Below are positions 1 to 32,000 of a stretch of 32,000 nucleotides of DNA, one piece after another. The stretch is from positions 2,310,001-2,342,000 of the forward strand of contig NZ_CP066019.1 in NCBI RefSeq assembly GCF_016127575.1, written 5' to 3'. Positions within the stretch are counted from its first letter, which is position 1, and the number at the start of each line of letters is the position of its first letter. A program made the position numbers and the translations under genes. The notes beneath the pieces were generated by a model. It searched no databases, was not told the origin of the DNA, and worked only from the letters and a program-made list of their open reading frames with translations. Source of the DNA: Cupriavidus necator. GTDB taxonomy: Bacteria > Pseudomonadota > Gammaproteobacteria > Burkholderiales > Burkholderiaceae.

Positions 1-1558
1 GGCTGGTGGAGGCCTGCAGCCCCAGGTTGCTGCCTACGCCGCCGGGTCCGTAGGCGACTTCGGTCAGCGTCGGGGTCTCGAAGCCGCGGCCGAGGTTGGC
101 GTAGACGTTGAGGGAATCGAGCGCGTGCCACACCACGCCAAGCACGGGGCTGACGTTGCTGTAGGTCGCGCTGCCACTGTCATCGGGGCTGGCCGCATTG
201 ATGAAGTGGTCGTCAATGCCAAGCCGCACCCGGCTGGCGCGCACGCCGCCCACCAGTTGCCAGGCCGGGTGGAAGGTCCAGTCGAACTGCGCAAACGCGC
301 CGAGGTCGGTCGCGGTATTGGTCTCGTCGCGGCGCAGCGCGCCCTGCGTGCCGTTCTGGTTGACGTAGCCGTTGCGGCCATCGCGCATGCCGTTGGCTTC
401 GAGCCCGGCGCTCCACAGCAGCGGCAGGCCGGCGGCGGTGGCGGTGCGCCGGCTCCATGACAGCGCGGCGCCGCCGTAGGTGCGGTCCAGGTCGACGATG
501 CCGCCGGCCGAATTCGGCGCGGCTCCGCTGAAGCCCAGCCGCTGGTACAGGTTGCGCGTGCCGCCGTACAGGCGTGCCGACACGCTGTCGGTCCCGGTCA
601 GCTGGTGGTCCACCACCACGCCGGCCTGGGTCTGCTCGACGTTCTTGCCGGTATCGAACTGGGTCGCCGCGGACACCGCCTGGCGCGGATTGGCATCGGC
701 CTGCGCGCGCGTTAGCCCCAGCGGGTCCTGCGCCAGCGGCTGGTTGAAATAGTTGAACTGGCCGGTCACGCGCGTGCCGCTCGCCGGCTGCGCCACTACC
801 TTGGCATTGAGCTGGTAGCGGCGCGCCGCGCTGTGGTCGCGGTAGCCGTCGGTCTGGTAGGTCCAGGCGTCGAGCGAGCCGCCGAGCCGGTCGTTGCCGC
901 CGGCCAGCGCGATGCCCGCCTGCCACTGGCCATCGGAGCCGAAGCCCGTCGACGCGCGCCCGCTGAAGCCGTCCTTGGGCGGATCGGGCGTGAACACCTG
1001 CACCACGCCGCCCGACGCATTGCCATACATCTGCGCAAACGGGCCGCGCAGCACCTCGACCCGGCTGGCGTTGGCAAGGTCGGCAGTGGAAGCCTGGCCC
1101 TGCCCGTCCGGCATGGTGGCCGGGATGCCGTCGACATACAGGCGCACGCCGCGCACGCCGAAGGTGGAGCGCGTGCCAAAGCCACGCACCGCCAGTTGCA
1201 GGTCCTGCGAGTAGTTCTGCCGGTCGCGCACCGCCACGCCCGGCACGCCGGCCAGCACCTCGGACAGGTTCACCAGCGGCGTGGCGCTGCGCAGCGGATC
1301 GACCGGCACGCTGTCCACCGCCGCCGGCGCGTCAAAGCGGCGCTGCTCGCTGCGGGTGGCGCTGACCACCACGTCGGGCAGCGTTTCGGCGGTGGCGGCG
1401 GCCACTGCCGTGCCGGGCGGGTCGGCGGCACGCGCGCCGGCGCTGGCCAGGACCAGCGCGGCGAACGCCAGCGCGGAGCGGTTCGCGAACGGGATGCGGG
1501 GGATACCGGAACGGCGCTGCTGCCGGACCGCCAAAATCTGCCTGCCGCCTGGTTTCAT
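1..1558 (-). CDS. TonB-dependent outer-membrane receptor, N-terminal about 519 aa (partial; continues past the window start)
   Basis: Not in the ORF track because it is edge-truncated. Hand translation of the minus strand from ATG at 1558 gives MKPGGRQILAVRQQRRSGIPRIPFANRSALAFAALVLASAGARA (signal peptide). The plug region follows: TLPDVVVSATRSEQRRFD...VNLSEVLAGVPGVAVRDRQNYSQDLQLAVRGFG...VRLYVDGIPATMPDGQG...VEVLRGPFAQMYGNASGGVVQVF. Barrel-like sequence then runs to position 1 with no stop codon. Confidence 0.85.
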   Translation of the reverse strand, partial: MKPGGRQILAVRQQRRSGIPRIPFANRSALAFAALVLASAGARAADPPGTAVAAATAETLPDVVVSATRSEQRRFDAPAAVDSVPVDPLRSATPLVNLSEVLAGVPGVAVRDRQNYSQDLQLAVRGFGTRSTFGVRGVRLYVDGIPATMPDGQGQASTADLANASRVEVLRGPFAQMYGNASGGVVQVFTPDPPKDGFSGRASTGFGSDGQWQAGIALAGGNDRLGGSLDAWTYQTDGYRDHSAARRYQLNAKVVAQPASGTRVTGQFNYFNQPLAQDPLGLTRAQADANPRQAVSAATQFDTGKNVEQTQAGVVVDHQLTGTDSVSARLYGGTRNLYQRLGFSGAAPNSAGGIVDLDRTYGGAALSWSRRTATAAGLPLLWSAGLEANGMRDGRNGYVNQNGTQGALRRDETNTATDLGAFAQFDWTFHPAWQLVGGVRASRVRLGIDDHFINAASPDDSGSATYSNVSPVLGVVWHALDSLNVYANLGRGFETPTLTEVAYGPGGVGSNLGLQASTS

Positions 1559-1871
1559 GGGATCGGAAGCGGTTGCGGGTTCTGGCGCGGAGGATGGAGG
1601 CGCCGGGCACAGGTGAATGTGTCGCAACTTTATCGTGTCCACAGCACTATTGCCACGCGCTTGGCCGCGGGGAAAACCCGCGGAGGAGATGGAGCCGGCA
1701 CCGGATTCCGGTTGTTCAGAAAAATTCAACAACTGATTGCATGGACGCTCACGCAGTCCGCCCCACGGCTCCCTACACTGCTTTCACCACCCGCCGCAAC
1801 CGCACCAGTCCATCACGCGATGCAGCATAAGGGTATTCAGATTTTCGCTACTACCAAGGGGATCCACCATC

Positions 1872-2492
1872 ATGACCACCGCACAAACCCGCGTCGCCAT
1901 CGTCTACCACAGCGGCTACGGCCACACCGCCAAGCAGGCCCAGGCCGTTGCGCGCGGCGCCGGCAATGTCGCAGGCACTGAAAGCCTGCTGATCCCGGTC
2001 GAGGACATCGACCAGCACTGGGACACGCTGGAACAGGTTGACGCCATCATATTCGGCGCGCCGACCTACATGGGCAGCGCCTCGGCACAGTTCAAGGGCT
2101 TTATGGACGCCACCTCGCGCAATGTCTTTGCCAAGGGCGGCAAGTGGGCCAACAAGGTCGCAGCCGGCTTCACCAACGCGGCTTCGCGCTCCGGCGACAA
2201 GCTGGCCACGCTGCAGCAGATCGCGATCTTTGCGGCGCAGCACGGCATGCACTGGGTCAACCTGGGCCTGCCCCCGGGCCACAACAACTCCAAGTCGACC
2301 GAGGACTCGCTGAACCGCCACGGCTTCTTCCTGGGCGCCGCCGCACAGTCCAACGCCGATGAAAGCGCCGACGTGGTGCCGCCGCTGGCCGACCTGCGCA
2401 CCGCCGAGCACCTGGGTGCCCGCGTGGCCGAAGTGGCGCAGCAACTGGTCGCGGGCCGGCGCGCGCTGGCGGAACTGAAAGAAGCTGCCTGA
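1872..2492 (+). CDS. Flavodoxin-like fold NAD(P)H:quinone oxidoreductase (WrbA-type flavoprotein), 206 aa
   Basis: ORF 1737..2492 trimmed to ATG 1872, preceded by aagggga. RVAIVYHSGYGHTAKQA is a flavodoxin-like FMN loop. DAIIFGAPTYMGSASAQFKGFMD and GKWANKVAAGFTNAAS are typical of the WrbA/NQO flavodoxin-like family. Confidence 0.85.
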   Translation: MTTAQTRVAIVYHSGYGHTAKQAQAVARGAGNVAGTESLLIPVEDIDQHWDTLEQVDAIIFGAPTYMGSASAQFKGFMDATSRNVFAKGGKWANKVAAGFTNAASRSGDKLATLQQIAIFAAQHGMHWVNLGLPPGHNNSKSTEDSLNRHGFFLGAAAQSNADESADVVPPLADLRTAEHLGARVAEVAQQLVAGRRALAELKEAA

Positions 2493-2511
2493 TCCGGTCG
2501 CACCCAGACAC

Positions 2512-2541
2512 ATCGGCCCCACATGGGGCCGATTTTCTTTT
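2512..2541 (+). terminator. Rho-independent terminator after the wrbA-like gene
   Basis: ATCGGCCCC (2512-2520), loop ACAT, GGGGCCGAT (2525-2533): a perfect 9-bp stem followed by TTTCTTTT (2534-2541). Confidence 0.7.
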
Positions 2542-2566
2542 CCGGGCAGTCGCGAGCCCTGGGCGC

Positions 2567-2719
2567 TCAGTACAAGACTTCCAGCTCGTCGAACAACTCG
2601 CTGTCCTTCTGCGCCGCCGAGCGCGCGCGGCGCCGGATTTCCTGCAGCAGGCAGTCGGTGAAGCACTGCGCCGCGGGGCTGCGCACCGCGTTATGGCGCG
2701 TGATGATGCCGAGCCGGCT
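2567..2719 (-). pseudogene. Probable 3'-terminal remnant of a LysR-type regulator gene (last ~50 codons only)
   Basis: The C-terminal part of minus ORF 2567..2914 reads SRLGIITRHNAVRSPAAQCFTDCLLQEIRRRA. This resembles the usual LTTR C-terminus (short hydrophobic strand, R..(L)SPAA..F.D.L). Upstream of about 2720 the frame loses any resemblance and runs antisense to the MFS fragment. Confidence 0.4.
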
Positions 2720-3424
2720 GGTCTCGTCCTGGTGATCCCGCTCGGTCTCTATATCCGCCGCCACCTGGAAGAAACCGCCGAAGCGCCGGCCGCCGGCGCG
2801 CCGGGCCATGAACGCGCAGGCCTGACTGAAATCTTCCGTGGGCACGGCCGCGTGGTGGTGGCCGGCGTGCTGGTGACGATCGGCGGCACCTCCGCCACCT
2901 ATATCGTGCTGCACTACATGACCAGCTACGCGGTGACGGTACTGAAGATCCCGCTCGGGCTCAGCATGGCCGCCGGCTGCGTCGCCGCACTGGTGCAGGT
3001 GGCCCTGTCTGCGTATGCCGGCAGGCTGTCCGACCGCATCGGCCGCAAGCCCGCCATCCTGTGGTCGCGCGTGGCGATGCTGGTGCTGGTCTACCCCGCC
3101 TTCCTGCTGCTCAACGCGCGGCCGTCGCTCGGCACGCTGCTGGCCGTGGTCGCGATGCTGGCCCTGCCGCTGGTGCTGAACGTAGTGCCGTCCGTGGTGC
3201 TGATCACCGAGCTGTTCCCGCGCCGCATTCGCGCGAGCGGGCTGTCGGTGGTCTATTGCATCGGCGTGCTGGTGTTCGGCGGCTTCGCGCAGCTGATCGC
3301 CACCTGGCTGATCGAACTGACCGGCAATGCCAGCGCCCCTGCGCTATATGTGATCGGCTGCGGCCTGATTTCGCTGGTCGGGCTGGCGATGGCGCCGGAG
3401 ACGGCGGGCAAGCGGCTGGACTGA
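2693..3424 (+). pseudogene. 5'-truncated MFS transporter (metabolite:H+ symporter type), C-terminal six-helix half only
   Basis: Resemblance starts at about 2723 with VIPLGLYIRRHLEETAEA, which corresponds to the end of TM6 and central loop (compare ProP-type LPLG..GLYLRH.LEETP.F). LTEIFRGHGR and six hydrophobic helices follow, including TELFPRRIRASGLS. The missing N-terminal half would need about 650 nt, and that space is occupied by the wrbA-like gene and its terminator. Confidence 0.65.
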
Positions 3425-3434
3425 CTGTGGCAGA

Positions 3435-4256
3435 CTACCCACCGGACAAGATCCGGCGCGCGCGCTCCAGCACCGGGCGGTCCACCATCTTGCCGTCCAC
3501 CGCCACCGCGGCGCCATCGGCAGCGGCAGCCGCGGCCATGACGCGCCCGGCCCAGTGCCGTTCATCGGCCGACGGCGCCAGGCCGTCGTGCACGCCGCAG
3601 ACCTGGCCCGGGTGGATCAGCAGCTTGGCGCCAAAGCCGAAGGCCCGGGCGCGGCGCGTTTCCGCGGCAAGTGCGGCGTCATTGCCGATTGCGGTGCAAA
3701 CGCCATCCACGGGCGCGGGCAAACCCGCCGCGCGGGAATGAAGCACCAGCCGGCTGCGAAAGTAGTGCAACGCCTCACCGTCGTCCTGCACGTCGAGATC
3801 GAACATCAGGTCGATGCTGCCGAACAGCAGCCGGACCACGCCGCCGGCACGGGCCAGCTCGCGTAAGCCGGCGAAGCCGGCGGCGTTCTCGACCAGCGGG
3901 AAACAGCGCACACCGGGCAATGCCGCAGCAAGCGCATCGACGCCGGCCGAATCGGCCTTCGGCAGCACGATTTCCGAGACACCCTGTGCGCGGCACCAGG
4001 CGAGATCGTCTTCGTAGTACGCGGTATCGGCGCCGTTGATGCGCACCAGCATGGCGACGCCGGCTGCCGCTGCCTGCTGGCCCAGCGCCGCCCACGGGGC
4101 GCCAAGCCCGTCGCGGGCCTGCCCCTTGTCGGCGGGCGCGACCGCATCCTCGAAATCGACAATGACGGCATCGGCGCCGGAGCCGATCGCCTTGGCGATG
4201 CGCTCCGGGCGCGAGGCCGGGACAAACAGGTAGCTGCGAGGATTGGCGATCGGCAT
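3435..4256 (-). CDS. HpcH/HpaI aldolase / citrate lyase beta-subunit (CitE)-like acyl-CoA lyase, 273 aa
   Basis: ORF 3435..4475 trimmed to ATG 4256, which follows AAGGAG (tgaaaggagcagccATG) and sits 11 nt after the upstream stop. Motifs: SYLFVPASRPERIAKAIGSGADAVIVDFEDAV, LVRINGADT, IVLPKADS, PLVENAAG, FGSIDL, KLLIHPGQV. Confidence 0.85.
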   Translation of the reverse strand: MPIANPRSYLFVPASRPERIAKAIGSGADAVIVDFEDAVAPADKGQARDGLGAPWAALGQQAAAAGVAMLVRINGADTAYYEDDLAWCRAQGVSEIVLPKADSAGVDALAAALPGVRCFPLVENAAGFAGLRELARAGGVVRLLFGSIDLMFDLDVQDDGEALHYFRSRLVLHSRAAGLPAPVDGVCTAIGNDAALAAETRRARAFGFGAKLLIHPGQVCGVHDGLAPSADERHWAGRVMAAAAAADGAAVAVDGKMVDRPVLERARRILSGG

Positions 4257-4267
4257 GGCTGCTCCTT

Positions 4268-5440
4268 TCAGACTGCGCCGGCCGAGCGCAACGCGGCAAT
4301 CTGCGCCGCGGTCTGGCCCAGTTCGGCCAGGATGGCATCGGTGCTCGCGCCGAGCGACGGAATCGGGTCCATGCGTGCCTCGGTCATGCCCGGCGGCAGC
4401 AACGCCGGCACCGGACCCACCGGCGTGTCGACCTGGCGCCAGCGCTGGCGCGCCGCCAGCTGGGGGTGGTCCCAAACGTCAGCGATGGTATTGACCCGCG
4501 CATTGGCAATCCTGGCGGCCTCCAGCCGGTCGGCCACTTCGGTGGCGGTCAGGCCCGAGAAGCTGTCGACGATGCGCGCGCGCAGCGCGGCGCGGTTCTG
4601 GTTGCGCAGGCTGTTGCTGGCAAAGTCGGGATGCGTGGCGAGATCGGGTTCGCCCAGCACCGCCTCGCAGAACACGACCCACTCGCGCTCGTTCTGCAGT
4701 CCAAGCATCACGGTCTTGCCATCGCCGGTCGGAAACGGGCCATAGGGATAGATGGTGGCATGTGCCGCGCCCGCGCGCGGCGGCGGCTCGGCGCCATCGA
4801 AGGCGTAGTAGAGCGGGAAGCCCATCCACTCCACCATCGATTCCAGCATCGAGATATCGATGCGCTTGCCGCGCCCGGTCTTGCCGCGTTCCAGCAGCGC
4901 GGCCAGGATATTGGTATAGGCGTACATGCCGGCCGCAATATCGGCTACTGAGGCACCTGCCTTGACGCCGTCGTCCGGCGTGCCGGTCACGGAGACAAAG
5001 CCGGACTCGCTCTGGACCAGCAGGTCGTAGGCCTTCTTGTCGCGGTACGGGCCGTCGCTGCCATAGCCCGAGATATCGCACACGATCAGGCGCGGGTACT
5101 TTTCGCTCAGGCTGTCGAAGTCCAGGCCCAGGCGCGCGGCCGCGCCGGGCGCGAGGTTCTGCACCAGCACGTCCGCGCGTTCGAGCAGTCCGGCCAGCAC
5201 GGGGGCGGCCGCGGCGTGCTTGACGTCGAGCGTGAGGCTCTCCTTGGAGCGGTTGGTCCAGACGAAGTGCGAAGACAAGCCGCGCACGCGCGTGTCGTAG
5301 GCGCGGGCAAAGTCGCCGCTGCCAGGCCGCTCGATCTTGATGATGCGCGCGCCCAGGTCCGCCAGCTGGCGGGTGCAGAACGGGGCCGCGATCGCCTGCT
5401 CCAGGGAAACGACGGTGATGCCTTCGAGGGGATGGGGCAT
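4268..5440 (-). CDS. Family III CoA-transferase (CaiB/BaiF family), 390 aa
   Basis: ORF 4268..5476 (TTG) trimmed to ATG 5440. Motifs: PLEGITVVSLEQAIAAPFCTRQLADLGARIIKIERPGSGDFAR, DVLVQNLAPGAAARLGL, LIVCDISGYGSDGPY. The length is typical for the family. Confidence 0.9.
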   Translation of the reverse strand: MPHPLEGITVVSLEQAIAAPFCTRQLADLGARIIKIERPGSGDFARAYDTRVRGLSSHFVWTNRSKESLTLDVKHAAAAPVLAGLLERADVLVQNLAPGAAARLGLDFDSLSEKYPRLIVCDISGYGSDGPYRDKKAYDLLVQSESGFVSVTGTPDDGVKAGASVADIAAGMYAYTNILAALLERGKTGRGKRIDISMLESMVEWMGFPLYYAFDGAEPPPRAGAAHATIYPYGPFPTGDGKTVMLGLQNEREWVVFCEAVLGEPDLATHPDFASNSLRNQNRAALRARIVDSFSGLTATEVADRLEAARIANARVNTIADVWDHPQLAARQRWRQVDTPVGPVPALLPPGMTEARMDPIPSLGASTDAILAELGQTAAQIAALRSAGAV

Positions 5441-5526
5441 GGTGGTATCCGGTTTTGCGCAATGTCCTGACGGCAATCTACCGGAGCGGGCCGCACCTGG
5501 GAAATACCGATTGCCGAGGGGATCAT

Positions 5527-5543
5527 AAGTAAAATGAATACTT
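5527..5543. promoter_or_regulatory. Candidate LTTR-type dyad in the divergent promoter region
   Basis: AAGTA-N7-TACTT is a perfect 5-bp inverted repeat in an AT-rich patch 23 nt upstream of the LysR ATG. It lies between the divergent LysR gene and the CoA-transferase operon. Confidence 0.35.
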
Positions 5544-5565
5544 TGGAATTCTCCCGGAGCCTGCC

Positions 5566-6543
5566 ATGGACCTGCGCGCCATGCGCTATTTCATCGCCAT
5601 CGTCGACCAGGGCAGCCTGACGCGGGCAGCCGAAGTGGTCTGCGTGGCGCAGCCCGCACTCAGCCAGCAGCTGGCGGCGCTGGAAAAAGAGCTGGGCGTG
5701 CCGCTGGTCCATCGCGGCGCCAAGGGCGTCAAACCCACCGAAGCCGGCCGCACACTCTATCGCCACGCCCGCAATATCCTGCGGCAGGTGGAGATCGCCG
5801 GCGCCGAGGCCCGGGTGGCCGGCACGGATGTTACCGGCATGGTTGCCATCGGCCTGCCCACCACGGCGGCAGCGGCATTCGGCATGCCGCTGATCCGCGC
5901 GGTGCGCGCCCGCTATCCGCAAATCCGGCTGCAGCTGTTCGAGAGCATGAGCGGTTATATCTCGGAGCTGCTGGACCACAACCGGCTGGACTTCGCCATC
6001 CTGTTCCGCGATGTGCCGTCGCGCGCGGTGGAACTGGAGCGGCTGGCAAGCGAATCGCTATACCTAGTCGGGACGCTTCCCGTGACGCGCGGGCGCGCAA
6101 AGGCGCAAGCGAAGCCTCGGGCGCTGGCCGGTGCGGAAGGCGCTACGGTCGCGATCAAGGCACTGGGCGAGCTGCCACTCGTGCTGCCAAGCGGCTCGCA
6201 GGGCCTGCGTGAAGTGGTCGAACTTGCCTTCGCGCAGGCCGGCGTGTCGCTGAACGTGGTGGCCGACCTGGATTCGCTGCCCTTCCTGCTGGCGACCGCG
6301 CGCGAGGGCCTGGCCTGCACCATCCTGCCCGCGTCGTCGCTGTCCGACGCGGACAGCGAAGTGCCGCGGCACCTGATCGTGCCGGAACTGCGCCGCACGC
6401 TGTCGCTGTGCTGGCCACGCGCGCTGCCGCGCACCAGCGCGGCCGAGGCCGTGGCGGAGATGCTGCGTGAGCTGGTGGCCGAGCGCATTGCGGCGGGCGG
6501 GTCGCTCAAGCCGCTCATTTCGCCGCCTGCGGCCGATCAATAA
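5566..6543 (+). CDS. LysR-family transcriptional regulator, 325 aa
   Basis: N-terminal wHTH: MDLRAMRYFIAIVDQGSLTRAAEVVCVAQPALSQQLAALEKELGVPLVHR. It is divergent from the CoA-transferase/lyase operon. Confidence 0.9.
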   Translation: MDLRAMRYFIAIVDQGSLTRAAEVVCVAQPALSQQLAALEKELGVPLVHRGAKGVKPTEAGRTLYRHARNILRQVEIAGAEARVAGTDVTGMVAIGLPTTAAAAFGMPLIRAVRARYPQIRLQLFESMSGYISELLDHNRLDFAILFRDVPSRAVELERLASESLYLVGTLPVTRGRAKAQAKPRALAGAEGATVAIKALGELPLVLPSGSQGLREVVELAFAQAGVSLNVVADLDSLPFLLATAREGLACTILPASSLSDADSEVPRHLIVPELRRTLSLCWPRALPRTSAAEAVAEMLRELVAERIAAGGSLKPLISPPAADQ

Positions 6544-6650
6544 AACTTATGCCCGTAGTCGGCGATTGAATTTCACGCCGGCGCGGCAGTCGGCTAGAGT
6601 TGCCACCAGCCTGGGCCGGCATTCACGGCCCCGCAATTCCAGGAGACACC

Positions 6651-7634
6651 ATGCAACGCACCCGCCGCGCCCTGGCAGCCGCCGCTGCCCTGGCCGCATG
6701 CCTGCCGCTGTTCAGCGCCAGAGCCCTCGCCGCCGCCCCCTATCCGTCCAAGCCCATCCAGATGATCGTGCCGCAGGCACCGGGCGGCACCAACGACATC
6801 GTCGCGCGACTGGTCGCCGCGACCCTGTCGCAACGGCTCGGCCAGCAGGTGGTGGTGGAAAACCGCCCGGGCGCCGGCGGCAATATCGGCACCCAGGCAG
6901 CGGCCCGCGCCACGCCGGACGGCTACACGCTGCTGATGACCATCAGCAGCACGCAGGCCATCAACCCGTCGCTGTACCGCAGCATTCCGTTCGACCCGGT
7001 CAAGGATTTCGAGCCGATCGCCCCGGTGGCAAGCGTGCCGAACGTGCTGGTGGCCAATCCCGCCTTCCCCGCCAAGTCGCTGCCCGAATTGATCGCGATG
7101 GCCAAGGCCAGGCCGGACTACTACCGCTATGCCTCCGCCGGCAATGGCACGCTGAACCACCTGCTGGGCGAGATGCTCAACAGCATGGCCGGCATCAAGC
7201 TCGAACATGTGCCCTACAAGGGCGTCGCGCCGGCGCTGAACGATGTGCTGGGCAACCAGGTGCCGCTGGCCTTCGCCAGCCTGCCGTCGGTGCTGGCCCA
7301 TATCAAGGCGGGCAAGGTGCGCGCGCTCGGCGTCAGCTCCGCCAAGCGCTCGCCGTTCGCGCCGGACATTCCCGCGATCAACGAAACCGTGCCCGGGTAT
7401 AGCGGCGACCTCTGGGTCGGCCTGTTCGCGGTCAAGAATACGCCGAAGGACGTGACCCAAAAGCTCGGCCAGGCCATGCAGGAGATCCTGGCGGACAAGA
7501 CCCTGCGCGACAAGCTGGCGGCACAGGGCGCCGAAGTGATGACGGGCACGCCGCAGCAGTTCAGCAAGATGCTGGCGTCCGACATGGACAAGTGGGCCCG
7601 CATCGTGAAGGCATCGGGCGCGCAGGTGGACTGA
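6651..7634 (+). CDS. Bug-family (tripartite tricarboxylate transporter, TctC-like) periplasmic substrate-binding protein, 327 aa
   Basis: ORF 6600..7634 trimmed to ATG 6651 after AGGAGA. Signal peptide MQRTRRALAAAAALAACLPLFSARALA. Bug signature: PYPSKPIQMIVPQAPGGTNDIVARL, then YASAGNGTLNHL and VPYKG. Confidence 0.9.
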   Translation: MQRTRRALAAAAALAACLPLFSARALAAAPYPSKPIQMIVPQAPGGTNDIVARLVAATLSQRLGQQVVVENRPGAGGNIGTQAAARATPDGYTLLMTISSTQAINPSLYRSIPFDPVKDFEPIAPVASVPNVLVANPAFPAKSLPELIAMAKARPDYYRYASAGNGTLNHLLGEMLNSMAGIKLEHVPYKGVAPALNDVLGNQVPLAFASLPSVLAHIKAGKVRALGVSSAKRSPFAPDIPAINETVPGYSGDLWVGLFAVKNTPKDVTQKLGQAMQEILADKTLRDKLAAQGAEVMTGTPQQFSKMLASDMDKWARIVKASGAQVD

Positions 7635-7643
7635 GCGCGGCGT

Positions 7644-9041
7644 TCAAGGGCGCGCCAACCGCGCCCGGAACACCACGAGCAAGCCTAGCATTGCCGCTGC
7701 CAGCCCAAATTGCTGCAGCCCGCCAATCCCCACCTTCCCGCGCTCCCCTTCAATCCACTCGAACCGCGGCGCATTCCGATACTCGTCCGTCGACACGCCA
7801 CGATAGCCCATGATGCGCGGGACGAAGTACGCGCGCCACTGCGCTTCGAAGCGGTCTACCCGTGCCATGAAGCTGGCGTACCGCGGCGCGTCACTGCCTG
7901 CCAGCCGGTCGGCAGCAAGCAGCAGCGACAGTGGCGGCGACAACCAGCCCCATCGTTCCGCCTGCTCGAAACGCAGCGCGCGCGCCTGGTCGAACGCGGA
8001 CACGACCGGCCGGATATGCGCTGCCTGGTCGAGGTAGCGCGGCATGAAGCTGACCGGCCATGCGTGCTGTCGTGCCGTGGCCGGGGCCCACTGCGGATTA
8101 GCCTGATACCACTCGTCCACCAGGGCCGACATCCTGGCTTCCGCGCTCTGCTGCGCCGCGCGGATCTGGACGATTGCCGCCAGCCGTGACGGCATCGGCA
8201 TCGTGCGATCCGCCAGCGCCGCGACCATCGCAGGCGTGCCGAAGGTGGCGATGACCCACAGGCCAAGCCCGGCCAGCACCGCCGTGGCACCGGAACCGGG
8301 CAGCAGGTTGAGCGCACCGCTGGCCGCACTCCAGAACGCGATGAACGCCGTCACGCAGAACAGCCATGCGAGATACGCCGACAGCGTTGCTGCGGGGTCC
8401 AGCACGAATGCCAGCGTGGAAGCGAGCACTGCAATCAGCCAGACGGCGCCCGCCCGAACCGCGATGGCGGCGAACAGCACACGCCCGCCGGCCGCACCCT
8501 GCGCCATCAACATCCGCCACGTGCCATGTTCGCGCTCGCCCTGGACCATGCCTGCGCACAGGCAAACCAGCATGAGCGGCGCCAGCAGCGCGATCGCCGT
8601 CGCCAGGTCGAAGGTGCCATAGCGCTGCAACAGCGGGTTGGCCAGCCGCTCCTCGTTGCGCGCGTCGGTGTGGCGGCTCTCGACAGTGACGCGAACCGAC
8701 GGCGGCAGCAGGTCCAGCACGCTGCTCGCCAGCGCCAACCCGCCACCTGGCGGCAGCTGCGCCACCGGGGCTTCCGACCTGGCGAACCGGAATGCCGCCA
8801 TGGCGGCCTGCTCCGGCGATGCCGGCGATGCCTTGGCCTGGGCAAGGCGCAACGCCGCCTGCCCGTTTGCTTCCAGCTGCTGCAGCTTCTCATGCCATGC
8901 GCGCGCACTGAGACCCGATGCCAGCGCGCACGCGCACAGGGCGGCAGCAAACAGCAGCAGCGCCCAACGGGCACTGCCCGCCGCGCGGAAGCGGCGGCAT
9001 TGCGCGGCAAGCGCCTGCCTGGTCTGTCTTATGGGGTTCAT
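7644..9041 (-). CDS. ABC-2-type permease, DUF3526-like (second paralogue), 465 aa
   Basis: ORF 7644..9248 trimmed to ATG 9041, which overlaps the upstream stop as ATGA (9038-9041). Architecture: N-terminal TM, periplasmic segment, QGEREHGTWRML motif, a block of TM helices, a soluble domain of about 170 aa and a C-terminal TM. This is the same architecture as the upstream permease. Confidence 0.75.
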   Translation of the reverse strand: MNPIRQTRQALAAQCRRFRAAGSARWALLLFAAALCACALASGLSARAWHEKLQQLEANGQAALRLAQAKASPASPEQAAMAAFRFARSEAPVAQLPPGGGLALASSVLDLLPPSVRVTVESRHTDARNEERLANPLLQRYGTFDLATAIALLAPLMLVCLCAGMVQGEREHGTWRMLMAQGAAGGRVLFAAIAVRAGAVWLIAVLASTLAFVLDPAATLSAYLAWLFCVTAFIAFWSAASGALNLLPGSGATAVLAGLGLWVIATFGTPAMVAALADRTMPMPSRLAAIVQIRAAQQSAEARMSALVDEWYQANPQWAPATARQHAWPVSFMPRYLDQAAHIRPVVSAFDQARALRFEQAERWGWLSPPLSLLLAADRLAGSDAPRYASFMARVDRFEAQWRAYFVPRIMGYRGVSTDEYRNAPRFEWIEGERGKVGIGGLQQFGLAAAMLGLLVVFRARLARP

Positions 9042-10456
9042 GGCTGTATCCTGCGAAGAGAGAAGAACAGGCCGGCCACGGCCAGCCCGCACCACCAGAA
9101 CATGATCGCGATCTCCGGCAACGCTGCCCGCAGCGCGAACAGCGCCGGCGGCATGGTGTAGGCAAAGGGCCGGATTGCGCGCCAAAGCGCAGCGCCTGCG
9201 TACCTGGCATCGAACGAAGTCATGCCGCGCGTGTGGCTGGCATCCCATTCATCGATGGCCGTGTTGACGCTGCGCCGATAGCGCTCCGCGGCGGCCTCGT
9301 AGTCGCGCTGGTGCGAGAGATCCGTTCCCGCCATCTTCATGGCGAAGTTGCGGATCGCCAGCGTGGGGCTCAGCAGCGCGGCGGCGCGCATCACGTTCTC
9401 CTGCGCCGCATAGCGCTGCCACAGCGCATCGAAATGCAGCGCATGGACCCGGTCGGCGTAGGCGTCGCGCTCCAGCCGCCGCAGCGGCGCCGCGCCCACG
9501 GGCAGGTCCTCGAGGCGCGTGACGCCATAGCGCGACAGCAGCGCCGCGTCATGGCGTTCGGTGCGGGCCGCCAGGTTGCCGTCGCCCGGCAATCCCTCCG
9601 TGAAGTCGCGCTGGATCGCCGCCCAGAACGCTTGCGCCGACGGCAGCGGCACGGCATGCCGCGCAACCGCCGCGCCAATGCCCGGGATCACGAAGACAAA
9701 GGCCAGCCACAGGCCCACCAGCACGAACAACGCGCTCCTGCCGTCGGCCAGCCAGGCCGACACCGCCAGGCCCAGTCCCACCAGAATCGCGGTGTATAGC
9801 AGATAGGCGGCACCCAGGCCCGCTGCCCGCCACCAGACCGCACCATCCAGCGTGCCGCCGGCGCTGGCCGCGATGACCGGGGCCAGCGCGACGGCCAGCG
9901 CAAACACGGCAAAGCCCGCGCCCAGCGCCAGGAATTTGCCGGCCACGAGCCTGGCCGGCGCCACGCCGGCGCCGTGCATCATGCGCAGTGTGCCGCGCTG
10001 CCGCTCGCCGCTGACGGCATCGAAAGTGACTGCGATCACCAGCAGCGGCAACAGCACCGCGAACACGAAGCCGGCGCTCAGGTCGCCGAAGCGGGTGGAT
10101 GGCAGCGCATCCTGCGCGGGCTCGAAGCGCGCCACATTGCGCCGGTGCGGCTCCAGCCACAGCGCCTGGCCAAAGTAGTCGCCCAGCCCCGGCTCGATCA
10201 CCGTCAGCGCGGAGGCGGGCCGGAACACGTACAAGCCGAAGTGCGCGCCGCGATGCGGATGCTTGTCACCCTGGTCGTCCCACTGCTGCCGCGTGGCGGC
10301 GGTAACCTGCGCCACCTCGCTGGCGACGGCGGCATGCCGCTGCAGCGAGGCCAGGATGGCGACGGCCAATACCGCGGCGCCGATCGCAAGCAGGGCTGCG
10401 AAGCGCCCCTCCCTGGCCATCGCCCTGAGTTCCTTCACAACCACGGTCCTGATCAT
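9038..10456 (-). CDS. ABC-2-type permease, DUF3526-like (first paralogue), 472 aa
   Basis: Start ATG 10456 overlaps the ATPase stop as ATGA (10453-10456). MIRTVVVKELRAMAREGRF is typical of an ABC-2 N-terminus. Also SGERQRGTLRMM, five or more TM helices, a soluble domain and a C-terminal TM. Confidence 0.8.
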   Translation of the reverse strand: MIRTVVVKELRAMAREGRFAALLAIGAAVLAVAILASLQRHAAVASEVAQVTAATRQQWDDQGDKHPHRGAHFGLYVFRPASALTVIEPGLGDYFGQALWLEPHRRNVARFEPAQDALPSTRFGDLSAGFVFAVLLPLLVIAVTFDAVSGERQRGTLRMMHGAGVAPARLVAGKFLALGAGFAVFALAVALAPVIAASAGGTLDGAVWWRAAGLGAAYLLYTAILVGLGLAVSAWLADGRSALFVLVGLWLAFVFVIPGIGAAVARHAVPLPSAQAFWAAIQRDFTEGLPGDGNLAARTERHDAALLSRYGVTRLEDLPVGAAPLRRLERDAYADRVHALHFDALWQRYAAQENVMRAAALLSPTLAIRNFAMKMAGTDLSHQRDYEAAAERYRRSVNTAIDEWDASHTRGMTSFDARYAGAALWRAIRPFAYTMPPALFALRAALPEIAIMFWWCGLAVAGLFFSLRRIQP

Positions 10457-11169
10457 GGCGCAACACCCTGCGCGCGCGCATGGGCCAGGTAGGTTGAGGC
10501 CAGTGCCTCGTGGCCGACGGTGGCCGCGTCAAACTCGGCCACCAGCACGCCGGCACGCAGGATGCCGATGCGGTCGGCGAGCTGCCTGGCGTTGAACAGG
10601 TCATGCGTGGCCATCAGCACCGCCGTGCCCGCGTCCGCCGCTTGCCGGACACGGCTTGCCATGTCATCGGCCGCGGCCGGGTCCAGCCCTGAGGTCGGCT
10701 CGTCAAGCAGCAGCAATGACGCGGATTTGGCCTGGGCGATGGCCAGGCCCACCTTCTGGCGCATGCCCTTCGAGTATTTCGCTACGCGCCGGCCGTGCGC
10801 GTCGCGGGCCAGCCCCGCGCCGTCCAGCAGCGCCGTGGCCTCGGCACGCGACAGGCTGATGCCGGCAATCGCGCAGAAGTAATCCAGGTTTTCCGCGCCG
10901 GACAAGTAGGGATACAGCGCGACGTTCTCGGGCAGGTAGGCGACGCGCCGCCTGACCGCAGCCGGATCGGCAACGGGCGACAGTCCGTCGACCAGCACCG
11001 TGCCACCGGCCGGCGGGACAAACCCCAGCGTCACATCGATGGTGGTGGTCTTGCCCGCGCCGTTGCCGCCCAGCAAGGCGTAGATGCAGCCCTTCGGCAC
11101 GGTAATATTCAGGCCGTCCACCACGCGACGCCCGTCGCGATGGACAACCAGGTCACGAATTTCAAGCAT
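10453..11169 (-). CDS. ABC transporter ATP-binding protein, 238 aa
   Basis: Walker A LLGGNGAGKTT, signature YSKGMRQKVGLA, Walker B LLLLDEPTSGLD, H-loop ATHD. GGAGA lies upstream of the ATG, 21 nt after the receptor stop. Confidence 0.92.
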   Translation of the reverse strand: MLEIRDLVVHRDGRRVVDGLNITVPKGCIYALLGGNGAGKTTTIDVTLGFVPPAGGTVLVDGLSPVADPAAVRRRVAYLPENVALYPYLSGAENLDYFCAIAGISLSRAEATALLDGAGLARDAHGRRVAKYSKGMRQKVGLAIAQAKSASLLLLDEPTSGLDPAAADDMASRVRQAADAGTAVLMATHDLFNARQLADRIGILRAGVLVAEFDAATVGHEALASTYLAHARAQGVAP

Positions 11170-11190
11170 GTCGTGTCTCCGTCGAATACG

Positions 11191-13302
11191 TCAGAAGAAA
11201 TAGCGTGCCGCCATGCCGGCCTGCCATTTCGGCTGCGGCGCTACCAGCAGCCCCGCTGCGGACCCATACGCGGCCTCGGTCGAGAACCGGTGCGGCTGCA
11301 GCACCGCGAACAGCGACAACTGGTATTGCTTCCAGTCGAGCACCGCACGCAAGTCGAAGCGCGTGTAGGCTGGCATGAAGCGCAACTGGGTCTGCGGCGC
11401 CCCCATGTAATAGGGAATACCGGTAGTCAGGTAAGCATCGGCATTGACCGTCAGTTGCGCGCCCTGCAGCCGCTGGCGGTACTCGGCGCCCAGCTTGAGC
11501 TGGTGCCGGGGAACCGAAAGCCTGGCCCCCGTGTTTGGCAGCGGGTTGTTTGCTTCGGCCTGGATGATCTGCCCGTAGCTGGCGTAGACCGACACCGGGC
11601 GGATGGGCCGCCAGCGGGCCTCGAGCTCATATCCCTTGCGCGTCGTGTCGCCGACCGACTTGAACGATCCGTCCGGCTGCCCCACGATCTCGTCCTCATT
11701 CAGCGTGTAGTAGGCTGCTGCGGTCACGGTCAGGTTGTTGGCCGGCGTCGCGGTAAAGCCCACGTCGTAGGATTTCACCTTCGACGGCGATACGTCATAG
11801 ACCGTGCCGCCGGGAGCGCCCAGCGGGCCCGTGGCCCCGCTGCTGCTGATCTGCTCCGCGGCCGGCGAACGGAAGCCCTGCGCGACGTTGGCGAACAGGT
11901 CGAGCCGGGGCAGCACCGACCAGACCGCGCCGAGCTTCGGCGTGGTGACGCCCGAGAAGTAGTCGGTGCTCGCTGCCGGCAGCTTGCGGTTGACGATGTC
12001 GTAGTCGAACCAGTCGCGCCGCAGGCCGGCGGTCAGCTTGACCGCTTCGACGGGCCTGAACTGCCCCTGCACGAACAGCCCGTAGGTGAGCAGGTCGAGC
12101 TGCTGCGCGTTGATATAGTTCGCAGTGGGCACGCCACGCACCCAGATCTGGCGCTGCGCGTCGCCGCGGTCGCGGCGCACTTCCGCGCCGACCATGAGCG
12201 CGGCCCGGTCTCCGAAGGTGAAGTTGTTGGCCAGCCGGCCGCCGAAGATATTCCGGTCATCCGAACCCACGGTGTGCTGCACGCTGCTGGTGGCAATGCC
12301 ACGCTCGCGCTCGAAGGCTTCCCCGTACAACGTCGCATACCAGCCGTCCTCGCCATGCGCCGGGGCGCGATTCAGCGCGAACATCGAACGCTTGCCGCTG
12401 CCGAAGCCCGGCAGCCCGTATTGCGTGGAGCGCGGGTCCACCTTGCCGGATTGCAGGTCGCTCAGCAGCAGGTAGCCGGCGGCTGTCGATTCGGAGCGAT
12501 AGTGGTTGAGCCGCAGGCTGTAGACGCCGTCGCCGATCCTGGTCGACAGCTTCCAGAAAAAGTTGTCGCGGTCGGTGCTGCCGTCGTACCGGTAGCTATG
12601 GGTGCGGTAGATATCGGCCACGAACAGCGACTTGATCGGCTCAGGCCCGGGCCGGAACGCATGGCTGCCTGACAGGACCAGTGTTGCGCGCTTGCCGTTG
12701 TACCGGTCGAAGCCGATGCCGATGCTGGAGGGCACGTCGCCCGACTGCGTGCTGATCGGCACGGCACCCGCCCGGTTCTGGTCGCCATACAACGCGGACA
12801 CCGGCCCCTTGATGACGTCAATCTGGCCGATCATGTCCGGGGTCAGCCATTCCAGGAATGCAGGCCCATGCCCGGCGCCGGCCTGGCTGGACGGCATGTT
12901 CTGCGGCACCCCGTCCACATAGACTGCGGTGTCGGCGCCGTGCGTGCCCTGGGTGGCGAAGCCGCGCATGCGGAAGCCGTTGCCCGTGTCGCCCTGGTCG
13001 ATGTTGTTGGCCACCACCCCAGGTACACGGCGGAACATGTTGGAGATGTCCCGGCCGATATTGATGGTGCCCAACTCGTCGGCGGTGACGACCGAGACCG
13101 CGGTCGGCAGGCCGGTGCTGTCCGTGGTCACGAGCTTGCGTTTGCCTTGCAGGCTGGTGTCCTGCGTCGCCACCACGCTGACTTCCGGCAGCACCGTATG
13201 CTGGCCTTCGGCAAATGCGGCCTGACTGAAGACGCCCGACGAGAGCGAGAGCAGTGTCCAGGCCAGGGGGCGCGCGGCACCCGTGTTTTCGTTCTTGTTC
13301 AT
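11191..13302 (-). CDS. TonB-dependent outer-membrane receptor, 703 aa
   Basis: ORF 11191..13374 trimmed to ATG 13302. Signal peptide ...LLSLSSGVFSQAAFA. Plug: VLPEVSVVATQ...VSVVTADEL...FRRVPGVVANN...FRMRGF...VYVDGVPQN...IDVIKGPVSALYG. A long barrel follows, ending in the terminal aromatic residues AARYFF. Confidence 0.9.
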   Translation of the reverse strand: MNKNENTGAARPLAWTLLSLSSGVFSQAAFAEGQHTVLPEVSVVATQDTSLQGKRKLVTTDSTGLPTAVSVVTADELGTINIGRDISNMFRRVPGVVANNIDQGDTGNGFRMRGFATQGTHGADTAVYVDGVPQNMPSSQAGAGHGPAFLEWLTPDMIGQIDVIKGPVSALYGDQNRAGAVPISTQSGDVPSSIGIGFDRYNGKRATLVLSGSHAFRPGPEPIKSLFVADIYRTHSYRYDGSTDRDNFFWKLSTRIGDGVYSLRLNHYRSESTAAGYLLLSDLQSGKVDPRSTQYGLPGFGSGKRSMFALNRAPAHGEDGWYATLYGEAFERERGIATSSVQHTVGSDDRNIFGGRLANNFTFGDRAALMVGAEVRRDRGDAQRQIWVRGVPTANYINAQQLDLLTYGLFVQGQFRPVEAVKLTAGLRRDWFDYDIVNRKLPAASTDYFSGVTTPKLGAVWSVLPRLDLFANVAQGFRSPAAEQISSSGATGPLGAPGGTVYDVSPSKVKSYDVGFTATPANNLTVTAAAYYTLNEDEIVGQPDGSFKSVGDTTRKGYELEARWRPIRPVSVYASYGQIIQAEANNPLPNTGARLSVPRHQLKLGAEYRQRLQGAQLTVNADAYLTTGIPYYMGAPQTQLRFMPAYTRFDLRAVLDWKQYQLSLFAVLQPHRFSTEAAYGSAAGLLVAPQPKWQAGMAARYFF

Positions 13303-13440
13303 GAGGCCTCGCGGCAGCCCGGCGGTATCCGCTACGGGCACCGGGCTTGCCGTACAAAATTCAGACGTGAGCATGCCGCCCGCCTGGCATGACGCAGCGG
13401 ACGCGCAATCAGATATACGGGAAAGGGATGCGGCCGGGGG

Positions 13441-13848
13441 TTAGCCGGCGGCGCGGGGCAGCGCCGGTGGCGCGCGCAAGGCGGGCGGAGAGAGGAAGCG
13501 GGTACGCCATGTCGGCGCGGCGACATCGACCTGCCGTACCCGTGACAACAGGCGCAGGATGACGCAGAGCATTTGCACCGCGATGGCGGCGCTGATGAAG
13601 AGATGCAACCGGGGCGAGCACCACAGGCAATCGCATTCCGTCGTGCCATCGGCAGGCACGCGGTCCGTGTCGGACGTGTCCGGCGTGGCGGCCGTATCGG
13701 GGATTGCGCCTGCGCTTGTGTTCGCCACGACAGCCTCCAGCCGCGTTCCCGGTACCGCATGCACGTGCGTCACCGCGGCCCACGCCTGCACTAGCAAGAG
13801 CAGGAGCACGGCCCAGATGAGACGAACGAAGTTCGCATGCTTACGCAT
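13441..13848 (-). CDS. Small Cys-rich membrane protein, DUF2946-like, 135 aa
   Basis: N-terminal TM/signal MRKHANFVRLIWAVLLLLLVQAWAAV, a His/Thr/Asp-rich linker, the Cys cluster ECDCLWC, and a second hydrophobic segment LHLFISAAIAVQMLCVIL. It lies 138 nt upstream of the receptor on the same strand. There is no clear Shine-Dalgarno sequence, and family membership is not verified. Confidence 0.5.
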   Translation of the reverse strand: MRKHANFVRLIWAVLLLLLVQAWAAVTHVHAVPGTRLEAVVANTSAGAIPDTAATPDTSDTDRVPADGTTECDCLWCSPRLHLFISAAIAVQMLCVILRLLSRVRQVDVAAPTWRTRFLSPPALRAPPALPRAAG

Positions 13849-13880
13849 TGATGGAGGCGCTGGCTGTGTCGACCGGCGCC

Positions 13881-13909
13881 ATATTAACGCAACTCAATTG
13901 CAATTGTAA
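13881..13909 (-). promoter_or_regulatory. Candidate sigma70 promoter for the DUF2946/TBDR operon, with tandem CAATTG palindromes in the spacer
   Basis: Minus-strand reading: TTACAA (13909-13904), 17 nt, TAATAT (13886-13881). The spacer contains CAATTGCAATTG (13895-13906). This is the only AT-rich patch in the 208-nt divergent region. Confidence 0.35.
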
Positions 13910-14056
13910 GTCGATGCCGCGACAAGCCTGTCCTGCAAGCCGCTAAAGACTGCACCGTTCCCGCCGTTAAGCAAGAGTTGGCCAGCGAAGACATTGGCAA
14001 GACAGGCAGCCGGCACGCCGGCGCCTGCACTTCTGGGGTGGAAACGGGGGAGAGAC

Positions 14057-15214
14057 ATGCAAAACCTGGGGATTCGCATACGCCTGGGCGCGGCGTTTGG
14101 CGCCATGTGGTCGCTGATGGCGATCGGGATCGCGGTGGCCTTGCCGCGGATGCAGGAGGCGGCCGATGCGCGGCGCCTGCTGATCGCGTTGGGCGTGGGT
14201 GGGCTATGCCTGGCGGTGGGCGCGGTCTGGGCGCTGGCGCGCAGCATCGAGGCGCCGTTGTCAGAAGCCGTCTACATAGCCGAGACCGTGGCGGCGGGCG
14301 ACCTCAGCCAGGAGTTCGACACCGAGCGCGGCGGCGAGTTTGGGCGGCTGCTGGGCGGCCTGGGAGAGATGGAAGACATGCTCACCGACCTGGTGACACG
14401 CATCCGCGCTTCCACCGATTCGATCACCGCCGCTTCGCACCAGATTGCCGCGGGCAATACCGACCTGTCGCAGCGCACGGAAGAGCAGGCGGCGGCGCTG
14501 GAAGAGACCGCGTCAAGCATGGGCGAGCTGACCTCGATGGTGCAGCAGAACACCGAACGCGCGCGCGCCGCCAACGGGCTGGCGGCAACCGCATCGGGAA
14601 TCGCCGCGCGCGGTGGCGAAGTGGTGGGCAACGTGGTGCAGACCATGTCGGCGATCAGCGCCAGCTCGCGCAAGGTCACGGACATCATCGAAGTGATCGA
14701 AGGCATTGCCTTCCAGACCAATATCCTGGCGCTGAACGCGGCGGTGGAAGCCGCGCGCGCGGGTGAGCAGGGGCGCGGCTTTGCCGTGGTGGCCGGCGAG
14801 GTGCGAACGCTGGCGCAACGCAGTGCGTCGGCGGCGCGGGAGATCAAGCAACTGATCGACGATTCGGTGCAGCAGGTGGACAGCGGCTCGGCACTGGTGG
14901 GCCAGGCCGGCGAGACCATGCAGGAGATCGTTCAGGCAGTGGCCAGCGTGACCGGGCTGCTGGGCGAGATCACTGCGGCCTCTGAACAGCAAAGTGCCGG
15001 GATTGCGCAGGTCAACGAGGCGGTGGCGCAGATGGACACCGTGACGCAGCAGAATGCGGCGCTGGTGGAGCAGGCGGCCAGTGCCTCGCACGAACTGGCG
15101 GGCCAGGCCACTGAGCTGCAGCGCGTGGTGGGCGAGTTCAGGCTGGATGCGGAACCGGCGTCAGCACAGGCGCCGGGGCATGGCGCATTCAGGCAGGTTG
15201 CTGCGTTCGGCTGA
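14057..15214 (+). CDS. Methyl-accepting chemotaxis protein with a minimal periplasmic loop, 385 aa
   Basis: ORF 13994..15214 trimmed to ATG 14057 after GGGGAGAGA. Two TM helices are separated by only about 15 residues, followed by a HAMP-like segment. Signalling domain: [24 protein letters not shown] and [41 protein letters not shown]. Confidence 0.9.
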
Positions 15215-15248
15215 TGTGGGCAGCGCGGATTGCTGACTGATTGCGCGC

Positions 15249-15274
15249 CCCCTCTCCCGCAAGCGGGAGAGGGG
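15249..15274. terminator. GC-rich perfect palindrome (REP-like) between convergent genes; probable bidirectional transcript-end hairpin
   Basis: CCCCTCTCCCGC-AA-GCGGGAGAGGGG has 12-bp perfect arms. There is no flanking T-run. It sits between the MCP stop (15214) and the aminotransferase stop (15309). Confidence 0.5.
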
Positions 15275-15308
15275 AGCGAACCAGCGGGAGGCAGGACCCT
15301 TCAGCAAT

Positions 15309-16646
15309 TCAAGCCGTCACGCAAGCCGGCAGCACTGCCTGCACCGCCGCCGCAAAGCGCTCGACAATCCTGTCGATATCCTGCGGCGTGCAAATAAACG
15401 GCGGTGCGAACAACACGTGGTCGCCATGCACGCCATCGACCGTGCCACCCATCGGATAGACCAGCAGGCCGTTCTGCACGGCGGCGGCTTTCAGGCGCGC
15501 ATGCGTCTTCAGCGCCGGATCGAGCGTGGCCTTGCTGTCGCGGTCGGCCACGAACTCCACACCGACGAACAAGCCGCGTCCACGGATATCGCCCAGGTTG
15601 GGATGGTCACCCAGCACCTCGCGTAACCGTGCGCGCAGTTGCTCGCCGCGCGCCAGCACGTTGGCCAGCAAGTTGTCTTCGGCAATGGTCCGCTGCACCG
15701 CCAGCGCCGCGGCGCAGGCCGTGGCATGGCCGATATAGGTATGGCCATGCTGGAAGAAGCCGCTGCCGCCGACGATGGCGTCGTAGATCCTGCGCGTCGA
15801 CAGCATCGCGCCGATCGGCTGGTAGCCCGCACCCAGGCCCTTGGCAATGGTGACGATATCGGGCACCACGCCATCCTCTTCGCACGCGAACAGGAAGCCG
15901 GTACGGCCCATGCCTGACATCACTTCATCCAGGATCAGCAGCACGCCGTACTTGTCGCACACGGCGCGGATGCGCTTCAGGTAGTCGCCCACCGGCGGCA
16001 CCGCGCCGGCGGTGGCGCCCACCACGGTTTCGGCAACGAAGGCGGCCACCGTGTCGGGGCCAAGTTCCAGGATCTTGGCTTCCAGCTCGTCGGCCAGGCG
16101 CTGTGCGTATTGCGCGTCGGTCTCGCCGGCCTGCTGGTCGCGGTAGGCATAGCACGGCGACACGTGGTGCGCCGGCACCAGCAGCGGCAGGAAGGGCTCG
16201 CGCCGCCAGGCGTTGCCGCCGATGGCCAGCGCGCCCAGGGTGTTGCCATGGTAGCTCTGGCGGCGCGCGATGAAGTGGCGGCGGCTGGGCTGCCCTGCTT
16301 CGACGAAATACTGGCGCGCCAGCTTCAGCGCCGACTCCACCGCTTCGGAGCCGCCGGAGACAAAGTAGACATGGTCGAGATCGCCCGGCGCGGCCTGCGC
16401 CAGCGTCTCGGCCAGCGTTTCCGATACCTCGGTGGTGAAGAACGACGTATGCGCGTAGGCGATGGTGTCGAGCTGCGACTTGATCGCCTCGATCACGCGC
16501 GGATGGCCGTGCCCCAGGCACGACACGGCGGCACCGCCGGAGGCGTCGAGATAGCGCCGGCCTTCGCTGTCGATCAGTTCGATGCCCTGCCCGGCAACGG
16601 CAACGGGCAGCTTCTGGCGCGGATTGCGATGGAATACGTGGGTCAT
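15309..16646 (-). CDS. Class III (omega-type) PLP-dependent aminotransferase, 445 aa
   Basis: Motifs: DASGGAAVSCLGHGHP, YFVSGGSEAVESALKLARQY, LILDEVMSGMGRTG, DIVTIAKGLGAGY (PLP lysine context). Confidence 0.9.
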   Translation of the reverse strand: MTHVFHRNPRQKLPVAVAGQGIELIDSEGRRYLDASGGAAVSCLGHGHPRVIEAIKSQLDTIAYAHTSFFTTEVSETLAETLAQAAPGDLDHVYFVSGGSEAVESALKLARQYFVEAGQPSRRHFIARRQSYHGNTLGALAIGGNAWRREPFLPLLVPAHHVSPCYAYRDQQAGETDAQYAQRLADELEAKILELGPDTVAAFVAETVVGATAGAVPPVGDYLKRIRAVCDKYGVLLILDEVMSGMGRTGFLFACEEDGVVPDIVTIAKGLGAGYQPIGAMLSTRRIYDAIVGGSGFFQHGHTYIGHATACAAALAVQRTIAEDNLLANVLARGEQLRARLREVLGDHPNLGDIRGRGLFVGVEFVADRDSKATLDPALKTHARLKAAAVQNGLLVYPMGGTVDGVHGDHVLFAPPFICTPQDIDRIVERFAAAVQAVLPACVTA

Positions 16647-16671
16647 GATGGTGTGGTGGTGGTGCCGCGCG

Positions 16672-18177
16672 TCAGCGGCGCAGAGCGGAATCGGTGTCGG
16701 CGGGGTGGCGCTCCAGCACGCGGCCGGAAAACGCGGGCAGTGCGCTGCCTTCGCTGTCCGTCTGTGTGGACTGTTCCCAGACCCTGGCGCCGTTGACCCA
16801 GACGCCGTGGATGCCGGTGCTCAGTTGCAGCGGGTCTTCAAAGGTGGCACGGTCCTGCACCCGGTCCGCATCGAACAGCACCAGGTCGGCAAACGCGCCC
16901 GGCACGATCCGGCCGCGGTCCGCCAGCCCGTATTGCTGCGCGGCCAGGCCGGACATCTTGTGGATTGCGGTTTCCAGCGTCATCAGCTGGTCTTCGCGCA
17001 CCATGCGCGCCAGGATGCGCGGGAAGGTGCCCCACTGGCGCGGATGCGGGCGCGGATCGAACGGCAGGCCGTCCGAGCCGAAGATGGTCAGCGGGAACTG
17101 CGCAATGCGCTCGACATCGCGCTCATCCATGATGAAGTAGATCGCCGCCGCGGGGCGCAGCTTTGCCAAGAGCGCGTCCTCGTCCAGGCCAAGCTCCTGC
17201 ATCAGCTCGTGGAAGTCGCGGCCGCCCGCAGGCGGGTAGCCGGTGGACCAGGTGATCATGGTGCGCGTGGACTGGCGCACGCGGTCCAGCCGCAGCATGG
17301 TCGAGGTCGCGGGATAGGGATGGCAGTCCAGGCACAGCGGCTGCAAGCGCGCGGCGTCGGCCAGCAGGCCGAGGGTTTCGACCGAGCGGCCATGATTGCG
17401 CTTGCCCGCGACCTTGTGGTGGGAAAACACCACCTGGCAGTCAAGCGCGCGGCCAATGCGCAGCGCTTCTTCGATCGACGGCACGATGTCGTCGGTCTCG
17501 TCGCGCAGGTGGGTGGAATAGAGGCCGCCGTGGGTGCGGACCGGCTCGCACACGGCGATGATCTCGGTTTCGGTGGCGGCTGCCGCGGGCGGATAGAACG
17601 TGCCGGTCGAGACACCGAAGGCGCCCGCCTCCATTGCCAGCCTGACCTCGTCGCGCATCGCAGCGATTTCTTCTGCATTGGCGGCCCGGTTCAGCTCCGG
17701 CATCGCGCGCACGCGCAACGTCGAATGCCCGAGCAGCGGCACCACGTTGACGTTGGCCGGCGTCGCGCGCAATGCGTCGAGCCACTGCGCGAAGGTATCG
17801 AAGCGGAACAGCGCGGGCGGCCCCAGCAGGTCCAGCGGCTGCGGCGGCGCGCTGCTGACCAGCGGTGCCACGCTGATGCCGCAGTTGCCGGTGACCACGG
17901 TGGTGATGCCCTGCGACACCTTGGGCGTCATGTCCCGATGCACCAGCAGGTAGCCGTCGTCGTGCGTGTGGGCATCGATAAAGCCCGGTGCCAGCACGCG
18001 GCCGGCTGCGTCCACGGTATGGTCCGCGGTCATGTCAGCGCAGTCGCCTACGGCGACGATGCGGTCGCCCGCGACTGCCACATCGGCCGCGCGGCGGGCT
18101 GCGCCCGTGCCGTCCACGACCGTGGCGTTGCGGAAGATCAGGTCGGCGCGCCGGTGCGCGGCTGGTTGCGATGCCAT
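16672..18177 (-). CDS. N-acyl-D-amino-acid deacylase (D-aminoacylase) family amidohydrolase, 501 aa
   Basis: ORF 16672..18183 (TTG) trimmed to ATG 18177 after AAGGA. Motifs: DLIFRNATVVDGTG, APGFIDAHTHDD (HxH metal site), GITTVVTGNCG, STHLRDE, and the C-terminal beta-domain segment ADLVLFD. Confidence 0.88.
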   Translation of the reverse strand: MASQPAAHRRADLIFRNATVVDGTGAARRAADVAVAGDRIVAVGDCADMTADHTVDAAGRVLAPGFIDAHTHDDGYLLVHRDMTPKVSQGITTVVTGNCGISVAPLVSSAPPQPLDLLGPPALFRFDTFAQWLDALRATPANVNVVPLLGHSTLRVRAMPELNRAANAEEIAAMRDEVRLAMEAGAFGVSTGTFYPPAAAATETEIIAVCEPVRTHGGLYSTHLRDETDDIVPSIEEALRIGRALDCQVVFSHHKVAGKRNHGRSVETLGLLADAARLQPLCLDCHPYPATSTMLRLDRVRQSTRTMITWSTGYPPAGGRDFHELMQELGLDEDALLAKLRPAAAIYFIMDERDVERIAQFPLTIFGSDGLPFDPRPHPRQWGTFPRILARMVREDQLMTLETAIHKMSGLAAQQYGLADRGRIVPGAFADLVLFDADRVQDRATFEDPLQLSTGIHGVWVNGARVWEQSTQTDSEGSALPAFSGRVLERHPADTDSALRR

Positions 18178-18204
18178 CGTCAATCCTTGTCTCGTTGGCG
18201 GGCC

Positions 18205-19194
18205 TTACTGCGGCGTGATGCCGGCCTGCCTGACCACGGCCGCCCATTTGTCGGTTTCACGCGCGGCATAGCCGGCCAGCGCCTGCGGCGTGCCGCCGAC
18301 CGTCTCGGCGCCCAGTGCGGCGAACTTGTCCTTGATGGCCGGATCCGCCAGCGCGCGGTTGAAGGCGCCGTTGAGCTTGCCCACCACCCCGGCGGGCGTG
18401 CCTTGCGGCGCGACCAGGCCGCCCCAGGCCACCCCTTCGAAACCCGGCACGCCAGACTCCGCGATGGTGGGCAGCGCCGGCAGCAGCGGCGAGCGCGCCA
18501 GGCTGGTCACCGTCAGCGGCTTGAGCTTGCCGGCCTTGATCAGCGGCAGGATGGTCGGCATGTTGTCGATCAGCACATTGACCTGGCCGCCCATCACATC
18601 GGTGGCGGCCTGCGGGCTGCCCTTGTAGCCGACGTGCGTCCAGGCCAGCCCCGCCTTGTCCGCGAGCAGCTGGCCAGTCAGGTGGCCGGACGTGCCCTGG
18701 CCCGGCGAGGCATAGGTGACCTTGTCCGGGTTGGCCTTGACGTAGGCCACCAGCTCGGCAAAGGTCTTCACCGGCATCTCCGGCCTGACCGCGATCACAT
18801 TCGGCACCTTGAACAGCAGCACCACCGGCACGAAGGCATCGGGCCGGTACGGCAGCTTGCGGAAGGTGCTCTTGTTGATCGACAGCGTCACGTTGTTGGC
18901 ATAGCCGAGCGTGTAGCCGTCAGGCGCGGCGCGTTCCAGTTCGGAGATGCCGATCACGCCCGAGGCGCCGGGCTTGTTGTCGATCACGAACGACTGGCCC
19001 AGCGACTTGCCGACTTCGGCGCCCAATGCGCGCATCAGCACGTCGGGACTGCCGCCGGCGGCTGACGGCACCACCAGGCGGATCGGGCGCGACGGATAGC
19101 TGTCCGCCATTGCCGGGCCAGCCAGGCCCACGGCGCCCAGCCACAACAGGGTGGCCATGAACCGTCGCTTTTGCTGCTGCCTTTGATCTTGCAT
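18205..19194 (-). CDS. Bug-family (TctC-like) periplasmic substrate-binding protein, 329 aa
   Basis: ORF 18205..19266 trimmed to ATG 19194 (alternative ATG at 19157). The signal peptide ends GPAMA. Bug signature: SYPSRPIRLVVPSAAGGSPDVLMRAL, then YASPGQGTSGHL and VGYKG. Confidence 0.9.
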   Translation of the reverse strand: MQDQRQQQKRRFMATLLWLGAVGLAGPAMADSYPSRPIRLVVPSAAGGSPDVLMRALGAEVGKSLGQSFVIDNKPGASGVIGISELERAAPDGYTLGYANNVTLSINKSTFRKLPYRPDAFVPVVLLFKVPNVIAVRPEMPVKTFAELVAYVKANPDKVTYASPGQGTSGHLTGQLLADKAGLAWTHVGYKGSPQAATDVMGGQVNVLIDNMPTILPLIKAGKLKPLTVTSLARSPLLPALPTIAESGVPGFEGVAWGGLVAPQGTPAGVVGKLNGAFNRALADPAIKDKFAALGAETVGGTPQALAGYAARETDKWAAVVRQAGITPQ

Positions 19195-19241
19195 CTCGAT
19201 ATCCCGTTCAGTACCTGGGTTGGACCCGGCTACGCGTTTGC

Positions 19242-19271
19242 AGTATAGGGGCATGACCCGAACCAATGCAA
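19242..19271 (-). promoter_or_regulatory. Candidate sigma70 promoter for the Bug/D-aminoacylase/aminotransferase operon
   Basis: Minus-strand reading: TTGCAT (19271-19266), 18 nt, TATACT (19247-19242), about 48 nt upstream of ATG 19194. TGTTTCA boxes lie immediately upstream. Confidence 0.4.
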
Positions 19272-19365
19272 CATTTGTTTCTTAAATGCTCATCATGAAA
19301 CAATAACGATGCGACGCCGGCACGAATGCCTTTGCCGCAACGGCCCGAACTCCATGAAACAGTCG

Positions 19366-20721
19366 TTACAGCCATCGGGGCGTCGCGCTGCGGCACAGCC
19401 CCTGCGCCTCAAGGAAGCGCGCCGCCGCCAGTGCCTGGCTCTCGAGCCCGGGCGCGGCCACGATCTGGATGCCTGCGGGCAAGCCCTCGCCCGCGCACGG
19501 CGCGGCTACAACGGGCAGGCCCGCCAGCGACAACGGGCGCGTCAGGTGCCCGGCATCGGCACGTGGGCAATAGATGCGGCCGGTGCCGTTGACGGTGTCG
19601 GCACCGATCGGCGTGGCCGCATAGGGCGTCGAAGGGGCCAGCAGCAGGTCGACGTCATCGAACAGCGCCAGCAGCCGCTGCCGCCACGCTGACTGGTACT
19701 GGCGCGCGATGTCATACCAGCCGCGCGGCATCGCCAGCCCGGCCAGGATGCGCTGGCGCACGAAGGCGCTGTAGCCGCCATGGCGCTCGGAGAAGCCCAT
19801 GGCCTGGTGGTTGCGCCCGACTTCGTAGGCGGAGATCACCGAGGCGGCATCGCGCGAACTGTCGGCGTCGGGCAGGTCAATGGTGCGCACCGCGCCAAAG
19901 GCCGAGGCCACGCGCAGCACCGCCGCCTGCACCGCGGGCTCGGCAAAATCGGAAAAGCCGCGGCCGAGCACGCCGACGCGCAGCGTCGCGGCACCACGGC
20001 CTTGCGGATCAGCAGGCGCGTCCACGCCGAGCATTGCCGCATAGGCCAGCGCGAGGTCACAGGCGCTGCCGGCCATCGGGCCGACCGTATCCAGGCTCTG
20101 CGCGTACGGCACGCATCCGGCCAGGGACAACCGCCCCGTGGTCGGGCGCAGCCCCCAGATGCCGCAGAACGCGGCCGGGGCGCGGATCGACCCATTGGTA
20201 TCCGAACCCAGCCCGAACGGCACCACCCCGGCAGCCACCAGCGCCGCGGTGCCGGCCGACGAGCCGCCGGTGATGCGCGACGGATCGAGCGGATTGCGCA
20301 CCGGACCGCCGATCACGTTCTCGCCGGTAGCGCCGCACGCGTATTCGTCCATCGCCGCCAGCGCAACGGGCACCGCGCCCGCGGCGACCAGCGCCTCGAC
20401 CGTATCGGCATGGCGCAGCGCCGGCGGCTCCTGCGCGCGTGGCGCGGCGCCGGCCAGCGTGGCGTGGCCGCGCACGTCCAGCAGGCTCTTCACCACGAAC
20501 GGCACGCCCGCCAGCGGCGGCAGCAGCCGGCCCTGCGCGCGCAGCCGGTCCAGCGCGGCGGCCTGCGCCAGTGCGCTGTCCGCCAGCAGCGCCGAGCAGG
20601 CATTGAGCGGCGCGGCGGCTTCGGCGCGCTGCAGGGCGTCTTGCACCAGGTCGAGGGCAAGCCGCTCGCCGCTGCGTACTTGCGCGGCCATGGCGGCGGC
20701 GGTCGGCGTGTCAGCAACCAT
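19366..20721 (-). CDS. Amidase-signature family amidohydrolase (AtzE/GatA-like), 451 aa
   Basis: ORF 19366..20874 trimmed to ATG 20721 after GGAGGGG. AS signature: GGSSAGTAALVAAGVVPFGLGSDTNGSIRAPAAFCG. The catalytic Lys context is PFVVKSLLDV. Confidence 0.88.
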   Translation of the reverse strand: MVADTPTAAAMAAQVRSGERLALDLVQDALQRAEAAAPLNACSALLADSALAQAAALDRLRAQGRLLPPLAGVPFVVKSLLDVRGHATLAGAAPRAQEPPALRHADTVEALVAAGAVPVALAAMDEYACGATGENVIGGPVRNPLDPSRITGGSSAGTAALVAAGVVPFGLGSDTNGSIRAPAAFCGIWGLRPTTGRLSLAGCVPYAQSLDTVGPMAGSACDLALAYAAMLGVDAPADPQGRGAATLRVGVLGRGFSDFAEPAVQAAVLRVASAFGAVRTIDLPDADSSRDAASVISAYEVGRNHQAMGFSERHGGYSAFVRQRILAGLAMPRGWYDIARQYQSAWRQRLLALFDDVDLLLAPSTPYAATPIGADTVNGTGRIYCPRADAGHLTRPLSLAGLPVVAAPCAGEGLPAGIQIVAAPGLESQALAAARFLEAQGLCRSATPRWL

Positions 20722-20905
20722 GCTGCCCCTCCGCTTGCGCCAGCGCCTGGCGCAGGCCCGCCACCATGGCCGCCATGCCGGCCAGCAGCGCGGCGGCCTG
20801 CTCGCAATCCTGGGGTGCCACCGGCACCTGCAGGCCCGCGGCGGCTTGTGCCACCAGGCCGGCGGGATCGTCATCGCGTGCTTGTGCCATGGTTGCTTGC
20901 GCCAT
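20711..20905 (-). CDS. Small Ala-rich protein, AtzG/DUF4089-like (GatC-like partner of the amidase), 64 aa
   Basis: ATG 20905 lies 3 nt after the MFS stop, and GGAGCTGAGGG spans the end of the MFS gene, its TGA stop and the 3-nt spacer up to the ATG. The stop overlaps the amidase start by 11 nt. It is a helical Ala/Leu-rich protein of about 60 aa, matching the size and position of the small subunit reported for AtzE-type amidases. The family call is an inference. Confidence 0.5.
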   Translation of the reverse strand: MAQATMAQARDDDPAGLVAQAAAGLQVPVAPQDCEQAAALLAGMAAMVAGLRQALAQAEGQHGC

Positions 20906-20908
20906 CCC

Positions 20909-22234
20909 TCAGCTCCGCGATTGCATCAGCTGGCGTGGAATCGCCAGGATCAGCACCGCCGCGGCCAGCATCAGCCCGGCCAGCGCCAGCACGCCCAGCG
21001 AGATGCTGCCGGTGCTCTGCTTGATGCCGCCCATCAGCACCGGGCCGATCAGGCCGGCCAGGCTGGCCGCGCTGTTGATCATGGCAATGCCGCCAGCCGC
21101 GGCGGTGCCGGCCAGCACGCGGCCCGGCAGGCCCCAGAACATCGACAGCGTGGCCATCAGGCCGGAAATGCCGATAGTCAGGAACACCATCGCCATCACC
21201 GTGTTGTGCGGGAACAGCGTGCTCGCCCACATGCCGACGGCGGCCACCAGCAGCGGCAGCGCGGAGTGCAGGCGGCGCTCGCCGGTGCGCTCGGCGTGCG
21301 CGGCGTTGACGTTCATCGCCACGCACGCGACCGCATACGGGATCGCCGTCAGCATGGCGATCTCAAGCGGCGACGACATCCCGGTCGACTGGATGATGGT
21401 GGGCAGCCAGAACACCAGGCCGTAGTTGCCGATATTGAACAGCAGGCAGATCGCCATCAGCATCCACAGGACCGGCGACTTGAGCGCGGCGATGAAGCGG
21501 GTGTTCTTCTTCGCGTTCTCGGTGGTCAGCGTGTGGGTGATGGCGCCCGCCTCGGCCGGCGTGAGCCATGGCGCGGCCTCCGGCGACTCGGGCAGCATGC
21601 GCAACAGCAGCAGGCCCAGCACGATGGCCGGGAGCGCCTCGATCAGGAACATCCACTGCCAGCCTTGCAGCCCGTGCAGGTCATGCGTGGCTGACATCAG
21701 CGCGCCGGAGATCGGGCCGCCCAGCACCATGCCCAGCGGCATCGCCAGGAACAGGATCGACATGATGCGCGACTGCCGGTCGGCCGGGTACCACTTGTTC
21801 AGGTACATCACCGCGGCCGGGAAGAAGCCGGCCTCGGTCACGCCCAGCAGGAAGCGCGCCGCGTAGAACTCCATCGGCGTGGTCACGAACATGGTCGCGG
21901 CGGATACCAGCCCCCACAGGATCATGATGGCCGCCATGCTGCGGCGCATGCCGAGGCGGTAGATCAGCAGGCTGCTGGGCACCTGGCACAGCATGTAGCC
22001 CCAGAAGAAGATGCCCGCGCCCAGGCCATAGACCACGTCGCTCAGCCCCAGCGCCTGCTGCATCTGCAGCTTGGCGAAGCCCACGTTGACCCGGTCCAGG
22101 TAGCTGAAGAAATAGCACAGCACGATAAACGGCACGATGCGGCGCGTGACCTTGGCGAACGCGGCGGCGGCGGCGTCCGGCAACACCGCGGCGTGGCCCG
22201 GGGACTGCGGGATGGCTGGCTTGGCCAGGGACAT
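20909..22234 (-). CDS. MFS transporter, anion:cation symporter (ACS) type, 441 aa
   Basis: ORF 20909..22291 trimmed to ATG 22234 after AAGGAGGA. Motifs: RRIVPFIVLCYFFSYLDRVNVGFAKLQM, GLGAGIFFWGYMLCQVPS. About 12 TM helices. Confidence 0.9.
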   Translation of the reverse strand: MSLAKPAIPQSPGHAAVLPDAAAAAFAKVTRRIVPFIVLCYFFSYLDRVNVGFAKLQMQQALGLSDVVYGLGAGIFFWGYMLCQVPSSLLIYRLGMRRSMAAIMILWGLVSAATMFVTTPMEFYAARFLLGVTEAGFFPAAVMYLNKWYPADRQSRIMSILFLAMPLGMVLGGPISGALMSATHDLHGLQGWQWMFLIEALPAIVLGLLLLRMLPESPEAAPWLTPAEAGAITHTLTTENAKKNTRFIAALKSPVLWMLMAICLLFNIGNYGLVFWLPTIIQSTGMSSPLEIAMLTAIPYAVACVAMNVNAAHAERTGERRLHSALPLLVAAVGMWASTLFPHNTVMAMVFLTIGISGLMATLSMFWGLPGRVLAGTAAAGGIAMINSAASLAGLIGPVLMGGIKQSTGSISLGVLALAGLMLAAAVLILAIPRQLMQSRS

Positions 22235-22300
22235 GATGGATCTCCTCCTTGTACGGGCGCGCGGTATCCGGCGCCATGGAGATGCCATCATAGCGGAGTA

Positions 22301-22340
22301 TGAAACAAACGTTCCACTAACGTTTACACTGAAACAAACG
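22301..22340. promoter_or_regulatory. Repeated TGAAACAAACG boxes plus a perfect palindrome upstream of the MFS/amidase operon
   Basis: TGAAACAAACG occurs at 22301-22311 and 22330-22340 (direct repeat, 29-nt period). AAACGTT-CCACT-AACGTTT lies at 22307-22325. A TATGAT -10 candidate (minus strand) lies at 22292-22287, and the proximal box overlaps a poor -35. Confidence 0.4.
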
Positions 22341-22373
22341 GTTTTATTCCTTCACGTGACGCGGAAGACCCGC

Positions 22374-22406
22374 CAAATGAAAAAGGGCGGCAATGCATGC
22401 CGCCCT
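22374..22406 (-). terminator. Rho-independent terminator of the XRE-PAS regulator gene
   Basis: On the minus strand: GGGCGGCA, loop, TGCCGCCC (22405-22385, 8-bp stem), followed by TTTTTCATTT (22384-22375). It begins 10 nt after the stop at 22416. Confidence 0.7.
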
Positions 22407-22415
22407 GTGGCGCTG

Positions 22416-23504
22416 TCAGGCTGGTGCGCGCGGCTTGTCCGCCGCACGCTTGCGCGGGGCCTTGCCGCCGCCTCTTGCCGGCGGCGCTGCCGGCCCGGTG
22501 ACATCCTGCGAGGCGCCGACCATGGTCAGGGCGTTGCCGTGCTCGTCCAGCGTGACCTCGCCTTCCTCATGGATGTCGCGATGGCTGCCGTCGGGCAGCT
22601 GGATGCGGTAGTTGACACTGTACGGCGCCTTGTCGACGATGGCCGCGCGGATGGCCGCCTGCACGCGCGCGCGGTCCTCCTCGACGATCGACGCCAGGTA
22701 GCGCTCCATGGTCACCTTGAACGCCTGCGGGGCCCAGCCGAAGATGCGGTAGGCCTCGTCGGTCCAGGCGCAGTCGTCGGTCTGGATATTCCAGTACCAG
22801 CCGCCCAGGTGGGCAATCTCCTGCGCCTTGGCCAGCAGCGCCTCGTTCTGGCGCAGCGCAGCCTCGGCGCGGCGCCGCTCGGTGATGTCCAGGCTGACGC
22901 CGATCATCTTGACCGGGCGCTGGTCGAAGTCGCGCACCAGCGTGGCCCGCGACGAGATCCAGCGCGTGGTGTCCCCGTGCACGACGCGGAACTCCCACTC
23001 GTGCATCTCCTGCGCGCCCAGCGTGCGCGCCAGCACCTCGCGCAGGCGCGCGACATCGGCCGGATGCACGCAGGCCCAGAAGTCGTCCATGTTGCGGATG
23101 TGGCGGCCGAACAGCGTGACGTCGTTGGACGAGTAGGTCAGGCCATCGGTCAGCACGTTCCATTCCCAGGTGACGATGCCCGAGACCTCCTGCGCGAACT
23201 TCATGCGCGCCTCGCTCTCCATGATCTCCGCCAGGTGCTTCTGGCGCAGTTCCTTGATGTGTGGGTCAGAGGCGGTGCTGGCCTCCAGGTCGGCGATGGC
23301 CTGCTCGCCGTAGCGCAGCCACAGCCAGTTGACGCCCAGGAAGCGCGCCAGCGCGAGCAGCCGCTCGTATTCGATCTCGCCGCCGCGGGTCCACTTGTGC
23401 ACCGCCGACGGCGATACCGACAGCGCCTCTGCCACCTGCTTGAGCATGATCCTTTTGCCTTCCAGCACCCCCTTCAGGCGCGTGGCAAAAGTGTCTTCCG
23501 TCAT
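22416..23504 (-). CDS. One-component transcriptional regulator: N-terminal XRE/Cro-type HTH plus two PAS domains plus a basic Pro/Ala/Lys/Arg tail
   Basis: HTH: FATRLKGVLEGKRIMLKQVAEALSVSPSAVHKWTRGGEIEYERLLALARFLGVNWLWLRYG. PAS 1: GIVTWEWNVLTDGLTYSSN...EFRVVHGDTTRWISSRATLVRD...MIGVSLDITERRRAE. PAS 2: HLGGWYWNIQTDDCAWTDEAYRIFG...YRIQLPDGSHRDIHEEGEV...MVGASQDVT. The ORF track starts at 23510 (MPM...). The GGAGG spacing favours the second ATG at 23504. Confidence 0.85.
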   Translation of the reverse strand: MTEDTFATRLKGVLEGKRIMLKQVAEALSVSPSAVHKWTRGGEIEYERLLALARFLGVNWLWLRYGEQAIADLEASTASDPHIKELRQKHLAEIMESEARMKFAQEVSGIVTWEWNVLTDGLTYSSNDVTLFGRHIRNMDDFWACVHPADVARLREVLARTLGAQEMHEWEFRVVHGDTTRWISSRATLVRDFDQRPVKMIGVSLDITERRRAEAALRQNEALLAKAQEIAHLGGWYWNIQTDDCAWTDEAYRIFGWAPQAFKVTMERYLASIVEEDRARVQAAIRAAIVDKAPYSVNYRIQLPDGSHRDIHEEGEVTLDEHGNALTMVGASQDVTGPAAPPARGGGKAPRKRAADKPRAPA

Positions 23505-23631
23505 GGGCATCCCCTCCGCTTTTTTTCAACCGATGGTGAATTGAGTAACTCGAACCTTACACCATCACCGCAAATCGCGCGAATTGATAGCCATGGACCA
23601 TCAAGCGAGCAAATTTCATCGGTTTTTTGAA

Positions 23632-23661
23632 TTGCAATACACCTGCGCTCCTCACTAGACT
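23632..23661 (+). promoter_or_regulatory. Candidate sigma70 promoter of the cntA-badh-betA operon
   Basis: TTGCAA (23632-37), 18 nt, TAGACT (23656-61). The same architecture recurs at 29627-29655, at the same distance from the conserved 32-nt box. Confidence 0.45.
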
Positions 23662-23680
23662 TCACTTCACATCACCAACA

Positions 23681-23712
23681 GTAATTTAATTAACTGTTAG
23701 TGAATCGATAAG
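23681..23712 (+). promoter_or_regulatory. Conserved 32-nt box, copy 1 (candidate operator or 5'-UTR element)
   Basis: GTAATTTAATTAAC-tgtt-AGTGAATCGATAAG compares with copy 2 GTAATCTAATTAAC-ctac-AGTGAATCGACAAG. That is 26 of 28 non-spacer positions identical, and the box contains the TTAATTAA palindrome. It lies 19 nt downstream of the candidate -10 and 28 nt upstream of the cntA ATG. Confidence 0.6.
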
Positions 23713-23739
23713 GCAACGAGACCAACAAGGAGACAACCC

Positions 23740-24861
23740 ATGCAAGAGACCACCGCCCCCGCCTGCGGCACCACCCCGCCGCTGGCCTATACGCTGCCGG
23801 CCCACTACTACACCTCGCAGGAAGTCTTCGAGCAGGAGAAGAAGACCATCTTCGCGCGCAGCTGGGTGTGTGTGATGCACAAGAGCCAGGTGGCCGAGAA
23901 CAACCAGTACGCCACAGTGAAAGTGGCCGGCGAGAACGTGTTCGTAGTGCGCGGCCGCGACGGCGTGTTGCGCGCGTTCTACAACGTCTGCCCGCACCGC
24001 GCCCATGAGCTGTTTGCGGATGGCGCGGGCAAGGCCAAGAACGTGATCACTTGCCCGTATCACGCCTGGTCGTTCGGCCTGGACGGCAAGCTGATCCACG
24101 TGCGCAACGCCGAGAACGTGCCGGGCTTCTGCAAGGACAACGCCGGCCTGACGCCGGTGCGCGTGGAAGAATTCTGCGGCCTGGTCTTCGTCAACCTGGA
24201 CATGGACGCGAAACCGCTGGCCGAGCTGGCAGGCGGCCTCAACGACGAGATCCGCGCGCGCTGCCCGGATGTCGACAAGCTGGTGCCCGCGCACAAGCTC
24301 ACCTACGAGATGAAGGCCAACTGGAAGGTGGTGGTCGACAACTACCTGGAATGCCTGCACTGCCAGACCGCGCACCCGGCGCTGGTCGAGTCGATCAGGA
24401 TGGAGACCTACAAGCACGAAGTGCGCGGCCTCTACACCAGCCAGGTCGGCCAGACGCGCTCGGGCAGCGACGCCTTCACCTATGACAGCGACGCCCCCAA
24501 CACCGACTTCGCCGCCTACTGGCTGTGGCCCAACGTGACGCTGAACGTGCTGCCGGGCGATGGCAACTACGGCGTGTTCTACATGTTCCCGGTGGATGCC
24601 GACACCACCATCCAGCACTTCGAGTTCTACTTCCGCGACAGCACGCCCACGGCCGAGCAGGAGCAACTGATCGAGTACTACAAGAACGTGCTCAAGCCCG
24701 AAGACCTGAGCATCGTCGAATCGGTGCAGCGCGGCCTGAAGTCGCGCGGCTACCGCAACGGGCAGGGCCCGCTACTGGTCACCGACGACAAGACCTCCGC
24801 CATCGGCGAGCACGGCGTGCAGCACTTCCAGCAGATGGTGCTCGACGCCCTGGCCGCCTGA
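23740..24861 (+). CDS. cntA: Rieske [2Fe-2S] non-haem-iron oxygenase, CntA/YeaW family (carnitine monooxygenase-type oxygenase component), 373 aa
   Basis: Rieske motif: LRAFYNVCPHRAHEL...KNVITCPYHAWSFGLDG. Catalytic-domain strings VDNYLECLHCQTAHP and VLKPEDLSIVESVQRGLKSRGY match my recollection of E. coli YeaW almost word for word. The length (~373 aa) fits CntA/YeaW rather than GbcA (~430 aa). The RBS is AAGGAGA. The physiological substrate here is not established. Confidence 0.82.
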   Translation: MQETTAPACGTTPPLAYTLPAHYYTSQEVFEQEKKTIFARSWVCVMHKSQVAENNQYATVKVAGENVFVVRGRDGVLRAFYNVCPHRAHELFADGAGKAKNVITCPYHAWSFGLDGKLIHVRNAENVPGFCKDNAGLTPVRVEEFCGLVFVNLDMDAKPLAELAGGLNDEIRARCPDVDKLVPAHKLTYEMKANWKVVVDNYLECLHCQTAHPALVESIRMETYKHEVRGLYTSQVGQTRSGSDAFTYDSDAPNTDFAAYWLWPNVTLNVLPGDGNYGVFYMFPVDADTTIQHFEFYFRDSTPTAEQEQLIEYYKNVLKPEDLSIVESVQRGLKSRGYRNGQGPLLVTDDKTSAIGEHGVQHFQQMVLDALAA

Positions 24862-24889
24862 AACGAACCACCGAACCGGAACCGCAGCA

Positions 24890-26356
24890 ATGATCCTGAC
24901 CCAGCTCTATATCGACGGCCAGTGGCAGTCGCCCATCGACCAAGGCACGCGCGCCATCCTGAGCCCGGCCGACGAGTCCGTGATCGCCCAGGCAGCCGAA
25001 GCCACCCGCGCCGACGCGCGCCTGGCCATCGCCGCTGCGCGCAAGGCCTTCGACGGCCCGTGGCGCCAGACGACGATCCGTGACCGCGCCAGGCTGCTGA
25101 ACAAGATCGCCGAACTGATTGACCGCGATGCCGAGAAGCTCGCCCGACTGGAGTCGCTCAACACCGGCAAGACGCTGACCGAGAGCCGCACCGACATGGG
25201 CGATATCGCCGCCACCTTCCGCTACTTTGCGGGGCTGGTCGCATCCGAGTCGGGCGCCGTCAACGAAGCCCCGCACCATGTGATCAGCCGCACCCTGCGC
25301 GAGCCGGTTGGCGTGTGCGGCCTGATCACGCCGTGGAACTACCCGCTGCTGCAGGCCGCGTGGAAGATCGCGCCCGCGCTGGGCGCCGGCAATACCGTGG
25401 TGATCAAACCCAGCAACCTGACGCCGCTGACCACGCACCACTTCACGCAACTGGTGGCCGAGCTGGACCTGCCGCCGGGCGTGTTCAACCTGGTGACCGG
25501 CGGCGCCGAAGTCGGTGCCGAACTGGCCGAGAGCCTGGACGTGGACCTGGTGTCCTTCACCGGCGGCGCCTATGCCGGCGAAAGCATCATGAAGGCCGCC
25601 ACCGGCAACTTCAAGCGCATCGGCCTGGAGCTGGGCGGCAAGAACCCGAACATCGTGTTTGCCGATGCCGACCTGGACGCAGCGGTCGACTACGCGCTCA
25701 ATGCCGCGTTCTTCCACGCCGGGCAGGTCTGCTCCGCCGGCTCGCGCCTGATGATCGAGGACGGCATCTATGATGCATTCATCAGCCGGCTGGCCGAGCG
25801 CCTGCCGCGCATCGTGATCGGCAACGGCTTCCACGGCGAGACCCAGATGGGCCCGGTGCAGTCGGCGCAACAGCACGAGAAGATCCTGGGCATGGTGCAG
25901 GCCGGCATTGCCGAGGGTGCACGGCTGGTCCACGGCGGCAAGCGGCCGGCTGGCGACGTCTTCAAGACGGGCTACTGGCTGGAACCGACGCTGCTGGCCG
26001 ACGTGACGGCAGACATGAAAATTGCGAAGGAGGAGATTTTCGGGCCGGTGATCACGGCCGAGCGCTTCCGCTCCGAGGAAGAGGTGCTGCGTGCCGCCAA
26101 CGACACCCCGTACGGCCTGGCCGGCGCGGTCTGGACCCGCGACCTGGACAAGGCCAACCGGATGTCGCGCGGGCTGCGCTTCGGCACGGTGTGGGTCAAC
26201 GACTACCACCCGTACTTCCCGGAAGCGCCGTGGGGCGGCTACAAGGCGAGCGGCATCGGCCGCGAGCTGGCCCGCATCGGCCTGGACGAGTACACCGAAC
26301 TCAAGCACAGCTATATCAACCTGGCCCCCAAGGCGATGGGCTGGTTCGGCGCCTGA
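24890..26356 (+). CDS. betB: NAD(P)+-dependent betaine aldehyde dehydrogenase (GbsA/ALDH9-type), 488 aa
   Basis: Motifs: LESLNTGKTL, EPVGVCGLITPWNYPLLQAAWKIAPALGAGNTVVIKPS, ELGGKNPNIVF (catalytic Glu), FFHAGQVCSAGSRL (catalytic Cys), EEIFGPV, YGLAGAVWT, APWGGYKASGIGRELA. Overall it looks closest to Bacillus GbsA-type BADH as I recall it. Confidence 0.82.
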   Translation: MILTQLYIDGQWQSPIDQGTRAILSPADESVIAQAAEATRADARLAIAAARKAFDGPWRQTTIRDRARLLNKIAELIDRDAEKLARLESLNTGKTLTESRTDMGDIAATFRYFAGLVASESGAVNEAPHHVISRTLREPVGVCGLITPWNYPLLQAAWKIAPALGAGNTVVIKPSNLTPLTTHHFTQLVAELDLPPGVFNLVTGGAEVGAELAESLDVDLVSFTGGAYAGESIMKAATGNFKRIGLELGGKNPNIVFADADLDAAVDYALNAAFFHAGQVCSAGSRLMIEDGIYDAFISRLAERLPRIVIGNGFHGETQMGPVQSAQQHEKILGMVQAGIAEGARLVHGGKRPAGDVFKTGYWLEPTLLADVTADMKIAKEEIFGPVITAERFRSEEEVLRAANDTPYGLAGAVWTRDLDKANRMSRGLRFGTVWVNDYHPYFPEAPWGGYKASGIGRELARIGLDEYTELKHSYINLAPKAMGWFGA

Positions 26357-26441
26357 GCGCAGCTGACTTCGCAATCGCGCGCGCGGCAGGCCCTCCCCCG
26401 GGCCGCCACGCACGGCGTCAAGCAAACAAGGAGATTGCACC

Positions 26442-28178
26442 ATGCAGGCAATCCATGAGTACGACTACATCATCGTCGGCGCAGGCTCGGCCGGCTGCGT
26501 GCTGGCCGCGCGGCTGACCGAGGATGCCGATGTCTCGGTGCTGCTGCTGGAAGCGGGCGGCCCCGACTGGCGCCTGGACTGGCGCACCCAGATGCCGGCC
26601 GCGCTGGCGTATCCGCTGCAGGGCACCACCTATAACTGGGCCTACGTGACCGAGCCCGAGCCGCATATGAACAACCGGCGCATGACGCAGGGCCGCGGCA
26701 AGGGGCTGGGCGGTTCGTCGCTGATCAACGGCATGGTCTATATCCGCGGCAACGCGATGGACTACGACGGCTGGGCCGAAAACCGTTCGCTGGAGAACTG
26801 GAGCTACGCCGACTGCCTGCCCTATTTCCGCAAGGCCGAGACCTATGACAAGGGCGCCAACGACTACCACGGCGGCAACGGCCCGCTGCACGTGACCACG
26901 CCCAAGGCCGATATCAGCCCGCTGTTCCGCGCCTTTATCAAGGCCGGCGAGCAGGCCGGCTATGGCCAGACCGATGACCTGAACGGCTACAAGCAGGAAG
27001 GCTTCGGCCCGATGGACCGCACCACCACCGCGCGCGGGCGCCGCTGTAGCACCTCGCTGGCCTATCTGGACCAGGCCAAGGACCGGCCCAACCTGACCGT
27101 GCATACGCGCGCGCTGGCGGACCGCATCCTGTTCTCCGGCCAGCGCGCCATCGGCGTCTCGTACATCCAGGGCGACCATGTGCGCGAAGCGCGTGCGCGC
27201 CGGGAAGTGATCGTCAGCAACGGCGCGATCGCCTCGCCGCAACTGCTGCTGCGCTCGGGCGTGGGCAATGCGGACGAGCTGCGCGCATTTGGCATCGAGT
27301 CGGTGGCAGACCTGAAGGGCGTCGGCGAGAACCTGCAGGACCACCTCGAGATGTACCTGCAGTACGAATGCACCAAGCCCGTATCGCTGTACCCGGCGCT
27401 GAAGTGGTGGAACAAGCCCGCGATTGGCGTCGAATGGTACCTGCGCGGCACCGGCACCGCGGCCTCCAACCACTTCGAGGCGGGCGGCTTTATCCGCAGC
27501 AGCGATGACTTTGCCTGGCCCAACCTGCAGTACCACTTCATCCCGCTGGCGATGAACTACGACGGCAGCAACCCGGTGCAGTCGCATGGCTTCCAGTGCC
27601 ACGTGGGCTCGATGCGCTCGCCCAGCACCGGCTTTGTCAAGCTGGCCAGCCGCGACCCGCGCGTGAAGCCGCGCCTGCTGTTCAACTACATGGCGCACGA
27701 CGTCGACTGGCGCGAGTTCCGCGCCGCGGTGCGCCTGACGCGCGAGATCATCGGCCAGCAGGCGATGGACCAGTTCCGCGGCCGCGAGATCAAGCCCGGC
27801 ATGATGATCCAGAGCGATGCCGAGATCGACGCCTTCGTGCGCGAGCATGCCGAGACCGCGCTGCACCCGTCCTGCACCTGCAAGATGGGCGACGCTTCCG
27901 ACCCGATGGCGGTGGTCGACAACCAGGGCCGCGTGCACGGGCTGTCTGGCCTGCGCGTGGTCGATGCCTCGATCATGCCGAAGATCATCACCGGCAACCT
28001 GAACGCGCCCACCATCATGATGGCCGAGAAGCTGGCCGACGTGATCCGCGGCCGCGCACCGCTGCAACGCTCGACGGCGCCTTACTACAAGGCCGCCACC
28101 GCGCGCGGCGGGGCGCAGGCAGACGCGGAGCGGCATCCGCCAGCCACTGCGCGAATGCCGATGCCGATGCCCGCCTGA
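26442..28178 (+). CDS. betA: Choline dehydrogenase (GMC oxidoreductase), 578 aa
   Basis: [22 protein letters not shown] is the FAD fold. Long strings match my recollection of E. coli BetA: [107 protein letters not shown]. The RBS is AAGGAGA. It has a C-terminal tail of about 20 aa ending MPMPMPA. Confidence 0.9.
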
Positions 28179-28347
28179 CCAGGCGGCGCGGCGCGCGGGC
28201 TTCCCGCCAGAACCCCTGACCGACGCATGTGCTGCCGGGACTTCGGTCCCCGGCGGGCAGCGTGCGTCCGGTCGGCGCGCCGCGCACCCACACCACAAAG
28301 CCGGCTACCCAGAACAAACCCAGACCGGCTGCAAGGAGGAGACTTCC

Positions 28348-29238
28348 ATGCTGCGCAAATACTTTGATTCAAGACGGGCCCTGCAAGGCGCCCTGCCCCT
28401 GCTGCTGTGCCAGGCGCTGAGCGCGCAGGCGCAGACCAGTGCCGAGGCCGAAACCAGGCTGGCCGTGGCGCCGGTGCCGCAGGTCACGGCGACCGTGCCG
28501 CCGGCCGAGGCCGCATCGCCAGCGCCGCTGAGCGCCAACCTGACCCTGACATCGCAATACGTATCGCGCGGCTTCCGCCAGACCTGGGGCAGGCCTGCGG
28601 TGCAGGGCGGCATCGACTACGCCCACCCGAGCGGCTTTTCCGCGGGCACGTGGATGTCGAGCATCAGCGACAAGTTCATCGAGGGCGGCACCGTCGAATG
28701 GGATCTGTATGCCGGCTACACCGGCACCATTGGCGACTTCACCTATGCCGGGCAGGTCTACTACTACCTGTACCCGGGCGCGAAACTGCAGTACGCGCAG
28801 ACCAAGTACAACTACGGCGAAGCCGTCGCGTCGCTGACGTACAAGTGGTTCAACGTCAAGTACTGGCTGACCTATACGCCCGACTACTTCGGCTACAACA
28901 GCGCCTCGCTGCTCGCCGGCAATGACCTGCACAGCCGCGGCTCCGGCTACCTGGATATCAACGGCACCTTCGACCTGGGCCACGGCGTCACGCTGCTGCT
29001 GCACTACGGCCAGGAGCGCGTGCGCAACTTTGCCGCCTACAACTTCCGCGACGTGCGCGTGGCGCTGTCCAAGGCCTTCGAGGGCAGCTGGACCGTGACC
29101 GGCGCCTATACCCGCGGCTGGGGGCGTACCGACGTCTACGACAAGTACACCACCGGGGCGCTGGATTCGTCCGGCAACCCGTCCGTTTCCAACCCGCTGA
29201 AAAGCACGTTCCTGGTCTCGGTGACCAAGACGTTCTGA
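28348..29238 (+). CDS. TorF-family (TIGR02001-like) putative outer-membrane porin, 296 aa
   Basis: Signal peptide ...LLLCQALSAQA. Family-typical N-terminal strands: ANLTLTSQYVSRGFRQTWGRPAVQGGIDYAHPSGFSAGTWMSSI and WDLYAGYTG. It has an alternating beta-strand pattern and a terminal aromatic (TKTF). The RBS is AAGGAGGAGA. Confidence 0.75.
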   Translation: MLRKYFDSRRALQGALPLLLCQALSAQAQTSAEAETRLAVAPVPQVTATVPPAEAASPAPLSANLTLTSQYVSRGFRQTWGRPAVQGGIDYAHPSGFSAGTWMSSISDKFIEGGTVEWDLYAGYTGTIGDFTYAGQVYYYLYPGAKLQYAQTKYNYGEAVASLTYKWFNVKYWLTYTPDYFGYNSASLLAGNDLHSRGSGYLDINGTFDLGHGVTLLLHYGQERVRNFAAYNFRDVRVALSKAFEGSWTVTGAYTRGWGRTDVYDKYTTGALDSSGNPSVSNPLKSTFLVSVTKTF

Positions 29239-29277
29239 CGGCAATCTTCAACCGCTGTTTTACCGCTTCCTACCACC

Positions 29278-29580
29278 ATGGCCTCCCTGGGTCTTACCGA
29301 CGCGACCGGACTTGTCGGCGTTGCCGCCTACGTTGCCGCGCATTTTGCCGTGCAGGTCCTGCACAAATCCCCGACCGGCAGGCTGGCCGTCGTCCTCAAC
29401 GTGATCGGGCCGAGCTGCATCCTGATCTCGCTGACCGGCGCCTTCAACCTGGCGTCGTTCCTGACCCAGTGCTTCTGGCTGGGGCTGACGCTGCTGGGCT
29501 GGTGGCGCAACCGGCGGGCGGGGCATGCGGTGGTGGAAACGCTGGGCGGACCGCGCCCGGGACAGCCCGTGCAGCAGTAA
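29278..29580 (+). CDS. Small 3-TM membrane protein of unknown function, 100 aa
   Basis: Three hydrophobic segments: GLVGVAAYVAAHFAVQVL, LAVVLNVIGPSCILISL, ASFLTQCFWLGLTLLGWW. Codon third-position GC matches its neighbours. There is no clear SD. The topology resembles small SemiSWEET/CBU_0592-like proteins, but that is unverified. Confidence 0.5.
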   Translation: MASLGLTDATGLVGVAAYVAAHFAVQVLHKSPTGRLAVVLNVIGPSCILISLTGAFNLASFLTQCFWLGLTLLGWWRNRRAGHAVVETLGGPRPGQPVQQ

Positions 29581-29626
29581 CGAAGAGACGGCCAGGACGC
29601 TTGGCAACGACGATACAAATCTTCCG

Positions 29627-29655
29627 TTGCCTTGGCTCCCAGCCGTTTCTATACT
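29627..29655 (+). promoter_or_regulatory. Candidate sigma70 promoter of the APC permease-cntB unit
   Basis: TTGCCT (29627-32), 17 nt, TATACT (29650-55), followed by TCAC-rich sequence as at the cntA promoter. The conserved box starts 18 nt downstream. Confidence 0.45.
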
Positions 29656-29673
29656 CACCGCGAAACACTATTG

Positions 29674-29705
29674 GTAATCTAATTAACCTACAGTGAATCG
29701 ACAAG
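29674..29705 (+). promoter_or_regulatory. Conserved 32-nt box, copy 2
   Basis: GTAATCTAATTAAC-ctac-AGTGAATCGACAAG; see copy 1 at 23681-23712. Confidence 0.6.
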
Positions 29706-29923
29706 AAACCCGAAAGCCTGAGACCCGTAACGGGCCGCATGGCAACCCCGGGATGACAACAGGAGACAAGGATGAGAAACGCCCCCAGAATCCCCGCCAG
29801 CCATTCCCGACCGTCGTAACCCCCGGCAGGCAGTACCGCAACGTACCCACCCAGACCGCAGACGGCAGACCGTGACGGAGCGCAGCTCCAGATAAACGGC
29901 AACCCGGGAAGCAAGGAGACATC

Positions 29924-31567
29924 GTGTATTCACAGAAAGACGTGCTGTCGATCGGCGCGCAGGCGCCGATCGCCCCCGCCCAACCGCAGCAGCAAACCCA
30001 ATCGCATGAACTGCAGCGCACCCTGACCTGGAAGGATGCCTTCTGGGTCACCAGCGGCGTGCCCGCGGGCGTGCTCTTCACCATCGGCGGCGTGTCCGCC
30101 ACCATCGGCAACCCGGCCTGGGTGATCTGGATCCTCGCCATCCTGGTCGGCTTTGCGCAGTGCTTCGTCTATGCCGAGATCTCGGGCCTGTATCCGCACA
30201 AATCCGGCGGCGCCTCGGTGTATGGCGCGCTCGGCTGGGTGCGCTACAGCAAGTTTGTCGCACCGGTCTCGGTGTGGTGCAACTGGGTGGCCTGGTCGCC
30301 GATGCTGGCGCTGGGCACCAGCCTCGCCGCCGGCTACATGCTGAGCGCGCTGTTCCCGCCCGATTCGGTCATCAACACCTGGCAACTGACACTGGTGGAC
30401 CTGGGCTTTGTCAGCAAAGGCCTGACGCTGCGGGTGAACTCCACCTTCATCCTGGCCACCGCCTTCCTGCTGGTCACCTTCAAGCTGCAGCACAGCGGCG
30501 CCTCGGCCGCGGCCACCACGCAGCGCATCCTGGGCATTGCCTCGCTGACGCCGCTGGTGCTGATCGCGCTGGTGCCGATGTTCACCGGCGACATGCCGTC
30601 CACCAACTTCCTGCCGCTGCTGCCGCTGACCCATGACGGCGCCGGCGCCCCGGTGCTGGGCGGCTGGAACGCCGCCGGCATCAGCACCGCCATGGGCGCG
30701 ATGTTCCTGGCGTGCTGGTCGACCTTCGGCTTCGAGACCGCGGTCTGCTACACCCGCGAGTTCAAGGATCCGCAGAAGGACACCTTCAAGGCGATCTTCT
30801 GGTCCGGCGTGCTGTGCCTGTTCATGTTCATCGCGGTGCCGATCGCCTTCCAGGGCTCGCTGGGCCTGTCGGGCATGCTGGAACCGGCCATCGTCGACGG
30901 CTCCGGCGTGGGCGCGGCCATGGCCAAGTTCGTCGGCGGCGGCGCGGTGGTGTTCAACGTGATCGTGGTGATGCTGGTGCTGGCGATCCTGCTGATCGTG
31001 ATGACCTCGATGATGGGTTCGTCGCGCACGCTGTACCAGGCCTCGGTCGACGGCTGGCTGCCGCGCTACCTCTCGCACGTGAACGAGCACGGCTCGCCCA
31101 CGCGCGCGATGTGGACGGACCTGGTGTTCAACCTGTTCCTGCTGCTGATGTCGAACTACATGGCAGTGCTGTCGATCAGCAACGTCTGCTACATGATCTT
31201 CGTGTTCCTGAACCTGCAGTCGGGCTGGATCCACCGCATGGACCGCCCGGACTGGGCCCGCCCGTACAAGTGCAAGAACTGGCTGCTGGCACTGGGCGCG
31301 TTCTTCGGCTTCTTCGACCTGGCCTTCGTCGGCGCCGGCGCCAACTTCCAGGGCGAGCACACGCTGCGCAACGGCCTGATCGCCGCGCTGCTGATCGTGC
31401 CGGTGTTCGTGTACCGCCACTACATCCAGGACAAGGGCCGCTTCCCCGAGTCGATGCGCCGCGACATGGAGCTGCCCAATGCGCGCGCCGGCGTGCTGCC
31501 CTACGTGGCGCTGGTCGTCGGCGGGCTGGTGGTGTGGATCGCCGCCAGGCTGACGGTGATCACCTGA
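29924..31567 (+). CDS. APC-superfamily permease (amino acid/amine transporter), 547 aa
   Basis: GTG start 7 nt after AAGGAGA. TWKDAFWVTSGVPAGVLFTIGG, YAEISGLYPHKSGGASVYG and SMMGSSRTLYQASVDGWLPR are typical APC strings. About 12-13 TM helices. Confidence 0.85.
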   Translation: MYSQKDVLSIGAQAPIAPAQPQQQTQSHELQRTLTWKDAFWVTSGVPAGVLFTIGGVSATIGNPAWVIWILAILVGFAQCFVYAEISGLYPHKSGGASVYGALGWVRYSKFVAPVSVWCNWVAWSPMLALGTSLAAGYMLSALFPPDSVINTWQLTLVDLGFVSKGLTLRVNSTFILATAFLLVTFKLQHSGASAAATTQRILGIASLTPLVLIALVPMFTGDMPSTNFLPLLPLTHDGAGAPVLGGWNAAGISTAMGAMFLACWSTFGFETAVCYTREFKDPQKDTFKAIFWSGVLCLFMFIAVPIAFQGSLGLSGMLEPAIVDGSGVGAAMAKFVGGGAVVFNVIVVMLVLAILLIVMTSMMGSSRTLYQASVDGWLPRYLSHVNEHGSPTRAMWTDLVFNLFLLLMSNYMAVLSISNVCYMIFVFLNLQSGWIHRMDRPDWARPYKCKNWLLALGAFFGFFDLAFVGAGANFQGEHTLRNGLIAALLIVPVFVYRHYIQDKGRFPESMRRDMELPNARAGVLPYVALVVGGLVVWIAARLTVIT

Positions 31568-31574
31568 CGGCTCC

Positions 31575-31601
31575 GGCAGGCCGGCCCGGTGCCGGCCTGC
31601 C
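31575..31601 (+). other. Intercistronic GC stem-loop between the permease and cntB
   Basis: GGCAGGCCGG-cccggtg-CCGGCCTGCC is a perfect 10-bp stem starting 8 nt after the permease stop. It is followed by a C/T-rich tract (no clean U-run) and then the cntB RBS. Confidence 0.35.
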
Positions 31602-31646
31602 CCCCTTCCCGATTTCCCTGCTTTCCCTGAATTCCGAGGTACCGCC

Positions 31647-32000
31647 ATGACTGACACGCTCCGCGTGCGCGTCGGCCGCGTCGAGCCGCTGGCCGCCGGC
31701 ATCAAGCGCTTCACCCTGCAACCCTGCGACGGCGGCGCGCTGCCCGCCTTCGACAGCGGCAGCCACGTGGTCGTCCATATGGACGGCGGCCGGCTGCGCA
31801 ACGCCTATTCGCTGACCAGCACGCTGGGCGAGCCCGGCCACTACCAGATCGCAGTGCGGCTGGAAGAGGCTTCGCGCGGCGGCTCGCGCTATATGCACGA
31901 GCAGGTCGGCGAAGGCGACGAACTGCATATCGGCGCGCCCGGCAACCTGTTCAGCCTGGACCACGGCGCCGGCCGCCACCTGCTGATCGCCGGCGGCATC
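31647..32000 (+). CDS. cntB: PDR/VanB-type flavin reductase with (expected) C-terminal 2Fe-2S domain, CntB/YeaX family; N-terminal 118 aa only (runs off the window)
   Basis: Not in the ORF track because it is edge-truncated. Hand translation: MTDTLRVRVGRVEPLAAGIKRFTLQPCDGGALPAFDSGSHVVVHMDGGRLRNAYSLTSTLGEPGHYQIAVRLEEASRGGSRYMHEQVGEGDELHIGAPGNLFSLDHGAGRHLLIAGGI. The strings LPAF..GSHV.V.M, NAYSL, YQIAVRLEE.SRGGSR and LFIAGGIG-type match my recollection of E. coli YeaX. Confidence 0.82.
   Translation, partial: MTDTLRVRVGRVEPLAAGIKRFTLQPCDGGALPAFDSGSHVVVHMDGGRLRNAYSLTSTLGEPGHYQIAVRLEEASRGGSRYMHEQVGEGDELHIGAPGNLFSLDHGAGRHLLIAGGI

Follow-up and report, generated by a model that had tools for sequence, protein, structure and literature searches.

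We analysed a 32,000-nt window of Cupriavidus necator contig NZ_CP066019.1, in which five genes, all on the minus strand, form an operon that runs from a cruR-type leader through a TonB-dependent receptor and an ABC ATPase to two permeases. The open reading frames of the receptor (703 aa, 11191-13302), the ATPase (238 aa, 10453-11169), permease 1 (472 aa, 9038-10456), and permease 2 (465 aa, 7644-9041) lay where a first-pass annotation had placed them, and the junctions that it had described were also present: ATGA overlaps joined the ATPase to permease 1 (10453-10456) and permease 1 to permease 2 (9038-9041), and exactly 21 nt separated the receptor TGA (11191-11193) from the ATPase ATG (11169). 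Translational coupling, which had been proposed for all of these junctions, holds at the two ATGA overlaps but not between the receptor and the ATPase, where the short gap contains its own ribosome-binding site (a GGAGA Shine-Dalgarno sequence). The unit had also been taken to end at 13302. In fact, it reaches further upstream as a functional unit, adding a 135-aa leader ORF (13441-13848, minus strand), which is followed by a 138-nt intergenic region before the receptor (13303-13440, minus strand), and a Zur-box-like operator (13884-13906, unstranded). As previously noted, neither a binding protein nor TonB/ExbBD is encoded in the 32-kb window.

The ATPase matched Pfam ABC_tran (E 2e-25) and contained no additional domains. 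It is of the ABC-2/DrrA-NodI-CcmA type, with best NCBIfam matches to DrrA, GldA, NodI, and CcmA (all under cut-off), and its translation contains Walker A (GGNGAGKTT), signature (YSKGMRQK), and Walker B (LLLLDEP) motifs and an H-loop. Pfam searches upheld the assignment of both permeases as ABC-2 proteins with a DUF3526 domain: ABC2_membrane_2 (PF12679, gathering cut-off 27.2 bits) scored 75.4 bits in permease 1 (E 6e-21) and 41.8 bits in permease 2 (E 1e-10), and DUF3526 (PF12040, gathering cut-off 25 bits) scored 116.1 bits (E 2.8e-33) and 120.1 bits (E 1.6e-34), respectively. The two proteins are paralogues, as the first-pass annotation had claimed (BLASTP E 3e-12, 32% identity over the transmembrane block), and have a GER(Q/E)xGT(L/W)RM motif in common. 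Fused permease 1-permease 2 proteins of ~966 aa exist (P0202 and P0209), supporting a heterodimer of the two permeases.

AlphaFold2 helices and the distribution of positive charges predict, for the permeases, a cytoplasmic N-terminus, six transmembrane helices, and two large periplasmic loops. In the permease 1 model (pLDDT 79.8, pTM 0.81), TM1 and TM2 are joined by an 86-residue loop, predicted to be periplasmic, and TM5 and TM6 flank an insertion formed by the helical DUF3526 domain. Residues Q58, W59, P67, H68, R69, A71, H72, G74, E102, H104, H382, E391, Y393, and R394 were invariant or nearly so among 17 permease 1 sequences from Proteobacteria, Verrucomicrobia, Myxococcota, Bacteroidota, and Marinimicrobia. 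His68, His72, Glu102, and His104 lie in the predicted periplasmic loop, which was modelled at a pLDDT below 50, and H382 and E391 lie in DUF3526; to judge from these sequences, the His and Glu residues have been kept since the phyla diverged. Permease 2 has the same architecture without the conserved His and Glu residues, and its conservation is confined to Pro, Gly, Trp, Arg, and Leu positions. Among PDB folds, permease 1 matched NosY best, but weakly (Foldseek E 1e-3; TM score 0.28 on the query and ~0.5 on the target), and one homologue is annotated as 'multi-copper enzyme maturation, permease component'. The DUF3526 domain was modelled confidently yet had no PDB fold match, and a literature search found no paper mentioning it.

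Plug (PF07715, 74 bits, E 2e-20) and 22-strand barrel (PF00593, TonB_dep_Rec_b-barrel, 140 bits, E 2e-40) domains identify the predicted product of the second gene as a TonB-dependent receptor. A signal peptide is followed by a TonB-box-like LPEVSVVAT sequence, read by eye rather than with a model. The receptor reached no NCBIfam equivalog or subfamily cut-off, including that of ZnuD, and its best subfamily-level matches were siderophore and haem receptor models, all far under their curated cut-offs. It scored 134.9 bits with the model of TonB-dependent siderophore receptors (TIGR01783, subfamily cut-off 223.5) and 25.2 bits with that of OprC/NosA-type copper receptors (TIGR01778, cut-off 472), and we rejected both assignments. 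Across 50 orthologues, no Cys/Met cluster was conserved, and His121 and His145 of the plug were invariant.

The leader ORF has the features expected of a CruR peptide, to which family we provisionally assign it: a match to DUF2946 (PF11162, 24.1 bits against a cut-off of 23.7), an N-terminal export signal, a CxxC motif (CLWC, residues 74-77), a RAPP motif (residues 125-128) seven residues before the stop, first place in the operon, and a long downstream spacer. The CxxC and RAPP motifs are 47 residues apart, compared with a family spacing of 45 plus or minus 2 residues (PMC9426467). DUF2946 leaders have been shown to act as copper-responsive attenuators, and CruR operons go down with copper (PMC9426467); CruR-headed operons elsewhere are tied to copper, and in Pseudomonas DUF2946 is cofit with a copper receptor. 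The 138-nt spacer is a candidate site of Rho-dependent attenuation. Its first 60 nt are C-rich (25 C vs 15 G), and we found neither an intrinsic terminator on the coding strand nor an Rfam element in this region.

The Zur-box-like operator, TTAACGCAACTCAATTGCAATTG (core GCAAC-N4-TTGCA), lies ~35-58 nt upstream of the cruR ATG. In a scan with a position weight matrix built from eight Cupriavidus/Ralstonia/Methylobacillus sites, themselves computational predictions (Haas 2009, Additional file 5), it scored 30.7 bits, within the 25-34 bits of these predicted training sites. The next best site in the 32-kb window scored 10.7 bits, leaving a unique match, and the box was of the Zur type rather than the Fur type. 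A -10-like TAATAT follows directly on the coding strand; a sigma-70 scan found no canonical promoter. The operator is kept upstream of cruR in all Cupriavidus loci. This predicted Zur box at its promoter would make the operon a member of the Zur regulon.

The receptor-ATPase-permease-permease module is represented by 622 clusters at 50% identity (E up to 1e-30) in Proteobacteria, Verrucomicrobia, Myxococcota, Bacteroidota, Planctomycetes, and other groups. Its gene order was kept in all ~50 beta/gamma-proteobacterial loci compared, and co-occurrence of receptor and DUF3526, which the first-pass annotation had proposed as a check, extended to at least six phyla: in 75 of 81 loci, a TonB-dependent receptor gene was located no more than 6 kb from the permease gene and in the same orientation, and most of the other six loci were on truncated contigs. 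A DUF2946-type ORF with a CxxC-RAPP spacing of 44-48 residues preceded the receptor in 29 loci. Because gene order and overlaps are kept across phyla and fused permeases exist, the adjacency of receptor and ABC genes is no accident.

The regulatory element ahead of the module varies by lineage among Zur boxes, CruR leaders, and local Fur-family regulators. TGCAAC-type Zur boxes were present in 13 of 49 upstream regions (0.026 expected) and classical Zur boxes (ATGTTATnnnATAACAT type) in six (0.004 expected per region), the latter in Bordetella, Achromobacter, and a Verrucomicrobia MAG. Looser matches to the classical box lie upstream of the DUF3526 modules of Phenylobacterium (Caulobacteraceae) and of a Comamonas MAG; the Comamonas box, which occurs together with cruR, agrees with that of Caulobacter znuK in 18 of 19 positions. 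In roughly half of the orthologous operons, Zur boxes or Fur-family regulators are present and a CruR leader is not. Fur-family regulator genes adjoin the module in 11 loci, including some in Bacteroidota, and were the only genes both recurrent and relevant in a census of 134 genes flanking 50 loci, among which no binding-protein, PepSY, TonB, or biosynthesis genes recurred. Fur-type (iron-like) boxes lie upstream in a few loci (L034 and L041), and the metal may therefore differ between lineages. In one Hydrogenophaga, znuC-znuB-znuA lie directly upstream of the module on the same strand; because the module coexists there with ZnuABC, importing zinc through the inner membrane is not necessarily the task of its ABC-2 part. 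Among the roles first proposed for the locus, metal handling is thus the best-supported theme, given the Zur box, the CruR leader, the Fur-family regulators, and the adjacent znuCBA genes of relatives.

The first-pass annotation had also described a system of unknown function without precedent, which overstated the case: a Caulobacter system of the same architecture is Zur-repressed, and DUF2946 leaders are copper-responsive (PMC4176598; PMC9426467). First, Caulobacter crescentus ZnuK (CC1517) and ZnuGHI (CC1518-1520) are the closest precedent, likened to the Cupriavidus operon by architecture and Zur box. These genes are Zur-repressed and are strongly derepressed when Zur or zinc is lacking, with reported derepression of 12- to 41-fold, and znuK mutants do not grow under zinc starvation; a phenotype is reported only for ZnuK, and ZnuGHI are known from regulation alone (Mazzon et al., 2014; PMC4176598). 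Both systems place a receptor beside an ABC-2 ATPase and a pair of ABC-2 permeases, have a Zur box at the promoter, and lack a binding protein. In Caulobacter, however, the receptor and ABC genes are transcribed away from each other and a CruR leader has not been reported, whereas the Cupriavidus genes form a single cruR-headed operon. Second, cruR(bp2923)-bfrG-bp2921 of Bordetella pertussis is a copper-repressed operon (Roy et al., 2022; PMC9426467) in which a leader is likewise followed by a long spacer (162 nt, compared with 138 nt here) and a TonB-dependent receptor. Its third gene encodes a PepSY_TM protein in place of an ABC-2 ATPase and two DUF3526 permeases, and no Zur box is reported for it. 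A Zur-type operator ahead of the cruR leader in Cupriavidus suggests dual control by zinc and copper. Third, zinc uptake of the ZnuD/ZnuABC type operates in Neisseria, Acinetobacter, and Pseudomonas. It too is a Zur-controlled two-step route through an outer-membrane TonB-dependent receptor and an inner-membrane ABC transporter, but it employs a ZnuA binding protein (PF01297) and an ABC-3 permease (PF00950), neither of which was found in the window. Finally, NosDFY(L) is an ABC-2 machine for nitrous oxide reductase maturation. It resembles the system described here in its ABC-2 ATPase, absence of a binding protein, and link to a metal (PDB 7o0y, 7o0z, and 7znq). By contrast with permease 1, NosY is a homodimer of ~270 residues without DUF3526 or a His-bearing loop; NosDFY(L) also uses periplasmic NosD and the lipoprotein NosL, both absent here, and has no associated outer-membrane receptor.

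Our analysis shows which genes the module contains, how widely it is conserved, its regulatory motifs, its invariant residues, and its predicted topology; we infer which metal is carried, which way it moves, and what each regulatory element does. The Zur site, the copper-sensing leader, and the receptor and ABC genes together make a metal-starvation uptake system the most likely function, and we give about an even chance to the explanation that the operon is a self-contained system of this kind, namely a zinc-starvation route with a copper-sensing shut-off. As the operator implies, transcription would begin only once Zur loses zinc. By homology to Bordetella CruR, read-through past the leader would occur only at low copper, with the nascent CruR peptide stalling the ribosome at RAPP and thereby blocking Rho-dependent termination, and with copper at CxxC releasing the stall. 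The receptor would then use TonB to carry zinc, free or chelated, into the periplasm, where the TM1-TM2 loops and two DUF3526 domains of a heterodimeric ABC-2 transporter with two ATPase copies would form a large periplasmic assembly. The invariant His and Glu residues of permease 1 would catch the metal, their site standing in for a binding protein, and ATP would be spent in moving the metal across, or handing it on at, the inner membrane. A shut-off by copper is reasonable, since Cu(II) would also be let in by a His-based Zn(II) route. Handling of the metal, at the inner membrane or across it, is probably the task of the ABC-2 heterodimer. The earlier view that this is no classical siderophore/binding-protein system is borne out, but we found no evidence that receptor and ABC complex constitute a physical envelope-spanning machine.

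The bacterial proteins known to have the ABC-2 (type V) fold and this class of ATPase are exporters or mechanotransducers, and we know of no type V metal importer. It is nevertheless possible, if doubtful, that the DUF3526 heterodimer is the first bacterial ABC-2 importer: a binding-protein-independent Zn(II)/Cu(II) pump with a periplasmic His3/Glu site. Metal released by a dedicated TonB-dependent receptor would be captured on one permease, and two metals would gate expression at two levels: Zur would control initiation, and an arrest peptide that senses copper would control elongation. Alternatively, the ABC-2 part may not be an importer and may instead export a small metal chelator that the cognate receptor recaptures, or may use ATP to strip, load, or pass on periplasmic metal in the manner of NosDFY. 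We regard this alternative as unlikely. It accords with the habits of the fold and ATPase class, with the missing binding protein, with the complete znuCBA beside the Hydrogenophaga module, and with large periplasmic domains that recall MacB-type and NosDFY-type machines. However, neither genes for chelator biosynthesis nor a NosD-, NosL-, or NosZ-like periplasmic partner recurred beside the module in 50 loci (NosD, NosL, and nos context were likewise absent from the window and the 134 flanking genes), the invariant His and Glu residues on a single permease look more like a substrate (metal) site than a docking surface, and a two-step inward route accounts at least equally well for the strict pairing with a receptor seen across phyla.

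That the operon serves copper acquisition appears less probable still. The receptor would import copper or a copper chelate under scarcity, as proposed for Bordetella CruR-BfrG, the ABC-2 transporter would relay copper within the periplasm or through the inner membrane, and the Zur-like box would be incidental or reflect cross-talk. Several features point to copper: this operon and those of 29 related loci begin with a CruR leader in which the CxxC and RAPP motifs are intact, CruR operons are repressed by copper, DUF2946 is cofit with a copper receptor in Pseudomonas, the nearest fold match, NosY, belongs to a copper-enzyme maturation machine, and one homologue carries the 'multi-copper enzyme maturation' annotation. 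But the many orthologous operons that replace CruR with Zur boxes or Fur-family regulators do not fit, nor does a receptor that is not of the OprC/NosA type and has no conserved Cys/Met site; what the permease conserves is His and Glu rather than Met or Cys, and the usual copper-chaperone genes of CruR operons (ScoC, PCuAC, CopC, YcnI, and PepSY) are absent from the window and flanking genes. Least of all do we credit an ordinary iron-siderophore or haem receptor beside a chance, unrelated ABC-2 efflux pump, because the siderophore and haem models that best match the receptor, and the Fur-box-like sequences of a few relatives, are set against scores far under cut-off, order and overlaps conserved across phyla with fused permeases, a Zur-type box in the window, and the absence of a siderophore binding protein, FecCD permease, or reductase from the window and the genes flanking 50 loci.

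For many Gram-negative bacteria, it is not settled by what route zinc and copper pass the inner membrane once TonB-dependent uptake has brought them into the cell envelope. The module described here is widespread, has a receptor beside it in nearly every case, and has repeatedly come under metal regulators, and its inner-membrane half has never been studied biochemically; the invariant His residues of permease 1 provide a directly testable target. Metal import by the ABC-2 heterodimer, if real, would be an exception to the rule of export by ABC-2 transporters and would show a way of dispensing with a binding protein. The Zur operator and CruR leader together would exemplify uptake that is opened by the lack of one metal and closed by an excess of another.

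The four head-to-tail minus-strand ORFs of the module display codon bias in a window of ~68% GC and encode a TonB-dependent receptor (11191-13302; Pfam Plug and barrel), an ABC ATPase (10453-11169; ABC_tran), permease 1 (9038-10456), and permease 2 (7644-9041), the last two each containing ABC2_membrane_2 and DUF3526 domains; Pfam matches for all four ORFs scored well over gathering cut-offs. A GGAGA ribosome-binding site is located in the 21-nt gap between the receptor and ATPase genes, ATGA overlaps join the ATPase gene to permease 1 (10453-10456) and permease 1 to permease 2 (9038-9041), and the permeases are paralogs (E 3e-12) with a common GERxxGTxRM motif. No binding protein and no TonB/ExbBD is encoded within the 32-kb window. 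The junctions, domain assignments, permease paralogy, and missing partner genes proposed in the first-pass annotation were thus all borne out, and the gene arrangement is real and non-random. Permease 1 shares 97% identity with a protein of Cupriavidus sp. SK-4, and a plasmid collection contained only partial matches from Variovorax and Comamonas, at ≤74% identity except for one 43-nt match at 93%.

The module's neighbors are a TctC gene in convergent orientation and a chemoreceptor gene in divergent orientation. The only Rfam match, to 'hya RNA' at 7614-7678, was sub-threshold (27.9 bits vs. a gathering score of 56.8; E 0.14), spans the convergent ends of the TctC and permease 2 genes, and most likely reflects chance. 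A minus-strand run at 15309-22291 (class III aminotransferase, amidohydrolase, TctC-family binding protein, amidase, and MFS transporter) is probably a separate catabolic operon. At 22416-29238, a minus-strand HTH and PAS regulator gene adjoins a plus-strand run encoding a Rieske oxygenase alpha subunit, an aldehyde dehydrogenase, a GMC oxidoreductase, and a Gcw_chp outer-membrane protein; this region has the look of a catabolic cluster that acts on a quaternary amine or aromatic compound, and it is unrelated to the module.

The operon unit extends beyond the bounds initially assigned to it. Its first gene, directly upstream on the same strand and separated from the receptor gene by a 138-nt spacer, is a 135-codon leader ORF (cruR; 13441-13848) that scored just over the Pfam cut-off for DUF2946 and encodes an export signal, a CxxC motif (CLWC, residues 74-77), and a RAPP motif near the C-terminus (residues 125-128). 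The CxxC and RAPP motifs are 47 residues apart, compared to 45 ± 2 in the CruR family (PMC9426467), and the leader is, as judged by its motifs, a candidate CruR on every sequence criterion for that family. CruR of Bordetella pertussis is a copper-responsive upstream ORF for which a Rho-dependent mechanism has been demonstrated (PMC9426467). The 5' part of the spacer is C-rich, and scans of the spacer revealed no coding-strand intrinsic terminator and no Rfam element, features that fit a Bordetella-type Rho-dependent mechanism without proving it.

A Zur-type operator, TTAACGCAACTCAATTGCAATTG, occurs at 13884-13906, ~35-58 nt upstream of the cruR start. Predicted Zur palindromes with the sequence TGCAAC-N3-GTTGCA or GCAAC-N4-TTGCA precede zur, COG0523/yciC, and folE2 operons in Cupriavidus metallidurans, Ralstonia eutropha, R. 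solanacearum, and Methylobacillus (Haas et al. 2009, Additional file 5). Using a weight matrix trained on eight predicted Zur sites (Haas et al. 2009), which themselves score 25-34 bits, we found that 13884-13906 scored 30.7 bits and the second-best position in the window 10.7. A sigma-70 scan of the leader region identified no canonical promoter; a -10-like TAATAT directly follows the Zur-type box.

A module scan with one genome per species yielded 80 loci. The order receptor, ATPase, permease 1, permease 2 was kept in all ~50 beta/gamma-proteobacterial loci (Cupriavidus, Variovorax, Achromobacter, Bordetella, Roseateles, Comamonas, Acidovorax, Massilia, Herbaspirillum, Noviherbaspirillum, Ottowia, Hydrogenophaga, and Xanthomonas albilineans), with receptor identities of 52-91%. 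The order is receptor-permease-permease-ATPase in Sphingomonadales, Phenylobacterium, and Opitutales, ATPase-receptor-permease-permease in Sorangium, and Fur-family regulator-receptor-ATPase-permease-permease in Bacteroidota. A same-strand receptor gene was present ≤6 kb from permease 1 in 75 of 81 loci, and most exceptions were incomplete contigs. An exhaustive search returned 622 protein clusters (50% identity) at E ≤1e-30 and 1433 at E ≤1e-10; the only named organism among ten distant cluster representatives was Singulisphaera. Permease 1 matched each of two cluster-search homologs (P0202 and P0209; 966-967 residues) in two stretches, and these proteins appear to be natural fusions of two DUF3526 permeases. 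Finally, in a Pfam census covering 134 flanking genes from 50 loci, genes for binding proteins, PepSY, TonB/ExbBD, or biosynthesis did not recur, and FUR was the only family both recurrent and relevant. Because no partner genes recur in this census, the module is self-contained.

At four loci, a MacB-type ABC pair (ABC_tran and FtsX/MacB_PCD) adjoins permease 2. The pair follows on the same strand in three Cupriavidus/Ralstonia loci (L001:12838-14819, L002:12826-14807, and L004:12825-14806) and is on the opposite strand in locus L007 (12884-14859), where an exact TGCAACAGTGTTGCA box (15006-15020) stands at its 5' side, between the pair and a FUSC-family gene. DUF3299 was found in two flanking genes at other loci. 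These MacB-type and DUF3299 neighbors presumably resemble the Zur-regulated PA4063-PA4066 system of Pseudomonas.

Links between the module and metal sensors recur across lineages. First, CruR-like leaders (CxxC followed, at a spacing of 44-48, by R/H-A/G-PP 1-7 residues from the stop) precede the receptor gene in 29 loci, including the window. Second, 13 of 49 upstream regions contain a TGCAAC-type Zur box (0.026 expected per region), among them those of every Cupriavidus locus and of Oxalobacteraceae, and 6 of 49 contain the classical ATGTTAT-N3-ATAACAT type (0.004 expected), namely in Bordetella, Achromobacter, and one Verrucomicrobia MAG; a box related to the classical type precedes the Phenylobacterium receptor gene. 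Third, a Comamonas MAG has cruR together with GATGTTATATCATCACAAT, which matches 18 of 19 positions of the Caulobacter znuK box, an experimentally bound Zur site (PMC4176598). Fourth, Fur-family regulator genes adjoin the module in 11 loci; their products scored below cut-off against every NCBIfam Zur, Fur, PerR, and Irr model. In two Bacteroidota MAGs (L055:6235-6254 and L058:6232-6251), a perfect TGCAACAATGTTGCA overlaps the start of the Fur-family regulator gene that heads the cluster; it is identical to the palindrome of the predicted Cupriavidus/Ralstonia Zur box, here in a distant phylum. Finally, a Hydrogenophaga MAG has co-directional znuC (ABC_tran), znuB (ABC-3), and znuA (PF01297) genes (L023:4391-7043) immediately ahead of the module, at a distance of ~80-110 nt.

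At a few loci, the boxes are of the Fur type instead. In Comamonas sp. BIGb0152 (L041:6474-6500), a canonical Fur-box-like TAATAATGATAATTCATTATCAATTG stands just upstream of cruR; this iron-type box, compared with the Zur-type box of locus L048, suggests that transcriptional input to CruR-headed modules may differ among strains. In short, zinc stands out as the most frequent and specific of these signals; copper comes second and acts after initiation.

Other upstream elements were also seen. In five Variovorax loci (L009-L012 and L035), a 10-4-10 palindrome, TTGCAAATGC-GATT-GCATTTGCAA, stands ~70-40 nt upstream of cruR, between it and a divergent Fur-family regulator gene; the palindrome is perfect in L009 and L035 and degenerate in L010-L012, and the cruR-less Variovorax loci L014, L016, and L019 have TTGTTATTGCGAATGCAATATCATTA instead. 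In two Opitutus MAGs (L051 and L059), a short ORF with the C-terminus ...LHLPPQAPPAV* or ...PPQAPPAV* ends ~100-150 nt upstream of the receptor gene and may encode a divergent CruR-like arrest peptide in which QAPP replaces RAPP.

Against curated equivalog and subfamily models, the receptor always scored below cut-off (siderophore, 134.9 vs. 223.5; copper receptor, 25 vs. 472). Its plug has two invariant histidines, and the receptor lacks a Cys/Met cluster. The ATPase is a plain ABC-2 type nucleotide-binding domain. An AlphaFold2 model of permease 1 (pLDDT 79.8; pTM 0.81) consists of an N-terminal amphipathic helix, TM1, a poorly modeled 86-residue loop, TM2-TM5, a helical DUF3526 domain, and a final TM helix. 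The Arg/Lys distribution suggests a cytoplasmic location for both termini and for the TM2-TM3 loop, a likely coupling helix that bears GERxxGTxRM; this would place the 86-residue loop and DUF3526 in the periplasm. A PDB sequence search with permease 1 gave no match, and its best PDB fold matches were NosY, followed by ABCG and ABCA transporters, each of them weak (E 1e-3 or worse). The CruR leader and this resemblance to NosY would suit a role in copper acquisition proper, but many orthologs are CruR-less with Zur boxes, and copper-type ligands and chaperone genes are absent.

Among 17 permease 1 sequences from five phyla, Gln58, Trp59, Pro67, His68, Arg69, Ala71, His72, Gly74, Glu102, and His104 in the predicted periplasmic loop and His382, Glu391, Tyr393, and Arg394 in DUF3526 were kept; conserved positions in permease 2 are structural residues only. 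A His/Glu cluster on one subunit alone would look like a metal site and is not, on this conservation pattern, what a channel exporting an organic molecule would be expected to need. That the ABC-2 part is an exporter or mechanotransducer accords with its fold class and with its coexistence with ZnuABC in Hydrogenophaga, but no partner or biosynthetic genes accompany it. An iron uptake receptor beside an unrelated pump is disfavored by nearly everything.

We infer a zinc-uptake scheme from what is shown here, namely which genes are present, their motifs and conservation, and the predicted topology. Zinc shortage would cause Zur to leave its operator. At low copper, a ribosome stalled at the CruR RAPP motif would shield the transcript from Rho, and the receptor and ABC proteins would be made; with copper present, the stall would be relieved and transcription would end in the spacer. 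The receptor would let zinc in, possibly as a chelate, and the ABC-2 heterodimer would take it at the permease 1 His/Glu site, with ATP moving zinc inward or handing it on. By established coordination chemistry, histidine sites favor Cu(II) over Zn(II), and a copper brake would be rational for this reason. We also considered the ABC complex as an energizer of the receptor in place of TonB and rejected this idea, as the receptor keeps a TonB-box-like N-terminus and the proposal found no support.

By the tests applied, the module falls outside the NosDFY(L), ZnuABC, OprC-type, and siderophore-receptor families, and our results support the initial suggestion of metal handling rather than classical siderophore uptake. 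That the module lacks precedent is not supported. In Caulobacter, a Zur-repressed receptor, ZnuK, which is required under zinc starvation (PMC4176598), adjoins an ABC-2 ATPase and two ABC-2 permeases, ZnuGHI, named a putative high-affinity uptake system. This closest precedent agrees with the module in architecture and regulation, and the two are likened on those grounds, not on sequence. Of 36 metagenome loci that matched the published znuK Zur box exactly, none had the module (the best candidate, L115, is an ordinary zur-znuCB/znuA locus), and protein searches seeded with Sphingomonadales and Phenylobacterium homologs produced no named Caulobacter match. The DUF3526 domain modeled alone reached pLDDT 91, a Foldseek search of this model against the PDB found no meaningful neighbor, and a literature search found no mention of DUF3526. 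The kind of system is already known and barely characterized; new here are a single-operon layout under predicted joint Zur and CruR control, a receptor-DUF3526 pairing conserved across phyla, an invariant His/Glu site that is predicted to be periplasmic, and a predicted DUF3526 fold without structural relatives.

Follow-up and report, generated by a model that had tools for sequence, protein, structure and literature searches.

A set of linked genes on chromosome 2 of Cupriavidus necator H16 (AM260480.1) may encode an undescribed O2-dependent route from choline or betaine to trimethylamine. The window analysed here is a stretch of 32,000 nucleotides of that chromosome, in which a CntA-type Rieske oxygenase and its putative reductase are interleaved with genes of choline oxidation and transport. 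The scheme that fits best runs from choline through betaine aldehyde and glycine betaine to trimethylamine and glyoxylate, the genes forming a self-contained, horizontally shared choline catabolic island in which a single XRE-PAS regulator works through a repeated operator. We hold this reading tentatively, at a probability of roughly 45%.

Organization and conservation of the island

The features of the island are listed below by window coordinates, strand and identity.

22416..23510, minus strand: XRE-type HTH regulator with two PAS domains (Pfam HTH_3, PAS_3, PAS_4), divergent from the oxygenase operon
23535..23569, no strand assigned: operator-like box GGTGAATTGAGTAAC...CCTTACACCATCACC close to where the regulator gene begins, its sequence conserved across loci of Cupriavidus and Crenobacter
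23632..23661, plus strand: promoter-like TTGCAA-18-TAGACT upstream of the oxygenase operon, read from the sequence and aligning with the permease promoter
23681..23712, plus strand: operator box 1, GTAATTTAATTAACTGTTAGTGAATCGATAAG, partly palindromic with an AT-rich core, a match to the repeated pattern
23740..24861, plus strand: Rieske monooxygenase of the CntA family (group Va), divergent subclade, 373 aa, with Rieske and Ring_hydroxyl_A domains
24890..26356, plus strand: BADH-type NAD(P) aldehyde dehydrogenase (ALDH); best family BADH TIGR01804, best PDB match S. aureus BetB
26442..28178, plus strand: choline dehydrogenase BetA, a GMC flavoprotein (TIGR01810 887.6, cut-off 732.1)
28348..29238, plus strand: TorF/Gcw_chp outer-membrane porin (PF09694 154.6; TIGR02001 118.2, cut-off 47.15)
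29278..29580, plus strand: CBU_0592-family small membrane protein (NF047864 80.2, cut-off 25)
29627..29655, plus strand: promoter-like TTGCCT-17-TATACT of the permease-reductase unit, a scan match; TATACT is conserved in clade loci
29674..29705, plus strand: operator box 2, GTAATCTAATTAACCTACAGTGAATCGACAAG, the second match to the repeated pattern, 18 nt past the -10 element and so arranged like box 1
29706..29923, plus strand: conserved 218-nt leader containing a 15-codon upstream ORF
29924..31567, plus strand: APC-superfamily permease of the TmoP family (NF053774 788.5, cut-off 690)
31647..32000, plus strand: CntB/YeaX-type reductase (FMN/NAD/[2Fe-2S]), N-terminal 118 codons, the gene being cut by the window end

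The gene set, its order and its coordinates, with everything from oxygenase to reductase on the plus strand, are as the preliminary description gave them, and the coordinates also agree with its placing of oxygenase and reductase in two transcription units 6.8 kb apart (oxygenase stop at 24861, reductase start at 31647). In a species census the module was found in at least six Cupriavidus species, at least two of Crenobacter and at least one of Pseudoduganella, and the eight-gene module is kept at ~70-100% identity across these genera. The expected co-occurrence of betA and cntA was borne out, the oxygenase being accompanied by BetA, a BADH-type ALDH, an APC permease and the reductase in all three genera; this conserved linkage upholds the suggestion of a new functional context for the CntA family. 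A literature search found no publication on this cluster type, nor any growth, expression or enzyme assay of it.

A divergent CntA-family oxygenase

The oxygenase matches the Acinetobacter baumannii CntA structure 6y8j over residues 11-368 (408 bits, E 3e-121) and is ~50% identical to that CntA over its full length, whereas the GbcA model gives 147.6 against a cut-off of 670, as anticipated for a CntA-like rather than a GbcA/BmoA-like protein. It contains the Rieske motif C84-x-H86...C105-x-x-H108 and retains E205, H208, H213, D323, Y203, C206 and C209, the cation-pi tyrosine being Y203 in CntA numbering and Y202 in H16. In a simple neighbour-joining distance tree without support values, the H16 clade forms a long-stemmed branch, sister to all classical CntA/YeaW sequences, and identity falls from 88-98% inside the clade to at most 55% for the next homologues. 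The pocket carries the changes F216L, Y295F and F319L, at sites that are near-invariant among 113 classical sequences; 15 of the 104 classically invariant positions are altered in the H16 clade, three of the six invariant pocket residues among them (Fisher p = 0.038). The comparisons of phylogeny and substrate pocket that had been envisaged thus set this oxygenase apart, in a subclade of its own whose pocket is remodelled. F295 and L319 recur in a second CntA-like lineage, from Alphaproteobacteria, in which a choline-dehydrogenase-like GMC gene likewise comes next after the oxygenase gene.

Carnitine and gamma-butyrobetaine are coordinated in classical CntA through a polar contact with Tyr295 (PMC7948474), and the altered pattern, including Y295F, fits a shorter or different substrate. 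The pocket would become less polar and less bulky and gain nothing that would evidently anchor a short carboxylate, and these changes therefore do not specifically predict glycine betaine. Classical CntA enzymes have medium side-activity on glycine betaine according to PMC9508527, which cites Kalnins 2018, and this would offer an evolutionary starting point for the proposed route.

Similarity to CntA along the full length, with every catalytic residue kept, could mean that the enzyme is still a carnitine/gamma-butyrobetaine monooxygenase and that a single regulator in the island controls two quaternary-amine pathways that are independent of each other, one making betaine from choline, for osmoprotection or catabolism, the other releasing trimethylamine from carnitine. 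Classical loci, too, have an ALDH gene separating cntA from cntB, and an XRE-PAS regulator is often present. We nevertheless consider this unlikely, since Y295F, where 113 of 115 other homologues have Tyr, would lose the polar contact to both substrates (PMC7948474), the island's sole ALDH is BADH-type and shares only 35-39% identity with its counterpart at classical cntA loci, and the H16 clade lies outside the classical branch. Furthermore, Crenobacter cavernae has a classical CntA alongside the H16-type enzyme, which argues for distinct functions of the two.

The position of the oxygenase next to betaine-forming enzymes, the label 'choline monooxygenase' given to its relatives in some sources and the membership of plant CMO in group Va (PMC7948474) would all suit a pathway that releases no trimethylamine, the enzyme being either a glycine betaine N-demethylase analogous to GbcA or a plant-CMO-like choline hydroxylase feeding the BADH. 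We regard such a pathway as very improbable. Demethylases have Asn at the Tyr203 position and bind the substrate carboxylate on the iron, whereas the group-Va Tyr positions a chain carbon and not an N-methyl group (PMC7948474); the retention of Tyr203 therefore disfavours the demethylase scheme proposed in the preliminary description. The low GbcA model score points the same way, no dgc or sox genes for dimethylglycine processing lie within the island, and a CMO-like role would duplicate that of BetA.

BetA and the aldehyde dehydrogenase

Judged by its sequence, BetA is clearly a choline dehydrogenase, with 919 bits to the oxygen-dependent choline dehydrogenase structure 9lq0 and identities of 84% to the BetA of Sphaerotilus and 80.5% to that of Paludibacterium. 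The ALDH scores 603 on TIGR01804, below the BADH equivalog cut-off of 668.6, and 531 bits against its best PDB match, the S. aureus betaine aldehyde dehydrogenase. The canonical choline/betaine cluster of Sphaerotilus has, adjoining betA, an ALDH of 76% identity that itself scores 594.6 on TIGR01804, and the BetA and ALDH of H16 are close orthologues of that pair.

The same three enzyme classes would also suffice for direct cleavage of choline to trimethylamine and glycolaldehyde, followed by oxidation of the C2 fragment via glycolate to glyoxylate by the ALDH and the GMC enzyme. The less polar pocket left by Y295F would suit a carboxylate-free substrate, and classical CntAs have trace activity on choline (PMC9508527). 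Against this stand the score of BetA above its equivalog cut-off, its match to the choline dehydrogenase structure and its 80-84% identity to canonical BetA, as well as an ALDH of the BADH rather than the glycolaldehyde/lactaldehyde type. Glycolate, moreover, is usually oxidized by GlcDEF and not by a GMC enzyme, and we find this route highly doubtful.

A longer substrate, also offered in the preliminary description (homocholine/beta-alanine betaine or 4-trimethylaminobutanol/gamma-butyrobetaine, cleavage following oxidation by the BetA-like and BADH-like enzymes), fits the enzyme logic of alcohol to aldehyde to betaine to C-N cleavage and the relatedness of BADH-type ALDHs to aminoaldehyde dehydrogenases (PRK13473, 497 bits), but has little chance of being correct, given a BetA that passes as a choline dehydrogenase equivalog and has close orthologues in canonical choline clusters, a Y295F change that speaks against a carboxylate at gamma-butyrobetaine length, and alcohols that are not known to be abundant as natural substrates.

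Membrane proteins and reductase

The porin has an N-terminal signal peptide and is found in the Cupriavidus and Pseudoduganella loci and missing from those of Crenobacter. Hydropathy analysis gives the CBU_0592 protein about three hydrophobic segments, and a homologue also follows betA in Sphaerotilus (58% identity) and Paludibacterium (54%). The permease belongs to the APC superfamily, as first described, and is more precisely a member of the TmoP (TMAO permease) family. Its homologues lie within the dgcAB-gbcAB-betC cluster of Burkholderia thailandensis (71-72% identity) and divergent to betA-CBU_0592 in Paludibacterium (73%). Both also pass the TmoP cut-off and, since they do so in betaine/choline clusters, the substrate range of the family is probably broader than TMAO. 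The H16 permease probably imports choline, glycine betaine or a similar trimethylammonium compound, choline or betaine being a more likely substrate than TMAO. The full reductase in AM260480.1 has 317 aa with DmmA-like_N, NAD_binding_1 and Fer2 domains, matches phthalate dioxygenase reductase 2pia with 187 bits and is 46-55% identical to reductases adjoining classical cntA.

A shared promoter and operator module

Every clade locus has the regulator gene (72-100% identity) upstream of the oxygenase gene and in divergent orientation. Homologues of 42-50% identity flank classical cntA in 19 of the loci surveyed, so that the earlier view of an XRE-PAS regulator as foreign to carnitine clusters was wrong. 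The pattern TAATTAAC-N4-AGTGAATCGA is matched at exactly two places in the 32 kb, 23687 and 29680, against a chance expectation of 0, and both copies of the box lie 18-19 nt downstream of a -35/-10-like pair; the same promoter/box module precedes both units, as had been claimed. TTGCCT-17-TATACT was the sole sigma-70-like site found by a scan of 22300-32000, and TTGCAA-18-TAGACT, with 8 of 12 consensus positions matched, falls short of the threshold of that scan. Its -10 element, TAGACT, is kept across clade loci, and box 1 is kept, with variation, in other clade loci. We infer that the XRE-PAS regulator acts at this repeated operator, and the box at 23535..23569 may likewise serve as an operator.

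The upstream ORF of the leader (29772-29819, 15 codons, MRNAPRIPASHSRPS) has a strong Shine-Dalgarno sequence. The 218-nt leader has no match in Rfam, and its folding energy is not better than that of shuffled sequence (z = +0.46); any role for the leader or its ORF is speculative.

Proposed pathway

In the proposed route from choline to trimethylamine, choline would cross the outer membrane via the TorF-type porin and the inner membrane via the TmoP-family permease. BetA, perhaps helped by the small CBU_0592 protein, would oxidize it to betaine aldehyde, which the BADH-type ALDH would convert to glycine betaine. The divergent oxygenase would receive electrons from the CntB-type reductase of the second transcription unit, hold the trimethylammonium head by cation-pi stacking on the conserved Tyr and hydroxylate the N-adjacent carbon, the product collapsing to trimethylamine and glyoxylate. 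Glyoxylate would then enter central metabolism and trimethylamine would exit the cell. The use of glycine betaine as the substrate, the products and the transport specificity are predictions of this model. Against it is its poor yield compared with canonical demethylation, as all nitrogen and three carbons are lost as trimethylamine.

Comparison with known systems

The closest relatives are the CntAB/YeaWX systems of A. baumannii and E. coli, also two-component, with a ~370-aa Rieske oxygenase lacking a beta subunit and a PDR-type reductase. The oxygenases share, at ~50% identity, the Rieske motif, the 2-His-1-Asp iron site, the bridging Glu, the Cys pair and the cation-pi Tyr, but the H16 enzyme is on a separate sister clade with three pocket substitutions. 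The order in those clusters is cntA-ALDH-cntB, with an ALDH of malic/succinic semialdehyde type, whereas in H16 the ALDH is BADH-type and the oxygenase and reductase genes are far apart in two units; the H16 island also adds BetA, the porin, the CBU_0592 protein and the APC permease, and has no BCCT transporter.

Canonical aerobic choline/betaine catabolism (for example in Pseudomonas, B. thailandensis and on a Sphaerotilus plasmid) combines betAB with gbcAB, dgcAB and soxBDAG. The Sphaerotilus cluster has the BetA/ALDH/CBU_0592 trio (84/76/58% identical to H16) and that of B. thailandensis the permease family in common with the H16 island. GbcAB, DgcAB, Sox, ETF, PurU and GlyA are, however, absent from the island, where the group-Vb GbcA is replaced by a group-Va CntA-type oxygenase.

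TmoP of Methylocella silvestris resembles the H16 permease, which exceeds the equivalog cut-off of that family, but the H16 gene does not adjoin tmm or tdm. CutCD (choline TMA-lyase) and GrdHI (glycine betaine reductase) are anaerobic, oxygen-sensitive glycyl-radical or selenoprotein systems. If our model is right, the island would share with them the overall conversion of choline or betaine to trimethylamine, by means of an enzyme unrelated to them in sequence, an O2- and NADH-dependent Rieske monooxygenase (PMC7948474).

Gene content of the island

The oxygenase encoded in the window matches C. necator H16 chromosome 2 (AM260480.1) residue for residue, and other C. necator strains carry the island with the same flanking genes as H16. 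ORF calling and third-position G+C (the sequence is 68% G+C), together with Pfam and NCBIfam scans, gave the genes below, in agreement with the gene list, order and coordinates of the preliminary description.

22416-23510, minus strand, divergent: XRE-HTH/2xPAS regulator
23740-24861: Rieske/Ring_hydroxyl_A oxygenase, 373 aa
24890-26356: aldehyde dehydrogenase (ALDH), BADH-type
26442-28178: GMC flavoprotein (BetA)
28348-29238: TorF/Gcw_chp porin with a signal peptide
29278-29580: small membrane protein of the CBU_0592 family
29924-31567: APC permease
31647 to beyond the window end: reductase with flavin, NAD and [2Fe-2S] domains, 317 aa in the source genome

The 22 kb upstream hold genes unrelated to the island: TonB receptors, ABC-2 transporters, a CoA-transferase, an HpcH-type lyase, an MCP, an aminotransferase, an amidohydrolase, TctC, an AtzE-like amidase and an MFS transporter, with no betaine, dimethylglycine, sarcosine or methylamine genes found in this part of the window (1-22 kb). 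Directly upstream of the island, the minus-strand cluster at 15309-22291 (MFS transporter, AtzE-family amidase, TctC receptor, amidohydrolase, class-III aminotransferase and a 64-aa ORF that the source genome annotates) resembles an operon for the breakdown of amides or ureides, so far uncharacterised; its amidase scores just below the family cut-offs (423.2 against 425.75 and 443 against 461). Further away, a 243-aa ORF (2693-3424, plus strand) matches only the C-terminal half of MFS/Sugar_tr models, which could mean a truncated transporter gene or a start called at the wrong place.

Choline oxidation enzymes

BetA passes the cut-off of TIGR01810 (887.6 against 732.1) and matches a solved choline dehydrogenase (9lq0) with 919 bits. 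The ALDH scores below the cut-offs of TIGR01804 (603 against 668.6) and PRK13252 (470 against 593); in the PDB it is matched best by betaine aldehyde dehydrogenases, and the ALDH of a canonical choline cluster on a Sphaerotilus plasmid is likewise sub-threshold on the BADH model (594.6, against 603 for H16). The H16 ALDH, BetA and CBU_0592 proteins are 76, 84 and 58% identical, respectively, to the trio in that Sphaerotilus cluster. Together, these matches make conversion of choline to glycine betaine the best-supported function of BetA and the ALDH.

A CBU_0592 protein follows betA in three contexts, namely H16 (29278-29580), the Sphaerotilus plasmid (L001, 15187-15429) and Paludibacterium (L091, 524-790), the last being a minimal permease/betA pair. 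This suggests that the protein is an as yet unrecognised accessory to choline dehydrogenase, for example a membrane anchor or electron-transfer partner.

The oxygenase belongs to the CntA family

Along its whole length the oxygenase matches the protein of the A. baumannii CntA crystal structure (408 bits, E 3e-121, about 50% identity), unambiguously so as a sequence match. It has the Rieske [2Fe-2S] motif C84-P-H86...C105-P-Y-H108 and, in CntA numbering (used below for all other residues), keeps the bridging E205 and the iron-binding H208, H213 and D323 (PMC7948474). Y203, which makes a cation-pi contact with trimethylammonium, and C206 and C209, a pair that is also a criterion of group Va (PMC7948474, PMC10952381), are present in every member of the H16 clade, the divergent CntA-family oxygenases that resemble the H16 enzyme. 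Assignment to GbcA/BmoA (group Vb) fails, and the enzyme is CntA-like as first described: it scores 147.6 against a cut-off of 670 on the GbcA model NF058607, with only the N-terminal Rieske half aligning, its length is 373 aa against about 420 aa, and it has Tyr rather than Asn at position 203. A GbcA-like protein of Sphaerotilus has Asn at the equivalent position.

The CntA substrate pocket is formed by polar contacts from Y225, N270 and Y295 and by the hydrophobic residues F258, Y315 and F319 (Quareshy et al., PMC7948474). The H16 oxygenase carries the substitutions F216L, Y295F and F319L. These are invariant in its clade (F295, with L215 at position 216 and L318 at position 319), whereas classical CntA/YeaW-type sequences, in which these pocket residues coordinate carnitine and gamma-butyrobetaine (Tyr295 through a polar contact), have F, Y and F in at least 113 of 115. 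A set of 104 positions is at least 97% conserved among 113 classical homologues; only at 15 of them has the H16 group fixed another residue, and these cover three of the six invariant pocket residues (Fisher p = 0.038). Other fixed changes include Y207L, beside the iron ligand H208, G260A and M268T.

A search of 5.8 billion proteins returned five clusters 88-89% identical to the H16 oxygenase, all others being at most 55% identical. A neighbour-joining tree without support values sets the H16 clade on a long stem as the sister group of every classical CntA/YeaW sequence, and the clade of biochemically characterised enzymes, which holds A. baumannii CntA and Klebsiella and E. coli YeaW, excludes the H16 oxygenase. 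Crenobacter cavernae encodes two CntA proteins, one H16-type and one classical. The comparison of pocket residues and the phylogeny that the preliminary description had proposed thus point to a distinct subclade with a pocket changed at positions 216, 295 and 319. We conclude from these sequence comparisons that the oxygenase is probably a specificity class of its own within the CntA family, and not an orthologue of carnitine monooxygenase. The pocket substitutions alone do not predict glycine betaine as the substrate.

The reductase combines DmmA-like_N, NAD_binding_1 and Fer2 domains in one polypeptide, the arrangement of the CntB/YeaX class IA (PDR-type), is 46-55% identical to reductases beside classical cntA, and matches 2pia and 7ylr.

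Conservation of the island

A scan of one genome per species gave at least 584 relatives, and the best 80 loci were compared with the eight H16 proteins by tblastn. Among these 80, every locus with an oxygenase at least 89% identical keeps the regulator, oxygenase, ALDH, BetA, CBU_0592 protein and reductase, so that the proposed co-occurrence of betA with cntA holds in these loci. Carriers listed are Cupriavidus lacunae, Cupriavidus nantongensis, Cupriavidus sp. amp6, a Cupriavidus MAG, Crenobacter luteus, Crenobacter cavernae and a Pseudoduganella sp., with Cupriavidus taiwanensis as a further carrier. The permease is present in all the island loci listed but that of Crenobacter luteus, and the porin in all except those of Crenobacter. 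A megablast search of plasmids gave the ALDH-betA pair of Sphaerotilus as its only match and did not find the island itself.

In Pseudoduganella sp. UC29_106 (L012, 10001-18307) the island is present with its oxygenase, ALDH, BetA and permease genes each split into several ORFs, reflecting either pseudogenisation or indel errors of long-read assembly; this fragmented locus was omitted from the tree.

Regulator, operator-like boxes and permease leader

The XRE-PAS regulator had been thought foreign to carnitine clusters. This was wrong: XRE-HTH/PAS homologues 42-50% identical to the H16 protein flank at least 19 classical cntA-ALDH-cntB operons in Pseudomonas, Burkholderia, Cupriavidus, Achromobacter and Pandoraea (compared loci L020, L022, L025-L029, L031-L035, L038, L042-L044 and L052-L054). 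The regulator type therefore looks typical of the family and is no novelty of the island. In the literature searched we found no description of an XRE-PAS regulator of classical cntA operons.

The oxygenase and the permease-reductase units are each preceded by a promoter-like element followed by an operator-like box.

23632-23661: promoter-like TTGCAA-18-TAGACT, ahead of the box at 23681-23712
29627-29655: promoter-like TTGCCT-17-TATACT, ahead of the box at 29674-29705

The motif TAATTAAC-N4-AGTGAATCGA occurs exactly twice in the 32-kb window, at 23687 and 29680, where no occurrence is expected, confirming that the promoter/box module common to both units is real. Both copies lie inside the longer box GTAATyTAATTAAC-N4-AGTGAATCGAyAAG, which at both elements starts 18-19 nt past the -10-like hexamer. 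A third, related box (23535-23569) adjoins the regulator's own start. Variants of all three boxes are kept in other Cupriavidus species and in Crenobacter, a conservation visible only when the pattern is read degenerately; among the loci of other species compared, the exact pattern matched C. necator strains only. It is a reasonable inference that the XRE-PAS protein co-regulates both units.

The leader of the permease-reductase unit (29706-29923, 218 nt) is highly conserved across Cupriavidus and contains a 15-codon uORF (29772-29819, MRNAPRIPASHSRPS) preceded by a strong GGAGA Shine-Dalgarno sequence. A uORF occupies the equivalent leader position in Crenobacter, and in the Cupriavidus MAG (L010) the uORF peptide differs while the nucleotides TCCCGACCGT are retained; a predicted pairing joins these to CGGGAA, which stands immediately before the Shine-Dalgarno sequence of the permease. 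Translational attenuation might thus operate in this leader. An Rfam scan of 22000-32000 (E <= 1) gave no match, indicating that the leader is not a known riboswitch. Its folding energy was no better than that of shuffled sequence (z = +0.46), and helices proposed by alifold show too little variation to be judged.

The permease

The permease passes the cut-off of NF053774, the model of the Methylocella TMAO permease TmoP (788.5 against 690). The same cut-off, however, is passed by permeases in non-TMAO contexts, beside genes for glycine betaine/dimethylglycine catabolism, for choline dehydrogenase and for other amine catabolism, so the match does not fix TMAO as the substrate (passing loci: B. 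thailandensis L087, 8001-9656; Paludibacterium L091; and three further compared loci, L089, L090 and L076). A homologue 71-72% identical lies inside the B. thailandensis dgcAB-ETF-gbcAB-OpuAC-...-betC cluster, another (73%) is divergent from betA-CBU_0592 in Paludibacterium, and a third (57%) stands behind another CntA-like gene in a Burkholderiaceae MAG; the context in Azohydromonas was uninformative. The best reading is a family that transports small trimethylammonium compounds, for which the name 'trimethylamine N-oxide permease' may be too specific, and by these contexts the H16 member is likeliest to be a choline or betaine importer. We rejected TMAO, suggested by the names TmoP and TorF, as the island substrate, because TmoP members occur in choline/betaine clusters and TMAO would leave BetA and BADH without a role.

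Proposed pathway and alternatives

The sequence evidence describes what appears to be a Rieske system of CntAB type from a subclade of its own, joined to choline oxidation and with transport and regulatory parts of its own. The earlier interpretation is thereby supported as regards a distinct CntA-type subclade wired to choline oxidation, and not as regards the foreignness of the regulator. The simplest complete pathway, because BetA and BADH would make glycine betaine, would be choline to betaine aldehyde to glycine betaine to trimethylamine plus glyoxylate; we give it a probability of roughly 45%. The oxygenase would hydroxylate the chain carbon beside the nitrogen, as CntA does, with release of trimethylamine, a site for which the retained group-Va Tyr argues. 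Classical CntA orthologues reportedly show medium activity on glycine betaine (PMC9508527, citing Kalnins et al. 2018), and such a side activity would offer a plausible evolutionary origin for a betaine-cleaving enzyme.

Retention of carnitine activity, which the similarity to CntA and the intact catalytic residues could accommodate, is unlikely: loss of the Tyr295 contact argues against a carboxylate at carnitine length. We consider demethylation, or hydroxylation in the manner of CMO, quite improbable; a demethylase could also draw on glycine betaine from BetA and BADH, but group-Vb demethylases have Asn in place of the group-Va Tyr and bind the substrate carboxylate to iron (PMC7948474). 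Direct cleavage of choline by the oxygenase would suit the less polar pocket (Y295F) and is given equally little credence, BetA and the ALDH being best read as turning choline into glycine betaine. Longer amino-alcohols, which the kinship of BADH-type ALDHs with aminoaldehyde dehydrogenases would accommodate, are just as poor a candidate beside the BetA score and the close BetA orthologues in canonical choline clusters.

Returning to betaine cleavage, a fuller and slightly more tentative version is that the CntAB pair could be a dedicated glycine betaine monooxygenase (+ O2 + NADH -> trimethylamine + glyoxylate), forming with BetA and BADH an undescribed aerobic choline-to-TMA route in which the permease is maybe a substrate/trimethylamine exchanger. 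In the literature searched, from which subscription journals were largely absent, we found neither a published account of this cluster type nor results obtained with H16 on choline, betaine or trimethylamine. The 'choline dehydrogenase' of the H16 literature is a different gene, H16_A3663.

The association of oxygenase and choline dehydrogenase seems, by gene order, to be repeated in an independent alphaproteobacterial CntA-like lineage (F295 and L319), where the oxygenase gene is directly followed by a GMC gene of the choline-dehydrogenase subfamily and an OpuAC-type ABC transporter lies ahead. At least four pocket types occur among the CntA-like sequences compared, so that metagenome 'cntA' counts probably lump several substrate specificities.

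At least two further, uncharacterised CntA-like lineages were seen among the compared loci. Type C (L070, L071, L075, L084, L086) has F/Y203, N270, F295, I/V/L315 and L319, and adjoins a choline-dehydrogenase-like GMC gene (L071, L075) and an OpuAC ABC transporter (L071). Type D (L066, L076-L079, L081-L083, L085) has F203, W270, Q/M295, Q/L315 and L319, and lies beside a BetI-type TetR and a TmoP-family permease (L076) or a LysR and a BCCT transporter (L085).

To our knowledge, the formation of trimethylamine from choline or glycine betaine is so far ascribed to strictly anaerobic enzymes (CutCD, GrdH), and carnitine and gamma-butyrobetaine are the assigned substrates of the one aerobic oxygenase known to release it. 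If the H16 branch is specialised for choline-derived substrates, soils and the rhizosphere would gain an O2-dependent trimethylamine source, sequence-based 'cntA' counts from metagenomes would be shown to mix enzymes of different substrates, and positions 216/295/319 would be a natural three-residue switch for specificity studies of quaternary-amine Rieske oxygenases. The hypothesis is directly testable in the host, since the genetics of C. necator H16 are tractable.

Comparison with known clusters

In classical loci cntA, ALDH and cntB are mostly adjacent, with cntB mostly 1.1-2.8 kb downstream of the cntA start among the loci surveyed, whereas in the H16 island 6.8 kb and a second promoter lie between the oxygenase and the reductase; the classical ALDH, in the usual architecture a semialdehyde dehydrogenase, is only 35-39% identical to the BADH-type ALDH of H16. 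The textbook cluster of Sphaerotilus carries gbcAB, dgc, sox, glyA, purU and choline ABC transporter genes. Betaine cleavage would account for the island's doing without dgc or sox genes and for its spread between genera as a self-contained unit.

Follow-up and report, generated by a model that had tools for sequence, protein, structure and literature searches.

The window, by which we mean the whole 32,000-nt stretch of Cupriavidus necator DNA analyzed here, holds an island for the breakdown of quaternary amines, made up of a regulator gene and two transcription units encoded on the opposite strand. The genes are as follows.

22416..23504, minus strand: XRE-PAS one-component regulator, 362 aa (Pfam HTH_3 plus PAS_3/PAS_4)
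23740..29580, plus strand: first transcription unit, five genes (Pfam and NCBIfam)
23740-24861, plus strand: CntA-like Rieske oxygenase (match to carnitine monooxygenase CntA, 6y8j, E 3e-121)
24890-26356, plus strand: betaine-aldehyde-dehydrogenase-like enzyme (Pfam and NCBIfam)
26442-28178, plus strand: choline dehydrogenase BetA (BetA equivalog, 887 bits, cut-off 732)
28348-29238, plus strand: TorF-family porin (Pfam and NCBIfam)
29278-29580, plus strand: CBU_0592 membrane protein (Pfam and NCBIfam)
29924..32000, plus strand: second transcription unit, APC permease followed by CntB-like reductase
29924-31567, plus strand: APC permease (NCBIfam NF053774 "TMAO permease", 788 bits, cut-off 690)
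31647 to past the window end, plus strand: CntB-like reductase (N-terminus aligns with a DmmA-like_N/Fer2 protein of locus L002)

The regulator matched HTH_3 in Pfam with an E-value of 3.5e-07, in addition to its PAS domains, and its start, MTEDTF, agreed with that of its orthologues. The AF2 model (pLDDT 87.8) showed a five-helix helix-turn-helix domain, a long helix and two PAS domains, and the recognition-helix region, AVHKWTRGGEI, was invariant in orthologues and paralogues. A fold search with the predicted structure found no solved full-length analogue; the best structural matches were tandem PAS sensors such as FixL (8js5), and the matches from a sequence search of the PDB were confined to the PAS domains. 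We found no papers on the XRE-PAS regulator family or its motif in the literature covered, which excluded most subscription journals and in which "XRE" mostly denotes the eukaryotic xenobiotic response element. The family appears to be without previous description.

An initial annotation of this DNA had described a 32-nt box repeated at the head of the two transcription units, and this was borne out. The first copy, GTAATTTAATTAAC-TGTT-AGTGAATCGATAAG, lies at 23681-23712 and the second, GTAATCTAATTAAC-CTAC-AGTGAATCGACAAG, at 29674-29705, and the two are identical at 26 of 28 positions outside the 4-nt spacer. When as many as 3 mismatches were allowed, the box pattern occurred in just 2 places in the 32 kb, versus 0.00 expected from 100 shuffles. 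The limits of the box had to be redrawn, however. When ∼25 related loci were compared, the conserved unit was found to overlap the box but to begin 10 nt further upstream, and it took the form of a 34-bp double operator, as we will call it, in which two imperfect 15-bp palindromes (consensus TNAC-N5-GTNA) have a 4-nt, A/T-rich gap between them. The "TCAC repeats" that had been noted after the −10 are present, but in part they are the left half of the first palindrome. At the other end, the TCGAYAAG-like flank that follows the second palindrome in both modules occurs in the Cupriavidus clade only, and not in Crenobacter, Chromobacterium or Ralstonia. The box is also an A/T-rich palindromic sequence in a genome of 68% GC. 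The predicted sites and candidate promoter elements are listed in order of position.

23526..23540, no strand: site A, single palindrome TCAAC-CGATG-GTGAA (TCAACCGATGGTGAA) before the regulator gene, candidate autoregulatory operator
23554..23563, minus strand: conserved GGTGTAAGGT, 13 nt upstream of site A on the regulator strand, containing a candidate −10, TAAGGT
23632..23637, plus strand: module B, the candidate promoter of the Rieske operon: −35 candidate TTGCAA, with 18 nt between it and TAGACT
23656..23661, plus strand: candidate −10 TAGACT, module B
23671-23704 and 29664-29697: double operators of modules B and C, each beginning 8-9 nt past a conserved −10 hexamer
23671..23685, no strand: O1-B, first palindrome, ATCAC-CAACA-GTAAT (PWM 21.4)
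23690..23704, no strand: O2-B, second palindrome, TTAAC-TGTTA-GTGAA (PWM 23.3, the top score in the window)
23705..23712, plus strand: TCGATAAG, 3' end of the originally described box, clade-specific flank
29627..29655, plus strand: candidate promoter of module C, TTGCCT (29627-29632), 17 nt, TATACT (29650-29655)
29664..29678, no strand: O1-C, AACAC-TATTG-GTAAT (PWM 20.8; fits WWHAC-N5-GTDAW)
29683..29697, no strand: O2-C, TTAAC-CTACA-GTGAA (PWM 20.5)

We scored the window with a position weight matrix (PWM) that had been trained exclusively on other genomes. The four 15-mers and site A took the top five places (23.3, 21.4, 20.8, 20.5 and 14.5), and the best non-site scored 9.2. The pattern WWHAC-N5-GTDAW gave 7 matches at 4 sites, versus 0.41 expected. 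A candidate fourth double operator at 22312-22345, with two mismatches and upstream of an MFS gene, was rejected at PWM scores of 3.5-4.3; what stands there is a direct repeat of another kind, AACCGTTTGTTTCA / AACGTTTGTTTCA.

In Cupriavidus, Crenobacter, Massilia, Chromobacterium, Ralstonia and Neisseriaceae the half-site bases were invariant while the spacers varied freely. Among 23 distinct 34-mers the AC and GT.A positions did not change: in O1, A4, C5, G11, T12 and A14 were invariant or nearly so, and in O2, A23, C24, G30, T31 and A33 were invariant. The N5 spacers, by comparison, differed even among relatives whose regulators are 96-97% identical. The sites were dyad-symmetric, with positions 4/12 and 5/11 complementary in 96-100% of the 23 unique sites. 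The centers of O1 and O2 were 19 bp apart in 28 of 29 orthologous sites and 17-20 bp apart in the wider family, and the A/T-rich junction between the palindromes was better conserved than a passive gap should be.

A pattern scan of 185,579 species genomes returned 46 stretches. Within GC-rich Burkholderiales and Neisseriales the motif was confined to the island: all 14 matches lay either between the regulator and the Rieske or aldehyde-dehydrogenase gene or upstream of the island permease. The other 32 fell in unrelated, mostly low-GC genomes and, with the exception of locus L025, had no island homologue within 8 kb. The exception is one 40%-identical aldehyde dehydrogenase near the match. Matches in Gammaproteobacteria and Pelagibacter (L019, L040, L048 and L025) were set aside as unrelated, there being no regulator nearby and no island homologue besides the L025 aldehyde dehydrogenase. 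The Amphritea match has apparent transporter genes on either side. A search of a plasmid collection for the island gave as its best match a Sphaerotilus plasmid with betB/betA only, in another context, and with neither the regulator nor the box.

The arrangement of the island varied around this constant element. C modules stood upstream of the permease in L004, L031, L032, L035, L039 and L042. The Cupriavidus lineage represented by L002 and L003 was without module C, and the second operator is thus dispensable. The permease unit of Crenobacter had been relocated to the opposite flank of the regulator and retained its double operator, and in Chromobacterium and Ralstonia an EamA transporter gene adjoining the regulator also had one. 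Every orthologous locus examined had the motif, and the XRE-PAS gene was the sole regulator gene common to all loci. Paralogous XRE-PAS regulators with 36-42% overall identity were found in Burkholderia, C. taiwanensis and P. putida; in these three loci CntA-like Rieske/reductase/aldehyde-dehydrogenase clusters adjoin the regulator, with tandem TNAC-N5-GTNA pairs upstream. At the Pseudomonas qingdaonensis P0073 locus we found neither an oxygenase cluster nor the motif, so the pattern is not kept by every member of the family.

Both promoter candidates of the initial annotation were present where it had placed them, with the box starting 19 nt and 18 nt past the respective −10s. A sigma-70-like consensus scan called the module C promoter as its sole match (9/12) and did not call that of module B, which agrees with the consensus at 8/12; a T-tract lies immediately upstream of the module B −35 candidate. 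Across genera, TAGACT or TACACT stood 8-9 nt upstream of O1 in the B modules of Cupriavidus, Crenobacter, Massilia and Ralstonia, with a TTG-containing hexamer kept at 17-19 nt in orthologous B modules, and the seven C modules (Cupriavidus, Crenobacter and Neisseriaceae JH1-16) all had TATACT, 5-8 nt before O1. Taking all sites together, 28 of 29 had a TANNNT hexamer 0-9 nt upstream of O1 and a TTG-containing −35 at 17-19 nt from it. The sequence flanking the operator could not be aligned between module types. Each promoter type was kept separately across genera, the operator alone being common to both, and the idea of a duplicated promoter-plus-box module therefore holds for the operator but not for the promoters. 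The placement of the operator past the transcription start, also proposed earlier, is favored, but the extended operator would begin at about +3, for which promoter occlusion is more apt than a downstream roadblock.

Upstream of the regulator gene, the initial annotation had pointed to a degenerate third half-site, GTGAATTGAGTAAC (23535-23548). This sequence differs from each half of the box at more than 3 positions, but it overlaps the complete 15-bp palindrome of site A. The PWM score of site A (14.5) does not exceed the best random score, since 1 of 50 shuffles gave 18.8, and its support comes instead from conserved position: the palindrome was kept in place in all orthologous loci, and TTAAC-N5-GTGAA recurred at this place in Cupriavidus, Crenobacter, Massilia and a metagenomic locus (L008), with ∼20-35 nt between it and the start codon of the regulator. 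GGTGTAAGGT was likewise kept between Cupriavidus and Crenobacter, and its TAAGGT hexamer may be the −10 of the regulator promoter.

We consider it probable, from sequence comparison, that the 34-bp unit is a double operator of the adjacent XRE-PAS regulator, through which the protein would repress both transcription units and its own gene until relieved by a ligand. Dyad symmetry, invariant half-sites, co-travel with the regulator and absence from the rest of those genomes all support the shared, autoregulated XRE-PAS operator that was first suggested. XRE-PAS dimers would dock on the palindromes through the N-terminal helix-turn-helix, at one double operator past the −10 of the cntA-like/betB-like/betA promoter and at a second, similarly distant, in the permease/cntB-like unit. 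The bound protein would cover approximately +3 to +37 and keep RNA polymerase either from forming the open complex or from escaping it, and the single palindrome before the regulator gene would provide negative autoregulation. The tandem PAS domains would sense a ligand, probably a quaternary amine (choline or a related substrate or product), which would free the protein from the DNA and so induce all of the units together. The two dimers may bind cooperatively. The 19-bp center spacing would place them on different faces of the helix, and the wider family has spacings of anywhere between 17 and 20 bp; both points make a fixed tetramer less convincing. The conserved A/T-rich junction is left unexplained by the repressor-operator model.

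The link between the sites and the XRE-PAS protein rests on sequence comparison, and one could suppose that the operator belongs to another factor, global or unlinked, with the XRE-PAS association being incidental; LysR, Crp-like and AraC/GlxA regulators do occur near individual loci. None of these was kept across loci, however, while the XRE-PAS gene was present in every one, the scan, at its stringency, found the motif nowhere else in those genomes, the same motif stands beside paralogous XRE-PAS genes of other genera, and a copy is present in the upstream region of the regulator itself. We regard this reading as improbable. We regard as equally improbable that the XRE-PAS protein binds but activates, or that the true promoter lies inside the A/T-rich junction. 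The junction GTAATTTAATTAAC does contain −10-like hexamers (TTTAAT, TAATTT) and is conserved beyond a passive gap, and the module B upstream promoter is weak at 8/12. Against this, the TANNNT and TTG −35 elements recur upstream of O1 in 28/29 sites across genera, inspection revealed no suitably spaced −35 for the internal hexamers, and O2-B ends just 35 nt before the start codon, a stretch that includes the ribosome-binding site. Moreover, sites covering +1 normally repress.

The alternative raised by the initial annotation, that the box acts as RNA, with a 34-nt leader hairpin controlling the stability or translation of both transcripts, found little in its favor, and we rate it a shade lower still. 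The module B 34-mer folds at −9.3 kcal/mol (z = −4.1), each of the two copies in the window is on the sense strand of its leader, pair 3-32 appears as CG, AU and UA, and the whole-unit hairpin, when imposed on 23 sites, gave a marginal covariation of 0.21 versus 0.158 when shuffled, a value reached by 5 of 500 shuffles with shared ancestry ignored. But the module C 34-mer had a z of only −1.3 and the whole leaders −0.9 and −0.8, and no Rfam family reached its gathering score in the window, with only noise around the boxes at E up to 10. Spacer positions were paired in about half of the sequences, as expected of A/T-only columns, and the two local 15-mer hairpins showed no covariation, their third base pair being complementary in 13-17% of sites; it is base identity that is conserved, not pairing. 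At site A the palindrome stands alone, before a gene on the opposite strand, and in Chromobacterium, where the −10 hexamer abuts O1, the 5' arm of the hairpin would not be transcribed. By far the most doubtful proposal is a dispersed or mobile repeat of the REP/MITE kind that landed twice in the island. An A/T-rich palindrome found twice in the window of a 68% GC genome might suggest one, but each genome had just one copy or two, invariably in the same places within the island and never dispersed over unrelated loci, the flanks had no repeat structure, and conservation was confined to the half-sites.

A double operator bound by the XRE-PAS regulator has several parallels. The OR1-OR2 sites of lambda and 434 are tandem operators of phage-type XRE/Cro-CI repressors, and the resemblance extends to an HTH_3-type domain, adjacent dyad sites of ∼14-17 bp with fixed outer bases and a variable center, and, in the arrangement proposed here, paired sites overlapping a promoter and a further site for autoregulation. 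Here, however, the sensor is two PAS domains after a long helix rather than a CI-type C-terminal domain, the sites lie past the −10 rather than across the −35/−10, and the target is a catabolic island rather than a phage switch. BzdR of Azoarcus and PuuR of E. coli are one-component XRE-family catabolic repressors with a ligand-binding domain. Like the present regulator, they combine an XRE helix-turn-helix at the N-terminus with a domain that senses small molecules, and the model proposed here would add repeated operators overlapping a catabolic promoter and induction by a pathway metabolite to what is shared, but their sensors are shikimate-kinase-like and cupin, respectively, in place of tandem PAS, and the operator sequences differ.

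In enterobacteria betA, betB and betT are controlled by BetI, a TetR-family protein. The physiological target is the same, the conserved regulon core here being the betB-like aldehyde dehydrogenase and BetA, and in both cases a divergently transcribed repressor, here a putative one, has its operator in the shared intergenic region. The island of the window and the six orthologous loci that were compared have no TetR-family gene, TetR_N giving no hit among the island genes or in loci L002-L008, and an XRE-PAS regulator in this position, rather than a TetR protein, would be a non-orthologous replacement of BetI. Among PAS-containing proteins, FG214 of Fimbriimonas ginsengisoli is an HTH-PAS switch that binds a palindromic promoter region as a dimer under the control of a PAS cofactor or ligand (bioRxiv 10.64898/2026.03.15.711900). 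It too has an N-terminal helix-turn-helix followed by PAS, but its one PAS domain binds heme, its site is GC-rich, and it is not described as XRE-type (10.64898/2026.03.15.711900). MmyB-like regulators (MltR, PMC3406030) are described as activators in actinomycete antibiotic clusters and, like the present protein, join an XRE helix-turn-helix to a PAS-like ligand module in pathway-specific gene control. Unlike them, the regulator here has only PAS_3, PAS_4 and PAS according to Pfam, and no MmyB-type ligand domain.

Mechanistically the arrangement would be a conventional repressor-operator one, and the understanding of gene regulation is left unchanged by it. The promoter, double operator and PAS sensor could be put to use together as a switch for inducible expression in Cupriavidus and related bacteria. 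More tentatively, and with somewhat less than even confidence, we suggest that XRE plus tandem-PAS proteins bearing AVHKWTRGGEI may form a small sensor family for quaternary-amine catabolism in Beta- and Gammaproteobacteria. Its members would use one grammar, paired TNAC-N5-GTNA sites at 17-20 bp over the transcription start, would cover choline oxidation as well as CntA-type trimethylamine-releasing clusters, and would replace BetI as the choline-responsive switch in several betaproteobacteria. If the proposed XRE-PAS double operator is confirmed, a regulator family without a described member would gain a ready operator motif, a regulon and a testable sensor. The genes under its control include a close homologue of CntA, choline dehydrogenase and a TMAO-permease-like transporter, which take part in the turnover of choline, carnitine and trimethylamine compounds by bacteria.

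The 32-nt box of the initial annotation was found at exactly 23681-23712 and 29674-29705. The two copies shared 26 of 28 bases outside the 4-nt spacer, and the 32-kb window held no further match with up to 3 mismatches (0 expected in shuffled sequence). The box does represent a repeated unit, but its boundaries shifted when we aligned orthologous loci, gathered both via the regulator protein and via the DNA pattern: the conserved element is 34 bp long and begins 10 nt upstream, and TCGAYAAG, the last eight bases of the box, is kept in Cupriavidus only. This proposed double operator comprises two imperfect 15-bp palindromes, O1 and O2, with four A/T-rich bases between them. The A/T-only palindrome TTAATTAA, conspicuous because the window is 68% G+C, is the O1/gap/O2 junction, and the TCAC repeats reported after the -10 hexamers belong in part to the left half of O1. 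The second copy is located 3' of the CBU_0592 gene and 5' of the permease gene.

Genes and proposed operator sites of the island
22416-23504, minus strand: XRE-type helix-turn-helix and PAS regulator, 362 aa
23526-23540: site A, single palindrome TCAAC-CGATG-GTGAA, 22-36 nt before the regulator start codon
23671-23704: double operator of module B (Rieske operon), ATCAC-caaca-GTAAT-ttaa-TTAAC-tgtta-GTGAA
23740-24861, divergent from the regulator: Rieske oxygenase, full-length homologue of CntA (carnitine monooxygenase; 6y8j, E 3e-121)
24890-26356, divergent: betaine-aldehyde-dehydrogenase-like enzyme
26442-28178, divergent: choline dehydrogenase BetA, exceeding the equivalog cut-off
28348-29238, divergent: TorF-family porin
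29278-29580, divergent: CBU_0592 membrane protein
29664-29697: double operator of module C (permease), AACAC-tattg-GTAAT-ctaa-TTAAC-ctaca-GTGAA
29924-31567, divergent: APC permease, exceeding the NCBIfam 'TMAO permease' cut-off
31647 to window end, divergent: CntB-like reductase

Among 23 distinct examples from 20 loci, the left-half A-C and the right-half G-T-n-A were invariant or nearly so, while the five central bases of each palindrome were free to vary. These centres differed even between Cupriavidus strains with regulators 96-97% identical to that of the window; the enzymes of several Cupriavidus species are equally similar, and such identities assign the window to Cupriavidus. Fixed half-sites with variable centres are the signature of recognition by a protein dimer. 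Of 29 orthologous sites, 28 had the centres of O1 and O2 19 bp apart; in one metagenomic lineage the distance was 20 bp. A weight matrix trained on 15-bp sites from other genomes only gave scores of 21.4 for O1 (23671-23685) and 23.3 for O2 (23690-23704) of module B, and of 20.8 (29664-29678) and 20.5 (29683-29697) for those of module C; the best non-site in the window scored 9.2, ranking below these four and site A (14.5).

A scan of 185,579 species, each represented by one genome, with a degenerate double-operator pattern gave 46 stretches. Fourteen were in GC-rich Burkholderiales or Neisseriales (Cupriavidus, Chromobacterium, Crenobacter, Neisseriaceae JH1-16 and a Pseudoduganella MAG), and all 14 fell in the island, either in the gap between the regulator and the Rieske or aldehyde dehydrogenase gene or upstream of the permease. 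The other 32 were in unrelated, mostly low-GC genomes. No island gene had a homologue within 8 kb of these matches, the one exception being an aldehyde dehydrogenase of 40% identity at a Pelagibacteraceae locus (L025); by a rough estimate, some 26 chance matches would be expected at uniform base composition. The genome-wide search called for by the initial annotation, run in reverse with the DNA pattern first, led back to the island in the 14 GC-rich cases. Because of this distribution a dispersed repeat is ruled out; the element occurs in one or two copies per genome, at fixed places. Two Amphritea species share the same 31-nt sequence matching the scan pattern (L040 2011-2041; L048 2826-2856). 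It lies between apparent transporter genes, with no regulator homologue found nearby, and could be bound by an unrelated protein.

The XRE-PAS gene, named earlier as the sole candidate regulator, is indeed the one regulator gene shared by every locus examined. In Crenobacter the permease/reductase unit lies on the regulator's other side, still with its own promoter and double operator. An EamA-family transporter gene directly downstream of the regulator is preceded by a further double operator in Chromobacterium (L006 11906-11939; L014 7676-7709; L050 1867-1900) and Ralstonia (L007 11549-11582), and so the predicted regulon differs between genera. Judged from these loci, the double operator follows the genes.

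An AlphaFold model of the regulator (41-sequence alignment, mean pLDDT 87.8) showed an N-terminal domain of five helices, then a long helix spanning residues 67-107, and a pair of PAS domains. The closest structures were sensor modules with tandem PAS domains, among them the PAS dimer of FixL (TM 0.70 on target); structure and PDB sequence searches found no solved protein combining a tandem PAS module with the regulator's HTH. PAS modules of the tandem sensor type commonly dimerise, which fits a model of one dimer per palindrome. The N-terminal domain family is small, with 268 clusters at E <=0.001 among 1.84 billion representatives, only ~20 of which align over all 100 residues with an identity of about 50% or higher. 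Homologues at 36-42% overall identity in Burkholderia (L055), C. taiwanensis (L057) and Pseudomonas putida (L059) each adjoin a cluster of Rieske oxygenase, DmmA/CntB-like reductase, aldehyde dehydrogenase and transporter. In every cluster, two TNAC-N5-GTNA palindromes whose centres are 17-18 bp apart directly follow a -10-like hexamer, and the recognition-helix region AVHKWTRGGEI is invariant in these three paralogues. At a Pseudomonas member (L058), neither the oxygenase cluster nor the motif was found.

The promoter-like hexamers were present as named: TTGCAA and TAGACT, 18 nt apart and ending at 23661, in module B, and TTGCCT and TATACT, 17 nt apart and ending at 29655, in module C. A consensus scan scored the module C promoter 9/12, the only one called, and that of module B 8/12. 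In 28 of the 29 sites, O1 was preceded at 0-9 nt by a TANNNT hexamer, which itself had a TTG-containing hexamer 17-19 nt upstream. The idea of a duplicated promoter module had to be abandoned, since the two module types are distinct and cannot be aligned with each other outside the operator. Each is conserved separately across genera, the Rieske/aldehyde-dehydrogenase module in the order T-tract, TTG, TAGACT and the permease module in the order GATAYAAATCTT, TTG, TATACT; the island has two different promoters with one operator in common. If transcription starts ~7 nt after the -10, O1 would begin near +3 and O2 would end near +37. The operator would then lie downstream of the predicted start, as had been proposed, but its position fits occlusion of RNA polymerase rather than a mere elongation roadblock.

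The degenerate third half-site reported beside the regulator gene, GTGAATTGAGTAAC, matches neither half of the box but overlaps the complete palindrome of site A. TTAAC-N5-GTGAA occurs at the equivalent position in Cupriavidus, Crenobacter, Massilia and a metagenomic locus (L008). Because 1 of 50 shuffles reached 18.8, site A is not beyond chance on score alone; it is positional conservation that argues for it. A conserved GGTGTAAGGT, 13 nt before site A on the regulator's strand, could be the -10 of the regulator promoter.

The initial annotation had offered a 5'-UTR RNA element as the alternative to an operator, and after Rfam, folding and covariation tests we consider it unlikely that the box region acts as RNA in the leader. 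Although the 34-mer at 23671 folds well (z = -4.1), that at 29664 folds poorly (z = -1.3), neither whole leader stands out, and no Rfam family matches either box region even at E = 10. Two local hairpins imposed on the 23 sites showed no covariation, their third base pair being complementary in only 13-17% of sites. A single long hairpin gave a marginal covariation excess, its score being reached by 5 of 500 shuffles in a control that ignores shared ancestry, and its spacer pairs formed in only about half of the sequences. Moreover, in Chromobacterium the -10 abuts O1, so that the 5' arm would fall outside the RNA, and site A stands alone upstream of a gene on the opposite strand.

The long permease leader (29706-29923) looks like a separate element of RNA-level or translational control, because it is present in the Cupriavidus lineage L002/L003, where the second promoter/operator module is absent. 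It contains a small uORF at 29773-29820 with a strong ribosome-binding site (MRNAPRIPASHSRPS*), with homologous uORFs in Cupriavidus, Crenobacter and Neisseriaceae JH1-16. The uORF is followed by helices at about 29866-29898, among them a conserved CCGY/RCGG helix with a compensatory U-A to C-G change in 2 of 7 sequences, which encloses a GGAG/CUCC hairpin just 5' of the permease ribosome-binding site. The leader had no Rfam match. A direct repeat, AACCGTTTGTTTCA / AACGTTTGTTTCA (22300-22345, minus strand), lies upstream of the MFS transporter gene (20909-22291), in the stretch that separates the MFS-amidase genes from the terminator of the regulator gene; it was rejected as an operator copy (matrix scores 3.5-4.3) and probably belongs to a different regulator.

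In the island, a CntA/CntB-like oxygenase pair stands together with BetA, a dehydrogenase of BetB type and a permease with a TMAO-permease score; the CntA-like clusters of the paralogous regulators have different transporters (BCCT, NCS1) and extra dehydrogenases. Regulator and enzyme identities were 85-97% between different families of Betaproteobacteria when Crenobacter and Neisseriaceae loci (L004, L039, L042) were compared with those of Cupriavidus (L002, L013, L020 and others) and of Massilia and Pseudoduganella (L005, L029), and suggest that the island moved horizontally. The Pseudoduganella MAG contig, at 95% identity to the window's regulator, may be a binning artefact.

This analysis established the sites with their symmetry and pattern of conservation, and their exclusive linkage to the regulator gene, all of which support a shared operator of the XRE-PAS regulator. 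Dimers of this regulator would occupy O1 and O2 at each of the two promoters, as well as site A at the promoter of the regulator gene, and would repress transcription until a ligand of the PAS domains brought about release; the transcription starts and any cooperativity between dimers are inferred. Choline or another trimethylammonium compound is a plausible ligand, given that the regulon's conserved core consists of a betB-like gene and betA. Our literature search, mostly outside subscription journals, found no paper on the regulator family or the motif, so earlier work is possible. An HTH-PAS switch of Fimbriimonas, which binds heme, comes nearest in the order of its domains (bioRxiv 10.64898/2026.03.15.711900). 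The proposed system resembles the BetI-controlled bet genes in its working, although the XRE-PAS protein is unrelated to BetI, and is closest in general design to the XRE-family catabolic repressors; the arrangement would be a conventional repressor-operator system.
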